The notes beneath the pieces are model-generated. The model made no database searches and was not told the DNA's origin. It worked only from the letters and a program-made list of their open reading frames with translations. A DNA stretch of 64,000 bases from an uncultured delta proteobacterium (GTDB lineage: Bacteria > Desulfobacterota > Binatia > UBA9968). How positions within the stretch are numbered: the first letter of the stretch is position 1; each line of letters starts with the position of its first letter. Location of the stretch: the NCBI GenBank assembly GCA_963816145.1, contig CAWFJP010000030.1:352001-416000 (forward strand), in the 5' to 3' direction. The position numbers and the translations under genes were made by a program. Shown here in pieces: positions 1 through 64,000 of the stretch.

Positions 1-149
1 TCCGTTTGCGAGATGCGCCCGGACAACGGATCGTTGACGTTCTCGCGAACCCAATCCCGGGTTGCCAAACAGCCCTGGCCCATGAGCAACGTCGCCGTTA
101 CCCCTGCGCCGATAAAATATTTAACGCCATTGCGGCTAAAACCATTCAT
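1..149 (-). CDS. Lipoprotein, N-terminal part (runs off window; possibly OmpA-family)
   Basis: Not in the ORF track. ATG at 149 with AGGAGG at 157-162; reads MNGFSRNGVKYFIGAGVTATLLMGQGCLATRDWVRENVNDPLSGRISQT, a signal peptide with lipobox-like GQGC. OmpA assignment is a guess. Confidence 0.7.
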   Translation of the reverse strand, partial: MNGFSRNGVKYFIGAGVTATLLMGQGCLATRDWVRENVNDPLSGRISQT

Positions 150-437
150 ACCTATTCCTCCTGTTAGTCGGTTGTTGATCAGTTTTTCTTTATCTTTCGT
201 GCTTTTGGATTCATCGCATGAACCTTAGCTATCACTTGTTACAAGCATATAATCAAATTCTATACCATCCCCAAAAACAGCCAAAACTACCAAATTCACC
301 GATTTTTATCGCTTTTTACTTAGTTATCATGGGGCAGCGAAGGGTTTTCCTACACCGCTGAAGGTTCCTGGAAATCACTCATCGCTTCTTATTCCGTTAA
401 TTCTATCTCGGCAGTACACCCTGAATCAGCTCAAATC

Positions 438-566
438 TTATATTTCGATCTGATGCATCAGAGCATCCCGAGAAAATGGCTTCGCAATGATCTTCGCCGA
501 AAATTCTCATCGTTCCCGGTCCAGCGCCGCCAGCTCTTCATCATCATCGACAACTAACGCGGTATG
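438..566 (-). pseudogene. Relic of a response-regulator receiver domain (internal deletion and stop)
   Basis: Manual translation HTALVVDDDEELAALDRER*EFSAKIIAKPFSRDALMHQIEI*: REC N-terminal VVDDD motif joined to the C-terminal KPF motif; TGA at 509-507. Confidence 0.55.
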
Positions 567-835
567 CTCGCCATGAAAACCCCCATCCTGGCTGACGAAG
601 CGATGGAGCAATCTCTATTCCATCGATTTCATCATCGTTAACCAGTGGGAAAGTTTAGTCATTGTTCTCGGACACAAGAGTCCAAGAAAGCGGCCGAGGA
701 GGATTGTCCCGGCGTTTCGTGATCAAAATAGCCGGCAGTCGAATACTTGAGGAAAGTGAGACCCGCAGTAAACCGCGATGGCACGTAAGGGGTGGCGGAT
801 GGAGATTCAGTGACCAAGCCCGCAGATCAAGAGAT

Positions 836-2260
836 TTAATGCTGGTACGAAGGCTTGACGCGTTTGAACTCATCGACCTTGAGATCATGCTTCTTCAGCA
901 GGTCGTAAAAATCGGCGCGATATTTCCCTGCGAGCTTAGCGGCTTGACTAACGTTACCTTCGGTCATCGAGAGAACTTGAACTAAATAGTCGCGCTCAAA
1001 GGCGTCGCGCGCATCTTTGAGCGATTTAAGCGCGTCGGCAGTCATGGCTTGCCGCTCCAGCGGAAAGCCGCCAGCCCGTTCCGCCGGCGATTGTTTCCCC
1101 TGAATGACGTAGTCCTCGGTCACCATATCCTTCTGGGTCATTGCCACCGCATACTCGATGGTGTTCTCCAACTCGCGCACGTTGCCGGGCCAATCGTGCA
1201 ACATGAGCCGGCGCACCGCTTCCGGCGTCAGGCCTTTCACCTCTCGCTTCATCTGCTGACTGTATTTTTTTAGAAAGTGCTCGGCGAGGGGCAGAATGTC
1301 CTCTTTACGCTCGCGCAGCGGCGGCAAATAGATCGGTATGACGTGAATGCGGTAGTAGAGATCATCGCGGAACAGACCCTTTTTCACCTGCTCGGCTAAG
1401 TCTTTATTGGTCGCGACGATAACCCGCACGTCTACCTCGACGGGAGATTCACTACCGACCGGATAGAATTGCCGCTCTTGCAGCGCGCGCAGCAATTTGG
1501 ATTGCGTCGCCAACGGCATGTCGCCGATCTCGTCCAAAAAAAGCGTTCCGCCATGGGCTTGGGTAAACAATCCCTTGGTGCTGCGAACTGCGCCGGTAAA
1601 AGCGCCTTTTTCATGGCCGAACAGTTCGCTTTCGAGCAGCGTCTCGGGCAGCGCGGCGCAGTTGAGCGCGACAAATGTCGTGTCCTTGCGGTCGCTGGCG
1701 AGATGAATCGCCTTCGCGACCAACTCCTTACCCGTGCCGCTCTCGCCGTGAATGTAAACTGTCGAGTCGAGCTTGGCGATGCGTGTGACCACGTCCAGAA
1801 TCGCCCGCATCTTACCGCTGCGTGCAATGATATTGGTGAAATCGAAGCGCTCATGCAACAATTCCTTAAGCCGCTTGATCTCTGAGTTGAGATTGCGATT
1901 CTCCAGCGCACGCTCGATCTGCAGTAGCAAGTCGGTCGGCTCAAAGGGTTTGGTCAGATAACTGTAGGCGCCACGGCGCATCGCTTCGACGGCGTTTTCA
2001 ATCGTGCCGTGAGCGGTCAGGATAATCGTCGGAATATCCGGATGGATCAAACGGAACTGCTCCATCAGAGTCAATCCATCACTTTGCGCCAACATCAAAT
2101 CAACGACGCACAAGTCGAAAGCCTTGTCCTTGAAAGCATTCAGCGCTTTGTCTTCCTCGCCGAGAGCGGTAACCTCGTAATTCGCCGCCTCCAGGCGCAT
2201 TTTGATCAGCTCCAACAGGTTGGGGTTGTCGTCTACGACTAAAATATTGCCCTTTGCCAC
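836..2260 (-). CDS. Sigma54-dependent response regulator, NtrC family (GlrR/QseF-like)
   Basis: REC domain, Walker A GESGTGKE, GAFTGA loop, [11 protein letters not shown]-terminal HTH GNVSQAAKLAGKYRADFYDLLKKH resembling GlrR. Confidence 0.93.
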   Translation of the reverse strand: MAKGNILVVDDNPNLLELIKMRLEAANYEVTALGEEDKALNAFKDKAFDLCVVDLMLAQSDGLTLMEQFRLIHPDIPTIILTAHGTIENAVEAMRRGAYSYLTKPFEPTDLLLQIERALENRNLNSEIKRLKELLHERFDFTNIIARSGKMRAILDVVTRIAKLDSTVYIHGESGTGKELVAKAIHLASDRKDTTFVALNCAALPETLLESELFGHEKGAFTGAVRSTKGLFTQAHGGTLFLDEIGDMPLATQSKLLRALQERQFYPVGSESPVEVDVRVIVATNKDLAEQVKKGLFRDDLYYRIHVIPIYLPPLRERKEDILPLAEHFLKKYSQQMKREVKGLTPEAVRRLMLHDWPGNVRELENTIEYAVAMTQKDMVTEDYVIQGKQSPAERAGGFPLERQAMTADALKSLKDARDAFERDYLVQVLSMTEGNVSQAAKLAGKYRADFYDLLKKHDLKVDEFKRVKPSYQH

Positions 2261-2267
2261 GAGACCC

Positions 2268-2876
2268 TCATCTCCCCCGTTCGCGCCGCTTTTTTTCGAT
2301 TTGAATGTCCACCTGCTTGGATTTCTCGATCAACTGCTTGGCCTTCTCAAAATCCTGGCGGGATTTTTCAAGTTCCAGCCGGGACTTTTCGGCTTCCTGT
2401 TTGGAGCGTTCGGCGGCGCGCCGGGATATTTCAATTTCTTGCTTAGACTTCTCAGCCTCGATTTTGGTTCGCTCTATTTCTTGTATTGTCGCATCTATTT
2501 CGTCTAGAATACCAGACCAGACCTTAGCCGGTTCGGCAAAGCGGCTCTCTGGATACTGCGTCAGCACCCGTTGAAATGAACCAAGCGCCTTCTGCCGATC
2601 CTTGCGTGGATTCTGCGGGTGTGCGTACACGACCCCAATATAGAAATTCGCCGCATCCGCCGGCGGTTGATCCTTGGCGATCGCGATAACATTTTGAAAG
2701 GCGTTGAGCGAGCCCTCATAGTCACCGCGAGCGAGCAACTGCTGACCTTGGGTCAAGGCTTCGCGCAATTCCCGGCGCCGAATCGATTCCTGAAATAGCC
2801 CGCAGCCCGAAATGATTATCAGCAGGGCAAGACAAAAACAAATTTGCTGCCACTGCCCAATTGGCTTTCCGCCCAT
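2268..2876 (-). CDS. TPR/coiled-coil lipoprotein (positional QseG analogue)
   Basis: Lipobox IISGC, TPR-like helices, long Glu/Lys coiled-coil tail; lies between kinase and regulator genes; start uncertain. Confidence 0.8.
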   Translation of the reverse strand: MGGKPIGQWQQICFCLALLIIISGCGLFQESIRRRELREALTQGQQLLARGDYEGSLNAFQNVIAIAKDQPPADAANFYIGVVYAHPQNPRKDRQKALGSFQRVLTQYPESRFAEPAKVWSGILDEIDATIQEIERTKIEAEKSKQEIEISRRAAERSKQEAEKSRLELEKSRQDFEKAKQLIEKSKQVDIQIEKKRRERGR

Positions 2877-4261
2877 AAATTTCCACCATGCGATGTAATA
2901 ATGTTTTTAGCTATCGCCAAACCGAGGCCTGTGCCCTGACGGTGATTGGCGCCCGCGTGACTGCCCTGGCTGAATTTTTCGAAGATCGACCCAAGACTCT
3001 CCGCTGGGATGCCCGGGCCGGAGTCTTTCACAGAAACTTCCAGGATGCCATCGTGGGTCTTGGCCGCAACCGACACTTGCCCTCCCTTGGGGGTGAACTT
3101 GACGGCATTACCCATCAGGTTGCGCAACACTTGTAAAATTCTCTCAGGATCGAGCCGCAACGCCGGCATCGGTTCATCCAGCGCACTTTCAAATTGAATC
3201 TGCTTGGCCTCCACCAATGGCGTAATCTCGGCGACCGCACGTTTGATCAAGGGCTCGATATGCGTGGTCTCGAAATCGTAACGCATCATGCCGGCTTCCA
3301 TTTTCGAAAGATCGAGGAACGTATTGACCAGGCTGATCAAGCGGTTGCTTTCCTCGGTGATAATGCCGAGCAGCTTTTGTTGCTTCTCCGTGGTCGCACC
3401 GCCGACGCCGTCGAGCAAGAGACCGGTGCCCTCCTTGATCGAGGTCAAAGGGGTGCGCAGTTCATGGGACATGGCCGCGAAAAAATCCGCCTTCAAGCGA
3501 TCGAGCTCCTTGAGCCGCTGGCTCATCGAATTAAGCGCCACCGCCAACTCGGCAATCTCACGGGGCGACTTGATCTGAACCGGATGATCGAAATTGCCAC
3601 GAGCAATTTCTTGAGTCTTGGCTTTGAGCGCGGCTAACGGCCGAGTAATGCTCTTGGTGATCAGCATCGACATCAGAACAAGCGCCAGCAGACTGCCCGC
3701 GGCGATCGACAACGCGGCTTCTCGCGCCTGCGCCGCGGTGGCGGCCAACTCCTTAACTTTAGAGTAGGTCGTCTGTTGTTGATTGGCGCGCAAGCGCTCA
3801 AGCTCATCCAACATAGCATCGACTAGATTGTCCTTGTCCTGCTTGAACTGCGCTTGTGGATAATTCTTCTTGGTGCGCACCCAGCGCGCCTCGAACTCGA
3901 CCAATTCGACGTAACGGCGGTAGTTTTCACGCACCCGCCGCACGATCGCCTGGGCGAGAACATCGGCCACCGCCGCCGCGTTCTCGACACGCGCTTCGAA
4001 ATCGATCTTCAAGCGAACAAATTGTAGATACCACGCTTCGTCGCGGCTCAGGACAAACTTCTGCTCGGCGCGGCTTTGCGACAACAACAGATCGGTGAGA
4101 AATTTTTCGTGGTCGAGCACCCGATTGTCGATACGTAGGATCGACTCCGCCTGGTTGCCGAAATCGGTCAGCTCGAGGATCGCATACGAACTTGCCGCCG
4201 CGACGATCGCAAAGATCGCCAGATAGCCCAGCGTCAGACGGGAAAACAGACTCAGATGCAT
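2819..4261 (-). CDS. HAMP-domain sensor histidine kinase (GlrK/QseE-like)
   Basis: Two TM segments, HAMP, H-box SHELRTPL, N-box NLMGNAVKF, G boxes DSGPGI and GTGLGL. Confidence 0.93.
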   Translation of the reverse strand: MHLSLFSRLTLGYLAIFAIVAAASSYAILELTDFGNQAESILRIDNRVLDHEKFLTDLLLSQSRAEQKFVLSRDEAWYLQFVRLKIDFEARVENAAAVADVLAQAIVRRVRENYRRYVELVEFEARWVRTKKNYPQAQFKQDKDNLVDAMLDELERLRANQQQTTYSKVKELAATAAQAREAALSIAAGSLLALVLMSMLITKSITRPLAALKAKTQEIARGNFDHPVQIKSPREIAELAVALNSMSQRLKELDRLKADFFAAMSHELRTPLTSIKEGTGLLLDGVGGATTEKQQKLLGIITEESNRLISLVNTFLDLSKMEAGMMRYDFETTHIEPLIKRAVAEITPLVEAKQIQFESALDEPMPALRLDPERILQVLRNLMGNAVKFTPKGGQVSVAAKTHDGILEVSVKDSGPGIPAESLGSIFEKFSQGSHAGANHRQGTGLGLAIAKNIITSHGGNLWAESQLGSGSKFVFVLPC

Positions 4262-4270
4262 GGCGACTCA

Positions 4271-5398
4271 CTAGGTGGTTTTAGCACTGTTGGGATTCGG
4301 CTCAAAAGGCTCGCTCCGCGCCGATTCCGCGGCTAGGAATTTTTGGCCGAATTGTTCAAGCCGTTTGTCGGCGCTCTGATAACTCGACTGGGCATGGGCT
4401 AAGTGTTTGCCGAGAACGACAAAATCGTCGCGAAACTTGGCGAAATCGCCCTGCAACCGGCCCAGGTACTGAATGATTTCCTTGGTCCGGTCTTCGATCC
4501 GCAAACCTTTAAGACCCAAAATGATCGCCTGCAAATACGCGTAGAAACTATTGGGCGAAACCGGAATCACCCGCCTGCTCATGGCATACTGACACAGGTT
4601 GCGTTCGTCGTCGGCTTCATCCTTGATGACCGTTTCATAATAAACGTTTTCCGCCGGGATATACATGAGGGCAAAATCATAAGTCCCTTCGTCTGGCAGG
4701 ATATACTTGGAGGCGATCGCGTCAATATGCTTGCGCACATCGACGGCGAATTGTTTCTTCGCCCGGTTGCGCTCCTCGTCGCTCGCCGCCTCCACTAGCC
4801 GTTTGAAATTTTCCAAGGGAAATTTCGCGTCCACCGGCACCAGGGAAGCGCCGAGCTTGATCACCGCGTCGACTTTTTCGCCGCTGCGAAAGCCATATTG
4901 GATCGAAAAATGTTGCGGCGGCAAGATCTGCCCCAACAAGTCCTCGAGAAAAAATTCGCCGAGTCCACCGCGCAGCTTGGGCGCCCGCAGGATGTCCTGC
5001 AATGACGCGATGTCTTTGCCGACTTCGTAAATTCGCCGATTGGTTTCTTCGAGGCCGCCAAGGCTTTTCTGCACGCCGCCGACCACACGCGCCGCGTTGT
5101 CGAGCCGTTCGCCCAAATTCTGTTGGGTGTCGTTGAGCACCTGAGCATTTTCTTTTAGACGCTCGTTGACCTGAGCGATCATTTGACCCAACTGCTGCTG
5201 CAAGGCCCGGGTGTTGTTATCCAGCGTCGCGCTCAGCTGCGAGCGCAGTTGATCGATCTGCTGCTGCATCAAGAGCATCGACTGATCTTCCGATTTCTCT
5301 TGAACCAGCGTGCGCAAGCGGCCAAGAAAAAACCAGCTAAGCAGAACCAAACCGACAAAGGAAATAAAAACGGCAACTAAGAGGGGGATAAGATCCAC
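4271..5398 (-). CDS. rmuC: DNA recombination protein RmuC
   Basis: N-terminal TM, coiled coil, RGGLGE, VDAKFP, DFALMYIPAE motifs. Confidence 0.9.
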   Translation of the reverse strand: MDLIPLLVAVFISFVGLVLLSWFFLGRLRTLVQEKSEDQSMLLMQQQIDQLRSQLSATLDNNTRALQQQLGQMIAQVNERLKENAQVLNDTQQNLGERLDNAARVVGGVQKSLGGLEETNRRIYEVGKDIASLQDILRAPKLRGGLGEFFLEDLLGQILPPQHFSIQYGFRSGEKVDAVIKLGASLVPVDAKFPLENFKRLVEAASDEERNRAKKQFAVDVRKHIDAIASKYILPDEGTYDFALMYIPAENVYYETVIKDEADDERNLCQYAMSRRVIPVSPNSFYAYLQAIILGLKGLRIEDRTKEIIQYLGRLQGDFAKFRDDFVVLGKHLAHAQSSYQSADKRLEQFGQKFLAAESARSEPFEPNPNSAKTT

Positions 5399-5415
5399 GA
5401 CTGACCGTGGCCGGG

Positions 5416-5628
5416 CTAGAGCAGTCTCAGCGCATACTCGAGGATTTCGCTGAGCTTGCGGATTTGGGTTGCGCGCATGGATCGTTCTTCGCGTGGCGCG
5501 GCGAAGTAATCATCGACGCTCTTTTTCAAATTCCACTCCAAAAGCTCGATGCATTGATGCATGCTGACTTTTTCCGACTTGCGCCGGCGGGCTTGATGCA
5601 GCTCTTGTAGTTGAATGATCTGACCCAT
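5416..5628 (-). CDS. Small hypothetical protein
   Basis: MGQIIQLQELHQARRRK... helical 70-aa ORF filling the gap between aguA and rmuC; start chosen at internal ATG. Confidence 0.6.
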   Translation of the reverse strand: MGQIIQLQELHQARRRKSEKVSMHQCIELLEWNLKKSVDDYFAAPREERSMRATQIRKLSEILEYALRLL

Positions 5629-5710
5629 ACCAGCGGCCAGGATAGGGCAGCGCAAAAAATAGTCAAGGCCTCGAAGACGAATATGGCACAATAAGGACAA
5701 CGCCAAGAAA

Positions 5711-6775
5711 TCAGCGCACCGCTGGCTGCTGTTGCGTGACGCAGTGAATCGCGCCTAAACCGGCCACCACTTCATTGCAGCGCAGGCCGATTATTTTTCG
5801 CTTGGGAAAACATTCTTGCAAGAGTCCCAGAGCTTTATGGTCGTTGCCATCGTCGAACACCGGCACGAGCACGACCTCGTTGGCGATGTAAAAATTAGCG
5901 TAGCTCGCCGGCAGCCGCGCGCCGTCGTAGAAAACCGGCGCCGGACAGGGCAAGCAAACGATTTCTAACTTCTTGCCGTCCTGATCGCGGGCGCTCTGCA
6001 AGCGCTCGTAGTTTTCTTGCAAGAAGCGGTAGTTATCGTCATGAGGATTTGCCTCGACAATACATGCAACTACCGTCGGATTGACAAAGCGCGCGATATC
6101 GTCGATATGGCCGTCGGTATCGTCGCCGACAATCCCTTCGCCGAGCCAGAGAATCTGCCGTACGCCAAGCGATGCTTTAAGAAAATCTTCGATCTGCGTG
6201 CGGCTCAAATTTGGATTGCGATTGCGGTTGAGGAGGCACTGTTCGGTGGTCAGACATGTTCCACTGCCGTTCACTTCGATGGAACCGCCTTCAAGGATCA
6301 ATTTGTGCTCGAACACCGGCAATTGCAGAAGCTCTGCGATCGCGCGCGCCACCCGATCGTCTTCCTCGTAAGCTTGGTACTTGCCGCCCCAACCGTTGAA
6401 GATCCAATCGTTGAACGCCAGCGGCCGGTCCGTGGCGTTCCGGGTGACGAATGTCGGGCCGTAATCGCGCATCCAGACATCGACCGTGGGGATCTCCAGC
6501 AGGGTCACATTGTTCATTGCCGCTTTGGCGCCGTTGAGCCGCGCCGCCAACTGTGTTTTTGCGGCGCCATCGTTGACCAGCAAGTAAACCTGCTCGTGGG
6601 GCGACAGCGCCGCCACCATCTGCACCCAGATGTCCCGGACTTTTTCCAAGTCGGTCGGCCAGGTTTCTAAATTATGCGGCCAGGACAGCCAGGTGGCCCG
6701 ATGCGGCGCCCACTCGGCCGGCATGGAATAACCCAAACTAGTAGGCGTGGATGAACTCGGGAATGAATTTGCCAT
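5711..6775 (-). CDS. aguA: Agmatine deiminase family protein
   Basis: MPAEW, WMRDYGP, EGGSIE, DTDGHID, C-terminal GAIHCVTQQQP. Confidence 0.93.
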   Translation of the reverse strand: MANSFPSSSTPTSLGYSMPAEWAPHRATWLSWPHNLETWPTDLEKVRDIWVQMVAALSPHEQVYLLVNDGAAKTQLAARLNGAKAAMNNVTLLEIPTVDVWMRDYGPTFVTRNATDRPLAFNDWIFNGWGGKYQAYEEDDRVARAIAELLQLPVFEHKLILEGGSIEVNGSGTCLTTEQCLLNRNRNPNLSRTQIEDFLKASLGVRQILWLGEGIVGDDTDGHIDDIARFVNPTVVACIVEANPHDDNYRFLQENYERLQSARDQDGKKLEIVCLPCPAPVFYDGARLPASYANFYIANEVVLVPVFDDGNDHKALGLLQECFPKRKIIGLRCNEVVAGLGAIHCVTQQQPAVR

Positions 6776-6800
6776 GGAATGCTGTTTTCAATCTGAGGGA

Positions 6801-7685
6801 TTAGCGGTCGAGCGAACGGGTCAGTAACGCGCCGTACGCGTCGATACGCCGGTCGCGCAGAAACGGCCAGGCTTGGCGCGTCTCTTCGATCTTGCTGAGA
6901 TCGCAATTGGCGATGAGAATCTCTTCCCGCTTTGCGCCGGCATGGGCAACGATCTCGCCCAGCGGCCCGGCGACAAACGAATTGCCCCAAAACCTGATCT
7001 TGCCTTCGCTGCCGACGCGGTTGACCGAGACAACGTAAACCCCGTTGGCGATCGCGTGCGAGCGCTGTATCAACTCCCACGCGTTGCGTTGATTCCGCGC
7101 CACGGTGCGCGGCTCCTTCGGTATCCAGCCGATCGCTGTCGGATAAAACAAGATCTGTGCGCCGCCCAGCACCGCCGCCCGCGCCCCTTCGGGAAACCAC
7201 TGATCCCAGCAGACCAGCACCGCGATCCTGGCGTAGCGCGTCTGAAAACTGGGGAAGCCTAGATCGCCGGGGGTGAAATAAAATTTTTCGTAATAGAGCG
7301 GATCGTCGGGAATATGCATCTTGCGGTACTTGCCGGCAATCGAACCATCGGCATCGAGCACCACCGCAGTGTTGTGGTAGATGCCGGCTGTGCGCCGCTC
7401 GAAGAGCGACGCGACGATGACGATTTTCTTTCGCCGCGCCACCGCGCCTAAAACTTCCGTGCTCGGCCCGGGAATAGGTTCAGCAAGCTTGAAGTTACGA
7501 GGGTCCTCGCTCTGGCAAAAATAACGCGAGCGAAACAGCTCCTGCAGGCAGACGATCTTGGTGCCCTTCTTGGCCGCCGCTTCAATGCGTTGCACGGCTT
7601 TGGCGAGATTGGCGATGGGGTCGTTGGCGCAGCTCATCTGCACCAAGGCAATTTTAACTTGCTCGGGATTTTTCGTTCTTGCCAT
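6801..7685 (-). CDS. aguB: N-carbamoylputrescine amidase (carbon-nitrogen hydrolase)
   Basis: Nitrilase triad E (LQELF), K (YRKMHIP), C (VCWDQWFPE); adjacent to aguA. Confidence 0.88.
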   Translation of the reverse strand: MARTKNPEQVKIALVQMSCANDPIANLAKAVQRIEAAAKKGTKIVCLQELFRSRYFCQSEDPRNFKLAEPIPGPSTEVLGAVARRKKIVIVASLFERRTAGIYHNTAVVLDADGSIAGKYRKMHIPDDPLYYEKFYFTPGDLGFPSFQTRYARIAVLVCWDQWFPEGARAAVLGGAQILFYPTAIGWIPKEPRTVARNQRNAWELIQRSHAIANGVYVVSVNRVGSEGKIRFWGNSFVAGPLGEIVAHAGAKREEILIANCDLSKIEETRQAWPFLRDRRIDAYGALLTRSLDR

Positions 7686-7722
7686 GATGCCGGCTAATCT
7701 AACTGAAATAGCTCAAAGAAAC

Positions 7723-7763
7723 AAAAAAAAGGGAGGGGAAAAGTAACCACCTTTCCCCTCCCT
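7723..7763 (-). terminator. Rho-independent terminator downstream of dienelactone hydrolase gene
   Basis: Hairpin agggaggggaaa...tttcccctccct with an A-run on the + strand (U-tract on -). Confidence 0.75.
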
Positions 7764-7782
7764 CGGACTGCGCTACCCTGAA

Positions 7783-8502
7783 CTATTTAAGATGCTGCGC
7801 GAAGAAACTCTTGGTCTTTTCCCAGGCATCGGCAGCCGACTTTTCATGATAGCTGCCGCGCTCGTCGCAGAAAAAGCCGTGGCCCGCGTCGGGATAGATC
7901 TTCATCTGGAACGGCACCTTTTTGGTCGTCAATTCGGTATTGATCTGACCCACCTGATCCATCGGGATCAGCTGATCCTTGGCGCCAAAGAATAGATACA
8001 TCGGGCATTTGATCTCGCCGGTGCGCGACAACGGGCTCGGATTGCCCATGGTAATGCCGCCGCCGTAATACGGCACCGCGCACTTCACGTCATTGGCGTG
8101 ATGCGCCGCGCTCAAATAGGTCAAGCGTCCACCCATGCAGAAGCCGACCACGCCGAGAGAACCGGATTTGACGTTGCTTTGCGATTTCAAGTGTGCGATC
8201 GCCGCACTGACATCTTCCATCGCCTTGGGATCCTGCACCCGCTGCAGGGTCGCAATCGCCTTGGCCATGTCGGAGAACGGAATCACCCGCTCCGCCTCGC
8301 GATGAAAAATATCCGGGCAGATCGCCACGTAGCCTTCGGCCGCGATCCGATCTGTGACTTTCTTCATGTGATCGTTCACACCAAAAGCTTCCTGTATTAC
8401 GACGATGCCCGGATAACTGCCGCCTTCCTTCGGCTGCGCCACGTAGGCATCCATCTTGCCGTCAGAAATGTTGAGTTGAACAGTAGAGTTGGAAACGTCC
8501 AT
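7783..8502 (-). CDS. Dienelactone hydrolase family protein
   Basis: QEAFGVN, nucleophile GFCMGG, AGHGF. Confidence 0.92.
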   Translation of the reverse strand: MDVSNSTVQLNISDGKMDAYVAQPKEGGSYPGIVVIQEAFGVNDHMKKVTDRIAAEGYVAICPDIFHREAERVIPFSDMAKAIATLQRVQDPKAMEDVSAAIAHLKSQSNVKSGSLGVVGFCMGGRLTYLSAAHHANDVKCAVPYYGGGITMGNPSPLSRTGEIKCPMYLFFGAKDQLIPMDQVGQINTELTTKKVPFQMKIYPDAGHGFFCDERGSYHEKSAADAWEKTKSFFAQHLK

Positions 8503-8602
8503 CGGTACCTCCTTAGATTCGTGAATGACAGTTCAAAGTGGATTTTGTCTATCAAATTTCGCCGCAGCGGTCCACACCTCATCGAGGCGACTTCAGGAAA
8601 AT

Positions 8603-9451
8603 TCAATCATGCTTGCGGCAGAACTCGAGAACCCGATCGACCACTGTTTGCGTCGACTGCTGCGGCGGCATGACGTTCCAAAATTCGTTATTGGGCAGTA
8701 ACTCCCGCAGGTAATGCGCGCCCGAGGTCGCGTGGGACGGGTCGTCGCCGGGGATGATCAGCGACGGCGTCTTGATTCCCATCACCTCTTCGGGCTCGGC
8801 GCCGGGTGCGGTGTCGCGGTCAAACAAAGTTCGGCCGCTAGTGATCATCATCCCCAGGTAGTGTTCCAAATCTTGCTTGACGAAGCGGTCGGCGAATTCT
8901 TTGTCGCGCGCGATCATCCCGGCCCAGGGACCGGTTTCCGGGTCGAGCCAAAAACTTTTCTTGTCTTGGGCGCGCTCAACCACGCCTTTGAGCCCATTTT
9001 GTTTGGCAAACTCACAGTGGCGCATGAAGCGCGCCTGGCTGTTGGCCTTCCAACGATAGCCGCCCACCGGCCAATGCAGCAGCAAGCCACGGGTCGCTTG
9101 CGGATAATGCACGCCGAAAGCGAGGGCCATGGAACAACCCATGCAGCCACCGAGAATCCAGGCCGAATCGATCTTCAGATGATCGAGCAACGCTTTGCCA
9201 TGACGCGTGAAAGTCGCCCAGGTCAATCGCTCGACCCGCCCGCCGGACTGGCCGCACTCGCGCCGGTCGTAGACTATCACCCGATGCTCTGCCGCGAGCG
9301 CTTGGATCGCGTCGATTCCCGTCCAGGCGCTCGCCACGCGCCACTTATCGATTGTCGCGTCGAACCCGCCCGGCGCGCACATTAAAATCGCCGTTCCCGA
9401 ACCATGAACCTCATAGTAAGTGTCAATCCCATCGACATTGGCTAGCGGCAT
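8603..9451 (-). CDS. Alpha/beta fold hydrolase with Cys at the nucleophile elbow
   Basis: YDRRECGQS, elbow GGCMG; alternative start at 9457. Confidence 0.85.
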   Translation of the reverse strand: MPLANVDGIDTYYEVHGSGTAILMCAPGGFDATIDKWRVASAWTGIDAIQALAAEHRVIVYDRRECGQSGGRVERLTWATFTRHGKALLDHLKIDSAWILGGCMGCSMALAFGVHYPQATRGLLLHWPVGGYRWKANSQARFMRHCEFAKQNGLKGVVERAQDKKSFWLDPETGPWAGMIARDKEFADRFVKQDLEHYLGMMITSGRTLFDRDTAPGAEPEEVMGIKTPSLIIPGDDPSHATSGAHYLRELLPNNEFWNVMPPQQSTQTVVDRVLEFCRKHD

Positions 9452-9563
9452 GAGCATCTCTCCTTTGGTTTGCTGGACTTCAATAACTGCGACCAGTAAG
9501 ATTTAGCACGCTGCCCGCTCGGAAGGAAAGTTCGCAAGCCCATGCAGCGCGGAGGCAAGATCT

Positions 9564-10379
9564 GTGAGCGATCGCGACATCGAAGTGAAATTCACTGAAC
9601 TGCTCAATGTCATGACGCAACTGCGCAGCGACAACGGTTGCCCCTGGGACAGGGAGCAGACCCACCTCTCGCTCAAGCCCTGTTTGCTCGAAGAAACCTA
9701 TGAACTGCTCGAAGCGCTGGACGACGGCGGCGCGAAAAAGGTGAAAGAGGAGCTGGGCGACGTGCTGCTCCAGGTCGTCTTTCATTCGCAGATCGCCAGC
9801 GAAGAAAACCGTTTTACCATCAAGGACGTGATTGAAATTCTTATCGACAAGTTGGTGCGCCGGCATCCCTACGTCTTCGCCGGCGAACCGCTGCCGGAGG
9901 ATCCCGCCGCCGCGCTCAAACAGCGGGCGCAGCTCAAAGCCAATGAAAAGAAAGACGGCGAAAGCAGATCAGCGCTCGGCAACGTGCCCAAAGCGATGCC
10001 GGCGCTGGCGCGGGCGCAATCGATCTCGCGGCGCGCCGCCAGTTTGGGCTTCGAATGGCCGAGTATCGATCAGGTCTGGGCCAAGGTCGACGAAGAGATG
10101 CGCGAACTCAAACAAGCCGTCGCGTCCGGCGACAAAGTCCACACCGGCGAGGAGCTTGGCGACCTTCTCTTCACTATGGTCAATATCGCGCGTTTTCTCG
10201 ATGTCGAATCCGAGGCGGTCCTGGCGCAGACCATCGAACGATTTACTCGGCGGTTTCACCACATCGAAGCCAAGCTGCGCCAAGCCAACAAAGATTTCGC
10301 CCAATCGTCCATCGACGAAATGGACCGCTACTGGGACGAAGCGAAAAAACTCGAAGCCCAAGGGAAGCTCGCGAAATGA
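9564..10379 (+). CDS. mazG: Nucleoside triphosphate pyrophosphohydrolase MazG
   Basis: CPWDREQT, EETYE, two EELGD motifs, tandem MazG domains. Confidence 0.93.
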   Translation: MSDRDIEVKFTELLNVMTQLRSDNGCPWDREQTHLSLKPCLLEETYELLEALDDGGAKKVKEELGDVLLQVVFHSQIASEENRFTIKDVIEILIDKLVRRHPYVFAGEPLPEDPAAALKQRAQLKANEKKDGESRSALGNVPKAMPALARAQSISRRAASLGFEWPSIDQVWAKVDEEMRELKQAVASGDKVHTGEELGDLLFTMVNIARFLDVESEAVLAQTIERFTRRFHHIEAKLRQANKDFAQSSIDEMDRYWDEAKKLEAQGKLAK

Positions 10380-11353
10380 GCAAGCCGCAAGCAAGCATTG
10401 TTTTTCTCGACGCCGCCACCTACGGCGACATGCCGCTAACGGCATTCACCGAGACTTGGCACTGCAAGGTGCATCAAGTGACAAACGCCGCACAAACTGG
10501 TGAGCGACTAGCGGGGCACGCCATCGCCGTCACTAACAAAGTCGTCATTGACGAAGCGATATTGAATTCCACCGCCGTCCGCGAGCTGAAGCTTATCGCC
10601 GTGGCCGCCACCGGCACCGACGTCATCGACAAAGGAGCCGCAAGCAAACGCGGCGTCAAAGTCTGCAATGTGCCGGGCTACGCCAGCCAATCGGTGGCCC
10701 AATTTACCATGGCGCTGATCTTGGAGCTGGCCAGCCGCGCCAACAGCTATGCCGCCGCCGTGAAAGCCGGTGAATGGCAGAAGAGTCCGATTTTCGCTCT
10801 CCTAACATTTCCGAACATGGAACTCGCCGGCAAGAAACTTGGCATCATTGGTTTCGGCAACATTGGCAAGACGGTGGCGCAGATGGCGCGCGGCTTCGGC
10901 ATGGAGATCCTCATCGGCGCTCGCCCCGGAGAGCTGACACCCGGAGCAGATCGAGTCCCCTTGGCAGAGCTATTTCGCCAAGCCGATTTCATTTCGCTGC
11001 ACTGCCCGCTGACCGCCGAGACGAGAAATTTGATCAACGGCCAACCTTTGGCGTCGATGAAACCGAGCGCATTTCTAATCAATACCGCCCGCGGCGCTCT
11101 GATCGACGAGCCGGCGCTGATTGAAGCGCTAAGCAACAAGCGCATCGCCGGCGCCGCCCTCGATGTGATCACGCAAGAGCCGCCGGCCGCCGATCACCCG
11201 ATCATCCGCGCCGCCTCCGAGTTGGACAGTCTCATCGTCACGCCGCACACCGCCTGGTCGGCGCGCGAAGCGCGCGAGCGGCTGTTAGTGGAAGTCAAAA
11301 CCAACATTGAAGCATTTCTGCGCGGCGAGCCGCGAAATCTTGTGGCGCAATAG
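10376..11353 (+). CDS. D-2-hydroxyacid dehydrogenase (glycerate dehydrogenase/HprA-like)
   Basis: ATG overlaps mazG stop (ATGA); GIIGFGNIG, INTARG, TPHTAW. Confidence 0.9.
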   Translation: MSKPQASIVFLDAATYGDMPLTAFTETWHCKVHQVTNAAQTGERLAGHAIAVTNKVVIDEAILNSTAVRELKLIAVAATGTDVIDKGAASKRGVKVCNVPGYASQSVAQFTMALILELASRANSYAAAVKAGEWQKSPIFALLTFPNMELAGKKLGIIGFGNIGKTVAQMARGFGMEILIGARPGELTPGADRVPLAELFRQADFISLHCPLTAETRNLINGQPLASMKPSAFLINTARGALIDEPALIEALSNKRIAGAALDVITQEPPAADHPIIRAASELDSLIVTPHTAWSAREARERLLVEVKTNIEAFLRGEPRNLVAQ

Positions 11354-11451
11354 AACTCTTTGTGACAGGCCGGTCTCGGCTCCATACACGCGCTTCCAAT
11401 AGATGAGCGCGGCGAGACAAGCCGGTTTTTCTCCGCGCAGCCGTATTCACG

Positions 11452-12492
11452 TTACATCCTTCGGGTATGGTGCCGGCTTGCCGCCGGCGCATCAACGTCG
11501 ACCTTGACGTCGGGCGGCGAGTTGCGTGACAAAGTCTTGAGTAGCCAGGGTCTAACGATCAGGGTGAAACCTTTCGGCGCTGCGCGAGCCGACATCGATA
11601 AGCCGATCCCGCCAAGAATCGCCGTAGCGGCGATCAACGAGCGTGCCGTGGCCTCTTCCGACAAGAATGCGACTCCGCCGAACGCGGCGATCACCGGGAC
11701 GGAAAGCTGCAAAGTGGCCGCACGGGTCGCGGTCAGCCGGTCAAGTACCGTATACCAAATGACATAGCCCAGAGCCGAAGTGATTGTGCCGGAAAGAACC
11801 GCCCAGATGACACCGACGGGCGAGGCCGTCAGCAGCGGCAATTGGACCAGCGCCAAAACCAGGACCAACGGCACCGCCCGCAAAAAGTTATCCGCGGTTG
11901 TTTGAACTGGATCGCCCACGCCGCGGCCAAGAAGTGAATAGGCGCCCCAGGCGATCCCCGCCGCCGCCATGAGCATCGAGCCAGCGAATGACGGCGCGGC
12001 GATCCCCGGAAAAATCAGATAGACCAGTCCTGTCATCGCCACGAACCACCCCAACCATTCTAACGGCGAAGGTTTCTCGCCCGCTCGGAGGGCGGATCCG
12101 ATCATGGTCAGCTGCACCGCGGCGAAGAGGATCAACGCTCCGGTGCCGGCACTCAGGCTGCGATAGGCGTACGCAAAGGCTGCCGCGTAGAGAAATAGCA
12201 GGGCCCCGGCACCCCAGCTTCCACTCGATCTCGTGGGCGATAGGCGACTACCGAGAAATCTCCCGATCAGCCGCAACATCAGAGCACCCGAAACCAACCG
12301 CACCGCCGTATAGCTCGCCGGATCGATGGCCGCCGAGCCAAGAGCGAGCCGGCACAGAATTGAATTTCCGGCAAACGCCGTCAGCGCGATTGCGGTCAGC
12401 GCTACGGTGCAAACGGCACGACTGGTTTTCCTGCTCGGCAAAACCATCGACTGGGTGGAAAATTTTTCAGCCATGACCGTCTTATCGCACAT
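11452..12492 (-). CDS. DMT/EamA family transporter
   Basis: About ten hydrophobic segments, AFAGNSILCRLAL, GYVIWY; true start probably downstream of 12492. Confidence 0.85.
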   Translation of the reverse strand: MCDKTVMAEKFSTQSMVLPSRKTSRAVCTVALTAIALTAFAGNSILCRLALGSAAIDPASYTAVRLVSGALMLRLIGRFLGSRLSPTRSSGSWGAGALLFLYAAAFAYAYRSLSAGTGALILFAAVQLTMIGSALRAGEKPSPLEWLGWFVAMTGLVYLIFPGIAAPSFAGSMLMAAAGIAWGAYSLLGRGVGDPVQTTADNFLRAVPLVLVLALVQLPLLTASPVGVIWAVLSGTITSALGYVIWYTVLDRLTATRAATLQLSVPVIAAFGGVAFLSEEATARSLIAATAILGGIGLSMSARAAPKGFTLIVRPWLLKTLSRNSPPDVKVDVDAPAASRHHTRRM

Positions 12493-12502
12493 TGGGAGCC
12501 GA

Positions 12503-12916
12503 TCAAAAATACTGACAGTGATCGGCTTTGATCGCCTTTTCGTTCAAAAACCACGACGAATCGACGATACCCGCCGCTTCGGGAATGAGGCCCGCCTCGT
12601 CGACAGCGAAAGTCGCCGCCGCCAGCCGGCAAGCGTAAAGCGCGACATTTCCGGTGCCGGCCAGAAGTTTCAAGAAATCGTAGATACCCGAAATCCCTTC
12701 TTCGGCCATGCTCCGGCGCAGCCATAGGTCGTCAGACTCGTGACGCGGATCGATCGTAAGCGCTGCGGCGCCCTTTTCGGTCAGCGCGCGCACCGCCCAG
12801 AGCACGAAGAGAATATCGACCTGAACTCCCTCGCGCGCCTGCAAGTAGGCAAAGGTCAACGGGGTCAATAGCTTGTCGAAAGCGTCGTCGCGAATCACAA
12901 TAGCCAGCCGTTGCAT
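12503..12916 (-). CDS. DsrE/DsrF-like family protein
   Basis: Compact alpha/beta protein with [11 protein letters not shown] and LYAC motif typical of DsrE_2/peroxiredoxin-like proteins. Confidence 0.7.
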
Positions 12917-13019
12917 GATCCATCCTCACGCTGACGGGCGGTGAATCCTATCGCATGTCCAACTGGCCCACCGCCCGCAGTACAGCTTCCTGCAAAACGT
13001 CACTTGTCATGTAGAAATG

Positions 13020-13045
13020 CGACGGCCGCAGCCTCGCGGCCGTCG
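13020..13045 (-). terminator. GC-rich hairpin after di-iron protein gene
   Basis: cgacggccgc-agcctc-gcggccgtcg, 10-bp stem, weak U-tract. Confidence 0.45.
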
Positions 13046-13055
13046 CTTATCACCC

Positions 13056-13967
13056 TCAGCTGAACGCCTTTGCCATGGCCTCGATCTGCTCTTTCGCCTC
13101 AGGCTTGATCTGTTCCACCGTGGCGAGAAAGTTCGGATGGGTCATACCTGTGCCGAGATAGGTCCAGCGCATCCCTTTCAACACAGTCTCGCACATCTCC
13201 TGACGCTCATGGTTTGCAAGCTTGCGCCCGCTCGCCCGATCGAAGGCGGCAACATCGAACTCCGACTGCTGCTGGAGACCTTGGTCGATGAAGGCGCCAA
13301 TCTTGCCGTACTCCTCGAACGCCAGGTCGATTTCATCCGGCGTCGCCGTGGCCGCCATTTCCTCGACGATCAAAGTATCGATCTTGGTGTGCTGCGACTC
13401 CTCCAACCAGTGATGCTTCAACAGGCTCTTGAACTGCGAATCGAGCTCTTGGTTATCGCGTACGCTGTCGATGTAGTGCCGCAGCGTGATCCACTCGATA
13501 TGCAGGACCGCTATTCCGACGCCCAGCGGACTGTGCGATAGCACGAAGCGTTTGACGTCTTCCGCTGGACCGATGAACTCACACTGGCTGCCAAAGCCCG
13601 CGGCAAAGTCGTTGCGGAACTGTTTGAACAGATGAATATGTTTGGCCTCTTCACCGGCGAATTTGAGCAGCGCGCGAGTGCGAAAGTCGTCGCCGCTCAA
13701 CTGCGCCCTTGCGTGGTCGACGGCGAATGGCAAAATGAACTCTTCGACCAGACCGAACATGGCGAGATATTCGTGGCCGCGGATTTGGTTCAAGAGCCGT
13801 TTCTCCTCAGCGGATAGAAATCCCAGCCCATCCACCTGCGCCAACGATTCCGGCATGAACGGCTTGGCAAAATCCAACCGCTTGTCGCCGCCGATGAGAT
13901 CCTCGATGCGCCAGTTGATCCGTTCCGATGTTTCCAAGGCGTCCTGATAACTGTAGTGATTCTTCAT
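13056..13967 (-). CDS. Ferritin-like di-iron oxygenase (AurF-like)
   Basis: E...EEAKH...E...EESQH, two ExxH motifs with helical-bundle spacing. Confidence 0.78.
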   Translation of the reverse strand: MKNHYSYQDALETSERINWRIEDLIGGDKRLDFAKPFMPESLAQVDGLGFLSAEEKRLLNQIRGHEYLAMFGLVEEFILPFAVDHARAQLSGDDFRTRALLKFAGEEAKHIHLFKQFRNDFAAGFGSQCEFIGPAEDVKRFVLSHSPLGVGIAVLHIEWITLRHYIDSVRDNQELDSQFKSLLKHHWLEESQHTKIDTLIVEEMAATATPDEIDLAFEEYGKIGAFIDQGLQQQSEFDVAAFDRASGRKLANHERQEMCETVLKGMRWTYLGTGMTHPNFLATVEQIKPEAKEQIEAMAKAFS

Positions 13968-14020
13968 GACCCTTCCTCCGTAATTTTTTTTTCCGGCTCC
14001 GCGCCGTTACCATGGATCGA

Positions 14021-14038
14021 TTGCGCAAACCATGCCAA
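14021..14038 (-). promoter_or_regulatory. Putative sigma54 -24/-12 promoter for the di-iron gene
   Basis: Minus strand TTGGCATGGTTTGCGCAA = GG-N10-GC, about 55 nt upstream of the ATG. Confidence 0.6.
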
Positions 14039-14108
14039 CGCCGTGTTGTAACCAAATAGTTTTAGAAATCAGGAGCTTAAGAAGTTAATTCAGGGATGAA
14101 CAGACGAT

Positions 14109-14133
14109 GAGATTTCGTTACTAACGAAATCTC
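14109..14133. promoter_or_regulatory. Putative enhancer (UAS) for the adjacent bEBP
   Basis: Perfect 12-bp inverted repeat GAGATTTCGTTA-C-TAACGAAATCTC about 70-95 bp upstream of the sigma54 motif. Confidence 0.55.
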
Positions 14134-14166
14134 GTCAGGGCGGAAAATGATTTCTCGTGAGTGTGA

Positions 14167-16092
14167 TTAGCGTTTGCGCTCGATGCCGAGCGCTTTCATG
14201 CGCGAGCTGAGCGTCGTCGGCTTGATGCCAAGCAGGGTCGCCGCGCCGTTGGCGCCGGCGACTTTCCAATCGCTCGCTTCCAGGGCGACGACGATATTTC
14301 CCCGCTCCAAGTCTTCGAGCTCTTTTGCGGTGAGCACGCGCTTGGCAGCGGCTTCGCCTCCGGCCGCGGCCGCGGCGATCACGCCGATGCTTTCCGGCAG
14401 CGCCCGGTCAAGATTGAGTTTGCCATCACGGGCTGTGATCACGGCGCGTTCGATGATATTTTGCAGCTCGCGGACGTTACCGGGCCAGCGATAGGCTTCA
14501 AGGCGGCGGATACAATCCGCCGAGAGCGGTTCGATCGTCCGCCCCAGGCTCTTGGCGAATTTTTTCACGAAGGCCCCGGCCAGAGCGCCGATATCGCCGC
14601 GCCGTTCGCGCAGCGGCGGCAGCTCAATGGGAAAAACATTCAAGCGGTAATAAAGATCTTCGCGGAATTTACCCTCGCCGATGGCGCGTTGGAGGTCTCG
14701 ATTGGTGGCGGCCAAGACGCGCACATCGACCTTTCGGGTCTGCGAACTGCCGACCGGCTCGAACTCACCTTCTTGCAAGACCCGCAGCAGTTTACTCTGC
14801 AAGTCCAAAGGCAGCTCGCCCACTTCGTCGAGAAAGATCGTGCCGCCATGGGCCATGGCGAAGCGGCCATCGCGCTTCTTAGTGGCGCCTGTAAAGGCGC
14901 CCGCTTCATGGCCGAACAGTTCGCTCTCTATCAATGTCGCCGGAATCGCCGCGCAATTAACTTTGATGAGCGGCTTGTTGTGGCGTCGGCTGGTGCGGTG
15001 GATGGATCGCGCGATCACTTCTTTTCCCGTGCCGGTTTCACCGAGAATTAAGACCGTCGCATCGGTGGCCGCAACCTCTTGCGCGTCATTCAAGACTTTT
15101 AACCAAGTCGAGCTCTGGCCGACAACGCCATCGGCACCCACCAGCGTTTTGATTTCTTCGCGCAAATATTCGGTCTCGACGGTGAGGGAATGTATCTTGT
15201 TCTCCGCTTCGATGCGCTCATTCACATTGCGCAGAATGAACGTGTAAAAAGGTTCCCGCTCGACATCAAAGCGCGCCAGGGTCGCTTCGGCTTGAAAGGG
15301 TGCGCCATTGCGAGCGATAGCGTTAAAACCACCCGGAACCCACAACGACCGCTGACCCTCCGGCCGGGTATCGAGATCGACGATCAAACGGGCGAGTTTT
15401 TCGCGTGCGTCGGGCACGAGAAAATGGCTGAAGGATTGCCCGATAACCGCGGCAGCGCTGCAGCCGAAAACTCGTTCCGCCGCCGGATTCATCTGCGTGA
15501 CCGCCAAATAGCGATCGATCTCAACGATCGCGTCCATGGCATTGCCGACAAGCCGGCCCAGCTTTTGTTCGCGCTCGCGCACCTGAGTCTCAGCCCGCAA
15601 ACGGCGCAATTCGGCGGCTGCCCTGGCGGCGAAGATCTGGAATAAAGCCTGCGTCCTCGGCTCAGCCGGCATGGGCCGCTTGTCGAGGACTGCGAGATGT
15701 CCGAGAATTTTGCCATCCAAGTCCAAGAGCGGCATGCCCATATAACTCGCCGCTCCGACTGCTTTGACATCGGGGTCGTCCCAATAAATGTTCAGCAAAT
15801 TGTCCGGGATATGAATCAAACAACGCTGATCGATGACTCGTTCGCAGGGAGTTCCGTCGACGATCATCTCCCAGCCATCGAGCCACTGATCACCCATCCA
15901 GAAAGCCAGCGCCTTGAGCCGGCGCGATTCGGGGAAGTATTCCGTCACCCAGGCGCCGTGAGTACCGAGCGCCTCGGCAAGATTTTTCACCAACGCCCGA
16001 AAAAACTCGGCGCCGGTTTCAGTTGCGGTTCCTTCCAAGATCGTGCGCAGGGCGGCATCGACGTCGATCTTTTGCAGCGGCGAACGTTCCAT
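14167..16092 (-). CDS. Sigma54-dependent activator with GAF and PAS domains (FhlA-like)
   Basis: [50 protein letters not shown]. Confidence 0.92.
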
Positions 16093-16197
16093 TACGCACC
16101 TTGAAGCAAGGTAGCTAGAGTTCTAAACCGGATTGTTAAAAATACTAACCGCGGGCGCAAACGCGGCCATGATGACACATTGGCGGCGATGATACGC

Positions 16198-16635
16198 TCA
16201 GAACGGAATATCGTCGTCCACCGGCGGCTGGCCGCCGCCCATGCCACCCATCGCCATGTCGTCGACGCCGCCGGTATCCATACCTTGTTGCGGCAACCGA
16301 GTGCCACCGCCACCGCCAAGGAATTGAATGCGTTGGGCAACGATCTCGGTGATGTAACGCTTGTTACCGCTCTTGTCGTCGTAGCTCCGTGTGCGGATGC
16401 TGCCTTCGATATAGACTTGGCGGCCCTTCGACAGGTACTGGCCGCAATGCTCGGCTTGCTTGCCCCAGACCACGATGTTGTGCCATTCGGTGCGCTCCTG
16501 CTTCTTGCCGTCGCGATCGTTCCACTGCTCGGAAGTGGCGATGGAGAAATTTGCCACAGCACTGCCCGTCTGGGTGTAACGCACCTCGGGATCCTTGCCG
16601 AGATTGCCGACCAGAATGACTTTATTAACGGACAT
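16198..16635 (-). CDS. ssb: Single-stranded DNA-binding protein
   Basis: [17 protein letters not shown]...DDDIPF. Confidence 0.97.
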
Positions 16636-16826
16636 GCTTCCTCCCGAACTCCAGAAAAAACCTTGAGGCGGAAAAGTGCCCTCAACTTAACCCTGGCCAT
16701 CGGGAGAGTCAACTCAATTGAGCTGAACTTCGGAAAACTTCCTAACATTGATTTTTGGCCAAGGCTTCTCTACAATTAGTTACTTATTTCCAATGAGTTC
16801 GACAGTTCAAATTTAGCTTTGTCTTG

Positions 16827-17597
16827 ATGTTTTACGCAGTTAAATTAGCAGTCGTCATCGCGGTCACTATGCTGCTTTCGCTGGTGATCGTTCTATGCGG
16901 ACTGTTCGATACCCAAGGCAAGCGGGTTTATCGCATCAATCAATTTTGGACTTGGTTGATTATCAAATTCAGCGGCATCACGATGACCGTAGACGGTCTG
17001 AATCGCTTAGACCCACAGCGCCAGTATCTTTTTATCGTCAATCACCAAAGCAACTTCGACATTCCAGTGCTGGTTCAAGCGTTGCCGCAGTTCCAGCTAC
17101 GCTGGATCGCCAAGAAACAACTCCTTTGGATACCTTTCTTCGGTTGGGCGATGTGGGCGGCCAAACATATTTTCGTGGACCGGGCGGATTCGTTGGACGC
17201 GCTGAAAAGTTTGAAGCTCGCCAAGCAGCGCATCGCGGCGGGAATCTCGGTTGTGGTATTCCCGGAAGGCACCCGTAGTCCGGATGGCAAATTGTTGCCA
17301 TTCAAACGTGGCGGCTTTCTCCTGGCGCTGAAAACCAAGACGCCGATTGTGCCGGTGACTATCAACGGTACGGGTAAGCTCCTTGCCAAAGGCGAATGGC
17401 GCGTCCGGCCCGGGGCAATTAGGGTCACTATCGGCGCACCGATCATGGCGGAAGAATTTCGCCCAAGAGGGCTGCGCGGCTTGAGCGCACAGGTTCAAGA
17501 AATCATCGCAGCTAATCTGCAAACCACTGAGCCATTTGCCAGAAACCAAGACAACATGACCAGAGCGACCATCGCGGCGCCAGGGAGAACCGTCTAA
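16827..17597 (+). CDS. plsC: 1-acyl-sn-glycerol-3-phosphate acyltransferase
   Basis: NHQSNFD and FPEGTRS motifs. Confidence 0.88.
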   Translation: MFYAVKLAVVIAVTMLLSLVIVLCGLFDTQGKRVYRINQFWTWLIIKFSGITMTVDGLNRLDPQRQYLFIVNHQSNFDIPVLVQALPQFQLRWIAKKQLLWIPFFGWAMWAAKHIFVDRADSLDALKSLKLAKQRIAAGISVVVFPEGTRSPDGKLLPFKRGGFLLALKTKTPIVPVTINGTGKLLAKGEWRVRPGAIRVTIGAPIMAEEFRPRGLRGLSAQVQEIIAANLQTTEPFARNQDNMTRATIAAPGRTV

Positions 17598-17604
17598 CCC
17601 ATTC

Positions 17605-19260
17605 ATGGAACCATTGAAGATCATACCGCTCGGCGGCCTCGGCGAGTTCGGCTTGAACATGATGCTGATCGAGTATGGCGACGACGCCATAGCCGTGGAT
17701 TGCGGTCTCATGTTCCCCGACGCCCATTTGTTGGGCATCGACTTGGTGATCCCCGACGTCAGCTATTTGCTGGAAGAGAAGAGCAAGCTCAAGGCAATTG
17801 TGCTGACCCACGCGCACGAGGATCATGTCGGCGCCCTGCCCTTCGTCTTAAAGCATTTCGATGTGCCGATCTACGGCACCAAGCTAACGTTGGGCCTATT
17901 GGCGAACAAATTGAAAGAGCATGATCTCGAAGACAGCGCCGAGATCCATGAGATCACCGCCGGCGCACCCTGGCAGATCGGTCCATTCACCGTCGAAGGC
18001 ATCAGGGTTACGCACAGCTTGATGGACTGCCTCGCCTTGGCGGTCGAGACGCCGCTCGGGACGGTGATCCACACTGGCGATTTCAAGATCGACAACACGC
18101 CGATGGATGGCGAGATGTTCGACTTCCAACGCTTTGCCGCTTACGGCGAAAAGGGCGTGCTGCTGCTTATGTCGGACTCGACCAACGTCGAACGGCGCGG
18201 CCACACGCCTTCCGAGCGCGAAGTCGGGACGAATTTGGAACAGATCATCTTCAAAAGCACCGGCAAAGTCTTGGTTTCGACTTTCTCGTCAAGCATCCCG
18301 CGCATCCAGCAGGTCGTCGAAATTGCCGAGCGCTGCGACCGGCGCGTCGTGCTCAGCGGCCGCAGTATGATTCGTAACTGTGAAGTTGCCGCCGACCTGG
18401 GCTATTTGCGCTTGCCGCGCAGTTTCATGACCGACGGCGACCGCTGGCAAGGCTTGGCGCCCGACCGCCTGATGTTTCTCACCACCGGCAGTCAGGGCGA
18501 GCCCATGTCGGTCCTGCACCGGGTCGCCTTGGACGATCACAAGACACTCAAAGTCGAAAGTGGCGACACAGTGATTCTCTCGTCGAAGTTTATTCCCGGC
18601 AACGAGAAGGTTATTTCGAACCTGATCAATCACCTCTACCGCCGCGGCGCCGAGGTCCATTACGAAAAGGTCTCGGAGATTCATGTCTCTGGCCACGCCA
18701 GTCAGGAAGAGCTGAAAACCATGTTGCAGCTCACCCGGCCGCGTTACTTCGTGCCGATCCACGGCGAATATCGTCATTTGGTGCGCCACCGGCGGCTCGC
18801 TCAAGAGGTCGGCATCCCTGAAGAGAATTGTTTTCTCCTCGACGATGGCGATGTCCTCGAGTTGACTTCCCGCGGTGCCGAGAAGGTCAAGCCGATTCAA
18901 GTCGGCCGCGTCTTCGTCGACGGCAAAGGCGTCGGCGACGTCGGTGATGTGGTCATCCGTGACCGGCGTCATCTTTCCGAAGACGGCATGGTCCTGGCCG
19001 TCATGGCGATCCATCAGCAATCCGGCGAACTGGTCGCTGGCCCGGACCTGATTTCACGCGGTTTCATGCTCGCAGAAGAAAGCGAAGAAGTCATGGAGAG
19101 CGCGAAACAGGCCGTGCTGGCCGCGCTCGCCGACATGAACCGCGAGACTCGCACCGACCCGGAAGAGCTCAAAGAAGAAGTGCGCCGAGTGTTGCGGCGA
19201 TTTTTCCGCAAGAAACTTGAGCGCCGTCCCGTGGTGCTGCCCTACATCATCGAAACCTAA
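17605..19260 (+). CDS. rnj: Ribonuclease J
   Basis: PLGGLGE, THAHEDH, TGSQGEP, HVSGH. Confidence 0.95.
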   Translation: MEPLKIIPLGGLGEFGLNMMLIEYGDDAIAVDCGLMFPDAHLLGIDLVIPDVSYLLEEKSKLKAIVLTHAHEDHVGALPFVLKHFDVPIYGTKLTLGLLANKLKEHDLEDSAEIHEITAGAPWQIGPFTVEGIRVTHSLMDCLALAVETPLGTVIHTGDFKIDNTPMDGEMFDFQRFAAYGEKGVLLLMSDSTNVERRGHTPSEREVGTNLEQIIFKSTGKVLVSTFSSSIPRIQQVVEIAERCDRRVVLSGRSMIRNCEVAADLGYLRLPRSFMTDGDRWQGLAPDRLMFLTTGSQGEPMSVLHRVALDDHKTLKVESGDTVILSSKFIPGNEKVISNLINHLYRRGAEVHYEKVSEIHVSGHASQEELKTMLQLTRPRYFVPIHGEYRHLVRHRRLAQEVGIPEENCFLLDDGDVLELTSRGAEKVKPIQVGRVFVDGKGVGDVGDVVIRDRRHLSEDGMVLAVMAIHQQSGELVAGPDLISRGFMLAEESEEVMESAKQAVLAALADMNRETRTDPEELKEEVRRVLRRFFRKKLERRPVVLPYIIET

Positions 19261-19272
19261 GGGAAGCGAATT

Positions 19273-21540
19273 ATGCCAGCTGTAATCGAAAAAGGTCGTC
19301 TCAATCGTGAAATCTGGGCTGTGGTGATTGCGCTCACGGCGCTGCTCATCGCCATTAGCTTGGTTTCCTATAGCGTCAACGATCGCTCGTTCAATACGCC
19401 TTCGGGCGCGGTTGACACGCACAACTGGGGCGGCTTTCTCGGCGCGTTCCTCGCCGACCTGCTACTCCAGGGCCTGGGGCTGTCGTCGTATCTCGTTCCG
19501 GTGTTCTTAATTGCCGGCGCGACGCAAATGTTCCGCGCCAGTTACAAGGGGGTCTCGCTGGCTCGCGCTTCGGCCTACGCGGTTCTCCTAGTGAGCATCG
19601 GCGTCTTCTTGAGCGTCATCATTGACAGCGAAAGCGCCCGCGATGCCGGCGGCATTGTCGGCGGTTTCCTTAAGGAAAGTATTTTGATCCCGCTGTTCGG
19701 CCGTTTGAGCTCGGTGTTGATCGCCTGCTTCATGCTGCTTTTGTCGATCATGATGCTGACTCAGTATTCGTTGCTCGACTTGATCGGTGCCACCAAAAAG
19801 AACTTCAGCGAATTCAAAAAATCCCTAGTACCGGCGATCAACGACCGGATGAAGGAACTCAAAGAGATAAATGATAAACGCAAAGGTGAAAACACCAAGA
19901 AAGAGAAAAAGGATTATACCCCGCCGACGATCCTGACCAAAGACGATCCCATCGACGACTTGGTCATAAGAAAAGCTACCAAGAAGCCGGTGGCGCAGGC
20001 GCCGGAACAGTTTAAGCTTCCGGAAGTCGGCGAGGGCTACAAACTGCCACCGCTGGAGCTTCTAGACCCGCCGGAGCATGAGCAGATCAGTATCGACAAG
20101 GACACCCTGCACGCCAATTCGCTGATCTTGCAGAAAAAACTCGAAGACTTCGGCGTCGAGGGCGAAGTCGTCGCGGTGCGCCCTGGGCCGGTCATCACCA
20201 TGTACGAGTTCAAGCCCGCGCCCGGTGTCAAAGTCCGGCGCATCGTCATGTTGGCCGACGATCTCGCCATGGCACTGCGCGCCGTCAGCGTCCGCATCTT
20301 AGCGCCGATCCCCGGCGAATCCGTGGTGGGCATCGAGATCCCCAATCCGCGGCGCGAAACCGTCTATTTACGCGAAGTGATCGAGAGTGAGTCCTACCGT
20401 ACCGCCGATTCGAAGATTACCTTGGCGCTGGGCAAGGACATCGGCGGAGTGCCGTTTACCACCGATCTCTCCAGAATGCCTCATCTCCTGGTCGCGGGAG
20501 CTACCGGCACCGGTAAATCTGTATCGATCAACGCGATGATCTTGAGTTTGTTATTCAAGAGCAACCCACAGGACGTCAAGTTCATCATGGTCGATCCCAA
20601 GATGCTCGAATTGACCGTTTATGAAGACATCCCGCATCAGTTGGTGCCGGTCGTCACCGATCCCAAGAAAGCCGCCGCCGCGCTGTTCTGGGCGATGGAT
20701 GAAATGGATCGCCGCTATCGCCTAATGAGGGAAAAAGGCGTGCGCAATATCGACGGCTACAACCGGTCGATAGAAAAGGAGTCTGGGAACAAAAAAGATC
20801 TCATCCACCTAACCGATGAAGAACCGATGGAAGAAACGCCGGCGATCGGCGGCAGGCTGTCGAAAGACGCGCCCTTGGTCCATGGCCATTTGCCGCGCAT
20901 CGTTATCATCATCGACGAATTGGCTGATCTCATGATGACTGTCGGACGGGACATCGAAGAGTATATTACCCGCCTGGCGCAGAAAGCGCGCGCGGCGGGC
21001 ATTCATTTGATCCTAGCCACCCAGCGGCCCTCGGTCGACGTCATCACCGGCCTCATCAAGGCCAACTTTCCGGCACGCATTTCTTTTCAAGTGACCTCGC
21101 GCATCGATTCGCGGACGATCTTGGACTCCATGGGCGGCGAGAAACTCCTAGGCAACGGCGATATGCTCTTCCTGCCGCCGGGAACGGCAAGGCTCACCCG
21201 GATCCATGGCGCCTTCGTCTCCGATCAGGAAGTGCGCAAAGTGGTGAAATTCATCAAACAACAGGGCCGGCCTAACTACCGCACCGATATACTGGAAGCC
21301 AAAAAAGAAATCGAAGCTGCCGCTGCGGCCGACGAAGAATATGACGAGATGTACGATCAGGCGGTTGCCATCGTTACCGAGACCCAACAGGCTTCGATCT
21401 CTATGATTCAACGGCGATTGCGTGTAGGGTACAACCGCGCTGCGCGGATGATCGAAGTCATGGAACGCGACGGCGTCATCGGTCCGGCCGACGGTGCCAA
21501 ACCGAGAGAAGTTTATGCGCAAAAAATCGAAGAAAACTAG
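19273..21540 (+). CDS. ftsK: DNA translocase FtsK
   Basis: N-terminal TMs, GATGTGKS, DELADLM, gamma domain VGYNRAARMIE. Confidence 0.96.
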   Translation: MPAVIEKGRLNREIWAVVIALTALLIAISLVSYSVNDRSFNTPSGAVDTHNWGGFLGAFLADLLLQGLGLSSYLVPVFLIAGATQMFRASYKGVSLARASAYAVLLVSIGVFLSVIIDSESARDAGGIVGGFLKESILIPLFGRLSSVLIACFMLLLSIMMLTQYSLLDLIGATKKNFSEFKKSLVPAINDRMKELKEINDKRKGENTKKEKKDYTPPTILTKDDPIDDLVIRKATKKPVAQAPEQFKLPEVGEGYKLPPLELLDPPEHEQISIDKDTLHANSLILQKKLEDFGVEGEVVAVRPGPVITMYEFKPAPGVKVRRIVMLADDLAMALRAVSVRILAPIPGESVVGIEIPNPRRETVYLREVIESESYRTADSKITLALGKDIGGVPFTTDLSRMPHLLVAGATGTGKSVSINAMILSLLFKSNPQDVKFIMVDPKMLELTVYEDIPHQLVPVVTDPKKAAAALFWAMDEMDRRYRLMREKGVRNIDGYNRSIEKESGNKKDLIHLTDEEPMEETPAIGGRLSKDAPLVHGHLPRIVIIIDELADLMMTVGRDIEEYITRLAQKARAAGIHLILATQRPSVDVITGLIKANFPARISFQVTSRIDSRTILDSMGGEKLLGNGDMLFLPPGTARLTRIHGAFVSDQEVRKVVKFIKQQGRPNYRTDILEAKKEIEAAAAADEEYDEMYDQAVAIVTETQQASISMIQRRLRVGYNRAARMIEVMERDGVIGPADGAKPREVYAQKIEEN

Positions 21541-22201
21541 GCAAATCCTTTGGATGCTGCTCGTTGCATCGGGCCTGGTGTCGACCGTGCAGAGCCAACT
21601 GGGCCGCGCTGCCGAAACCAACAGTGCCGATGCGGTTGTCGACGCCTTGCAAAAAACCTACGACGCCACCGTCGATTTCGTCGCCGACTTCCGCCAGGAG
21701 ACTGAAGTCAAAACTCTCGGCCGGAGCCTCAAAGCGTCGGGGAAGCTCTCTTTCAAGCGCCCCGGAAGAATGCTCTGGACCTATGAAACGCCCAAGGGTC
21801 AGTTCGTCTTGGCCGACGGCAAGCATCTATTTTTCTATCAGCCCGAGCAGAATCAAGTGATCAAAAGCCCGCTCAAAAACGCCTTTCGCGGCGACATTCC
21901 ACTGTCGTTTCTGCTCGGTCTCGGCAACCTCAAGAAAGATTTCAACGCAACACTCAAAGCCTCCGACGAAAGCCAAAGTATTCTGCGCCTGGAGCCCAAG
22001 GGCGAAGCCGGGGGTTACAGTGAAATCCTCGTTGGCGTCAGCAAAAGTTCGTCGGACATTTTGTGGGTCAGCGTGCGCGATGCCGCCAGCAATCTGACCA
22101 CCTTGCGCTTTTCCGGTATGCGCAAGAGCGTCGGCTTGAAAGACAACCTGTTTCAGGTGCAAATCCCCAATGGCGCCGATGTCGTCGAACTAGGCCAATG
22201 A
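21515..22201 (+). CDS. lolA: Outer membrane lipoprotein carrier LolA
   Basis: Signal peptide, ADFRQ, KRPGRMLWTY; follows ftsK. Confidence 0.87.
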   Translation: MRKKSKKTRQILWMLLVASGLVSTVQSQLGRAAETNSADAVVDALQKTYDATVDFVADFRQETEVKTLGRSLKASGKLSFKRPGRMLWTYETPKGQFVLADGKHLFFYQPEQNQVIKSPLKNAFRGDIPLSFLLGLGNLKKDFNATLKASDESQSILRLEPKGEAGGYSEILVGVSKSSSDILWVSVRDAASNLTTLRFSGMRKSVGLKDNLFQVQIPNGADVVELGQ

Positions 22202-23553
22202 CGATCAAGCAAAAATTCAGCATTGTCAGCCTTGGCTGCGCGCGCAATTTGGTCGACTCCGAGGTGATGGCCGGACTGCTGCAGAAAAATGACTACGAGA
22301 TCGTCAGCGAGCCGGCTGACGCCGATGTTGTCATGGTCAACACCTGCGGCTTTATCGGCGCCGCCAAGGAAGAATCCATCGATACCATTGTCGAGATGGG
22401 CCGCCTCAAGGAATCCGGTAAACTAAAAAAACTGGTGGTGGCGGGATGCCTGTCCCAGCGCTACCCCACCGAGCTCGCCGCTGAACTCTCGGAGGTCGAT
22501 CTATTCATCGGCACCGGGGAAGTGCCGCGCATCGCCGAGATCCTGCGCGAACATGAAACGACCCGGCAGCGCCAATATGTCGGCTTGCCGAGTTACATCT
22601 ACGACCACGCAACGCCGCGAGATCGATCCACCCCGTCCCATACGGCATTTCTGAAAGTCTCGGAAGGCTGCGACCACAAATGCGCCTTCTGCATCATCCC
22701 GCAATTGCGCGGCCCGCACCGCAGCCGCAGCGTCGAATCGGTGGTAACCGAGACTCATCAGCTCGCCCAAGCCGGGGTGAAGGAAATAAACTTAATCGCC
22801 CAGGATCTCACCGCCTACGGTCGCGATCGCAAAGACGGGACGACGCTTTACGGCCTGTTGCGCGAGATGTCCCAGGTCGATGACCTGCAGTGGATTCGTC
22901 TGCTTTATTCGTATCCTAACTACCTCGACCCAGAGTTGCTCGAGCTGATCGCCAACAGCGCCAAGATTTGCAAATATGTCGATATCCCGTTTCAGCATAT
23001 CAGTCAGCGGCTGTTGCAACGCATGCGCCGCGGCAAAAGCGGCAGCGCGGTGCGGCAAACCATCGAAAAGCTGCGGCAAGCGATTCCGGGGTTGACGCTG
23101 CGCACGTCAATCATCGTCGGCTTTCCCGGCGAAACCGACGTAGAGTTCGCCGAGCTTTTGGATTTTGTCGAAACTGCCAAATTCGACCGGCTCGGGGTTT
23201 TCAAATACTCCGAGGAAGAGGGCACCAACGCCGTCAAGCTCGGCGGCAAGGTGAGCGAAGAGGAAAAGGAAGACCGTTGGCAGCAAGTGATGGACATCCA
23301 AGCCGTGGTTTCACTAAAAAAAAATCAGGCCTTGATTGGCACCATACAGAGCGTTATGATCGACGGCGCCGATCCGGACTCCGGCCGGTACACCGGTCGA
23401 ACCGAGGCCCATGCGCCTGAGGTTGACGGGGTTGTTTATATAGACGAGCAAAATTTCAAGGGGGACGAACCGCCCCATGGCGGTGACATGCTGATTGTGA
23501 AAATCACCGGCGCCTCCGATTATGACCTGATAGGTGAAACACTCCATGGCTAG
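22198..23553 (+). CDS. rimO: Ribosomal protein S12 methylthiotransferase RimO
   Basis: SLGCARNLVDSE, NTCGFI, radical SAM CDHKCAFC, APEVDG. Confidence 0.95.
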   Translation: MTIKQKFSIVSLGCARNLVDSEVMAGLLQKNDYEIVSEPADADVVMVNTCGFIGAAKEESIDTIVEMGRLKESGKLKKLVVAGCLSQRYPTELAAELSEVDLFIGTGEVPRIAEILREHETTRQRQYVGLPSYIYDHATPRDRSTPSHTAFLKVSEGCDHKCAFCIIPQLRGPHRSRSVESVVTETHQLAQAGVKEINLIAQDLTAYGRDRKDGTTLYGLLREMSQVDDLQWIRLLYSYPNYLDPELLELIANSAKICKYVDIPFQHISQRLLQRMRRGKSGSAVRQTIEKLRQAIPGLTLRTSIIVGFPGETDVEFAELLDFVETAKFDRLGVFKYSEEEGTNAVKLGGKVSEEEKEDRWQQVMDIQAVVSLKKNQALIGTIQSVMIDGADPDSGRYTGRTEAHAPEVDGVVYIDEQNFKGDEPPHGGDMLIVKITGASDYDLIGETLHG

Positions 23554-24004
23554 ACTCGACGTAGACAAAGAAAAAAAGCAGCGACGAGACTTCTTGAAAC
23601 AAGCCTCCGAGATGCTCGCAGAGATGAAGCGCTCCTTGATGAAGGAAATGCAGACTCGCGTCAAAGGGGAGACCGAAGGTTCCAAGGATGAAGGCCGCGA
23701 CACCTATGATCTCGCCAGCGATGAGCGCGACCGGGAGATCAATTTCATCTTGAACGACCGCGAGCGCGAGAAGCTTCACGCCATCGATGAAGCCTTGCAG
23801 CGCATCTCCGACAAGACCTATGGGTTATGCGAGAGTTGCGAGGGAGAGATCCAGTTGGGACGCCTCAAAGTCCTGCCCTTCACCCGCCTCTGCGTCCGTT
23901 GCCAGGAAGAGAACGAGAAGGAAAGCAAAAGGCAAAAGACTCTGGAGAACGAGCGCAGCTATCGCCGGCTCGACGCCACCGACGCTGAAGACGAGAGCTT
24001 TTAG
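23546..24004 (+). CDS. dksA: TraR/DksA family transcriptional regulator
   Basis: Coiled-coil tip DTYDLA and C4 zinc finger CESC...CVRC. Confidence 0.85.
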   Translation: MARLDVDKEKKQRRDFLKQASEMLAEMKRSLMKEMQTRVKGETEGSKDEGRDTYDLASDERDREINFILNDREREKLHAIDEALQRISDKTYGLCESCEGEIQLGRLKVLPFTRLCVRCQEENEKESKRQKTLENERSYRRLDATDAEDESF

Positions 24005-24078
24005 TCAAGTAACATTCCCCGGCGCGCCGTTGATTCAAGGGCGGCGAGGCAATACCGAATCACTAGCCCGGTAATAAT

Positions 24079-24118
24079 AAAGGGGGCGGGCACAAAGCGA
24101 GCTGTGCCGCCCCCTTTT
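24079..24118. terminator. Bidirectional terminator between dksA and the convergent secreted-protein cassette
   Basis: aagggggcgggcaca...tgtgccgcccccttt hairpin with A/T runs on both sides. Confidence 0.75.
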
Positions 24119-24142
24119 AATTCAGCGCTTGTTAGCGAAGGG

Positions 24143-24499
24143 CTATTCGCCCTTGGCAGGGACGAAGGTCATCTTCGAGAGGAAATTCTTCTCACCCTTG
24201 GTGACGTACTCGACAGTGGCCGATGAGCCAAGTCCGACGTCGCTCATCTTCGTTTTCGATTCGACGATTTCAGTCGCCTTGGTTTTAGCGTTGTAGTCCA
24301 AGGTGACCAGCTTGCCATCCTTGGTAACCACGATCATGTAGTTCTTTTCAGTGTCCAACAAACCGATGTCACCGGAAACTTTTTCCGCTTTAGCCTTGGC
24401 CGGTTCGGCCTTCTTTTCTTCTTGTGCCATTGCTGGCAAGGCAAGAGATGCTGCGGCGATAACCGCGACCGCCCCGACAATTTGGTTATTTATTTTCAT
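24143..24499 (-). CDS. Secreted small beta-rich (OB-fold-like) protein, PAKGE family, copy A1
   Basis: Sec signal peptide (PAMA-Q), core GDIGLLDTEKNYMIVVTKDGKLVT, ends PAKGE; three paralogues in the window. Confidence 0.85.
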   Translation of the reverse strand: MKINNQIVGAVAVIAAASLALPAMAQEEKKAEPAKAKAEKVSGDIGLLDTEKNYMIVVTKDGKLVTLDYNAKTKATEIVESKTKMSDVGLGSSATVEYVTKGEKNFLSKMTFVPAKGE

Positions 24500-24549
24500 A
24501 TAACTCTCTCCTTCTGATGCGTCTTTAGTCGGCAGTTCTTCAAGCGACC

Positions 24550-24960
24550 CTATTCGCCCTTCGCCGGCAGATACTCGATACTCGAAGCGATACTCTTGTC
24601 GCCGACTTTTGTATAGACGACCGTTGCCGCCGAACCAAGGCCGATGTCGGCGATCTTAGCAGGTTTGAACTCTCGCTGAATCGGCTGAAACTTCGGATCG
24701 TAGTCAACCGTCACGAGCTTGCCCTCTTTCGTGACGATAATCATGTAATTTTTTTCGGTGTCCAAGAGCCCTACATCGCCGGCTATCTTGGTTGCCTTTG
24801 CCGCTGGTGCTTTTGCTTCGGCCTTCGCCTCAGTCTTTGCGGCTGGTGCTGGTGCCGGTGCCGCAGGTTTGGCGGCCATCTCCTCTTGCGTCGAGCACGA
24901 CGTAAAAGCTACCGACATCGCTACCAATGCCACTCCACTCACTGACACCAATCTGTTCAT
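24550..24960 (-). CDS. Lipoprotein, PAKGE family, copy B1
   Basis: Lipobox FTSC, Pro/Ala/Lys linker, same core domain, ends PAKGE; RBS GGAGG. Confidence 0.85.
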   Translation of the reverse strand: MNRLVSVSGVALVAMSVAFTSCSTQEEMAAKPAAPAPAPAAKTEAKAEAKAPAAKATKIAGDVGLLDTEKNYMIIVTKEGKLVTVDYDPKFQPIQREFKPAKIADIGLGSAATVVYTKVGDKSIASSIEYLPAKGE

Positions 24961-25085
24961 CGTTCCTCCCTACTGAGCTAAATTTTCTAATATTTGTTTC
25001 ATTTACTTATCGTGACCCAGATGGTTATCTCAATACGCTTTAAGTAGGAATTTTCCTCAGCCATTGCGAAACACGGCTATCATGG

Positions 25086-25101
25086 TAGGACTTAAGTCTT
25101 A
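25086..25101. promoter_or_regulatory. Palindromic operator TAGGAC-TTAA-GTCTTA (candidate NarL-family RR site)
   Basis: Near-perfect 16-bp palindrome in the divergent intergenic region; related copies at 28115, 30605 and 25034. Confidence 0.65.
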
Positions 25102-25193
25102 CAGCATAACATTTAAGCAAAATCGCCTATTTGCACCCTTAATTATTTGATGTATGCGTAATTAAGCGTAAGTGAAAGGCGGAGAGACTTGCT

Positions 25194-25856
25194 ATGGCCC
25201 CGATCAAAGTCGTGATTGCCGATGACCACACCCTCTTCCGCGAGGGATTGCGCAAAATCTTGTCTCTGGAAAAAGACATCCTCGTCGCAGGCGAAGCATC
25301 GAATGGCGAGGAAGCCGGCAAATTGGCCGAACGGATCAAACCGGATGTCTTGCTCATGGATCTCAAAATGCCCAAAAGCGATCTGGTGCAGAGTCTTCTC
25401 GAGATGAGTACATCGGCGCCCGCTACTAAAGTTCTCGTCCTTACCGCCTTCTCTGACGAAGAAAACGTCCTAAACGCAGCCAAGAGCGGCGCACGCGGCT
25501 ACGTTACCAAAGGTGTGCCCACGACCTCTTTGATTCAGGCCATTAAAACAATTTACGGCGGCGGCACCTGGGTCGATAAGGACATCCCCTGCTGGCAGGC
25601 TTTCGAGGAAATCGCCGGCAATAACACCGGTATGACTCGCGCCGTCACGCCGCTCGGCGATGAAAGCATTCAGTCGCTAACTAAACGCGAGCTGGAAATC
25701 CTAAAACTCGTCGCCGAGGGGCTGACCAACGAGGAGATCGGCAAGAAAATCTTTATTAGCGAGAAAACCGTCAAGACTCATTTAACCAATATCTTTGACA
25801 AACTTAAGGTGAATAACCGTTTCAAGGCGGCTCTGATGTTGATGGGGCAGCCGTAG
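25194..25856 (+). CDS. NarL/LuxR family response regulator
   Basis: ADDH, LLMDLKMP, LuxR HTH LTKRELEIL...TVKTHLTNIFDKL. Confidence 0.94.
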   Translation: MAPIKVVIADDHTLFREGLRKILSLEKDILVAGEASNGEEAGKLAERIKPDVLLMDLKMPKSDLVQSLLEMSTSAPATKVLVLTAFSDEENVLNAAKSGARGYVTKGVPTTSLIQAIKTIYGGGTWVDKDIPCWQAFEEIAGNNTGMTRAVTPLGDESIQSLTKRELEILKLVAEGLTNEEIGKKIFISEKTVKTHLTNIFDKLKVNNRFKAALMLMGQP

Positions 25857-25988
25857 AATTAGTCCACAGACCCGCCCCTACAACGCGGCGGTTTGTGCAG
25901 GATTCGGCGCGCAAAACACGCTAAACCCATCAGGTTCCACGGATCATGATGAACATGATTGGATAATCTAACGATCACCCACGCCGGG

Positions 25989-27230
25989 ATGTCTATGACA
26001 CCGACAACGGATAACCAACACCCGACCCAGCTGGAACACGAATGGTTCCGCGAACGCGAACGCGCCGCGTCTTGGTTGCGCCTGGCGTTCGCCGTGATTG
26101 CTATCTTCGTGATCCAACTTAATCCGTCACGCGTCGCTCGTTATCCCTCGTTGTCGACGGTCGCTCTAATATCGTTCTTGATCTATAGCGCCGGCGCGGT
26201 TTGGTTGGTCTGGAAAAACAAGTTTCCGTTCATTTCTCTGGGGCCGATCAGTACCGCACTCGATACCATTTGGATCGCACTAATTGTTATTTCCACCGGC
26301 GGCACCAGAACGCCCTTTTTCATTTACTATTCGTTCCCGGTTATTACCGCGAGCCTGCGATGGGGCCTAAAAGGCAGCCTGCCGGTCGCCGGCATTGGCG
26401 TCGGCATCTACATCGCTATCCGTCTCACCCTAGCCGCCGAGTCCATCAGCGAGCCGATCGGCATCGACACCATCGTCGTGCGCAGCTTCTATCTATTCGC
26501 TCTCGCCGGTATTTTCGGATACGTCAGCGAGTTCGAACAAAAGCAAAATCGCAAGCTGCTGGCCTTCTCGCGCGCCGCCGGCGAGTTGGCGGCATTACAA
26601 GAGCGCCAGAGAATTATGTACGAGCTGCACGACGGCCTGCTCCAATCGCTGGCGACTATGATCCTGCACGTTGAAAGCTACCGGGCTCGGGCTCGATCGG
26701 GCGAAACAGCAAAGGAGTTAGCCGGCGAGCTCGGACAGTTAGAAGACATGTCCCGAAAAACCATGAACGAGATCCGCCAGTTTCTCGCCGGTAAAGAACC
26801 GACGCCGATCGCGCCGGGTACGCTGATGGAGAGACTCAAAGACGAGCTGCGCTTTCTCCAAGGGCTGGGCATCGAGGCTTTACTCGAATCCGATCCGGAA
26901 GAGCTCATTTTGCCGCCGGAGATCGAAAGAGAACTCTACTATGTGTTGCGCGAGGCGCTGACCAATATCACCCGTCACGCGCACGCGACGAGAGTTGCCA
27001 TAGATCTGCGCCAGAGAAATGACCGGGTCGACGGCTCGATTGAAGACAATGGCGTCGGCACGGATCTCTTTCGGGGTGTTCACGGTAACCGCGTCGGCAT
27101 GGCCAGCATGCGCGATCGCATCGAAAAAAAAGGGGGAGGATTCGAACTACAATCCTCCCCCGGGCACGGCTTCAAAATTATTTTTTCAGTCCCGCTAGAC
27201 TCGCCGAACCGGTTAGCGGTCAATCAATAA
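25989..27230 (+). CDS. Membrane-embedded sensor histidine kinase (HisKA_3)
   Basis: Five to six TM helices with short loops, ERQRIMYELHDGLLQ, EALTNITRHA, DNGVG; start uncertain (25959/25989/25995). Confidence 0.9.
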   Translation: MSMTPTTDNQHPTQLEHEWFRERERAASWLRLAFAVIAIFVIQLNPSRVARYPSLSTVALISFLIYSAGAVWLVWKNKFPFISLGPISTALDTIWIALIVISTGGTRTPFFIYYSFPVITASLRWGLKGSLPVAGIGVGIYIAIRLTLAAESISEPIGIDTIVVRSFYLFALAGIFGYVSEFEQKQNRKLLAFSRAAGELAALQERQRIMYELHDGLLQSLATMILHVESYRARARSGETAKELAGELGQLEDMSRKTMNEIRQFLAGKEPTPIAPGTLMERLKDELRFLQGLGIEALLESDPEELILPPEIERELYYVLREALTNITRHAHATRVAIDLRQRNDRVDGSIEDNGVGTDLFRGVHGNRVGMASMRDRIEKKGGGFELQSSPGHGFKIIFSVPLDSPNRLAVNQ

Positions 27231-27287
27231 GACTCAACCCAAAAGCGCTCGCCCCACCTTACCTGCACGCCAGCGGACGATGCAAAC

Positions 27288-27638
27288 TTATTCACCCTTG
27301 GCAGGAACAAAAATCATCTTGGTGAGAAAGTTCTTTTCACCTTTGACAACATATTCCACTTGCGCGGACGAACCGAGTCCCACATCGGACATCTTCGCCT
27401 TCGTGTCGACAAGTTGGGTCGTCTTGGTTTTCGCGTTGATATCTACTGTGACAAGTTTGCCATCCTTGGTCACGACGATCATGTAATTCTTTTCCGTATC
27501 GAGTAAACCGATATCGCCGGCTACTTTCTCGGCCTTGGCCTTAGCTGGCTCAGCCTTCTTTTCCTGCGCCGCTGCTGGCGTTATCCAAGCCACTACCGCA
27601 GCAACTGCTATTCCGATTAACAAGTTCTTAGATCTCAT
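27288..27638 (-). CDS. Secreted small beta-rich protein, PAKGE family, copy A2
   Basis: Signal peptide (AAA-Q), mature part closely matches 24143..24499, ends PAKGE. Confidence 0.85.
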   Translation of the reverse strand: MRSKNLLIGIAVAAVVAWITPAAAQEKKAEPAKAKAEKVAGDIGLLDTEKNYMIVVTKDGKLVTVDINAKTKTTQLVDTKAKMSDVGLGSSAQVEYVVKGEKNFLTKMIFVPAKGE

Positions 27639-27695
27639 CCTCAGTCTCCTTATTAATTATTACCGCAATCCCACAGTAAAGAGTCGGCAGCCAAG

Positions 27696-28097
27696 TTACT
27701 CGCCTTTTGCCGGCAGGTACTCAACGTTGGTAGCGATATTTTTATCGCCTTGCTTAGTGTACGTCACGGTCGCCGACGACCCCAAACCTATGTCTGCGAC
27801 CTTCGACGGCTTTGGTGACCTCATCGTCGGCTGAAATTTAGGATCGTAATCCACCGTCACGAGCTTGCCATCTTTGGTGACGACAATCAGGTAATTCTTT
27901 TCAGTATCCAATAATCCGATGTCGCCGGCAATTTTAGTTGCTTTCGCCGGTGCCGCTTTCGCTTCGGGTTTTGCTGCCGCAGCAGGCGCAACCGGTGCCG
28001 GCTTGGCGACCATCTCCTCCTGCGACGAGCAAGCACTGAGCGCGAAAGCGAGCCCAACCACCGCAGCGGTATTCGTAATCGATAAATAATTTTTCAT
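27696..28097 (-). CDS. Lipoprotein, PAKGE family, copy B2
   Basis: Lipobox LSAC, closely matches 24550..24960, ends PAKGE. Confidence 0.85.
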   Translation of the reverse strand: MKNYLSITNTAAVVGLAFALSACSSQEEMVAKPAPVAPAAAAKPEAKAAPAKATKIAGDIGLLDTEKNYLIVVTKDGKLVTVDYDPKFQPTMRSPKPSKVADIGLGSSATVTYTKQGDKNIATNVEYLPAKGE

Positions 28098-28114
28098 TGA
28101 TGCCTCCCAGTTAT

Positions 28115-28130
28115 TAAGACTTAAGTCTCG
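28115..28130. promoter_or_regulatory. Palindromic operator TAAGAC-TTAA-GTCTCG
   Basis: Second copy of the motif, located between predicted promoter and RBS of B2. Confidence 0.6.
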
Positions 28131-28146
28131 TCTCTACGTCATTCGT

Positions 28147-28176
28147 CGTATACTTTACGAAGCGTCGGGTTGTCAA
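28147..28176 (-). promoter_or_regulatory. Putative sigma70 promoter of the B2-A2 operon
   Basis: TTGACA-18 nt-TATACG on the minus strand. Confidence 0.55.
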
Positions 28177-28826
28177 GCGGATAAACCAGGATTCTTAAAA
28201 TGGTCGATTTTTTTGCCTAGATAATTGGTTTTACAGAGGGGAATGACCTGGCCAGCAGCAATAACCATTACCACACTTCATTCCGAGATATTCCGACAAT
28301 CGAACGCGACACTTAGTTGCGACAAAAGGCCTTGATGCTATTTAGGCAACTAAGCATGTGAGGTGCGCTGAGAACGCTTGGCTAAAGCTGGCTCACTCGC
28401 GAATGCCAACACTTCACGACTCACAATCCGCACCAACATCAGGCTTTCATCACGCAACGCGAAGCCCTTGGAAAGCCAAATATCACCATTGCAACCAAAT
28501 CCTCTATTTACCCCAAACTCATCTCGTCCTCGATGAATGATGATGGCTATCAAACCAGGCGATCATACCTGCAATCCAAAAGCGATGGCCCCACGCGCTC
28601 GCTCCAAGCAACATCTCGCTGCTCTCAGGTAGACCGTTCAACTCGCTCATAGCCATCCGACATCGCCAGCTCAGGATCGTTAGAATGGCAGCGAGACAGC
28701 CAAATTTGCAACTCGACTCAAGCCAATCGCGCAAGCGGTTCCAACCTCAACCTGGACATCGCCTCCACACCCTGGTCAAGTTGGTATTGATCTCACGCCC
28801 GTCCCGCACAAGGTCCACGCGAAACA

Positions 28827-28859
28827 AAAAAAAGGGGAGCCCATGGGGCTCCCCCTTTT
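28827..28859 (-). terminator. Rho-independent terminator of the porin gene
   Basis: aaaaggggagccc-atg-gggctcccctttt with poly-A on the + strand. Confidence 0.8.
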
Positions 28860-28887
28860 CGCTATATCACTTCTGCGGAGTTACAGC

Positions 28888-30429
28888 CTAGAAGGTGTAA
28901 CGCCAGTTCAAAGCCACCGTTACCCAGTCGCCGCCAACGCCACGCCGGCAATCGGTCGCGCCAGCGACTCCTACTTTGTCACAAATCCCAAGCGCATATC
29001 CAGCTTGGTTGGTGCGGTTGCCCAAGTTCGAGGCGTCATACCACAAGAAGTTCGCGCCTATGCTCATGCGCGGGGCGATGAAATACCATATATCCCACTC
29101 ACGGAGCAATATGCGGTTACGGTGGAATTGACCCAGCAGCGAGGTAGGGCCACCGCAAGCCAAAACACCGAAATCATTACAACTACTTGATATGTCGGTC
29201 CGCTCAAAGTGCGTGCCGACTAGGACTGAGCCAGTTTGGGTTGCCGACCCCGTCAGCCAGCCCTTTGGGCTCCACAAAAACAGGTCGTGACCGATCAACC
29301 AGTCATGAGCGCGTTTCTTACCAACCGAGCCGCCCTTGTCAGCGGCCTGCAAAAACTGAGTCATGGCACGCAGGGTGTAGGGCCCGACGTTCCACACCAA
29401 GCCTGGTCCAATCGCGATAGCGGTTCCTTTACCCACGCTGTCCGCCCCGGTGTCAAACAAGGACTGCCGGCCGCCGTCGCCATGATCCTGAATCCGGAAA
29501 CGTTCGAGGCAGACGGCGGAGCCCTCAGAGGCGCTGGGACTTCGGGTGTCGTTGTTACAGAACCAGGCGCCAGTCTCAAAGGTCAAGCCGCTGATCCATT
29601 TGTTCTTGACTTGCGAGAACGGCTGGATATTGCCGTACACGTTGAAGTTCTGACGGTCCGACATGGTCTGCGTGCCGTCGTCGCCTTCGGCGCTTGTCGA
29701 CATGCTGAATTGCAGCCTGCCGATGCGGCCGGGGATGCCAATGCCGCTTAGGCTTCTATCATCCCAGTTGAACGTCGCACCGCTGCCCGCGCGGCCGGTG
29801 TTGAAACCGTTGTTGCGGGTGAGCAAGTCATACTCCATCTGTGCGCCGGTGCTACCCGAGCCCTGACGAGACAAGCTGCTGCCTGAGGCATTTTGCACTT
29901 CCATGCCGAACTGCACGGTCGGCAACCATGGGCTGATGTCTTCGCCATGGAAGTAGACCGCGCCGCGCTGCAACATGGACCCTACGCCGGTCGCTTGGTT
30001 GTTCTTGCCGTTACCCGTGCCCCAGCCGTCGAGGTCGAGACTCGCTTCCATTTCCCACAAGCAGTTGTTGATGCAATAGAAGATACTCGGGCGGAAACGC
30101 CGGCCCATGAGCTGGCCGTTGGTCCGACCCTGCTGGTCGCGCCCGTTCTCAAAATTGTAGCGGAAGTGAGATTCCAAGGAGAACCGCAGCCCCCACGCCT
30201 TGTCCGCCGCCTCGATATTCACACCGTTGCCGGGACGATACGAAAACGAGGGCATCGCTGCTGCCGCCGCCGTCGCCTCCTTCTTCAGCTCGATCTGCTG
30301 TTCTTTTAGCTGCTGGAGTTCTTGCTCGAGCACACTGATCTTGTCACTGACGCTCTGGGCTTGAACCGTCCCCGCAGTTAAAAGGAAAGCAGCTAGCATG
30401 CTGGCTAACCACATTTTCTTTCTCATCAT
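28888..30429 (-). CDS. Outer-membrane beta-barrel porin (OprO/OprP-like architecture), Cys-rich loops
   Basis: Signal peptide, N-terminal coiled coil, amphipathic strands, C-terminal beta-signal WRYTF; eight Cys. Confidence 0.78.
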   Translation of the reverse strand: MMRKKMWLASMLAAFLLTAGTVQAQSVSDKISVLEQELQQLKEQQIELKKEATAAAAAMPSFSYRPGNGVNIEAADKAWGLRFSLESHFRYNFENGRDQQGRTNGQLMGRRFRPSIFYCINNCLWEMEASLDLDGWGTGNGKNNQATGVGSMLQRGAVYFHGEDISPWLPTVQFGMEVQNASGSSLSRQGSGSTGAQMEYDLLTRNNGFNTGRAGSGATFNWDDRSLSGIGIPGRIGRLQFSMSTSAEGDDGTQTMSDRQNFNVYGNIQPFSQVKNKWISGLTFETGAWFCNNDTRSPSASEGSAVCLERFRIQDHGDGGRQSLFDTGADSVGKGTAIAIGPGLVWNVGPYTLRAMTQFLQAADKGGSVGKKRAHDWLIGHDLFLWSPKGWLTGSATQTGSVLVGTHFERTDISSSCNDFGVLACGGPTSLLGQFHRNRILLREWDIWYFIAPRMSIGANFLWYDASNLGNRTNQAGYALGICDKVGVAGATDCRRGVGGDWVTVALNWRYTF

Positions 30430-30484
30430 TGCCTCCTTTTGCCTCCCTGAAAATTGACTACTTAATTAGTCCTACTTCCGCCGT

Positions 30485-30513
30485 TTTTTAGCCTATGCAC
30501 CTAATTCTGTCAA
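30485..30513 (-). promoter_or_regulatory. Putative sigma70 promoter of the porin gene
   Basis: TTGACA-17 nt-TAAAAA on the minus strand. Confidence 0.5.
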
Positions 30514-30604
30514 GCCAAAAGTAGTAAATTGGAAAAGTATACCGATTATTTATAGGCTTTTAGTACCGGATTTGGCACTTTTAACCTACTCATTGACCAT
30601 CTGT

Positions 30605-30620
30605 CAAGCCTTAAGTCGTA
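30605..30620. promoter_or_regulatory. Operator-like copy CAAGCC-TTAA-GTCGTA upstream of porin
   Basis: 13/16 match to TAAGACTTAAGTCTTA, followed by an overlapping TAAGAC half-site. Confidence 0.45.
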
Positions 30621-30757
30621 AGACTAAACGGGTTTTTCTACCGTCGCCATGAGCATTGTAAGTTTTGGAATTACCAAAAGAACTTCTGATCCCACGGCAT
30701 CACGCACCTAGGAATGGTTGTTAACCAGAAACGGCTTGGCTAAACTCGGTCACCGAG

Positions 30758-31519
30758 ATGTTGGCAAAAAGAATTATTCCCTGCCTCGATGTCAAAGCCG
30801 GAAGAGTCGTCAAAGGGGTAAAATTTCTCGAACTGCGCGATGCCGGCGACCCCGTGGAGGTCGCGCGCGTCTACGATCGCGAAGGTGCCGATGAGCTATG
30901 TTTTCTCGACATCACCGCATCCCACGAACAGCGAGGCATCATCCTCGATGTAGTTGCTCGCACCGCGGAGCAAGTCTTCATGCCCCTTACAGTCGGCGGC
31001 GGCATCAACCAAGTCGGTGATATTCGCGCTCTGCTCCAGGCTGGCGCCGATAAGACATCGATCAACACCGGGGCGGTCAAGCGACCGGAGTTCGTCCGCG
31101 AAGCCGCGCAGATGTTCGGCAGCCAGTGCATCGTCGTCGCCATCGACGCCAAGCGTGTCGGCGATCACTGGGAAGTGTTTACCCACGGTGGGCGGAATCC
31201 CACCGGAATCGATGCCTGCGAGTGGGCCGAGCGCATGGAGAAATATGGCGCTGGAGAGATCCTGCTCACCAGCATGGATCGCGATGGCACCAAGGCAGGC
31301 TATGATTTGGCACTGACCAGGGCGATCTCAGATCGTGTCGCGATTCCGGTCATCGCCTCCGGTGGCGTAGGCAATTTGGCGCATATCTACGATGGGCTCA
31401 CCGAAGGTAAAGCCAGCGCAGCTCTCGCGGCGTCGATCTTTCATTTCCGCGAGTACTCCATCGCCGACTGCAAGAAGTATTTGCAGAGCCGCGGCGTCTG
31501 TGTTCGGCCGGTGCGTTAG
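30758..31519 (+). CDS. hisF: Imidazole glycerol phosphate synthase subunit HisF
   Basis: [29 protein letters not shown]. Confidence 0.97.
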
Positions 31520-31536
31520 CTTAGTCGAAGATTGAC

Positions 31537-31667
31537 TCGCGCAAAGGCGCCAAGGCCGCAAAGGTGACGGGGCGATACCGGCCATCCCAGCGAATGCGAG
31601 GGATTTAAGGAGACTTCTCCCTGCGGTCGAACTAATAACGAATCCGAACTTGGCGCCTTTGCGCGAG
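31537..31667. repeat. Composite palindromic REP/MITE-like element
   Basis: 18-bp inverted repeat tcgcgcaaaggcgccaag/cttggcgcctttgcgcga enclosing a degenerate TGTCAT-family REP; 31611-31637 matches the reverse complement of 46020-46046. Confidence 0.7.
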
Positions 31668-31695
31668 ATATTCCGGGTTCCCGCACAGTCAGTCT

Positions 31696-32889
31696 TTAAA
31701 ACACCGCACGTTTGCGCGGTGGATCGTAGAACGGCAGCTTGACAACGGTCGCGCTGGCGCTTTTTTGGCGGTGATCGACGGTGACTTCGACATTGACCTG
31801 TGTACCAACTGACATGCAGGCTTTTTCGAGGGTCGCTAGAGCGAAATATTTTTTTAGCGCTGGGGACCAGGCGCCGGTAGTCGCGTAGCCGACCTGCCGA
31901 TCGTCTTTGCGTAACGGCACACTGCCGCGCCAGGCGGCCAACGGGTATTGCGGCGCCAGACCCTCCTGTTGGTAGAGATACTCGTAATCTAACAAGTTGA
32001 TCTCCAAGCCGACGATCTGTCGCGCCGGGCTTTGCGGATTACACTGTCGTAACGCCACAGCTCCGACGAAATGATCCTTGCGCAAATCCACCGTCCAGCC
32101 CAGACCGATCTCGAATGGCGAATAGCGCTGGGAATCGATCACCGCTTTTTCGGCGCCGATATAGTCGACTTCGAGAAGAATAAATCCCGCCTCCAGCCGT
32201 GCAACATCAAGCGCCAGTATGCCGGTGGGTTTGATGCCGAAATCGCTGCCCTGCTCGATCAAGTGATCCCAAATCTTGAGCGCATGCTCGGCGCCGAACC
32301 ACAGCTCGTAACCCAGATCGCCGGTGTAACCGGTGCGCGAAATGACCACGGGAACGCCGAGAATCTTGCTGGAGGTAAGACGAAAAAACTTGAGCTGACT
32401 CAGGTCCACGTCGACAACGCGCTGGAGAACTTTCAGAGCATGGGGGCCTTGCAGCGCCAGGGCGGCAACTTGCTCCGAAACTTCTTGAATCGAAACTTCC
32501 ATGCCGCGCGCATTGAGGCTCAACCAGCGCAAGCTTGGATCGGCAAGGTGGAAACGAAAATAGTCCTCGCCGAGGCGAAACACCGTGCCGTCTTGGATCA
32601 CCGCGCCATCGTCTTCGCAGAGACAACTATACAGCGCCTGGCCGACGGCGCATTTCGCCGCATCGCGGGTGATCACGCGGTTGACGAGTCTGAGCGCGTC
32701 CCGGCCGCGAACGTCGTACTTGTACAGCGGCGAGACATCGATCAGCGCCGCCGTGTTGCGGATCGCGTGATACTCGTAGTCGTGCATCACGTCGTAAGAA
32801 CTGGCAACGAAGTAGCCGGACCAGGTGCGCCAGTTGTGGCTCGCGCATAACGCCGCGGTGCGCGGGTGAAAGGGAGTTCCGATGGGCAT
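31696..32889 (-). CDS. Aminomethyltransferase family protein (GcvT-like)
   Basis: DVSPLYKY, SRTGYTGDLGYE, RLEAG, C-terminal PFYDP. Confidence 0.9.
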   Translation of the reverse strand: MPIGTPFHPRTAALCASHNWRTWSGYFVASSYDVMHDYEYHAIRNTAALIDVSPLYKYDVRGRDALRLVNRVITRDAAKCAVGQALYSCLCEDDGAVIQDGTVFRLGEDYFRFHLADPSLRWLSLNARGMEVSIQEVSEQVAALALQGPHALKVLQRVVDVDLSQLKFFRLTSSKILGVPVVISRTGYTGDLGYELWFGAEHALKIWDHLIEQGSDFGIKPTGILALDVARLEAGFILLEVDYIGAEKAVIDSQRYSPFEIGLGWTVDLRKDHFVGAVALRQCNPQSPARQIVGLEINLLDYEYLYQQEGLAPQYPLAAWRGSVPLRKDDRQVGYATTGAWSPALKKYFALATLEKACMSVGTQVNVEVTVDHRQKSASATVVKLPFYDPPRKRAVF

Positions 32890-32894
32890 CTTCT

Positions 32895-32937
32895 ATTTTG
32901 GATTTTCGTCTGCGGGGCTTCTTTTGGATTTTAGATT
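32895..32937. repeat. Heptameric ATTTTGG/CCAAAAT tandem repeats
   Basis: attttggatttt...ttttggattttagatt; same unit at 43729-43847 and 59841-59910. Confidence 0.55.
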
Positions 32938-33006
32938 CAAATGCAGCGGCTCGCGTTGACTTATAGGGCGAAATTACCAAATATGCCTTATTAAGCAAAC
33001 CGCATC

Positions 33007-34587
33007 ATGGTTTCATACGACGCAATCATCATCGGCGGCGGTCACAACGGCCTAACCAGCGCTGCATACCTTGCCCAAGCCGGCAAAAAAGTCCTCGTCT
33101 TAGAGCGGCGCCATGTGCTCGGCGGCGCGGCGGTGACCGAGGAGATCTATCCCGGTTTTAAATATTCAGTATGCTCCTATGTCGTGAGCCTGCTCAGGCC
33201 GGAAGTGATCCGTGATCTTGAGCTGCCGAAGTACGATCTCGAAATAATCCCGCTCGACAGCACCTTTACGCCGATGCCCAACGGCGACCATCTGTTCCGC
33301 TGCGGCGATCACGCCCAGACGCGCCGGGAGATCGCGCGCCATTCGGTGACCGATGCCGAGGCCTACGAGCAGTATGGCCAGCTGATGGCGCAGATGGCTT
33401 TGGCGGTCAAGCCCATACTCGGCATGATCCCGCCTGAGCCGACGACGTGGAATCCGAAGGATCTATTCGGTTTGGCGAAGGTGGCCAGTCATTTTCGCGA
33501 TCTCGGCGACAAACTAGTCTACGAGCTTACCAAACTCATGACCATGAGTTCGGCGGATTTTCTCGACGAGTGGTTCGAGACCGACGTGCTCAAAGCGACC
33601 ATGTCGGCCAGCGGCATCATCGGCACCTTTATGGGGCCGCGCTCGCCGGGAACGGCTTACGTGCTGCTGCATCACTACATGGGCGAGCTTGACGGCGCCT
33701 TCCGCTCATGGGGATTTGCCCGCGGCGGCACCGGCGCTATTAGCAACGCCATCGCCGACGCGGCGCGCCATTTTGGCGCCGAGATCAGAACCCAAGTCAC
33801 GGTCGACCAAGTAACGGTCAAGAATGGCCGTGCCACTGGCGTCGTTCTAACAAACGGCGAAGAGATCCAGTCCAAAATTGTCGTCTCCAGCGTCGATCCC
33901 AAACGGACTTTTTTAAAAATGATCGACAGCCAGCATTTGGGCGCGCCGTTCTTGAAGCAAGTGAGCGATTTCAAAATCCGTGGCTCGTCGGCGAAGGTCA
34001 ATCTTTCCCTCGATACCCTGCCGAACTTCACCAGCATGCCCGGCAACGGCCCCCATCTCAACGGCGCGATCTCGATCAGCCCTAGCTTGGACTACATCGA
34101 GCACGCCTACGACGATGCCAAGTATGGTGATTTTTCGCGCCGCCCCTACATGGACATCATCCTGCCGTCGATGCTCGACCCGTCCATGGCGCCGCCGGGG
34201 AAACATGTCATGTCGATCTTCGTCCAGTACGCGCCCTATCATCTGGCGAGCGGCACCTGGCCGGAGAAACGCGAAGCTTTAGGCGATGCGGTCATCGACA
34301 CCCTGAGCGAGTACGCGCCCAACATGAAGAATATTATTCTGCATCGTCAAGTCGTCACTCCTTGGGATTTGGAACAGGAGTTCGGCCTTACGGAGGGCAA
34401 TATTTTTCAAGGCGAACTGACGCTGGATCAGCTTTTCTTTCTAAGACCGGTGCCCGGCTGGGCGAAATACCGCACGCCGGTCAAAAATCTTTACATGTGC
34501 GGCGCCTGCACCCATCCAGGCGGCGGCGTCATGGCAGCGTCAGGGAGACTGGCGGCGTTGGAGATCTTGAAAAGCTCGCGACTGTAG
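33007..34587 (+). CDS. FAD-dependent oxidoreductase, phytoene dehydrogenase-like (PYROXD2-like), copy 1
   Basis: GGGHNGL Rossmann motif, C-terminal THPGGGV. Confidence 0.9.
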   Translation: MVSYDAIIIGGGHNGLTSAAYLAQAGKKVLVLERRHVLGGAAVTEEIYPGFKYSVCSYVVSLLRPEVIRDLELPKYDLEIIPLDSTFTPMPNGDHLFRCGDHAQTRREIARHSVTDAEAYEQYGQLMAQMALAVKPILGMIPPEPTTWNPKDLFGLAKVASHFRDLGDKLVYELTKLMTMSSADFLDEWFETDVLKATMSASGIIGTFMGPRSPGTAYVLLHHYMGELDGAFRSWGFARGGTGAISNAIADAARHFGAEIRTQVTVDQVTVKNGRATGVVLTNGEEIQSKIVVSSVDPKRTFLKMIDSQHLGAPFLKQVSDFKIRGSSAKVNLSLDTLPNFTSMPGNGPHLNGAISISPSLDYIEHAYDDAKYGDFSRRPYMDIILPSMLDPSMAPPGKHVMSIFVQYAPYHLASGTWPEKREALGDAVIDTLSEYAPNMKNIILHRQVVTPWDLEQEFGLTEGNIFQGELTLDQLFFLRPVPGWAKYRTPVKNLYMCGACTHPGGGVMAASGRLAALEILKSSRL

Positions 34588-34622
34588 CATTAACCGAACC
34601 GGTTTTACTCAGCGGCAAAGCG

Positions 34623-35036
34623 ATGGCCGAAACTCCGATCACGGTTTTTTACGACGGCCATTGCGGACTCTGTCACGGCTTGGTGCGCTTTCTGATAGCT
34701 AGAGATCATACCGGTGACAAGTTCGCCTTTGCGCCGCTCCAGGGCGAGTATTGCGCCGCGGTAATTCCTCAAGCGGAACGCCAACGCTTGCCTGATAGTG
34801 TGGTGGTTCGAAGCGATGATGGACAACTGCTGGTGAAGACAGCAGCCGTACTATACGTTATCAAACGAATCGGCGGAGCCTGGCACGCTATTGGAATGGC
34901 CTTGAGCCTTTTGCCGACTTCAATACTCGACTTCGGCTATGACAGCGTCGCGCGAATGCGCCGCCGGCTTTTTAGCACGCCTGCAAACACTTGTCCGTTG
35001 GTTCCGGCAAATGTGCAGGGCCGTTTTCGACCCTAG
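34623..35036 (+). CDS. DCC family thiol-disulfide oxidoreductase
   Basis: FYDGHCGLC motif, FAPLQ. Confidence 0.85.
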   Translation: MAETPITVFYDGHCGLCHGLVRFLIARDHTGDKFAFAPLQGEYCAAVIPQAERQRLPDSVVVRSDDGQLLVKTAAVLYVIKRIGGAWHAIGMALSLLPTSILDFGYDSVARMRRRLFSTPANTCPLVPANVQGRFRP

Positions 35037-35101
35037 CCCGGCTGCCTCGATCGGATTTTGAATCTTCGACCTGGTGAAAGAACGGTTTGAATGACAAAAT
35101 C

Positions 35102-36691
35102 ATGAGCAACTACGACGCCATCGTCATCGGCGCCGGTCACAATGGCCTGGTCACCGCCGCCTATCTCGCCAAAGCCGGCAAAAAAGTATTGATTCTCGAA
35201 CGGCGCGCCGTCGTTGGCGGCATCGCCGTTACTGAAGAAATCTTTCCGGGATTCAAATTCTCCACATGCGCGCACCTCGCCGCCAGCTTTGCCGGTGAAA
35301 TCAGCGCCGATCTTGATCTTAAGAAGCACGGCCTGGAATTCTTGCCGCTCGATCCGCTGCTGTTTGCGCCGAACTTGAACGGCGCGCCGCTGGTGATTCC
35401 GCGCGATCCAGTTGAAGCCGCCAAAGCGATTGGCCACCACTCAAAAAACGACGCGAGCAAGTACCCAGCGTTCTGCGCCAGACTTAAAACTATCGCCGGC
35501 TTCCTGCGCACCATTTACGGCCTGACTTTGCCTGACAAAGCGAACCCTGGTGAATTCAACCCGATGGAGCTGATAAAGGTTGGTCTAAAATTTCATGGTC
35601 TCGGCGACAAAGAAGGGTACGAGTTCCTGCGTACCTTGCCCATAAGCATAGCCGATCTGCTGCACGAATGGTTTGAAAACGATCTACTTAACGCCAGCCT
35701 GGCGGCAAGCTCCATGCTTGGCTCCTTTGTCGGGCCACACCAGCAAGGCACGGCGTTTAACTTGCTGCATCACCAGATCGGCGAGTCCAACGGCGTCCTG
35801 CGCACCGCCGGCTACGTGCGCGGCGGCATCGGCAATCTCACTGCCGCCCTCGCCCGCACCGCCCAGCAACATGGCGCCGAGATCCGCACTGGCGCCGAAG
35901 TAGTGAAAGTGCTCACCAAGCAGAGCGCCGCCACCGCCGTGGCACTAACCACTGGCGAAGAAATCACTGCGACATGCGTAATCTCCAGCGCCGATGTAAA
36001 GCGAACTTTTCTCCAGCTCGTTGAGCCCACCTACCTCGACCCGCATTTTCTCCTGCAAGTGCAAAACATCCGCAGCCGCGGCACGGTGGCGAAGATCAAC
36101 TTGGCATTGGACGGCTTGCCAAAATTCAACCAGCAGGAATCCCAGGCTCCGCTCGGTGGCATCACCCACATCGGCCCGACGTTGGATTATCTGGAACGCG
36201 CCGCCGATGACGCCAAGTATGGCCGTTACTCCAAGCAGCCGTTCTTGGAAATCACCCTGCCGTCGCTCACCGATCCGTCGCTGGCGCCCGCTGGCAAGCA
36301 TGTCATGTCGGTATGGATGCAGTCGGCGCCTTATAACCTGCGCGACGCGAATTGGCATGACCAGCGCGAGGCCTTAGGCGACACCGTCGTCAAGCTTATC
36401 GACGAGTACGCGCCCGGATTTAAAAATTCGATCTTACATCGACAGGTTTTAACGCCCTTAGATTTGGAGCAGACCTACGGCCTCACCGGCGGCCACCCCT
36501 ATCACGCCGAGATGGCATTAGACCAAATCTTCTTCATGCGACCGGTCCCCGGCTGGGCCCGCTATCGCACGCCCATCGACCATCTTTACCTCTGCGGCTC
36601 CGGCACTCATCCCGGCGGCGGCATTACCGGCCTGCCGGGATACTATGCCGCCAAAGAAGTGTTGAAAGATTTGAAACAGAAGAAATCCTAA
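35102..36691 (+). CDS. FAD-dependent oxidoreductase, phytoene dehydrogenase-like, copy 2
   Basis: GAGHNGL, THPGGGI; paralogue of 33007..34587. Confidence 0.9.
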   Translation: MSNYDAIVIGAGHNGLVTAAYLAKAGKKVLILERRAVVGGIAVTEEIFPGFKFSTCAHLAASFAGEISADLDLKKHGLEFLPLDPLLFAPNLNGAPLVIPRDPVEAAKAIGHHSKNDASKYPAFCARLKTIAGFLRTIYGLTLPDKANPGEFNPMELIKVGLKFHGLGDKEGYEFLRTLPISIADLLHEWFENDLLNASLAASSMLGSFVGPHQQGTAFNLLHHQIGESNGVLRTAGYVRGGIGNLTAALARTAQQHGAEIRTGAEVVKVLTKQSAATAVALTTGEEITATCVISSADVKRTFLQLVEPTYLDPHFLLQVQNIRSRGTVAKINLALDGLPKFNQQESQAPLGGITHIGPTLDYLERAADDAKYGRYSKQPFLEITLPSLTDPSLAPAGKHVMSVWMQSAPYNLRDANWHDQREALGDTVVKLIDEYAPGFKNSILHRQVLTPLDLEQTYGLTGGHPYHAEMALDQIFFMRPVPGWARYRTPIDHLYLCGSGTHPGGGITGLPGYYAAKEVLKDLKQKKS

Positions 36692-36769
36692 ACCGGTCTC
36701 GTAGGAAATTCCCTGCGTCCGTGATAGACGAAAGACTACTTGTTCGGTTCATTTGTAAGGGCTCATTCG

Positions 36770-37753
36770 ATGAAACTTTATCTCGGTCTATTGGAAAGTT
36801 CGCTGCCGGATCAAAGCAGAATCTTTGGCGAACTCGACGCCCAACTCGTCGACTTGCAGATTGCCTGCGCCGCGTATTTGACTCAGGCCGAAGGCAATCA
36901 GGCTAACGCTTACGAACTCGCCAGCTATTATTTTCCCAATACCATCGCCGGTTTTCTCGAATGGGGCGAACCGGCGCAGAAACTGCTCGATCAAGTCATA
37001 TCCTTCGTCAGCAAATCCGGTGTACGCGAGTTGCGCGGCCCCCGTGGCGAAAAGCTCGCTTACGCTAGCACCGACGTAAGGGTCCTGCCGCCGTTACAGA
37101 ATCCCGAGAAAAGCCTGGTCATCGGCTTCTCCGACCGCGCACGCACCGAAGTACTTCCACCAGCGGAAATCCCCACCGGCTATTACAAACTGCCGCAGAC
37201 TTTTGTCACCACCGGTGCGCCGGTCATTTGGCCGAAGTTTTCCGAAGAGCTCGACGCCGATGGTTGCATCGCCATTGTCATGGGCAAGGCGGGCAAACGC
37301 ATCCCACCGGAAAGAGCCTGGGAACATGTCGCCGGCGCGATGTTGATCGTCGATATCACCGCCCGCGATATCAACAAGCGCGAAGGACTCACGACCAACA
37401 ACCTGCTCGGCAAGAACTTCCCGTCGAGCACTTGCGTCGCCCCGGCCATGTTGGTCGGCAAGGACAAGCAAGACCTAATGGCTTTGGAAGTGGAGCTCTC
37501 GCTCGACGGCAGCGTCAAACAGAAATTCGCGTTGCGCGATTGCGTGTTCACTGTCGAGCAGATCATCGCCCGCTGGTCGATCCTCGGGATAAAGCCGGGC
37601 GATTGGCTCGCCATCGGCGCAAGCATGGCGCTGCAAGGCGACCGCTTGCAGAATCCCGTGCCGCTGAAAATCGGTTCAACGATCCGCTGCGTGTCGCCAG
37701 CTATCGGCGAGCTATCGCACCAGGTTGTTGCCGCGGGAGGCATATGCCGATGA
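36770..37753 (+). CDS. Fumarylacetoacetate hydrolase family protein, degenerate active site
   Basis: FAH fold motifs recognisable (DITARD, GKNF) but DYEVEL replaced by DADGCI and TGTP by IGAS. Confidence 0.75.
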   Translation: MKLYLGLLESSLPDQSRIFGELDAQLVDLQIACAAYLTQAEGNQANAYELASYYFPNTIAGFLEWGEPAQKLLDQVISFVSKSGVRELRGPRGEKLAYASTDVRVLPPLQNPEKSLVIGFSDRARTEVLPPAEIPTGYYKLPQTFVTTGAPVIWPKFSEELDADGCIAIVMGKAGKRIPPERAWEHVAGAMLIVDITARDINKREGLTTNNLLGKNFPSSTCVAPAMLVGKDKQDLMALEVELSLDGSVKQKFALRDCVFTVEQIIARWSILGIKPGDWLAIGASMALQGDRLQNPVPLKIGSTIRCVSPAIGELSHQVVAAGGICR

Positions 37754-38697
37754 AGCTGGTTACTTTTTTCTACGACGAGCAAGAAAGAATCGGCGCTATT
37801 GATCACTCCGGCAATGTCGTCGACCTAATTAATGCTTACGGGTCCTATCTGAGCAAGGTTGAGAAAGCCGCCGCCGCAGTGCGCTTGGCCGCCGCCACCC
37901 TCGGCAGGGACATGGTCGAATTCTTGAAGCATGGCGACAAAGCAATGGACGCCGCCCGCATAGCCATCAAGCACGCAGCCACCGACAGCGCCGGTGACAA
38001 TGTCGTTGAGCGCCAGCGCGTGCGCCTAATGGCGCCGGTGCCCCGTCCCGGCGCGCTCATCTCCGCCGGCAAAAACTTTTCCGATCATGTCGCCGAAATG
38101 TCGTCGAAAAAAGGTCCGGTGGCGCCGGTGGCGTTTCTAAAACTGCCGGGCTCGGTTATCGGCCCCGAGGACGACATACCGCATCCGCCGGAAGTGAAGA
38201 ATCTAGACTACGAGGTCGAACTCGCAGTGATTATCGGCAAGCCCTGCGTCGATGTCGGTGAGAACGAGGCTTTGAACTATGTCGCCGGCTACGCTTCATT
38301 TAACGACATCAGCGCACGTGACATTATCCGCGGTGAAAACAAGAGCGGCATCCATCTCATGGGCAAAAGCTTTCCCGGCTTCGCGCCCATGGGACCCTAT
38401 TTGGTCACCGCCGACGAAATCCCCGATCCGCAAAATTTAAAACTCTGGCTGCGCGTCAACGGCGAGACGCGCCAAGACTCGAACCTGGGCTACATGATTT
38501 TCAAAATCCGCGACATGATCGCCTACTGGTCGCAAATGGGTATCAACCCCGGCGACGTGCTTACCACGGGCACCCCGCGCGGGGTTGCCGCCGGCAGAAA
38601 ATCGGATCAAGTGCCTTGGTGGCTCAAACCCGGCGACCTTGTTGAGGCCGAAGTCGAAGGACTCGGTTGTTTGCGTAACCGCATCGTCGCGGAATAG
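37750..38697 (+). CDS. Fumarylacetoacetate hydrolase family protein
   Basis: DYEVELAV, NDISARD, GKSF, TGTP; ATGA overlap with upstream gene. Confidence 0.92.
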   Translation: MKLVTFFYDEQERIGAIDHSGNVVDLINAYGSYLSKVEKAAAAVRLAAATLGRDMVEFLKHGDKAMDAARIAIKHAATDSAGDNVVERQRVRLMAPVPRPGALISAGKNFSDHVAEMSSKKGPVAPVAFLKLPGSVIGPEDDIPHPPEVKNLDYEVELAVIIGKPCVDVGENEALNYVAGYASFNDISARDIIRGENKSGIHLMGKSFPGFAPMGPYLVTADEIPDPQNLKLWLRVNGETRQDSNLGYMIFKIRDMIAYWSQMGINPGDVLTTGTPRGVAAGRKSDQVPWWLKPGDLVEAEVEGLGCLRNRIVAE

Positions 38698-38742
38698 GGG
38701 GACTTTGCAGCGACTACGTATGAAGCATCGAGGTATATTTCG

Positions 38743-38778
38743 ATTCGTCGAATCCGTCTTATCGGTCCTATCCGTTCC
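38743..38778. repeat. Degenerate 9-mer tandem repeat
   Basis: attcgtcga atccgtctt atcggtcct atccgttcc. Confidence 0.4.
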
Positions 38779-38947
38779 ATTCCTCCTACTCGATAGCACG
38801 GCCTTGGCCACCCCGAACCGCCGAAACCAAGCGAGGCGCCGATCAAAGCCCAAGTCGGCAACTGCTCGTTCACCGGCACCATCATTCAATGATCGACAGC
38901 GCGGAGAAAGTGAGCGTCGGCAACAAATAGCTTAGGAGCCAATCGTT

Positions 38948-39811
38948 ATGACGGATTCCGTCCTCAAACCCACCGGACTAGTGCACGGCCATACCGAAGT
39001 CCGATTTCTCAACGACACGATCCCCGTGCTCACCAGAGTCCTGGGGCTCGATCTGCTCGAACGGCACGATCGTGAAGCGGTTTTGAAACATCCCAACACC
39101 GGCTGGAAGCTGATCGTCCACGAAGGCGGTGCCGCGGTCAAAAACAAACCCGAGCGTAATCACTACGGCGTGCGCGTGGCGAATAACGAACAAGTCGATC
39201 ACGCTTATCGATATTTGCTCGCCAACAAAGAAACCCTCGGCCTCACCAAAGTCGTCAAGCGCAAGGAGCGCGCCGGCTCCTACTCGATGTTTTTCGTCGA
39301 ACCCGGCGGCAATTACTGGGAGATCGAGTCCTATGAGAATCGCCACAAGGCGGGCCTCCCCTACGAAGTCGCCTATCCGTGGAAGACGGTTCGCACCGAA
39401 GAACGCCTGCCAGGATGCGGCTACATCCCGCAGGCGCTGACCCATGGCACCATGGAGTGCACCGACTTGCAGGCGTCAAAGAAGTTCTATCAGCGAGGAC
39501 TGGGCCTCGATGTCATCACCCATGTGCCGACCATCGAACCCCATGACGTGAAACATCCAACCACCGCCTGGTACGTCGTCAGCTTGGAAGTGCCGCCGAA
39601 AAACAAACACTATTTAACCCCGTTGCAGCGCTACACCGTCGCCGTCGAGACGCCTGCCGCACTCGCCGAAGCCCATCGAGAATTCACCGCACGCAAGGAC
39701 GAGTTTGGCCTGACCGCAATCGAATCGATTCAAGAGAGCGGCGCCGGACAGTCCTTTCAGATCTGCGACCTCGATCGCAACTGGTGGGAAGTCGCCTACA
39801 TTACAAATTAG
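38948..39811 (+). CDS. VOC (glyoxalase/dioxygenase) family protein, two-domain
   Basis: HGH...HYG...EPGGNYWE and HG...DLDRNWWE; RBS AGGAG. Confidence 0.85.
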   Translation: MTDSVLKPTGLVHGHTEVRFLNDTIPVLTRVLGLDLLERHDREAVLKHPNTGWKLIVHEGGAAVKNKPERNHYGVRVANNEQVDHAYRYLLANKETLGLTKVVKRKERAGSYSMFFVEPGGNYWEIESYENRHKAGLPYEVAYPWKTVRTEERLPGCGYIPQALTHGTMECTDLQASKKFYQRGLGLDVITHVPTIEPHDVKHPTTAWYVVSLEVPPKNKHYLTPLQRYTVAVETPAALAEAHREFTARKDEFGLTAIESIQESGAGQSFQICDLDRNWWEVAYITN

Positions 39812-39953
39812 CACGGCGACGGCAATTAACGATGAGGATAGCCAATCTTAGCTCTGGATTTAAACAAAAATGGTGGAGATTGCCTGCCCCACCGTCATTT
39901 AGGCGGAACCCGGAACGACCAAGCGAATCTCATTTTCTTAGGAGAACTGAATC

Positions 39954-40591
39954 ATGAATATCCATCACATCGACAACAAAAAAACCGCCCTGCTGTTCTT
40001 CGACATGCTCAACGTCTACTTCCACGGCGATTCCCGGAAGAAAAGCAAAAAGCCTTGAAACCGGTGGTCGACAATGCCGTGCGCTTGATGAACGCCGCGC
40101 GCCAGGCCGGCATCCTGATCTACTACGCCATGGCCAATCACCGCGCCGACGGCCATAGCCGCTATATGGCGATCACCGACACCGACATGCGTCTGCGCCC
40201 CTGGCCCAACGACGACTGCAATCCGACCGTGCACGGCGCCACCGAAGGGTCCTGGGAGCAAAAAGTTATCGACCCGATCGCGCCCCAGCCGCAGGATTAC
40301 ATCATTCCCAAATACCGCTGGAGCACCTTTCACCAGACCTACTTCGATTTGGCGCTGCGCTCCCGCGGCATCGACACGATCATTATTTCCGGCGGTGCCG
40401 TCGACGTCGGCGTCGCCTCGACCGTCTACTCGGCCCGCGACCATGACTACAACATCGTCGTCGTCCGCGACGCGTGCAGCAATTCCCACGACGACTCCAT
40501 GGCCGCGCTCATGAACACGGTCTTTCCCCGCCTGGCCCGGGTTCGCACCACCGACCAAGTCCTGGAAATGATACAAAACGGCGCCAAGTAG
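39954..40591 (+). pseudogene. Isochorismatase-family hydrolase split by a -1 frameshift
   Basis: AGGAG then ATG 39954 gives MNIHHIDNKKTALLFFDMLNVYFHG, stopping at 40056-40058; remainder (KYRWSTF, DVGVAST, RDACS) is in the -1 frame. Confidence 0.75.
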
Positions 40592-40707
40592 TCAGGTTTG
40601 GAGCCCATAAGATTTATCGTCGTCGAACGTCTCAACTAAGCAATGGCTACTAACCAATTTTGCGTTAACGAAAATCGATCGACGCACGTATTCTTTTCAT
40701 CCTCCCC

Positions 40708-41118
40708 TTGGGAAAAGGGGGGAAGCAATCACTACAGCCACTTACTCAACAAATTGGCCGCATCACAAAGGCTTTAGTGCTTCTTGTGATTCTAACAGCG
40801 CCATCGTTCGTCCAGGCCCAGGACCTGTCTGCCCCAGAGAAGCAAAAAATCGAAGCACTGATTAGGCAAGTCGGCGATCTAAAAGAAGCCAAGTTCGTCC
40901 GCAACGGCTCCACCTATGAGCCGGCAACCGCGGTGCGTTTCATGCGCGGCAAGTGGGACGCCAACTTGTCCGACGTCAAATCCGCCCGCGATTTCATCGA
41001 CAAGGTCGCTACTATTTCAGGAACCTCTGGCAAACCGTATCTCATCCGCTTCAAAGACGGCAAAGAAATCCCCAGCCGTGAATTTCTCCTGACCGAGCTG
41101 AAAAAACTCGAATCTTAA
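40708..41118 (+). CDS. DUF5329/YfeK-like exported protein
   Basis: Signal-like segment, FVRNGS, FIDKVAT.SGTSGKPY; start likely downstream of 40708. Confidence 0.72.
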   Translation: MGKGGKQSLQPLTQQIGRITKALVLLVILTAPSFVQAQDLSAPEKQKIEALIRQVGDLKEAKFVRNGSTYEPATAVRFMRGKWDANLSDVKSARDFIDKVATISGTSGKPYLIRFKDGKEIPSREFLLTELKKLES

Positions 41119-41207
41119 ATCGCCAGTACTCGAATAAGCTTCGCTCCCGTTGAACCAAGTCGTCACCGCCATCCGCCGGGGCACTGCTCTTGCTCCGATG
41201 ATTAACG

Positions 41208-41753
41208 GTGCGTTTCAGAAGTTCAATTCTCCCAAACCTGCTCGCAGTTCTCTTCCTGAGCGCCAGCGTTGCCGCGCAACTTGACCCGCATACGGGTATT
41301 CCAGAGACATCGAAAGAGTCCGTCGAATCAAGCTCCAATAAGCGCTTCGTCGTCCGCGTCATCGACGGCGACACAATCGTCGTCAGCCCGAACGAAAAAG
41401 TTCGCTTGATCGGCGTCGATACACCGGAAACCGTCCATCCGAATAAGATGGTCGCCTGCTTCGGCAAGGAAGCCAAACAATTCACCCGCGATGCCGTGGA
41501 AGGGAAAACCATCAGATTGGTCATGGACACAGTCAACGCTAAGCGCCGGCATAAAGACCGCTACGGCCGCACACTCGCCTACGCTTATCTCCCCGACGGC
41601 AAGATGCTGAACGCCGAACTGATCCGCCAAGGCTATGCCCACGCCTATACTCGCTTCTCGTTTCGCTACCTTGTAGAATTTAAGCAATTGGAGCGGCAGG
41701 CCAGAATCCAAACGGTCGGTCTCTGGTCAAGCTGCTCGTTGAACGAACCATAA
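41208..41753 (+). CDS. Thermonuclease (SNase) family protein
   Basis: VIDGDT, RLIGVDTPE, DRYGRTLAY. Confidence 0.9.
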   Translation: MRFRSSILPNLLAVLFLSASVAAQLDPHTGIPETSKESVESSSNKRFVVRVIDGDTIVVSPNEKVRLIGVDTPETVHPNKMVACFGKEAKQFTRDAVEGKTIRLVMDTVNAKRRHKDRYGRTLAYAYLPDGKMLNAELIRQGYAHAYTRFSFRYLVEFKQLERQARIQTVGLWSSCSLNEP

Positions 41754-41772
41754 TCTTGGGAGGAATTGTCAG

Positions 41773-42114
41773 ATGCCGATTGTGCTCCGTACCGCTCTGC
41801 TACTCACAGCTTCGAACGTTTTTATGACCTTTGCCTGGTACGGGCATCTCAAAAACTTGAGCAACCGGCCATGGTACATCGCCGCGCTGATCAGCTGGGG
41901 CATCGCCTGCTTTGAATACTTGCTCCAAGTTCCCGCCAACCGTCTCGGCCACACGCAGATGAGCCTTCCCCAGCTCAAGATCATACAGGAAGTCATCACA
42001 CTCTCGGTCTTCGCGCCGTTCGCCGTGTTCTACATGAACGAACCGCTCAAATGGGATTATCTTTGGGCCGGGGTATGTTTGTTGGGCGCGGTATATTTCG
42101 TGTTTCGCTCGTAG
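41773..42114 (+). CDS. DMT family small membrane protein (DUF486)
   Basis: SNVFMTFAWYGHLK, QVPANR, QLKIIQEVITL. Confidence 0.88.
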   Translation: MPIVLRTALLLTASNVFMTFAWYGHLKNLSNRPWYIAALISWGIACFEYLLQVPANRLGHTQMSLPQLKIIQEVITLSVFAPFAVFYMNEPLKWDYLWAGVCLLGAVYFVFRS

Positions 42115-42156
42115 AAACGGAACTCAGCCGGGATAATATCTCATTCGAAGCCTGAG

Positions 42157-43098
42157 CTACCCTTCGTGATTCTCCAAATACCTCTCCGCATCTATCGCCG
42201 CCATGCAGCCGCTGCCGGCGGCGGTAATCGCTTGGCGGTAAACATGGTCCTGGACATCGCCGCAGGCAAAGACACCGGGGATGTTGGTCTTGGTGCCATC
42301 GTGGGTGAAGATGTATCCGGTCGGATCTAGATCGAGCTGGCCGACGAACAGTTTAGAATTGGGTTCATGGCCGATGGCGATGAATAGGCCGTCGCATTTG
42401 AAGTCGGAAGTCTTGCCGGTTTTTAGGTTTTTGAACTTCAGTCCGGTCACGCCGCCGGCTTTGGGATCGCCGTAGACCTCTTCCACTGCGGTGTCCCAGA
42501 CAAAAGCTATTTTCGGATTTTTCTCGGCGCGTTCTTGCATGATCTTCGAAGCGCGCAGTTGATCGCGACGATGGACGACGGTTACTTTGCTGGCGAACTT
42601 GGTGAGAAACGTCGCCTCTTCCATCGCCGTGTCACCGCCGCCGACGACTACCAACTCTTTATCTTTGAAGAAAAAACCGTCGCAAGTGGCGCATGCCGAG
42701 ACGCCGTGGCCCATGAGTTTCATCTCGGATTCCAAGCCCAAAAGCTTGGCCGTCGCGCCCGTGGCGACAATCAACGTGTCGCAAGTGTAAATTTCTTTAC
42801 TGGCGGTGATTTTAAATGGCCGTTGTTTCAAATCGACGGCGGTCACTTCGCCGAAAAACGTTTCGGTGCCGAAACGTAGCGCCTGCTTCTTAAACTCCTC
42901 CATCAGCTCGGGCCCCATGATGCCCTTGGGAAAGCCGGGGAAATTCTCAACGTCAGTGGTAATAGTCAATTGCCCGCCAGGCTGCGAACCTTCGATGACC
43001 AATGGTTGGAGATTAGCGCGGGCAGCGTAGATCGCCGCGGTGAGGCCTGCGGCGCCGGAGCCAAGTATGATGACACGGTAGTGTCTTTGCTTATCCAT
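42157..43098 (-). CDS. trxB: Thioredoxin reductase
   Basis: GSGAAG, CATCDG, GGGDTAMEEA, RQAITAAG. Confidence 0.96.
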   Translation of the reverse strand: MDKQRHYRVIILGSGAAGLTAAIYAARANLQPLVIEGSQPGGQLTITTDVENFPGFPKGIMGPELMEEFKKQALRFGTETFFGEVTAVDLKQRPFKITASKEIYTCDTLIVATGATAKLLGLESEMKLMGHGVSACATCDGFFFKDKELVVVGGGDTAMEEATFLTKFASKVTVVHRRDQLRASKIMQERAEKNPKIAFVWDTAVEEVYGDPKAGGVTGLKFKNLKTGKTSDFKCDGLFIAIGHEPNSKLFVGQLDLDPTGYIFTHDGTKTNIPGVFACGDVQDHVYRQAITAAGSGCMAAIDAERYLENHEG

Positions 43099-43249
43099 CC
43101 GGTTTCTGTAACATAAAAAGGACGAAGCAGAAAGCAATGGCGCGCTTCAGGATAATCGAAGATCATTTCGTTTAACCAAACCTATTCTTAAATTGAGTCG
43201 ACGTCCTGAGCGAAGCAAAGGATCTCGAATCAGAACCGAAACCAAGCCT

Positions 43250-43729
43250 ATGGCAAGACTCAGTCACTTGGACGAACAAGGGCGCGCGCGTATGGTCGAC
43301 GTGAGCGAAAAGGCAGTCACCAGCCGCATCGCCACCGCCTGCGGCACCATTCAAATGCGTCCGCAAACTCTGGCGCTGATTCTCGACGACAAGATCGAAA
43401 AGGGCGATGTGTTTTCGGTCGCTCGCGTCGCCGGCATCATGGCGGCAAAAAAAACTTCCGAACTGATCCCCATGTGCCATCCACTCAACATCACCTCGGT
43501 CGAAGTCGAGCTGACGCCAGCTAATAATCCCGCCCGCGTCGACATCGAGGCCTCGGTACGCGTCAGCGGTAAAACCGGCGTCGAGATGGAAGCAATGACC
43601 GCGGTGTCAGTCGCCGGACTGACGATCTATGACATGTGCAAAGCGGTTGACCGCGAAATGACCATCGGCGAGATCCGCCTAGTCAAAAAAAGCGGCGGCA
43701 AAAGCGGCACGTTCATCAGAAAGGAATAA
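43250..43729 (+). CDS. moaC: Cyclic pyranopterin monophosphate synthase MoaC
   Basis: MVDVSEK, LIPMCHP, TGVEMEA, YDMCKA. Confidence 0.96.
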
Positions 43730-43847
43730 TTTTGGAAATGCGATTTTGGATTTTGGATTGTCGATGAGGCGGGGAGTTTGCGAGGATGCCCCTAGTGCAG
43801 ATACGTCCGGGATTCTAATCCAAAATCGAAAATCCAAAATCCAAAAT
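43729..43847. repeat. Inverted arrays of heptameric ATTTTGG/CCAAAAT repeats
   Basis: Left arm 43729-43759 and right arm 43817-43847 are complementary. Confidence 0.7.
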
Positions 43848-43852
43848 GACCG

Positions 43853-45028
43853 GTGTTGCATCTATTCCTCAAACCCACCCGCGACGTGCCGATCCGCCGC
43901 GGCCATCCGTGGATCTTCTCCGGCGCCATCGAGCGCTGCGAAGGCGACGATCAGGTTGTCGACGTCGCCGACATTTTCGACAACAAGAAAAACTGGATCG
44001 GCCGCGGCCTTTACAATCCCAAGTCGCAGTTGCGCGTGCGCCTGCTCACCTGGAAAAAAGAGACCATCGATCAGGGCTTCTTTGCCGCTCGCTTGTCCCA
44101 AGCCTTGGACTTTCGCAGTGAGCAACTCGGCGCGGCGAATAATGCCTACCGGCTGATTAATGGCGAGGGCGATTTTCTCCCAGGGTTGATCGTCGACCGT
44201 TACGGCGATTATTTCGTCTGCCAGTTTTATACCGCCGGCATGGAGTCGTTCAAAGAAGAGATCGTCGCCGCGTTGTCGGCGCTTGCGCCAATGACGGGCA
44301 TCTTCGAGCGCAGCGAGGGCCGGGTGCGCGAAGAAGAAGGGCTCGAAGCCGCCGTTGGTGTTCTCGCCGGCGCACCGCCGCCGGAGACGTTTGCCATCGA
44401 AGAGAACGGCCGAAAATTTCTCGTCGACATCCGCCGTGGCCAGAAAACCGGCTTCTTTCTCGATCAACGCGACAGCCGCCAGTTTCTTTCGACGCTAACC
44501 CGCGGCCGCTCGGTATTGAACTGTTTTGCCTACACCGGTGGCTTTTCGGTCCAAGCCTATGCCGGCGGTGCCAAGGAAGTCGTTACCTTCGATTCTTCCT
44601 TGCCGGCCTTGGAGCTCGCCGAGAAAAATTTGGCACTGAACGGCTACGCCGACGCGCCAGGCGAAGTCATCAAAGGCGATGCCTTCGCGTATTTGAAAGA
44701 AACCGACAGCAAATTCGACGTGATCGTCCTCGACCCGCCGTCGCTGGCACATCGGCGCGGCGACTTGGACGCCGCCACCGGCGGCTACAAGTTTTTAAAC
44801 TTGCACGCGCTCAAACATCTCAATCCCGGCGGCATCCTGTTGACCTTTTCCTGCTCGCAGCATTTGCCGAGAGAGCTGTTTCAAAAAGTCGTCTTCGGCG
44901 CCGCCGTCGACGCCGGCACAAAAGTAACCATCATCAAACAACTGGGCCATCCGATTGACCATCCGGTCAGCTTACACCACCCGGAGGGCGAGTACCTGAA
45001 AGGACTCGCGCTTCGCGTGATGGACTAA
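43853..45028 (+). CDS. rlmI: 23S rRNA m5C1962 methyltransferase RlmI-like
   Basis: PUA HPWIFSGAI, GQKTGFFLDQR, LDPP, EGEYLKG. Confidence 0.88.
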   Translation: MLHLFLKPTRDVPIRRGHPWIFSGAIERCEGDDQVVDVADIFDNKKNWIGRGLYNPKSQLRVRLLTWKKETIDQGFFAARLSQALDFRSEQLGAANNAYRLINGEGDFLPGLIVDRYGDYFVCQFYTAGMESFKEEIVAALSALAPMTGIFERSEGRVREEEGLEAAVGVLAGAPPPETFAIEENGRKFLVDIRRGQKTGFFLDQRDSRQFLSTLTRGRSVLNCFAYTGGFSVQAYAGGAKEVVTFDSSLPALELAEKNLALNGYADAPGEVIKGDAFAYLKETDSKFDVIVLDPPSLAHRRGDLDAATGGYKFLNLHALKHLNPGGILLTFSCSQHLPRELFQKVVFGAAVDAGTKVTIIKQLGHPIDHPVSLHHPEGEYLKGLALRVMD

Positions 45029-45045
45029 AACTCAACCCCCGCTGT

Positions 45046-45137
45046 TGTCACCCTAGAGCGAATGCGCAGGATATCGTTAAAGAACCTTCGCGACGAATTC
45101 CCATGAAGAGATTTCTCGGCCGCGCCTCGAAATGACA
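45046..45137. repeat. TGTCA...TGACA REP-like palindromic element
   Basis: Termini tgtcaccctagagcgaatgcg...agatttctcggccgcgcctcgaaatgaca; family members at 31583-31637, 46020 and 55602. Confidence 0.6.
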
Positions 45138-45263
45138 GAACAGAGTGTCGGCGCGCCTGGAACCCACCGACAATTTCCCTTTGAGACCTAGCTCTTACTG
45201 TGGTAGACGAATCACGCAACTGCGGGCTCTCTGACCGCGTTGACGTTGGGTCGCGAGGAGTTC

Positions 45264-45956
45264 ATGGCCTCATCGTACACCATCAAAGAATGGCCCGAAG
45301 AAGACCGGCCGCGGGAAAAACTACTCGCCAAGGGGGCGCCGGCGCTGAGCGAGACCGAGCTCCTGGCGATCATCCTGCGCAATGGCGACGCCGCGAGCGG
45401 TAACAGCGCCATCGATCATGCACGGCTTCTGCTCAATCAATTTGGCGGACTTAAGGGAATCGACGAGGCAGCGATCGCCGAACTGAGCAGCATCAAAGGC
45501 ATCGGCCCGGCCAAAGTCGCCCAGCTCAAAGCCTGCTTGGAGATCGGCAAGCGCATCGGCAGCCAAAAATGGGAGACCGGGCAGCCGCTCCAGTCCGCCG
45601 AAGATGTTTTTCACCATTTTCGCGAAACCTTGGGTCGGGAGAAGCGCGAATTTTTCTACGTCGTTCTGCTCAACAACAAAAATCGCAAGATGCGCGAGGT
45701 CAAAGTTTCCGAAGGGTCGCTGACCGCATCGCTGGTCCACCCGCGCGAAGTCTACAATCCAGTCATCCGCGAATCGGCCGCGGGCGTCATCTTCGTGCAC
45801 AATCATCCGAGCGGCGATCCGGCGCCAAGCCGCGAAGACATCGACATCACCAAGCGTTTGAAAGACGTGGGCGATGTCATGGGCGTGCGCGTGCTCGACC
45901 ATGTTGTGATCGGCCATGACCGCTACTTTAGCTTCAGCGATAAAGGCATGCTTTAA
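45264..45956 (+). CDS. radC: RadC family JAB-domain protein
   Basis: RPREKL, HhH GIGPAK, HPREV, HNHPSGD, LDHVVIG. Confidence 0.94.
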   Translation: MASSYTIKEWPEEDRPREKLLAKGAPALSETELLAIILRNGDAASGNSAIDHARLLLNQFGGLKGIDEAAIAELSSIKGIGPAKVAQLKACLEIGKRIGSQKWETGQPLQSAEDVFHHFRETLGREKREFFYVVLLNNKNRKMREVKVSEGSLTASLVHPREVYNPVIRESAAGVIFVHNHPSGDPAPSREDIDITKRLKDVGDVMGVRVLDHVVIGHDRYFSFSDKGML

Positions 45957-46019
45957 ATCGCGATTCCTGCACAATAAAATTTCCACCCATACCCAGCTTC
46001 ATCCCCGGGTCGGACAACT

Positions 46020-46046
46020 TGTCATTTCGACCGCAGGGAGAAATCT
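46020..46046. repeat. Half copy of TGTCAT REP-like element
   Basis: tgtcatttcgaccgcagggagaaatct. Confidence 0.55.
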
Positions 46047-46173
46047 CTTTCATGCAGCGCGCTATGAATCGAGATTAGCTGCTAATGCCGGGGATTTGAT
46101 TGACATCACTACCGACGGCGTTTATCTTGATTGCACTATCTCAGAGCCTTTCCAATATCTTTTAATATAAAAA

Positions 46174-47604
46174 ATGAGCGCACTTGAACTAGGCAGACCC
46201 AAAAGGAGTTTCGTCCCCGGGCGAGGCGTGATCTACGTGCTACTTTTCGCCATCGTTGCGGCTGGCGGCTATTTTCTGATTCCGCGCTTCGAGTGGCGCA
46301 AACCGCAGATCAAAATTACCCCCGACAGTGAGACCCTTGGCCTGGGATCGTTGCAGATCGAAGTCACCGATCAAGGCACCGGGTTAAAGTCGTTTTCCGC
46401 CGTGCTCACTGCCGGCGGCACCGATTACCCTTTGGCCGCCGAACAGTACACCGAACCGACACAGCAAAAAAAACTTACGGTCGCGCTGTCGTCTAAGCTC
46501 GCTGGCTTGAAGGAAGGGCCGGCGGTACTGCGGGTCAGTGCGCGCGATAATTCGTTGTGGAACCTGTTCCGTGGCAACGAGACCGTACTGCAGAAAAACA
46601 TTACCATTGACATTACCCCGCCAACCATCGAGATCATCGCCGACGACCGTTACGTCAATTTCGGCGGTGTCGGCTTGATCGTTTACAAACCTTCGCCGGA
46701 CACGGTGACGACAGGGATAAAGATCGGCAGCTACTTTTTCCCTGGCTATAAAGGGCAGATCAAGAGCCAACCCGAGCACTACATCGCCTTTTTCGCCCAT
46801 GCCTACAACGTCGGCGAGGATGAGCGTGCCACGCTGGTTGCCACCGATAAAGCCGGCAACACTAGAGAAGTACGCCTCGCTTATACGCTCAAGAACGTCA
46901 AATACAAAAAGAGCACGCTGCAGATCTCCGAGGATTTTCTCCGCAATAAAGTCACCCCTCTGGTGACCGACGTCGCCGCGCGCCAGGGAACTCCCAAAGA
47001 AATCTTCATCAAAGTAAACAAAGTGCTGCGCAAGGAAAACGAAGACAAGATCAAAGCGATCACCGAAAAGTCGACGCCGTCGATCCTTTGGCAAGGCGCC
47101 TTCAGCCAGCTCAGCAATTCCAAAGTCGAGGCCAATTTCGCCGACGCACGGACCTACATCTACAACGGAGAGGAAATCGATCAGGCCTACCATCTGGGCT
47201 ATGACCTCTCGGTCACCAAACATTACCCAGCTGAAGCGGCGAATCATGGAGTAATCGCCTTTGTCGGCGATTTGGGCATCTACGGCAACACGGTGATCAT
47301 CGACCACGGGCTCGGGTTATTCACCCTTTATTCGCATCTGAGTTCCATCGAGGTCAAAGTCGGCGACAAGGTCAAGCAGAGACAGCCCATCGGCAAGACC
47401 GGCGAAACCGGCTTTGCCGGCGGCGATCACTTGCACTTCGGCGTCTATCTTCACGGCGTCGCGATCCTGCCGGTGGAATGGTGGGATCAGAAATGGATCA
47501 AGGACAATATCCAGCCCAAACTCGACGGCCTGACCGGCGAAAGCACAGCGGAAGCGCAAGAAACCAAAACCACCCATAAGCCCGCACGCAAACGGCGCCG
47601 ATAA
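46174..47604 (+). CDS. M23 family metallopeptidase
   Basis: N-terminal TM, HLGYD, YSHLS, HLHF. Confidence 0.9.
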   Translation: MSALELGRPKRSFVPGRGVIYVLLFAIVAAGGYFLIPRFEWRKPQIKITPDSETLGLGSLQIEVTDQGTGLKSFSAVLTAGGTDYPLAAEQYTEPTQQKKLTVALSSKLAGLKEGPAVLRVSARDNSLWNLFRGNETVLQKNITIDITPPTIEIIADDRYVNFGGVGLIVYKPSPDTVTTGIKIGSYFFPGYKGQIKSQPEHYIAFFAHAYNVGEDERATLVATDKAGNTREVRLAYTLKNVKYKKSTLQISEDFLRNKVTPLVTDVAARQGTPKEIFIKVNKVLRKENEDKIKAITEKSTPSILWQGAFSQLSNSKVEANFADARTYIYNGEEIDQAYHLGYDLSVTKHYPAEAANHGVIAFVGDLGIYGNTVIIDHGLGLFTLYSHLSSIEVKVGDKVKQRQPIGKTGETGFAGGDHLHFGVYLHGVAILPVEWWDQKWIKDNIQPKLDGLTGESTAEAQETKTTHKPARKRRR

Positions 47605-47671
47605 GCTACCGCAGTGCAGCATTGGTCCGCTCTACTGTTTTTAAATATTGCGAAAAATCGGAAATTCGCCG

Positions 47672-48871
47672 TCAACTGCGCCGCTGTACCAGCAGGATAA
47701 AACAGATCAAAGACGCCATCAGGGGGAAAATCGCGATGGCGGTAACCGCGGTGGGCAGGCCGTAATTATCCGCAACGATTCCAGCCATCAACGGCGCCAA
47801 AAATGACAGTCCCATATTGGCGCCGTAGATAAGCGCAACGATACTGCCGGACAGCTGTTGCGGTGCCTCGGACATTGCCGCCGAAACGATTACTGGCCTT
47901 AGCGCCCAGAGCAGCGCGCCTAAAAGGCCCAAACCGGCAACCAAGACAATTCCCGAGCCCAAGTGCGGGATCGCCACCACCATGGCGACGCTGAGCAGGG
48001 AAAACAGCACAATCAGATAGCGATGGCCGATACGGTCGGAAACCCAACCGACCAGCGCCGGCGCCACCCCGGCACAGAGAAACAAGATCGACATATAAGC
48101 GCCGGTCAGCGCCGCCGGCAGCTTGAGGTGCAACAAGAGGTACAAAGGCAGGAACGACGCCAACGCCGTCTGGCCCATGGCGCGCAAGGTCGATACTGCG
48201 ACGAGCCCGCAGACGGTTTTGTTCTTGAGCACGTCATTCCAGATCGCCTTGCGATAGTCACGCGCGCGCGGCACCGCGAGCGTGCCTTCGGAACCTGCGA
48301 CAGCGTACAGTGCACCCACTACCAAACCCGGAATCGCCCAAAACAACAACGCAGTGCGCCAATCGAAAAAATTGAGCATCAAGCCGATCGCGAGCGGCCC
48401 GATGACTTCGCCAAGATTGGCGCTGCTGTCATGAACGCCCAGAGCAAACGCCTTCCGGGTACGATATTTCTCCGACAATATCGCCAAGGACTGTGGATGA
48501 AACCAACCACCGCCAAATCCGCCGAGCCCCATGAAAACCATCAACAGCGGGAAACTGTAGGCCGCGCTCAACCCCAGTGACGCCAAACCAATCAAGGCGA
48601 CACAGCCACCCAATAAGAGATTTCTCCGGCTCGCCAAGTCGGCTAAGAAACCCGAGGGAAAGCTCGCGACGCCAGCCATCAGCGTGCGGATCGAGGCCAG
48701 CGCGCCAGCCTGCGACATGCTCAGCCCCAACGACGCGGTGATCAGCGGCAGAATAACGCTGACCACGGCATTGAACAGATGCTCGGTCATATGCGCCGTG
48801 CAATTTGCAGCAAGCCGGCCCCAGTTAGCCACCGGCAGGCTTATAGCTTCGATATTTTCGGCTTTTGACAA
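47672..48871 (-). CDS. MFS transporter (Fsr-like)
   Basis: About 12 TMs, GFLAD, FHPQS, GWVSDRIG; start uncertain (ORF extends to 48970). Confidence 0.85.
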   Translation of the reverse strand: MSKAENIEAISLPVANWGRLAANCTAHMTEHLFNAVVSVILPLITASLGLSMSQAGALASIRTLMAGVASFPSGFLADLASRRNLLLGGCVALIGLASLGLSAAYSFPLLMVFMGLGGFGGGWFHPQSLAILSEKYRTRKAFALGVHDSSANLGEVIGPLAIGLMLNFFDWRTALLFWAIPGLVVGALYAVAGSEGTLAVPRARDYRKAIWNDVLKNKTVCGLVAVSTLRAMGQTALASFLPLYLLLHLKLPAALTGAYMSILFLCAGVAPALVGWVSDRIGHRYLIVLFSLLSVAMVVAIPHLGSGIVLVAGLGLLGALLWALRPVIVSAAMSEAPQQLSGSIVALIYGANMGLSFLAPLMAGIVADNYGLPTAVTAIAIFPLMASLICFILLVQRRS

Positions 48872-48966
48872 ACTCTCATCCTCATAAGTTTTCCCAGTTT
48901 CATATGCCGAATTGGCAATTGTCGCAAGTTCATTTGACCATCTCGGAGCAAACCCTTGACCCAGGA

Positions 48967-49191
48967 TCAATCGATCTCGACGAGTTTTTTGCGCGCTGAC
49001 CGGCCGCGGACAATCCTCACAGTGGACTTGGGAACCGCGAGGAATTCAGCCAACGCTTCGATCACAGCGCGGTTGGCTGCGCCTTCTTGGGCCGGCGCCC
49101 GAACGGTAACAAGAAACTCAGCTTCGGAAATTTTCTCGACACTGGCATGCCGAGCATTGGGCTTGACCGTGACCAAAAATTTCCGCGCCAT
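48967..49191 (-). CDS. DUF167/YggU family protein
   Basis: VKPNAR, APAQEGAAN, GRSARKK. Confidence 0.88.
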   Translation of the reverse strand: MARKFLVTVKPNARHASVEKISEAEFLVTVRAPAQEGAANRAVIEALAEFLAVPKSTVRIVRGRSARKKLVEID

Positions 49192-49248
49192 GGCTCGGAG
49201 ATTAGCGCCATTGGGCGCGTGGTCAACCCTTAAGTTGAATGGAAACGA

Positions 49249-49725
49249 TCAACCTGCTTGCTTGTGCACCATCTCGAGCAGTTGCTGGTAGGACTTGAGC
49301 AAATCGGTGGAGGTCACGATGCCGCAGATCGAGCCGTCGTCGTCGACCACCGGCAGGCAATTGATACGCTTCGAAAGGATTTTGGAAACCGCATCGAGGA
49401 TCGAGGTGTCGCGCTTCACGGTGATCGGATTGCGCGTCATGATTTGGTCGAGCGACTTCCCTCGTGAATTGGGATTGCGCGCCAGGCTCCGCAGAATGTC
49501 CCGGTCGGAAATAATACCAGCCAGCTTGCCATGAACGTCGACCACGATACAGTGGCGGAAGTGGCGATCGTTCATCAACCGCACCACCTCGTCGAAGCCA
49601 TGATGCGTGCTCAAGGTCACGACTCTGGCGACCATCACGTCGGCCACTTCCGTGGGACCGATGACTAAAGAAACCTTACCCGGCTGCGAGTCTCGGGACG
49701 ATTTTTCGCTTAAGCTTTGAAGCAT
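49249..49725 (-). CDS. CBS domain protein
   Basis: Two CBS repeats (GIISDRDI, GIVTSTDLL); start uncertain. Confidence 0.85.
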   Translation of the reverse strand: MLQSLSEKSSRDSQPGKVSLVIGPTEVADVMVARVVTLSTHHGFDEVVRLMNDRHFRHCIVVDVHGKLAGIISDRDILRSLARNPNSRGKSLDQIMTRNPITVKRDTSILDAVSKILSKRINCLPVVDDDGSICGIVTSTDLLKSYQQLLEMVHKQAG

Positions 49726-50071
49726 AGGGCAACCTCTCAATCTGAGCGCTTAGAAGAATCTGCTGGACAACAACTAGGAGTTTTTAGCAATTCTCACACC
49801 AGCTTCTCCGCAAACCGGACCCAGCCTGCCAGGGCGACGAGCGATACACCGATTCCAAAGAGGCTTCGAAGAAGGCCAGCAATGGGAAAAAAGTTCCTTT
49901 AAAGTACCGGCAAAGTCTGTCCAACCTAGTCGAAAGATGTCAATTTTCTGTGGCTCAATCCGCAAAATTGAATGATAGCGGGGCGCGCCGCTAATTTCTC
50001 CAGTCATCTATCTCTCCCATGAGCCCTATGCTAAAAGGTTGCTCGACTGGATAATTTAGGGGAGGTCATGA

Positions 50072-51133
50072 ATGACCCTTATTCTCAACAACAACGACGT
50101 TCAGAAGGCGCTCACTGTGAAAGATTGTCTGAATGTCATGGAGGACTCTTACCGCGAGCAGGCCGAAAGCCGCGCCGTCAACCGGCCGACATGCCATTCC
50201 TATCTGCCGCACTCATTGCCCAACTCGACTTATAGTTTTAAGTCCGTCGATGGCGGTGTCGGCAAGTACGGTGTCTTGGCCTTGCGCGTCACTTCGGACG
50301 TCGTCCAAGAACAAGAAATCCATGGCACCGTGCGCCTGGAAAAAATCCCACTGGCGGGGAAAGGACTATTCGTCGGCCTGGTGCAACTTTACAGCTCGGA
50401 GACCGGCGAGCTGTTAGCCATCATGCCCGACGGCTTGATCCAGCAAACCCGCGTCGGCGTCACCAGCGCGCTCGGGATGAAAGTCATGGCGCGAAACAAT
50501 TCCGAGACATTAGGCCTTATCGGCTCCGGCGGCCAGGCCAAAGCGCATTACCGCTACATGACCGCGGTGATGCCGGTCAAAAAAGTCAAAGTCTTCAGCC
50601 CAAATGCCGAGCACTGTAAAGTCTTCGTCGCCGAGATGGAAAAGGAAACCGGCGTGGCCGGCGAACCGGTGGCAAGCCCGGAGCAGGCAGTGCGCGGCTG
50701 CGATGTGATTTGCAGCGCGACCAATTCATCGCGCCCGGTGGTTAAGCTCGATTGGCTCGAAGCCGGTATGCACTACAACTCGATCCGTGAGTTCGAAACC
50801 GATCTCGCCGTCTTAGACAAATGCGATCCGATCGCGATCCACACCAACTTTGGCGGCATTCAGCACTTCCAACCGCCAGGAATCAACGAGGACATGCCCG
50901 GTGTGCGCCGTGAGAAACCGCGCGATTGGTCGAAGTATCCCGAGATTTGCGACTTGATTGCCGGCAAAGCGCCGAGCCGGACCAACGATAAGCAGATCAG
51001 TTTTTTCTTGAACAACGTCGGCACCGGCGTTCAATTCGCCGCCATGGGCTACTGCGCCTACAAAGCCGCCAAAGAGAACGGCATGGGGCATGAGATCCCG
51101 AGCGAATGGTTTATGCAGGATATCAAGCCGTAA
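50072..51133 (+). CDS. Ornithine cyclodeaminase/mu-crystallin family protein
   Basis: GLIGSGGQA, SATNS, NNVGTGVQ; RBS GGAGG. Confidence 0.88.
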   Translation: MTLILNNNDVQKALTVKDCLNVMEDSYREQAESRAVNRPTCHSYLPHSLPNSTYSFKSVDGGVGKYGVLALRVTSDVVQEQEIHGTVRLEKIPLAGKGLFVGLVQLYSSETGELLAIMPDGLIQQTRVGVTSALGMKVMARNNSETLGLIGSGGQAKAHYRYMTAVMPVKKVKVFSPNAEHCKVFVAEMEKETGVAGEPVASPEQAVRGCDVICSATNSSRPVVKLDWLEAGMHYNSIREFETDLAVLDKCDPIAIHTNFGGIQHFQPPGINEDMPGVRREKPRDWSKYPEICDLIAGKAPSRTNDKQISFFLNNVGTGVQFAAMGYCAYKAAKENGMGHEIPSEWFMQDIKP

Positions 51134-51149
51134 ACGAGAAATTGCCCGC

Positions 51150-52184
51150 TTACCGGCCCATCAATTTCTTGAGTTTGTCCACCACATCCTTAGGCTGAGA
51201 CATGACCTCAGTCGCCAAGGCCTGCACTTCTTCACCGGTGGTCGGATCCATGTCCAACCGCTTCTTCTTGGTCTCGGCGAGAAAATCCGGGTCTTTCATG
51301 GTTTTGGTAAAGGCGTCGCGCAGCATTTTCACCACCTCGGCAGGTATCTTGGGCGGTGCCATGTAGGGGCGATGAAATTCCCCGGAGGCCAATAGCGCCG
51401 TTGCCAAGCGCCGGCCGGTTTCCGTGGTTTTGTACTTGTCCATCAACTCGTAAACCGTCGGCACATTGGCGAGCTTCTCAAGCCTAACTTTTCCACCTTG
51501 CATCAGTTCGCGTGAAAAGCCGTTCTTGCGCCAAGTGAGAAAAGGCTCCCGCGAAAAATACGCCTCGGTGCTAAGTGACCGGCAAACGATCTCGCCGCGC
51601 TCGACGCCAAGATCGATCTCATTGCCGCCTTGATAGCCGGCTACGACGTTAAATCTCGCGCCGACGGTTTCCTCCAACAATTTCGGTACAAAGTACCCCA
51701 TATTGCTTAAGCCGGTGGTGCCGCACTTGGGCGGTTCCTTGGCGTTGCGCACGTCTTCGATCGACTTGAACGGTGCGTCGGCGCGCATGTAAAGCACCTG
51801 CGGCGACTTGGTCGCGTTGCCGATCCAGTTAAACTTGGTCCAGTCGAACTTGACTTCAGAACGGCCAATCAACTGCTCGAAATAAAGCCCGGCATTGATC
51901 GCCCCCATCGTCAGCCCATCCGGCTTGGCGACGTTGTACACATAATTCGCAGCAATCATATGGCCGGCGCCCGGCATATTCTGCACAATGATGTTGGGAC
52001 TACCTGGCAAGTATTTGCCCATGAATAAAGCGATGGACCGAGCATATAGATCGTACAGATCGCCAGCCACAGTGCCGACGATGATGGTCACGGTCTTTCC
52101 CTGAAAATAGGGAGTTTGACCGTAGGCTGGAAAAATCACGAATGAATTGATCGCGAAGAACAACAGAGCAGGTTTAATTCTCAT
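51150..52184 (-). CDS. Tripartite tricarboxylate transporter substrate-binding protein (TctC/Bug)
   Basis: Signal peptide, VQNMPGAG, AKPDGLT, GYQGG...ERGE. Confidence 0.88.
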   Translation of the reverse strand: MRIKPALLFFAINSFVIFPAYGQTPYFQGKTVTIIVGTVAGDLYDLYARSIALFMGKYLPGSPNIIVQNMPGAGHMIAANYVYNVAKPDGLTMGAINAGLYFEQLIGRSEVKFDWTKFNWIGNATKSPQVLYMRADAPFKSIEDVRNAKEPPKCGTTGLSNMGYFVPKLLEETVGARFNVVAGYQGGNEIDLGVERGEIVCRSLSTEAYFSREPFLTWRKNGFSRELMQGGKVRLEKLANVPTVYELMDKYKTTETGRRLATALLASGEFHRPYMAPPKIPAEVVKMLRDAFTKTMKDPDFLAETKKKRLDMDPTTGEEVQALATEVMSQPKDVVDKLKKLMGR

Positions 52185-52252
52185 TGTTTCACTTTCCTCC
52201 TTTGGCCGACGATGGAACTTTTGTTTCGTGGAACCTCGCGCATTTTTTCCGG

Positions 52253-53314
52253 TTATTCGGACAAGATTTTCTTAACCCGCTCGATGACGTCGGGCGGCTG
52301 CGTCATGATCTCGTTTACGAGGGTTTGCAACTCCTCTCCGCTCGTCGGGTCCATATCCATACGGCCCTTTTTAGCTTCGGCGATGAGCTCCGGGTCTTTC
52401 ATCGACCGGGCATAGGCTTCGCGCAGCATTTTGACGCGATCCGGCGGCGTGCCCGGCGCCACCAGCATGAAACGGCCGAACTCGGCGCCGCCGAGTAATA
52501 CACTGGCAATGCGCCGGTTGGTCTCGGCGGTTTTGAATTGGTCCATTAGCTCGTAGACCGTTGGCGTGTCGGCAACCACCGCCTCACGCTTGCGCCCGGT
52601 CTGAATGAGATGGCGATCGAAGCCCTTCTTATGCCAACTATCGAACGGTTCCCGGCCAAAATGCGGCAAGATAGTGTTGCCGCGGCATTGAATCTCGCCG
52701 CGCTCCACCGCCAGATCGATCTCGTTCCCACCCGGATAACCCATCACCGTGTTGATCTTGGCGCCGAAGGCCACTTCCAACACCCGGTCGACTATATATC
52801 CCGCGCTGCCCACGCCGGTGCTGCCGCACTTCGGCGCTTCTTTGGCTTTGATGATGTCGCCGATGGTTTTGAACGGCGCATCGGCGCGCATGTAGAGCAG
52901 CATGTAATTTTTCTCTTGCGAGCCAACGATGTGAAACTTGCGCAGATCGAAGCGCACTTCCTTGCTGCCCGAGAGCTGCTCCAGATAAATATTGCTGTTG
53001 GGCATCACCGCGGTCAGCCCATCGGGCTTGGCCACGCCGTAGACATAATTGGTCGCTGTGAGCGACCCACCGCCCGGCATATTCTGCACGATGAAGTTGG
53101 GATTGCCCGGGATATGCTTCGGCATGATCCGCGACAATAACCGCGCCCAGCGATCGTAAAATCCCCCAGCCGTTGCGCCGACGATAATCTTCATCTGCTT
53201 GTCTTTGTAAAAATCGCTCTGGGCAACAGTCCGGGGAGCCCACAGCGCGTTCATCAACATCGCCGCCACAAAAACCATTCCAAATCGCAACCTAATCAGT
53301 CCTGCCAATTTCAT
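52253..53314 (-). CDS. Tripartite tricarboxylate transporter substrate-binding protein (TctC/Bug)
   Basis: GATAGGFYD, VQNMPGGG, AKPDGLT, GYPGG; paralogue of neighbour. Confidence 0.88.
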   Translation of the reverse strand: MKLAGLIRLRFGMVFVAAMLMNALWAPRTVAQSDFYKDKQMKIIVGATAGGFYDRWARLLSRIMPKHIPGNPNFIVQNMPGGGSLTATNYVYGVAKPDGLTAVMPNSNIYLEQLSGSKEVRFDLRKFHIVGSQEKNYMLLYMRADAPFKTIGDIIKAKEAPKCGSTGVGSAGYIVDRVLEVAFGAKINTVMGYPGGNEIDLAVERGEIQCRGNTILPHFGREPFDSWHKKGFDRHLIQTGRKREAVVADTPTVYELMDQFKTAETNRRIASVLLGGAEFGRFMLVAPGTPPDRVKMLREAYARSMKDPELIAEAKKGRMDMDPTSGEELQTLVNEIMTQPPDVIERVKKILSE

Positions 53315-53373
53315 CCTTTCGCCCTCATCCTTCATCCCTAATTCCATTTTCCAAACCTTGAACTCTTGAACCA
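53309..53373. repeat. Degenerate heptameric tandem repeats (TTCATCC, CTTGAAC)
   Basis: ttcatcctttcgccctcatccttcatccct...ccttgaactcttgaacc. Confidence 0.4.
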
Positions 53374-53378
53374 ATATT

Positions 53379-54494
53379 CTACCAAGTCTCCGCCCGACCG
53401 CCCTGCACCCACCAGTTCAGGCGCGGCTCGACCTTCAGCTCGTAGCCTTTACCATGTTGCTTGGCGAGATCGAAACACTTTTTCGCCAGCGCAATATCGA
53501 CGATGCCCTGGCCGCCCTGATTCTTGTAAAGAATGATTTGCTTGTCGTTGGTTCGCCCTTTGACTTTGCCGGCAAGCACATCGGAGATCTCGACGACTTT
53601 ATCCCAAGTGATGACACCGTCCTGCACGGGCCAGTATATATCGCCCTGCTGCGAATCGATCGCCTGCGCTTTCGACAGCGCGACGATAAAGTCACAGCGT
53701 TTGAGCGTGCCGTCGTCGATCTCCCGGCGCGGCTTGTCAAGGTTGCCGCTTTTGACCAGTTCGATGTTGCTGCCGATGACCGAAATGATGTACTGCCCTT
53801 GTTCCAACCAGGCGCCGTCAAGCACCGGCACATTGGTATTGGTCATGCAGAGAATGATGTCGACATCCTGCGCCGCCAGCTCCGGCTTGTCCACCGGCCG
53901 CACCGTCACGCCAGTGCGAGCGCTGATCTTTTTGGCAAAGCCTTCGCGATGCGATGGCGTCGGACTGAATACTTTGGCGCTGTCGATCTTGCGCATCTCG
54001 CAGAGGCCGGCGAACGTCGCCCAAGCCTGCTGTCCCGAACCGTAAATGCCGACCCGTCGCGCATCTTTGCGGGCGAACAGATCGAGCCCTGCCAAGCTCG
54101 TCGCCGGCGTGCGCAGATCTGCCACCCCGGTAAAATCCCGCGGCCGATGCGCCATCACACCCAAAAGCGATCCGGTGTCCGAATCGTAAATCAGCGCCAA
54201 CTCAGTCTGATCCGGATTGAATGGCGGCCGCTTCTGCGTCGTGCCCGAGATCGCTTTACGATGGAGCGCCACCTGCGCCCCCACCGCGCCGTAGTTCGCC
54301 GAGCCGCCGGCGTAAATGTTCAGAACCGTGTCGAAAGTCCCTTCGCCGACGTTGCGATGGAGATTTAACCGTTTACGCGGCGCACAGACACCCGAGGGCG
54401 TTATCATATCGCGCAGCGCATTCTCCGTGATCTGCACCGCGTCCGTGATTGGAATCATCTGATCGACATCGTCTGAATGAAAAAAAAGTGCCAT
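53379..54494 (-). CDS. Ornithine cyclodeaminase/mu-crystallin family protein
   Basis: GIYGSGQQA, CMTNT, RREID, YKNQGGQG. Confidence 0.86.
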   Translation of the reverse strand: MALFFHSDDVDQMIPITDAVQITENALRDMITPSGVCAPRKRLNLHRNVGEGTFDTVLNIYAGGSANYGAVGAQVALHRKAISGTTQKRPPFNPDQTELALIYDSDTGSLLGVMAHRPRDFTGVADLRTPATSLAGLDLFARKDARRVGIYGSGQQAWATFAGLCEMRKIDSAKVFSPTPSHREGFAKKISARTGVTVRPVDKPELAAQDVDIILCMTNTNVPVLDGAWLEQGQYIISVIGSNIELVKSGNLDKPRREIDDGTLKRCDFIVALSKAQAIDSQQGDIYWPVQDGVITWDKVVEISDVLAGKVKGRTNDKQIILYKNQGGQGIVDIALAKKCFDLAKQHGKGYELKVEPRLNWWVQGGRAETW

Positions 54495-54523
54495 CGTGAA
54501 TCTCCCAAAAACCACAAATATCA

Positions 54524-55519
54524 TTAACCGCTAAAATCGGTGTCCCATAGTCTTCTCATCTTGTTTATTGGTTCTTCAGTCAACCCCGGCATCTCCGCGC
54601 ACGCCACCGCCACATCGACATGCGTGGTATTGGAAAATCCCACCAGCACCGCGGCGGTCGTCTGATGCATCAAGCCGAAGCGAATCGCAGCTTGGGTCAG
54701 ATCATTGCCCGCGACGCCGAGCGCGGCTTTAACCTTCTCCGTGCGTTGGAGATCGAGGGGATAGTCCGAACCTGGCGACAGCGTGTTACCGCTGCCGCCA
54801 CCGCCGGCGCTGGGATCGGCGGTCAGAGCGCCGGCGGCGAGAATGCGGATGATAAAGGCGCCCATGCCTTTGGCCGCGGCGCGCTCGAGGATCAAACCGT
54901 AATCCTGCGCGCTGAAGTTCTTCGGCACCGGCTGGCCGGCGCTGGGGTTGAGCAGATTGTAGTAGCACTGAAAGCCGTGGAACTCGCCGCTGTCGACCAG
55001 CTCGTGCAGCGCCGGGGTTTCGCCGAGGCCGCTGAAACCGAAGAAGCCGACTTTGCTGCGGGCCCGCATCGCTTTGAATCCCTCAATGACGCCGCCCTGA
55101 CCGAGCACGTCGTGCGGCGTCAGACTGAAGCGCTTTTCCATGCCGCGCGTCTGGGTCACACGGGTATGAAGTTGCACGAAGTCGACGCGCTCGCGGCCGA
55201 GTCGATCGAGCCCGGCTTCGACGGCGCGAACCGTCGCCGCTTTGATATCGCTCAGGCAATCGGCTTCGAGCCGAATCTTGGTCGAGATCACCGGATTGAC
55301 ACCGAGGTCCTTGAGAATGCGCCCCAGGTTCTCCTCGGACTTGCCCAAGCCGTAAGCGAACGCGGTGTCAAAAAATGTGATACCGGCATCCAACGCGCGC
55401 CTAACGACTTTTACTTGCTCGTCATAACGGGCTCTAACCATAAGCACGGCGTTGTTGCCACAGCCGAAACCGATCTCGGAAACCTTCACACCGGTGCTGC
55501 CGATGGTTCGATAACGCAT
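54524..55519 (-). CDS. Aldo/keto reductase
   Basis: DTAFAYG, STK, QLH catalytic tetrad; RBS GGAGG. Confidence 0.9.
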   Translation of the reverse strand: MRYRTIGSTGVKVSEIGFGCGNNAVLMVRARYDEQVKVVRRALDAGITFFDTAFAYGLGKSEENLGRILKDLGVNPVISTKIRLEADCLSDIKAATVRAVEAGLDRLGRERVDFVQLHTRVTQTRGMEKRFSLTPHDVLGQGGVIEGFKAMRARSKVGFFGFSGLGETPALHELVDSGEFHGFQCYYNLLNPSAGQPVPKNFSAQDYGLILERAAAKGMGAFIIRILAAGALTADPSAGGGGSGNTLSPGSDYPLDLQRTEKVKAALGVAGNDLTQAAIRFGLMHQTTAAVLVGFSNTTHVDVAVACAEMPGLTEEPINKMRRLWDTDFSG

Positions 55520-55570
55520 GATTACCTCCACGGGAAAAAAATTACCCAATCATCGCCTTGATTCGTCCGA

Positions 55571-55791
55571 TCCCCCCTTTGGCAAAGAGACTGTGTCGCA
55601 ACTGTCATTCCGAGGCCAAGCCGAGGAATCTCTTCTTCGTATGTGGCTGAGAATACGAGATCCCTCGCTTTGCTCGGGACGACAGATGTGGGGCATTTGC
55701 GCATTACGACACAGCCTCAAAGGGGGGAAGGGGGGATTTTCTTAGGCGAATGACTCAAATCCCCCTCGGTCCCCCTTTTTCAAAGAGGGAA
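55571..55791. repeat. CCCCCCTTT-N3-AAAGGGGGG palindromic repeat element, interrupted by a MITE
   Basis: tccccccttt ggc aaa [insert] aaaggggggaaggggggatttt...aaatccccctcggtccccctttttcaaagaggga; partial relative at 40701-40725. Confidence 0.65.
55587..55718. mobile_element. MITE with 15-bp TIRs and AAA target duplication, carrying an internal REP
   Basis: GAGACTGTGTCGCAA...TTACGACACAGCCTC (13/15 complementary), flanked by AAA on both sides; internal ctgtcattccgag...ctcgggacgacag at 55602-55685. Confidence 0.65.
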
Positions 55792-55825
55792 GCTCGGAGC
55801 TCGCTATCGATAAAATATTGCGACT

Positions 55826-56518
55826 TCATAGCATCGCCAGTAATGCCACCACCGCATGCGTGTCGCTCAGATCCGCCAGACAAGCATCGGCCTGCCAATA
55901 CTCCAGCTCTTCTACCGGATAACGGCCAGTGCCGACAAGTACGCATTTCATGCCGTTGGCGCGGGCGCACTCCAAATCTTTCGGCGTGTCGCCGACGATG
56001 ACACATTCCCCCGCCGCAATCGTTCGCCCGGCGGCCATCTCCCAGCGCGTTCTGGCGATCGCCGGCAAGTCCGGCCGGTGCTCGGAATCGCTGGCATAGG
56101 CACCGCGACTCAAGTAGCTTCCCAGACCGGCGGAATCGAGTTTCACTTGAGCCGTCGCTTCGAAGTTCCCCGTAACTACGCTCGAGTGAAACTCCGCTAC
56201 GGCGGACAAATGCTGCAACAGCGAATCCGCCCCGGGCAGCGGCCGAATCGTCGTCGCGCCGCTGGCCACATGGTGACGGTAGCTCGCCTGCAACTGCGAC
56301 GTGAATTGCGCCCACTGGTCCGGTTCAACAATGATCTCCACACCGGCTTTGGTAAATATATCCTTGACGATCAGCGGATCGGTATTGCCGTCCGGAACCA
56401 CCGTGCGAATATCGACGGCAAAACCGAAGGTTTTCAAAATAGCATCGTTGAACGGCAAATAACCGTTCTGCGTCCGCGTCAGCGTGCCGTCGATGTCGAA
56501 AAGAATCAGTCGTTCCAT
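55826..56518 (-). CDS. HAD family hydrolase
   Basis: FDIDGTL, VTGN, VGDTPKD. Confidence 0.9.
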   Translation of the reverse strand: MERLILFDIDGTLTRTQNGYLPFNDAILKTFGFAVDIRTVVPDGNTDPLIVKDIFTKAGVEIIVEPDQWAQFTSQLQASYRHHVASGATTIRPLPGADSLLQHLSAVAEFHSSVVTGNFEATAQVKLDSAGLGSYLSRGAYASDSEHRPDLPAIARTRWEMAAGRTIAAGECVIVGDTPKDLECARANGMKCVLVGTGRYPVEELEYWQADACLADLSDTHAVVALLAML

Positions 56519-56643
56519 GGTGAAAAAGACAAGTATTTGCAACAGACGCGGCTTCGCCTCTTGGTTCTCCTATCGCAAATCTCGGTCCCTGTCGCTATCT
56601 CGCCCATAGTTCTCGGTTTCGCCCCTGTCTGGTAGCCGCGACA

Positions 56644-56672
56644 TTGACATTGCGGTCGCTACAAGATAGAAG
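56644..56672 (+). promoter_or_regulatory. Sigma70 promoter of the riboswitch leader
   Basis: TTGACA-17 nt-TAGAAG. Confidence 0.6.
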
Positions 56673-56683
56673 TTTTTCGTAAG

Positions 56684-56758
56684 TTTTGCGCGACTGGCGT
56701 CAACGTGGAATCGACCACGAGGGAGTGCAAAGCATTAAGACGGCCGAACGCCTGGGTC
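56684..56758 (+). ncRNA. ZMP/ZTP (pfl) riboswitch
   Basis: P1 tttgcgc/gtgcaaa, CGACTGGCG, P2 gtgg/ccac, GGGAG, linker, P3 GCCGaaCGCCTGGG with GGCG/CGCC pseudoknot. Confidence 0.85.
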
Positions 56759-56786
56759 TCTTAACGATAGAGGTCCAGGTTTTTTT
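56751..56786 (+). terminator. Riboswitch expression-platform terminator
   Basis: cctgggtctct...agaggtccagg followed by T7, overlapping the aptamer 3' end. Confidence 0.8.
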
Positions 56787-56883
56787 GTGGACAACGCGCC
56801 GTAAGTTAACCGCCGACGCCTAATTTTTTCCACTTCAAATCCTGCCATAGCATGATAGTCCTTAGTTAGTATGGAGTTGAGGC

Positions 56884-58026
56884 ATGATTAAGCAATATCT
56901 TCTGTCCCCCGGTCCAACGCCGATCCCCAACGAAGTGGCCTTGGCCATGGCCGAGACAATGATTCATCACCGCACGCCGCAGTTTAACAAAATCTTCGAC
57001 GAAGCCCGTGACGGTCTCAAAAAACTTTTCGGCACCAAAAACGATGTCCTGATCCTGGCGTCTTCCGGCACCGGCGCCATGGAAGCAGCGGTGGCCAATC
57101 TGTTTTCGCCCGGCGATAAAGTCTTGGTGATCAATGGCGGTAAATTCGGCGAGCGCTGGTTGAATATTTCCAATGCCTTCGGCCTAAATCCCATCGAAAT
57201 GAAAGTCGAGTGGGGCCAGGCTGTCAAAGTCGCCGATGTCGAAAAGCAGCTCAAAGCCAATCCCGACATTCAGGGTGTGATGATTCAGGCGAGCGAGACG
57301 TCGACCACCGTACTGCACCCTATCAGAGAAATCGCCGAGTTAACCCAGAACGGCCCGCTCTTCCTGGTCGATGGCGTCACTGCCGTCGGTGTCGTCTCGC
57401 TGCCGCTCGACGAATGGGGCCTCGACGTGCTCGTCACCGGCTCGCAAAAGGCGCTCATGCTGCCGCCGGGCTTGGGCTTCATCGCACTCAGCGACCGTGC
57501 CTGGGAGAAGACCAAGAAGGCCAAGCTGCCGCGCTTTTACTTCGACCTGAACTTGGAACGCAAAAACCAGCAGAAGGGTTCCGGCGCATTCACCCCGGCG
57601 GTCTCGTTGATCTTTGGCGTGCGCGCGTCGCTGCAAATGATGCAGCGCGAAGGCTTACAGAATGTCTACGCGCGCCATGATCGCTTGTGCCGGGCGACTC
57701 GCGCCGCAGCCAAGGCCATGGGGCTAAAGCTCCTAGCGCCCGACAGCCCGAGTCCGGCGGCCACAGGAATTTATCTGCCCACGGGCATCGATGCCGACGC
57801 TGTGCTCGAATATCTGCGCGACAAGATGAACGTCACCCTGGCCGAAGGCCAAGATCAACTCAAAGGCAAAGCGATTCGCATCGCCCATATCGGCTTCATG
57901 GGCGCCTTCGACGTGATCACGGCGATTGCCGCCTTAGAGATGGCGCTCAGAAAATTCGGCGCGGAAATCCCCTTCGGCAAAGGCGTTGCCGCGGCGCAGG
58001 AAGTTTTGATGGAGGCGCTGGCTTAG
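56884..58026 (+). CDS. Class V PLP aminotransferase (alanine-glyoxylate/serine-pyruvate family; probable phosphoserine aminotransferase)
   Basis: PGPTP, SSGTGAME, GSQKALM; directly upstream of serA. Confidence 0.9.
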   Translation: MIKQYLLSPGPTPIPNEVALAMAETMIHHRTPQFNKIFDEARDGLKKLFGTKNDVLILASSGTGAMEAAVANLFSPGDKVLVINGGKFGERWLNISNAFGLNPIEMKVEWGQAVKVADVEKQLKANPDIQGVMIQASETSTTVLHPIREIAELTQNGPLFLVDGVTAVGVVSLPLDEWGLDVLVTGSQKALMLPPGLGFIALSDRAWEKTKKAKLPRFYFDLNLERKNQQKGSGAFTPAVSLIFGVRASLQMMQREGLQNVYARHDRLCRATRAAAKAMGLKLLAPDSPSPAATGIYLPTGIDADAVLEYLRDKMNVTLAEGQDQLKGKAIRIAHIGFMGAFDVITAIAALEMALRKFGAEIPFGKGVAAAQEVLMEALA

Positions 58027-58119
58027 CGAAGTCGAAATTCGCGGATGGAGGATAGCAGATCGCGTCGATCTCTATCGTGGACGTAAAAATCGATTCTTCA
58101 GGATTAGTGTGAAGATGTT

Positions 58120-58185
58120 TTCACCACGAAGGACACGAAGAGCGCGAAGTTCTGAATCTTAACCGTCCGTGTCCTTCGTTGCGAA
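58120..58185. repeat. Palindromic REP-like element (CACGAAGGA units)
   Basis: ttcaccacgaaggacacg...cgtgtccttcgttgcgaa inverted repeat. Confidence 0.55.
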
Positions 58186-58252
58186 CAAAACAATCGGGAC
58201 GTGATGGGTTCATCACACGATATCCTGAGAAAATCACAGCATGGAAGCAAAG

Positions 58253-59836
58253 ATGAAGATACTCGTTACCGACTCCCTGGCACCGGAAGGCCTGGCGGTT
58301 TTTCACAACGCCGAAGGTTTTGAAGTCGACGTCAAGATCGGTCTCAAACCCGACGAACTGAAAAAAATCTGCGGCGCCTACGACGGCTGGGTGATCCGTA
58401 GCGGCACCAAGATCACCGCCGAGTTGATCGACGCGGCCAGCAACCTGAAAGTCATCGGCCGCGCCGGCGTGGGTTATGAAAACATCGATGCCGACGCCGC
58501 CACCCAACGCGGCATCGTCGTCATGAACACTCCAGGCGGCAACAACGTCACCACCGGCGAGCATACCATTGCGCTGATGATGTCGATGGCGCGCCATATT
58601 CCCCAAGCCGTCGCTTCGCTCAAAGGCGGCAAGTGGGAGCGCAATAAGTTTGTCGGCGTCGAACTCTGCAACAAAACCATCGGCGTCATCGGCCTGGGCA
58701 ATGTCGGCCGTATCGTCGCCGAAAGGGCCGCCGGCTTGTGCATGAAAGTAATCGGCTTCGATCCCTTCATCGCGCCGGAAAACGTCGCCCGCATGGGCGT
58801 CGAGCCCAGCACGCTGGAAGACATTTTCACCAAGGCCGATTTCATCACCGTCCATGTGCCGCTCACCCCGGACACCCAGGGACTGATCAACAAAGCTGCT
58901 TTCGCCAAGATGAAGACCGGCGTGCGGATTATCAATTGCGCCCGCGGCGGTATCGTCGACGAGCAGGATCTCGCCGACGCAATCAAAGCCGGCAAAGTCG
59001 CCGGCGCCGCGCTCGATGTCTACGTTGACGAACCTCCCGCCGCCGAGCATCCATTAGTGAAGCTTGAGCAAGTCGTCACTACGCCGCATTTGGGCGCATC
59101 CACCGATGAGGCGCAGTTGAACGTCGCCATCGCCGTCGCCGAACAGATGGTCGACTTTCTCGCCAGAGGCGTAGTTCGCTACGCGGTCAACGTGCCGTCG
59201 GTGAGCCCGGAACTTCTCGAAGTCTTGCGCCCCTATCTCACGCTGGCAGAAAAGCTCGGCAGCCTGCACAGCCAGATGGCCGGTGCTTTGCCCAAGGAAG
59301 TTCAGGTCGAGTATCGTGGCGATGTCACTCAGTACAACGTCGCGCCATTAACCGTGGCTGTGTTAAAGGGTCTCCTGTCCCCGGTGATGGAATCCGCGGT
59401 CAACTATGTCAACGCGCCGGTGGTCGCTAAAGAGCGCGGCATCAAGATCGTCGAGTCCAAAGGCGAAGGGGTCGGCGATTTCACCAGCTCCATCGTCGTC
59501 AAGGCCAAGAACGGCAAACAGGACTTGGAAGTCGAAGGCGCGATATTCGGTGCCAAACATCCGCGCATTGTCCGCGTTAACGATTTCTATCTGGAAGCCG
59601 TGCCATCGGGCTATATCTTGATCCTGCAAAACAAGGATGTACCCGGTGTCGTCGGCGCAGTGGGAACCATCCTAGGCAACAACGGCATCAACATCGCCGG
59701 CATGGAGTTAGGCCGCAGCGAAAAGGGCGGCAACGCGATATCGTTCACGCATGTCGATGAAGCGGTCTCGAAAAAAGCCATCGACGAGCTGCTCGCCTTG
59801 CCGCAGATCGTCTCGGCGGAATTGGTCAAGCTATAG
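58253..59836 (+). CDS. serA: D-3-phosphoglycerate dehydrogenase
   Basis: GRAGVG, GLGNVG, NCARGG, PHLGASTDEAQ, ASB and ACT domains. Confidence 0.95.
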   Translation: MKILVTDSLAPEGLAVFHNAEGFEVDVKIGLKPDELKKICGAYDGWVIRSGTKITAELIDAASNLKVIGRAGVGYENIDADAATQRGIVVMNTPGGNNVTTGEHTIALMMSMARHIPQAVASLKGGKWERNKFVGVELCNKTIGVIGLGNVGRIVAERAAGLCMKVIGFDPFIAPENVARMGVEPSTLEDIFTKADFITVHVPLTPDTQGLINKAAFAKMKTGVRIINCARGGIVDEQDLADAIKAGKVAGAALDVYVDEPPAAEHPLVKLEQVVTTPHLGASTDEAQLNVAIAVAEQMVDFLARGVVRYAVNVPSVSPELLEVLRPYLTLAEKLGSLHSQMAGALPKEVQVEYRGDVTQYNVAPLTVAVLKGLLSPVMESAVNYVNAPVVAKERGIKIVESKGEGVGDFTSSIVVKAKNGKQDLEVEGAIFGAKHPRIVRVNDFYLEAVPSGYILILQNKDVPGVVGAVGTILGNNGINIAGMELGRSEKGGNAISFTHVDEAVSKKAIDELLALPQIVSAELVKL

Positions 59837-59840
59837 GACG

Positions 59841-61206
<1,366 letters not shown>

Positions 61207-61347
61207 CTCGGCAAATCGTCCGGGCAAGGCGCGCCTTACCCCCTTCACCGCAGCGGAAATAATTCCCTGCGCTCGCGCGATTAACCTTGAATAGCCCCGA
61301 TCCCCTGTTTATCATGTCAGCGACTATACACTCGCATGGAGGACGTT

Positions 61348-61656
61348 ATGGAAGGTGAAGCCAGCAGCAAAGAAAGATTGGCCGGCGATTTGAAAAATCT
61401 GGTCGCAGACGCCGAGGAACTGTTAAAAGCCACAGCAAGCCAGGCGGGCGATAAGATCGCTGTCGCGCGCCAAAAAATCGAGCAAAGCCTGATCGAAGGC
61501 AAAAAGGCCTTGGCCGACGCAGAGAAGACACTGGTCGCCAAATCCAAAGAAGCGGCCGAAGTCGCCGACGACTACGTTCGCGAGAATCCCTGGAGCGCCG
61601 TCGGTGTCGCGGCCGGCCTCGGGCTCATACTCGGGTTGCTGATTCGCGGTAAATAA
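61348..61656 (+). CDS. DUF883/ElaB/YqjD family membrane-anchored protein
   Basis: DDYVRENPWSAVGVAAGLG tail anchor; RBS GGAGGA. Confidence 0.9.
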   Translation: MEGEASSKERLAGDLKNLVADAEELLKATASQAGDKIAVARQKIEQSLIEGKKALADAEKTLVAKSKEAAEVADDYVRENPWSAVGVAAGLGLILGLLIRGK

Positions 61657-61665
61657 GCGTTGCCC

Positions 61666-62064
61666 ATGTTCGACAGCAGCAGCCGTCCGGGCGGGGGTGA
61701 CTCGCCCGGGATTTTGCATTCGTTACGAGCGCTCAGCACGGCGCTCGCGTCGGCCTTTCACACCCGCGTCGAACTGTTCGTCACCGAGCTTGAGGAAGAA
61801 CGCGAGCGGCTCAAGCAGACCCTGATCTTCACCATGCTGTTGCTCTTCGGCCTCAGCATGGGCTTCATTCTTCTGACCATTTTTCTGGTGGCGCTGTTTT
61901 GGGAGCGGGGCTGGATCGGTGCCATCGGCTTGCTGTCCTTTCTCTACTTGGGCGTCGCGACATTTGCCGCGGTCAAATTGCGCAACTCGGTTCTCAGCCG
62001 CCCAGGGCTGTTCCCCGCCACCCTGGCCGAGCTCGGCAAAGACCGCGACCGCTTCAAGGGTTGA
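61666..62064 (+). CDS. YqjE-like phage-holin family membrane protein
   Basis: TRVELFVTELEEE, two TMs, F.ATLAEL.KDR. Confidence 0.85.
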   Translation: MFDSSSRPGGGDSPGILHSLRALSTALASAFHTRVELFVTELEEERERLKQTLIFTMLLLFGLSMGFILLTIFLVALFWERGWIGAIGLLSFLYLGVATFAAVKLRNSVLSRPGLFPATLAELGKDRDRFKG

Positions 62065-62068
62065 GGCC

Positions 62069-62368
62069 ATGGCCAATCGCCTTGAAGAAATCGCCCGGCG
62101 CAAGCAAGCCTTGATCGACAAGGCCGCTCAAGAGCGCGCCGATCTAGCGCGCAGTTACGCCAATTTGAAATCACCCTTCGACCTCAGCTCGACCGTGTTG
62201 GGCATCGGCCGCACGCTAAAAACCCACCCCATCGTCGCCGCCGGCCTCTCAAGTTTTCTCGTCAGCGGCTACGCCGGCAAACTATTGAAATCGAGCATTG
62301 AAGCGCTGCAGCTCTGGAAGCTCGCCCAGCCGATCTGGAACTGGTGGCGCAAACGCCGCAATAAATAA
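62069..62368 (+). CDS. YqjK-like protein
   Basis: RKQALI..AAQERADLA; third gene of a yqjDEK-like cluster. Confidence 0.7.
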   Translation: MANRLEEIARRKQALIDKAAQERADLARSYANLKSPFDLSSTVLGIGRTLKTHPIVAAGLSSFLVSGYAGKLLKSSIEALQLWKLAQPIWNWWRKRRNK

Positions 62369-62415
62369 CCCGGCAGGCTAATCCTAGCAGTCCTTTCTCG
62401 TCTTGAATCCGAATT

Positions 62416-62454
62416 AACGATTGGAACGTTTTGAACGGCTGGAACGATTGGAAC
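62416..62454. repeat. 9-mer tandem repeat (AACGATTGG)
   Basis: aacgattgg aacgttttg aacggctgg aacgattgg aac, between convergent genes. Confidence 0.55.
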
Positions 62455-62471
62455 TACGCGGCGAAGCCGCG

Positions 62472-64000
62472 CTATTCCGTCCTCGCCCGCTCGACTTTTC
62501 TTGAATCCGCCGCGCCCTTCATCGTCACACCGTCCCAGGTAATCGCCTGCACTACCCCTAGCGCGCTTTGCGTGCGCAGCGCATGGCCGCGCTTTTCCAA
62601 ATCCTTTCTTGGTTCCGCCGCGATGCCCGCTTCGACACCCATGCGATCGGGCATCCATTGATGGTGAATGCGCGCCGACTCGACGGCAGCGGTCACCGGC
62701 ATCTTGAATTCAATTAGGTTGAGGATCGTCTGAAACGTCGCATTGATAATCCGCGGCCCGCCGGAAGCACCGACGACGATCTCAGGCCGACCATTGTTCA
62801 GGACAATAGTCGGCGACATGCTACTGAGCGGTCGCTTGTTGGGCTGGAGCGAGTTGGCCTGATTGCCGATCAAGCCGTAGACGTTACCGATGTCGCCATG
62901 GATCGCGAAATCGTCGATTTCGTTATTGAGTACGATGCCGACCTTGGGCACTAGCAGTTTCGAGCCGAAGCGCGTGTTGACCGTCTGTGTGCAAGCCACG
63001 GCATTACCGTCGCGGTCGATGACGCTGAAATGCGTGGTGCTGCCCTTCTCCCCGTTGTAATTGTAGTAGCCATAATAAGTCGGAGCGTAAGTCTTGTCCG
63101 GGGAAATCCGCCCGCGCACCCAGGCAGCATAGTTCTTATCCGTCAGCTTGCGGACCGGCACATGGACGAAATCCGGATCGCCGAGGTGCTCCGCGCGATC
63201 GGCAAACGCATGTTTCATCGCTTCGGCGAGCAAGTGTAAATAAGGTGCCGAGTTATGTTTGAACTCGTCGAACTTGTAACCTTCGACGACATTGAGCATC
63301 TGCAACAACGCTACCCCGCCCGAGCTCGGCGGCGGCATGGTGATCACCGTGCGGCCCCGGTAGCTGCCGACGAGCGGCTCGCGCCACACCGCTTTGTAGT
63401 TCTTCAGATCGTCGAGGGTCATGACGCCGCCCTCTTTCTTGACCATGTCGACGATCGCCTCGGCGATCCAGCCGCGATAAAAAACCTCGGCGCCCTCCTG
63501 CGCGATCGCTTTGATCGTCGCCGCCAGTCGTGGTTGGCGGATCAGCTCGCCTTCCTTGGGCACTTCGCCGTTGGGCATGTAGACGCTCCCGAGATCAGCG
63601 AAGCGCTTCAAGTTGTTGACGCCGCGTTCGATGGCGACGCGCAAGGTCGCGTCGAGGGGAAACCCTTCGGCCGCAAGCTTCACCGCCGGCGCCGCCAGAA
63701 CCGCCAGCGGCAAAGTGCCGAACTTTTTGCGCACCTCGATCAATCCCGCCGCCTCGCCGGGCACCGCTACCGCCAGCGGCCCTGTGAGGCTCGCCGCCGG
63801 CACTGGTTTGCCATCCTTCAAATATAACTCCCGGCGCGATGCTGCCGGCGCGGTCTCGCGAAAATCCAGTGCGAACGACTTCTTGTCTTTGGCGCGGTAG
63901 ATCACCATGAATCCGCCGCCGCCCAATCCCGACGACGCCTGATCGACCACCGACAACGCCAGCGCCGTGGCGATCGCTGCGTCGACGGCGTTGCCGCCGC
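62472..64000 (-). CDS. ggt: Gamma-glutamyltransferase (5' end beyond window)
   Basis: GGNAVDAAIA at the window edge, DFRETAP, PPSSGG, TTHFSV, PLSSMSP. Confidence 0.95.
   Translation of the reverse strand, partial: GGNAVDAAIATALALSVVDQASSGLGGGGFMVIYRAKDKKSFALDFRETAPAASRRELYLKDGKPVPAASLTGPLAVAVPGEAAGLIEVRKKFGTLPLAVLAAPAVKLAAEGFPLDATLRVAIERGVNNLKRFADLGSVYMPNGEVPKEGELIRQPRLAATIKAIAQEGAEVFYRGWIAEAIVDMVKKEGGVMTLDDLKNYKAVWREPLVGSYRGRTVITMPPPSSGGVALLQMLNVVEGYKFDEFKHNSAPYLHLLAEAMKHAFADRAEHLGDPDFVHVPVRKLTDKNYAAWVRGRISPDKTYAPTYYGYYNYNGEKGSTTHFSVIDRDGNAVACTQTVNTRFGSKLLVPKVGIVLNNEIDDFAIHGDIGNVYGLIGNQANSLQPNKRPLSSMSPTIVLNNGRPEIVVGASGGPRIINATFQTILNLIEFKMPVTAAVESARIHHQWMPDRMGVEAGIAAEPRKDLEKRGHALRTQSALGVVQAITWDGVTMKGAADSRKVERARTE

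Follow-up and report, generated by a model that had tools for sequence, protein, structure and literature searches.

Paired lipoprotein and soluble periplasmic paralogues beside an intramembrane-type two-component system: a candidate envelope module of an uncultured Binatia lineage

Organization of the locus and its small exported proteins

What might two pairs of small exported proteins, arranged around a two-component system with a porin gene upstream, do for the cell envelope? All seven ORFs of this locus were found in the window, the whole 64,000-nt stretch of DNA that was analyzed. Cassette 1, on the minus strand, consists of L1 (24550-24960, 136 aa), a lipoprotein with the lipobox FTSC, an Ala/Pro/Lys-rich linker and a 79-aa core, followed by S1 (24143-24499, 118 aa), a soluble member of the same family identified from its ORF and alignments. 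Cassette 2, also on the minus strand, repeats this order with the lipoprotein L2 (27696-28097, 133 aa; lipobox LSAC) and the soluble S2 (27288-27638, 116 aa). Both soluble proteins have signal-peptidase-I type sites (AMA/Q in S1 and AAA/Q in S2). Between the cassettes, on the plus strand, lie genes for a regulator (25194-25856, 220 aa) and a kinase (25959-27230, 423 aa), and the porin gene (28888-30429, 513 aa, minus strand) completes the locus. Coordinates and export signals agree with the original prediction of two cassettes, each a lipoprotein followed by a Sec-secreted protein, around an oppositely oriented NarL regulator and HisKA_3 kinase, and the ORF coordinates place the porin upstream on the same strand as the cassettes. 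That the system is an unnamed one is likewise upheld, as neither the four small proteins nor the porin matched a Pfam or NCBIfam model.

The four small proteins are paralogous, as had been claimed, and align over their whole length (identity to S1: S2 76%, L1 49%, L2 53%). The core GD(I/V)GLLDTEKNY(M/L)I(V/I)VTK(D/E)GKLVT, the motif D(V/I)GLGS and the C-terminal PAKGE vary little or not at all among the four, and 39 columns of the 79-aa core are invariant among them. Across loci, 66 of 79 ORFs at the L position encode a lipobox, and the L linker measures 30-35 residues and is rich in Ala, Pro and Lys. In an alignment of 37 S cores the column identity averages 83%, with unusual conservation of charged surface residues. 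The conserved C-terminal tail (PAKGE, AKGGD), with an invariant Lys nearby, was seen in no other ORF of the genome, and no further copy of the small proteins was found in the genome beyond this locus. When L and S are compared, 34 of 79 core positions have the same residue in both at a conservation of 80% or more, and a fixed difference is confined to one position. Because the L-then-S gene order holds in nearly every locus, the two cores are so alike and a natural fusion (P0241) unites an L-like and an S-like domain in one protein, L and S most likely act jointly in the periplasm.

Distribution and linkage to the two-component system

Within one GTDB family, the L/S family occurs in 77 of 90 genomes (73 of 86 without the unpublished genomes G005, G359, G362 and G376), including 28 of 31 high-quality genomes and 22 of 23 genera. 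Records of this uncultured soil lineage are labelled Candidatus Binatia or deltaproteobacterium. Elsewhere the family is almost absent: it was found in 0 of 16 genomes from the other two families of the order and in 3 of 301 genomes of a phylum-wide sample, the window's own genome included. Where 1.5 kb or more of flank could be seen, the regulator-kinase pair adjoins L/S genes at 26 of 29 loci from genomes and 12 of 13 from metagenomes; a complete pair has family genes to either side in 24 of 25 and 10 of 10 cases, respectively. This adjacency persists while the flanks vary, and four testable loci (L061, L075, L077 and L146) have family genes with no kinase pair beside them. Since all loci belong to one clade and occupy one syntenic position (FtsK-LolA-RimO-DksA / locus / HisF-GcvT), adjacency does not count as independent evidence across genomes.

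The regulator is of the NarL/FixJ type, with a receiver and a GerE helix-turn-helix domain (Pfam Response_reg 5.7e-23, GerE 1.1e-22), and the kinase matches HisKA_3 (2.7e-11) and HATPase_c (1.6e-10). Hydropathy of the kinase N-terminus revealed five strong and one weaker hydrophobic segment between residues 35 and 190, joined by loops of about 12 residues or fewer (the periplasmic ones about 5-12); such a topology of five to six membrane segments is that of an intramembrane-sensing kinase and confirms that a large periplasmic domain is missing. The genome has no second such kinase pair, the nearest paralogue of the regulator being 39% identical. The closest curated models all describe envelope-stress or morphogenesis systems and all score below their cut-offs: MadR is the best NCBIfam model for the regulator (169 bits against a 300-bit cut-off), and the kinase is matched by MacS (1e-23; 84 against 300 bits) and LiaS (7e-18; 65 against 450 bits). 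Systems of the LiaFSR, VraSR, MadRS and MacRS type likewise join a multi-segment HisKA_3 kinase that has no sensing domain to a NarL-type regulator; their operator is an inverted repeat, and their local regulon of envelope proteins is small. In contrast to them, the pair described here scores far below the equivalog cut-offs and lacks a LiaF/VraT-like accessory gene; its host differs in being diderm and its targets come from another protein family.

A conserved palindrome in the promoter regions

A 16-bp palindrome, which we call Operator A (TAGGACTTAAGTCTTA, 25086-25101), is located in the divergent regulator/L1 intergenic region. Its end lies 29 nt upstream of the regulator's -35-like TTGCAC (25131-25136) and its start 52 nt upstream of the -35-like TTGAGA of L1 (25028-25033, minus strand), a putative promoter hexamer that is preceded by the block AAAATC(C/A)TACCTAAAGCGTA and conserved across 38 upstream sequences. 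Operator B (CGAGACTTAAGTCTTA on the gene strand, 28115-28130) falls between a -35-like TTGACA and the Shine-Dalgarno sequence of L2. The TTGACA (28171-28176) belongs to a putative cassette-2 promoter (28144-28176, minus strand; TTGACA, 18 nt, TATACGAC), which is conserved in cassette-2-type upstream sequences and has the heptamers TACGACG/AATGACG overlapping its -10-like block. Exact copies of the shorter sequence GACTTAAGTC lie at 25089-25098 and 28118-28127, and a copy with a single mismatch lies at 30608-30617.

Related loci were scored out of 12 against the pattern TA[ACG]GAC-N4-GTC[TGC]TA. Regulator-L intergenic regions reached 12/12 in 25 of 37 cases and at least 11/12 in 33 of 37, and 25 of 31 cassette-2-type promoters scored at least 11/12 (Operator B of the window itself scores 10/12), whereas a score of 11 or more was reached by none of 141 in-gene pieces and none of 185 shuffles. 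The arms of the palindrome are conserved and its centre is variable, with one paired change (TACAAC...GTTGTA, in L031). In the 7.8-Mb genome as a whole, there are 4 occurrences of GACTTAAGTC and 5 of the degenerate 16-mer, no more than expected by chance. A DNA site is favoured over an RNA hairpin because the palindrome is found not only upstream of promoter-like elements but also within a leader; a search of Rfam gave no match at gathering score. A generic sigma-70 scan flagged none of the promoter-like elements used here. Together with the near-universal adjacency, the conserved palindrome supports the proposed link between the cassettes and the two-component system.

A shared operator motif had been described in all three promoter regions. 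Across related loci, the full palindrome is indeed conserved at regulator/cassette 1 and at cassette 2; upstream of the porin, its score stays within the range of the controls. Porin upstream regions do have a conserved half-site next to TTGACA, with the heptamer TAC[GAT]ACT abutting this hexamer in 7 of 7. In the window, the proximal porin promoter-like element (TACTACTTTTGGCTTGACA, 30508-30526, minus strand) has such a half-site-like heptamer and is absent upstream of the three porin paralogues found elsewhere in the genome, and the distal element (TACGACTTAAGGCTTGACA, 30602-30620, minus strand), which also has the heptamer abutting TTGACA, includes the one-mismatch match to GACTTAAGTC.

A proposed autoregulated envelope module

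Alongside the observed gene content, export signals, family range, adjacency and operator conservation, we propose, with somewhat less than even confidence, that the locus is a lineage-specific and probably autoregulated two-component envelope module whose local regulon comprises the two gene pairs. The HisKA_3 kinase would sense within the membrane and phosphorylate the NarL-type regulator, which would in turn bind the 16-bp inverted repeat. The repeat that precedes the promoter-like element of the regulator and kinase genes, in the region they share with cassette 1, is positioned suitably for activation and autoregulation, and the repeat and -10-block heptamers downstream of the strong cassette-2 TTGACA element are positioned suitably for repression; these directions of regulation are read tentatively from hexamer positions alone. 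Each operon would supply an outer-membrane-type lipoprotein, L, whose linker is long and rich in Ala, Pro and Lys, together with a paralogue, S, that is soluble in the periplasm. The two may serve envelope homeostasis or act as a stress output, and they could possibly feed back on the kinase, in line with the signalling through them that was originally suggested.

Alternatively, L and S may be accessory sensors rather than outputs, feedback-regulated proteins that report the state of the envelope to a kinase devoid of a sensing domain. The logic would be analogous to that of NlpE and CpxP with CpxA, of RcsF, or of LiaX with LiaFSR. NlpE, an outer-membrane lipoprotein whose C-terminal domain is OB-like, and the soluble periplasmic CpxP modulate the envelope-stress kinase CpxA, and cpxP, which diverges from cpxRA, is autoregulated. 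RcsF, a small porin-associated lipoprotein whose linker is flexible, passes its signal to the NarL-family regulator RcsB. The absence of a periplasmic kinase domain, the divergence of cassette 1 from the kinase pair with one operator in common, the conserved charged surface of the S cores and the presence of family genes to either side of almost all complete kinase pairs would all suit this arrangement. However, the short periplasmic loops of the kinase offer a partner little surface, four loci have L/S genes without the pair, and NlpE appears among the Foldseek rows only weakly (probability 0.12-0.15), that row being the extent of any sequence or fold similarity to the CpxAR, NlpE and RcsF systems. 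CpxA, unlike the present kinase, has a periplasmic domain, and NlpE and CpxP are not paralogues of each other, whereas L and S are. We regard such a sensory role in place of an output as unlikely and retain the regulated-output module as the working model.

The adjacent porin

The porin call is backed at the level of fold: the best Foldseek match of the model (mean pLDDT 65) is OprP (2o4v; E 8.8e-12, TM 0.65 on target), with OprO (4rjw) also among the best and DcaP (6eus) listed. The protein has a signal peptide, and residues 27-58 of the model form an N-terminal helix, so that in predicted fold and N-terminal coiled coil it resembles OprP/OprO and DcaP-like porins. It differs from OprP/OprO in matching no Pfam porin family, in the moderate confidence of its model and in its cysteines; it is Cys-rich as described, with 8 Cys, 5 of them invariant among 36 relatives. 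Matches to PDB sequences were insignificant.

The original prediction made this porin the partner of tethered and soluble OB-like subunits in ligand or ion binding or uptake. Its position directly upstream on the same strand, the TAC[GAT]ACT heptamer that resembles an operator half-site, the anion specificity of OprP and OprO, and RNA-library contigs on both porin and small-protein genes would fit such a function, as would the only homologue found outside the clade (G074), which lies directly upstream of genes for a TolC-like outer-membrane factor and a CusB/HlyD-type adaptor. Against it, linkage in other genomes holds for the two-component system and is only occasional for the porin, which occurs at 8 of 22 loci from genomes and 3 of 9 from metagenomes with a visible HisF-to-cassette interval; the remaining loci have either an unrelated lipoprotein of some 480 aa in its place or no gene there. 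The gene is separated from cassette 2 by 790 bp, is directly followed by an intrinsic terminator (28828-28860, minus strand; 15-pair stem and T run) and has its own promoter-like elements, without a full palindrome above control scores. Its three paralogues elsewhere in the genome contrast with the small proteins, which have no copy outside the locus. Furthermore, L and S appear to be under the same sequence constraints in lineages without the porin, and their core is free of His and Cys and lacks a Met/Trp site of the CusF type. The porin is thus no fixed partner and is better described as an accessory, lineage-restricted neighbour that may be co-regulated with the cassettes; porin-coupled uptake as the core function is not supported, and the joint reading as a whole appears distinctly improbable.

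Structural role and remote relatives of the small proteins

L and S could also be abundant structural proteins, forming an outer-membrane-to-wall tether or a periplasmic scaffold in which the kinase pair tunes the isoform pair. The perfect TTGACA of cassette 2, the long linker of L, the invariant Lys near the distinctive tail and the near-universal presence of the family in its clade are compatible with this. Contigs from RNA libraries of three independent runs cover parts of S1 (24106-24331), L1, S2 (27237-27660), L2 (27683-27902) and the porin (28869-30536), and pieces of S2 and the porin were assembled even from libraries of 34-41 million letters; yet such contigs cannot rank expression, as they indicate neither level, strand nor start, and DNA carry-over into the libraries is possible. 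Pfam found no peptidoglycan-binding domain or known tether motif in the small proteins, and the idea draws on an analogy with Lpp, so we give it little credence next to a module with regulated L/S output.

The anticipated relationship to DUF5666/CusF-like domains was borne out remotely. The family profile matches multi-repeat proteins that contain above-cut-off DUF5666 (11 of 32 matches scanned), and ESM Atlas neighbours include DUF5666/CusF_Ec clusters (score 0.93); at E <= 1, none of the four window proteins and none of 43 aligned members matched the Pfam models DUF5666 or CusF_Ec. We read the L/S domain as beta-rich, and these comparisons relate it remotely to DUF5666 (PF18914) and CusF_Ec (PF11604), which are also exported small periplasmic beta-domains of about 70-80 aa and have the pattern G-x-V/I-x-x-V/L-D ... 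hydrophobic strand ... G-K-x-V-T ... G-x-x-V-x-V/Y in common with it. L and S differ from both in being single-domain, in their fixed lipoprotein-soluble pairs and in the conserved K-G-(G)-acidic tail. DUF5666 itself is without known function and is named in the literature consulted only in tables. An AF2 monomer model of the S2 core (pLDDT 91.4) matched no solved fold by Foldseek or structure comparison and superposes on an OB barrel over its first 38 residues only, contrary to the expected OB fold; in the prediction, the monomer fails to form a closed barrel like that of CusF. Ion binding in the manner of CusF also finds no support, as the small proteins lack His, Cys and the Met/His/Trp metal site of CusF. 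That L and S are CusF-like carriers handing a substrate to an export system, as the remote profile relationship and the cusCFBA-like OEP + HlyD_D23 operon headed by the G074 homologue might hint, is highly improbable given the missing metal ligands and the lack of efflux genes in or beside the locus, in the window and in 138 related loci.

Regulated envelope proteins of this size have parallels in the BOF/YgiW family of OB-fold stress proteins, of which Salmonella YdeI/OmdA is linked to OmpD. The members compared here are small periplasmic beta-proteins with two-component control and contact to an outer-membrane protein; in the present locus, by contrast, four genes form lipoprotein/soluble pairs around a kinase pair, and the small proteins had no match to the Pfam BOF model at E <= 1. 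SipA (VCA0732) of V. cholerae is reported to bind antimicrobial peptides and to interact with OmpA (PMC6370654), and vca0732 expression to depend on the kinase VC1639 (PMC5636140). The present locus differs further in that an intramembrane-type kinase has a NarL-type partner.

Gene organization and the two-component pair

Two cassettes of a small-protein family, each consisting of a lipoprotein member (L) followed by a soluble member (S), surround a two-component pair. Cassette 1 lies on the minus strand (L1, 24550-24960, 136 aa; S1, 24143-24499, 118 aa), the response regulator (25194-25856, 220 aa) and the histidine kinase (25959-27230, 423 aa) lie on the plus strand, and cassette 2 (L2, 27696-28097, 133 aa; S2, 27288-27638, 116 aa) is again on the minus strand, as is the gene for an outer-membrane protein, a porin (28888-30429, 513 aa), which is separated from L2 by a 790-bp gap. 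That four paralogues form two lipoprotein-then-soluble cassettes, as the original prediction had it, is borne out by the ORFs, the alignment, the lipoboxes and the signal peptides, and the placement of these cassettes around an oppositely oriented regulator and kinase by coordinates, strands and Pfam domains; this first observation of the locus is real and well above chance. The remainder of the window is housekeeping, with FtsK, LolA, RimO and DksA on one side and HisF and GcvT on the other. Two sigma-54-dependent regulators are also encoded in the window (836-4261 and 14167-16092), one paired with a HAMP/HisKA kinase and the other carrying PAS domains; they are unrelated to the finding.

The regulator carries Response_reg (81.6 bits) and GerE (79.8 bits) domains, each above its Pfam cut-off, and with a receiver and a C-terminal GerE/LuxR helix-turn-helix it is a NarL/FixJ-type protein. 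The kinase matches HisKA_3 (44.3 bits) and HATPase_c (41.8 bits) in Pfam. Hydropathy analysis of its residues 35-190 revealed five strongly hydrophobic segments and one weaker segment, joined by loops of about 12 residues or fewer. Because this N-terminus consists of hydrophobic segments with short loops only, the kinase is of the intramembrane-sensing type, in the HisKA_3 class that has membrane segments and no extracytoplasmic domain, and the earlier claim that it lacks a large periplasmic domain stands. Its neighbours and those of the regulator in NCBIfam are MadR, NarL, MacS and LiaS, all far under the equivalog cut-offs (MadR, 169 versus 300 bits; MacS, 84 versus 300; for the kinase also MadS, 66 versus 500, and LiaS, 65 versus 450).

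The L and S proteins are distant relatives of DUF5666 carriers

S2, L1 and L2 are clear paralogues of S1 (76, 49 and 53% identity, respectively). The four window proteins have 39 invariant columns in a 79-residue core, the invariant parts of which include GD(I/V)GLLDTEKNY, VTK(D/E)GKLVT, D(V/I)GLGS and the C-terminal PAKGE. In L1 and L2, a lipobox (FTSC and LSAC, respectively) precedes an Ala/Pro/Lys-rich linker of 30-35 residues; in S1 and S2, a short Lys/Glu/Ala linker comes after a signal peptide of the ordinary kind. At the DNA level, the two cassettes are 78% identical over their coding parts and dissimilar upstream. The C-terminal tail occurs as PAKGE (71 cases), AKGGD (47), KKGGD (7) and similar variants, and some remote members end in GGCPEG(R/Q)PCP. 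A general sorting signal was considered for the tail and rejected, as AKGE, KGGD or KGGE ends no other ORF of the genome.

None of the small proteins scores above a Pfam cut-off. A word-indexed search returned 4184 proteins at E <= 0.001; the 120 matches listed all lack a precomputed Pfam domain, and their source names read 'hypothetical protein' or are evidently spurious. An exhaustive search of 1.84 billion proteins with a profile of the four cores gave 95 cluster representatives at E <= 0.001 and 51 at E <= 1e-10. The family is thus populous but narrow. The weaker profile matches include multi-repeat proteins in which 3-11 stretches are matched each, and DUF5666 (PF18914; gathering score 27 bits) is above the Pfam cut-off in 11 of the 32 matches scanned, with overlapping sub-threshold rows for CusF_Ec and OB-type families. 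Three such database proteins, P0263 (E 6e-20, 7 stretches), P0282 (E 6.5e-13, 5 stretches) and P0299 (E 4.3e-9, 11 stretches), carry DUF5666 at 94-187 bits. At the profile level, homology to DUF5666 carriers is thus detectable. An hhalign comparison with the single sequence of P0282 was weak (probability 4%, E 0.01). In the ESM Atlas, the first neighbours are Candidatus Binatota hypothetical proteins (score 0.95-0.96), followed by DUF5666/CusF_Ec clusters (0.93), and together with the profile matches these clusters bear out the DUF5666/CusF-like kinship that had been anticipated.

Kinship does not extend to membership. In Pfam, the four window proteins give no DUF5666 row at E <= 1, and DUF5666 is absent from the 25 families most matched by 43 aligned members. 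CusF_Ec is likewise absent at E <= 1 for the window proteins and for the 43 members, and the core has no His, no Cys and no conserved Met pair, so that the Met/His/Trp site for Cu(I)/Ag(I) of CusF (PF11604) is missing. No BOF/YgiW row appeared at E <= 1 in Pfam or NCBIfam, and a sequence search of the PDB with the core profile gave insignificant rows only. Among the relatives, P0241 is a natural fusion in which a lipobox is followed by L-like and S-like domains in tandem, and in three others (P0253, P0264 and P0267) the domain, in one or two copies, comes after an additional N-terminal domain and a coiled coil rich in Glu, Arg and Lys.

The AF2 model of the S2 core (pLDDT 91.4, pTM 0.54) has strands at residues 4-10, 15-20 and 25-29 and, after a long loop that includes a short helix, at 54-62 and 65-74, which is the element order of an OB fold. 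Foldseek found no match to this model in the PDB at E <= 0.001, a result that assigns no fold and excludes none. Since no solved structure matches, the label 'OB-like' rests on sequence kinship and not on the model. The missing structural match might be explained by a barrel that needs a partner chain for its completion. The original expectation for the mature domain was therefore realized in part: it is DUF5666-like by profile, and the CusF or BOF fold was not recovered by Foldseek, nor is an OB fold demonstrated.

The cassettes and the kinase pair are conserved together in one clade

The gene order GcvT-HisF-(porin)-L-S-kinase-regulator-L-S-DksA-RimO was found at 59 genome and 79 metagenome loci. 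Where at least 1.5 kb was visible on both sides, the kinase pair is adjacent to the cassettes at 26 of 29 genome and 12 of 13 metagenome loci (all but L061, L075, L077 and L146), counts that are not independent because all loci occupy one chromosomal position in one clade. A complete kinase pair is flanked on both sides by family genes at 24/25 genome and 10/10 metagenome loci. The proposed linkage of the cassettes to the two-component pair thus holds in other genomes, and the locus was rightly proposed as a new kinase-linked envelope locus. When metagenomes were scanned with remote members for other contexts, the 79 loci obtained all had the same synteny, so no independent genomic context was gained. 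The flanks change: the interval from HisF to the first cassette measures 0.3-3.8 kb and is empty or occupied by the porin or by an unrelated lipoprotein of about 480 aa, and some lineages have an insertion of about 2 kb before DksA. Despite these changes, the core of L-S, kinase, regulator and L-S is intact throughout.

The order L then S is kept almost everywhere. A lipobox pattern is present in 66 of 79 ORFs at the L position and absent in 77 of 79 at the S position, the misses being mostly ORFs cut at contig ends or with wrongly chosen starts. The L and S cores are much alike: they share the same residue, at 80% conservation or more, in 34 of 79 positions, and a single position shows a fixed difference. 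The L proteins form one group in a quick tree (67 rows, support 96) that is weakly resolved (8 of 135 branches starred). A separate origin of cassettes 1 and 2 is unsupported, as cassette position forms no groups in this tree. At one locus (L034), both cassettes have identical L and S core sequences, which suggests recent gene conversion between them.

The genome that holds the window (7.8 Mb, 31 contigs) contains exactly four copies of the small protein, and none was found outside the locus. Within the GTDB family to which this genome belongs, the small-protein profile was detected in 77 of 90 genomes (73 of 86 without the unpublished G005, G359, G362 and G376), in 28 of the 31 high-quality genomes and in 22 of the 23 genera. 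With the S2 protein as the query, none of 16 genomes from the other two families of the order had a match, and a phylum-wide sample of 301 genomes gave three with the profile, the source genome counted. Public records with the locus are metagenome-assembled genomes, mostly labelled 'Candidatus Binatia bacterium' or 'uncultured delta proteobacterium', and the runs that contain the window stretch are soil, wetland and freshwater-sediment metagenomes. Passages of PMC8262859 describe the clade as having no cultured member.

A candidate operator at the cassette promoters

The sequence GACTTAAGTC occurs exactly at 25089-25098, between the regulator gene and L1, and at 28118-28127, in the cassette 2 leader, and with one mismatch at 30608-30617. 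It has four occurrences in the 7.8-Mb genome, about the chance expectation, so the evidence for an operator comes from conservation. Scored over the 12 specified positions of TA[ACG]GAC-N4-GTC[TGC]TA, the regulator-L intergenic regions reach 12/12 in 25 of 37 cases and at least 11/12 in 33 of 37, and the cassette-2-type promoters reach at least 11/12 in 25 of 31. None of the controls did so (0/326 combined), neither 230-nt in-gene pieces from the same loci (0/141) nor shuffled intergenic regions (0/185). The arms are constant and the four central bases variable; one locus has a matched change on both arms (TACAAC...GTTGTA). Sites for NarL-family regulators are usually inverted repeats of two heptamers that start with TA, known as the 7-2-7 arrangement. 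The inverted heptamers at these promoters begin with TA and are conserved, and are thus a putative NarL-type operator.

In the divergent region, the palindrome lies upstream of the hexamers on both sides: 29 nt separate it from the conserved TTGCA(C/T) or TTGGCA ahead of the regulator gene, and 52 nt from the TTGAGA of cassette 1. At cassette 2, it is located between a perfect TTGACA hexamer and the ribosome-binding site, and related heptamers (TACGAC...) overlap a -10-like block. A generic sigma-70 scan listed none of these promoter-like hexamers. From these positions we infer that the regulator may autoregulate or activate at the first palindrome and repress at that of cassette 2. An RNA element in 23500-31000 is not supported, because no Rfam model exceeded its gathering score there.

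A genome-wide regulon was rejected, the palindrome count being at chance level; the other sites, on contigs C3, C13, C5 and C17, adjoin or fall inside unrelated ORFs. On C17 (L087, C17:196000-209000; features at 6347-11206 of the locus), two perfect copies of TACGACTATAGTCTTA, which is of the same palindrome class, lie 189 bp apart at 7744 and 7933, upstream of a gene for a sigma-54-dependent response regulator (6347-7711, minus strand). A porin paralogue (9563-11206) and, after it, a lipoprotein-like ORF of 489 aa (8047-9516), both on the minus strand, are encoded at the same locus.

The porin is an optional neighbour

For the porin, 1014 relatives were found at E <= 0.001, and of the 120 listed, a single one carries a precomputed Pfam annotation, a DivIC coiled-coil entry of sub-threshold type. 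The window porin itself matches none of the Pfam porin models, among them Porin_O_P, and has a sub-threshold DivIC row for its coiled coil only; a PDB sequence search gave insignificant rows only. Its AF2 model is moderate (pLDDT 65) and consists of an N-terminal helix (27-58) and a beta-barrel of about 20 strand segments; the protein ends in ...WRYTF. In Foldseek, OprP and OprO came first (E about 1e-11), followed by general porins and DcaP, and the best 46 of 201 PDB matches at E <= 0.001 are all outer-membrane porins or channels, two of them engineered and OmpF-based. Porins of this kind combine a signal peptide, a C-terminal aromatic residue and a barrel of 16-18 strands, and by its sequence, model and structural matches the protein is probably an OprP-like porin. 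Three further copies exist in the genome, one of them split into two frames: the paralogue at C11:88485-90009 is 90-93% identical to the window porin and is interrupted near 89430, through a frameshift or else an error of assembly.

A strong terminator follows the porin gene. Upstream of it are two tandem TAC[GAT]ACTTT(T)[AG]G(G)C-TTGACA elements, apparently an operator-like left half merged with a -35-like hexamer, which are conserved in 7/7 upstream regions and absent upstream of the three paralogues. The original prediction placed a shared operator in three promoter regions. It is conserved in the first two; upstream of the porin, the full palindrome scores 9-10/12 in 7/7 regions, within the range of the controls, and the claim of a complete operator there was dropped. 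Where HisF is visible, the porin accompanies the locus at 8/22 genome and 3/9 metagenome loci, too few for the obligate partner that had been envisaged. Our conclusion is that the system is not defined by the porin, which is an optional neighbour and may be co-regulated.

A lipoprotein of about 470-490 aa with the motif GYFE(Y/F)RxPE is encoded between HisF or the porin and the first L gene (L056:2065, L061:657 and L034:1439, in locus coordinates), in lineages without the porin or besides it, and resembles the ORF adjoining the C17 porin paralogue. In the window, the 790 bp between porin terminator and cassette 2 promoter (28098-28887; 0.3-3.8 kb for the matching spacer in related loci) contain no ORF of more than 71 aa and no Rfam match above gathering, with a sub-threshold STnc320 row over the terminator (28814-28865). 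A pseudogene of the 480-aa neighbour in this gap was rejected, since tblastn with the C17 protein found nothing in the window.

Contigs from RNA libraries cover 24106-24331, 24504-24654, 26863-27098, 27237-27902 and 28869-30536, and are absent over 24681-26723 and 28086-28766. Three runs are counted of four because X15 and X16 gave identical pieces. The contigs agree with the porin and both cassettes being transcribed in soil and sediment, although they show neither level, strand nor start and may reflect DNA carry-over into the RNA libraries.

A proposed two-component module of the cell envelope

In the reading that these data support best, the locus is a two-component module specific to the clade, which acts in the cell envelope and has the two L+S operons as its local regulon. 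It resembles LiaFSR, MadRS and MacRS, intramembrane-sensing HisKA_3 systems with small envelope regulons. It also resembles the two-component control of a small periplasmic beta-protein, SipA of V. cholerae, as portrayed in passages of PMC6370654 and PMC5636140; SipA binds antimicrobial peptides and contacts OmpA, according to passages of PMC6370654. By the curated Pfam and NCBIfam cut-offs, the locus belongs to neither type of family. Within such a module, the L and S proteins may be outputs, co-sensors in the manner of NlpE/CpxP or RcsF, or structural proteins. A more elaborate scheme, which we regard as improbable, would make the L+S pairs alternative isoforms of a heteromeric envelope sensor/effector reporting to the sensing-domain-less kinase, with the regulator switching the cassettes reciprocally. 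Outer-membrane-anchored and soluble subunits of a new beta-domain would assemble, possibly by strand exchange, which is conceivable because the confident monomer model appears not to close into a barrel; the subunits would report the state of the outer membrane or periplasm to the kinase, and the regulator would repress the strong cassette 2 and activate cassette 1, itself and the porin. If this scheme were true, a self-contained envelope-sensing circuit would have been invented in one uncultured soil clade. Ligand uptake together with the porin, as proposed originally, is not supported as the core function.

For the two-component module, the absence of a functional handle and the uncultured host limit its interest. 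The locus is nevertheless among the clade's most conserved lineage-specific features (22/23 genera, with about 80% residue conservation in its proteins), and its main products belong to no described family. Made up of one kinase pair, a defined 16-bp candidate operator and four small proteins (about 120 aa each), it is a compact and tractable case that could show how a sensing-domain-less kinase is wired to the periplasm of a diderm cell, and through it the wider DUF5666-like group could obtain its first function. Should the proteins bind a defined envelope component, peptide or cation, envelope state could be followed in soil metatranscriptomes with the L/S pair as its marker. A literature search, with supplementary files outside its scope, found no description of the locus; DUF5666 is mentioned in tables only in the portions of the literature examined, and the words porin, two-component, lipoprotein, envelope and outer membrane are all absent from the Binatota genome paper (PMC8262859).

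A homologue outside the clade

The sole homologue found outside the clade (genome G074, E 2.9e-17) heads an operon at L090 (G074:C161, 1-5118), in which a further ORF is open at the contig end; a SelB gene is near. In this single case, the genes that follow directly downstream of the homologue encode a TolC-like outer-membrane factor and an adaptor of the CusB/HlyD type, a layout that recalls cusCFBA.
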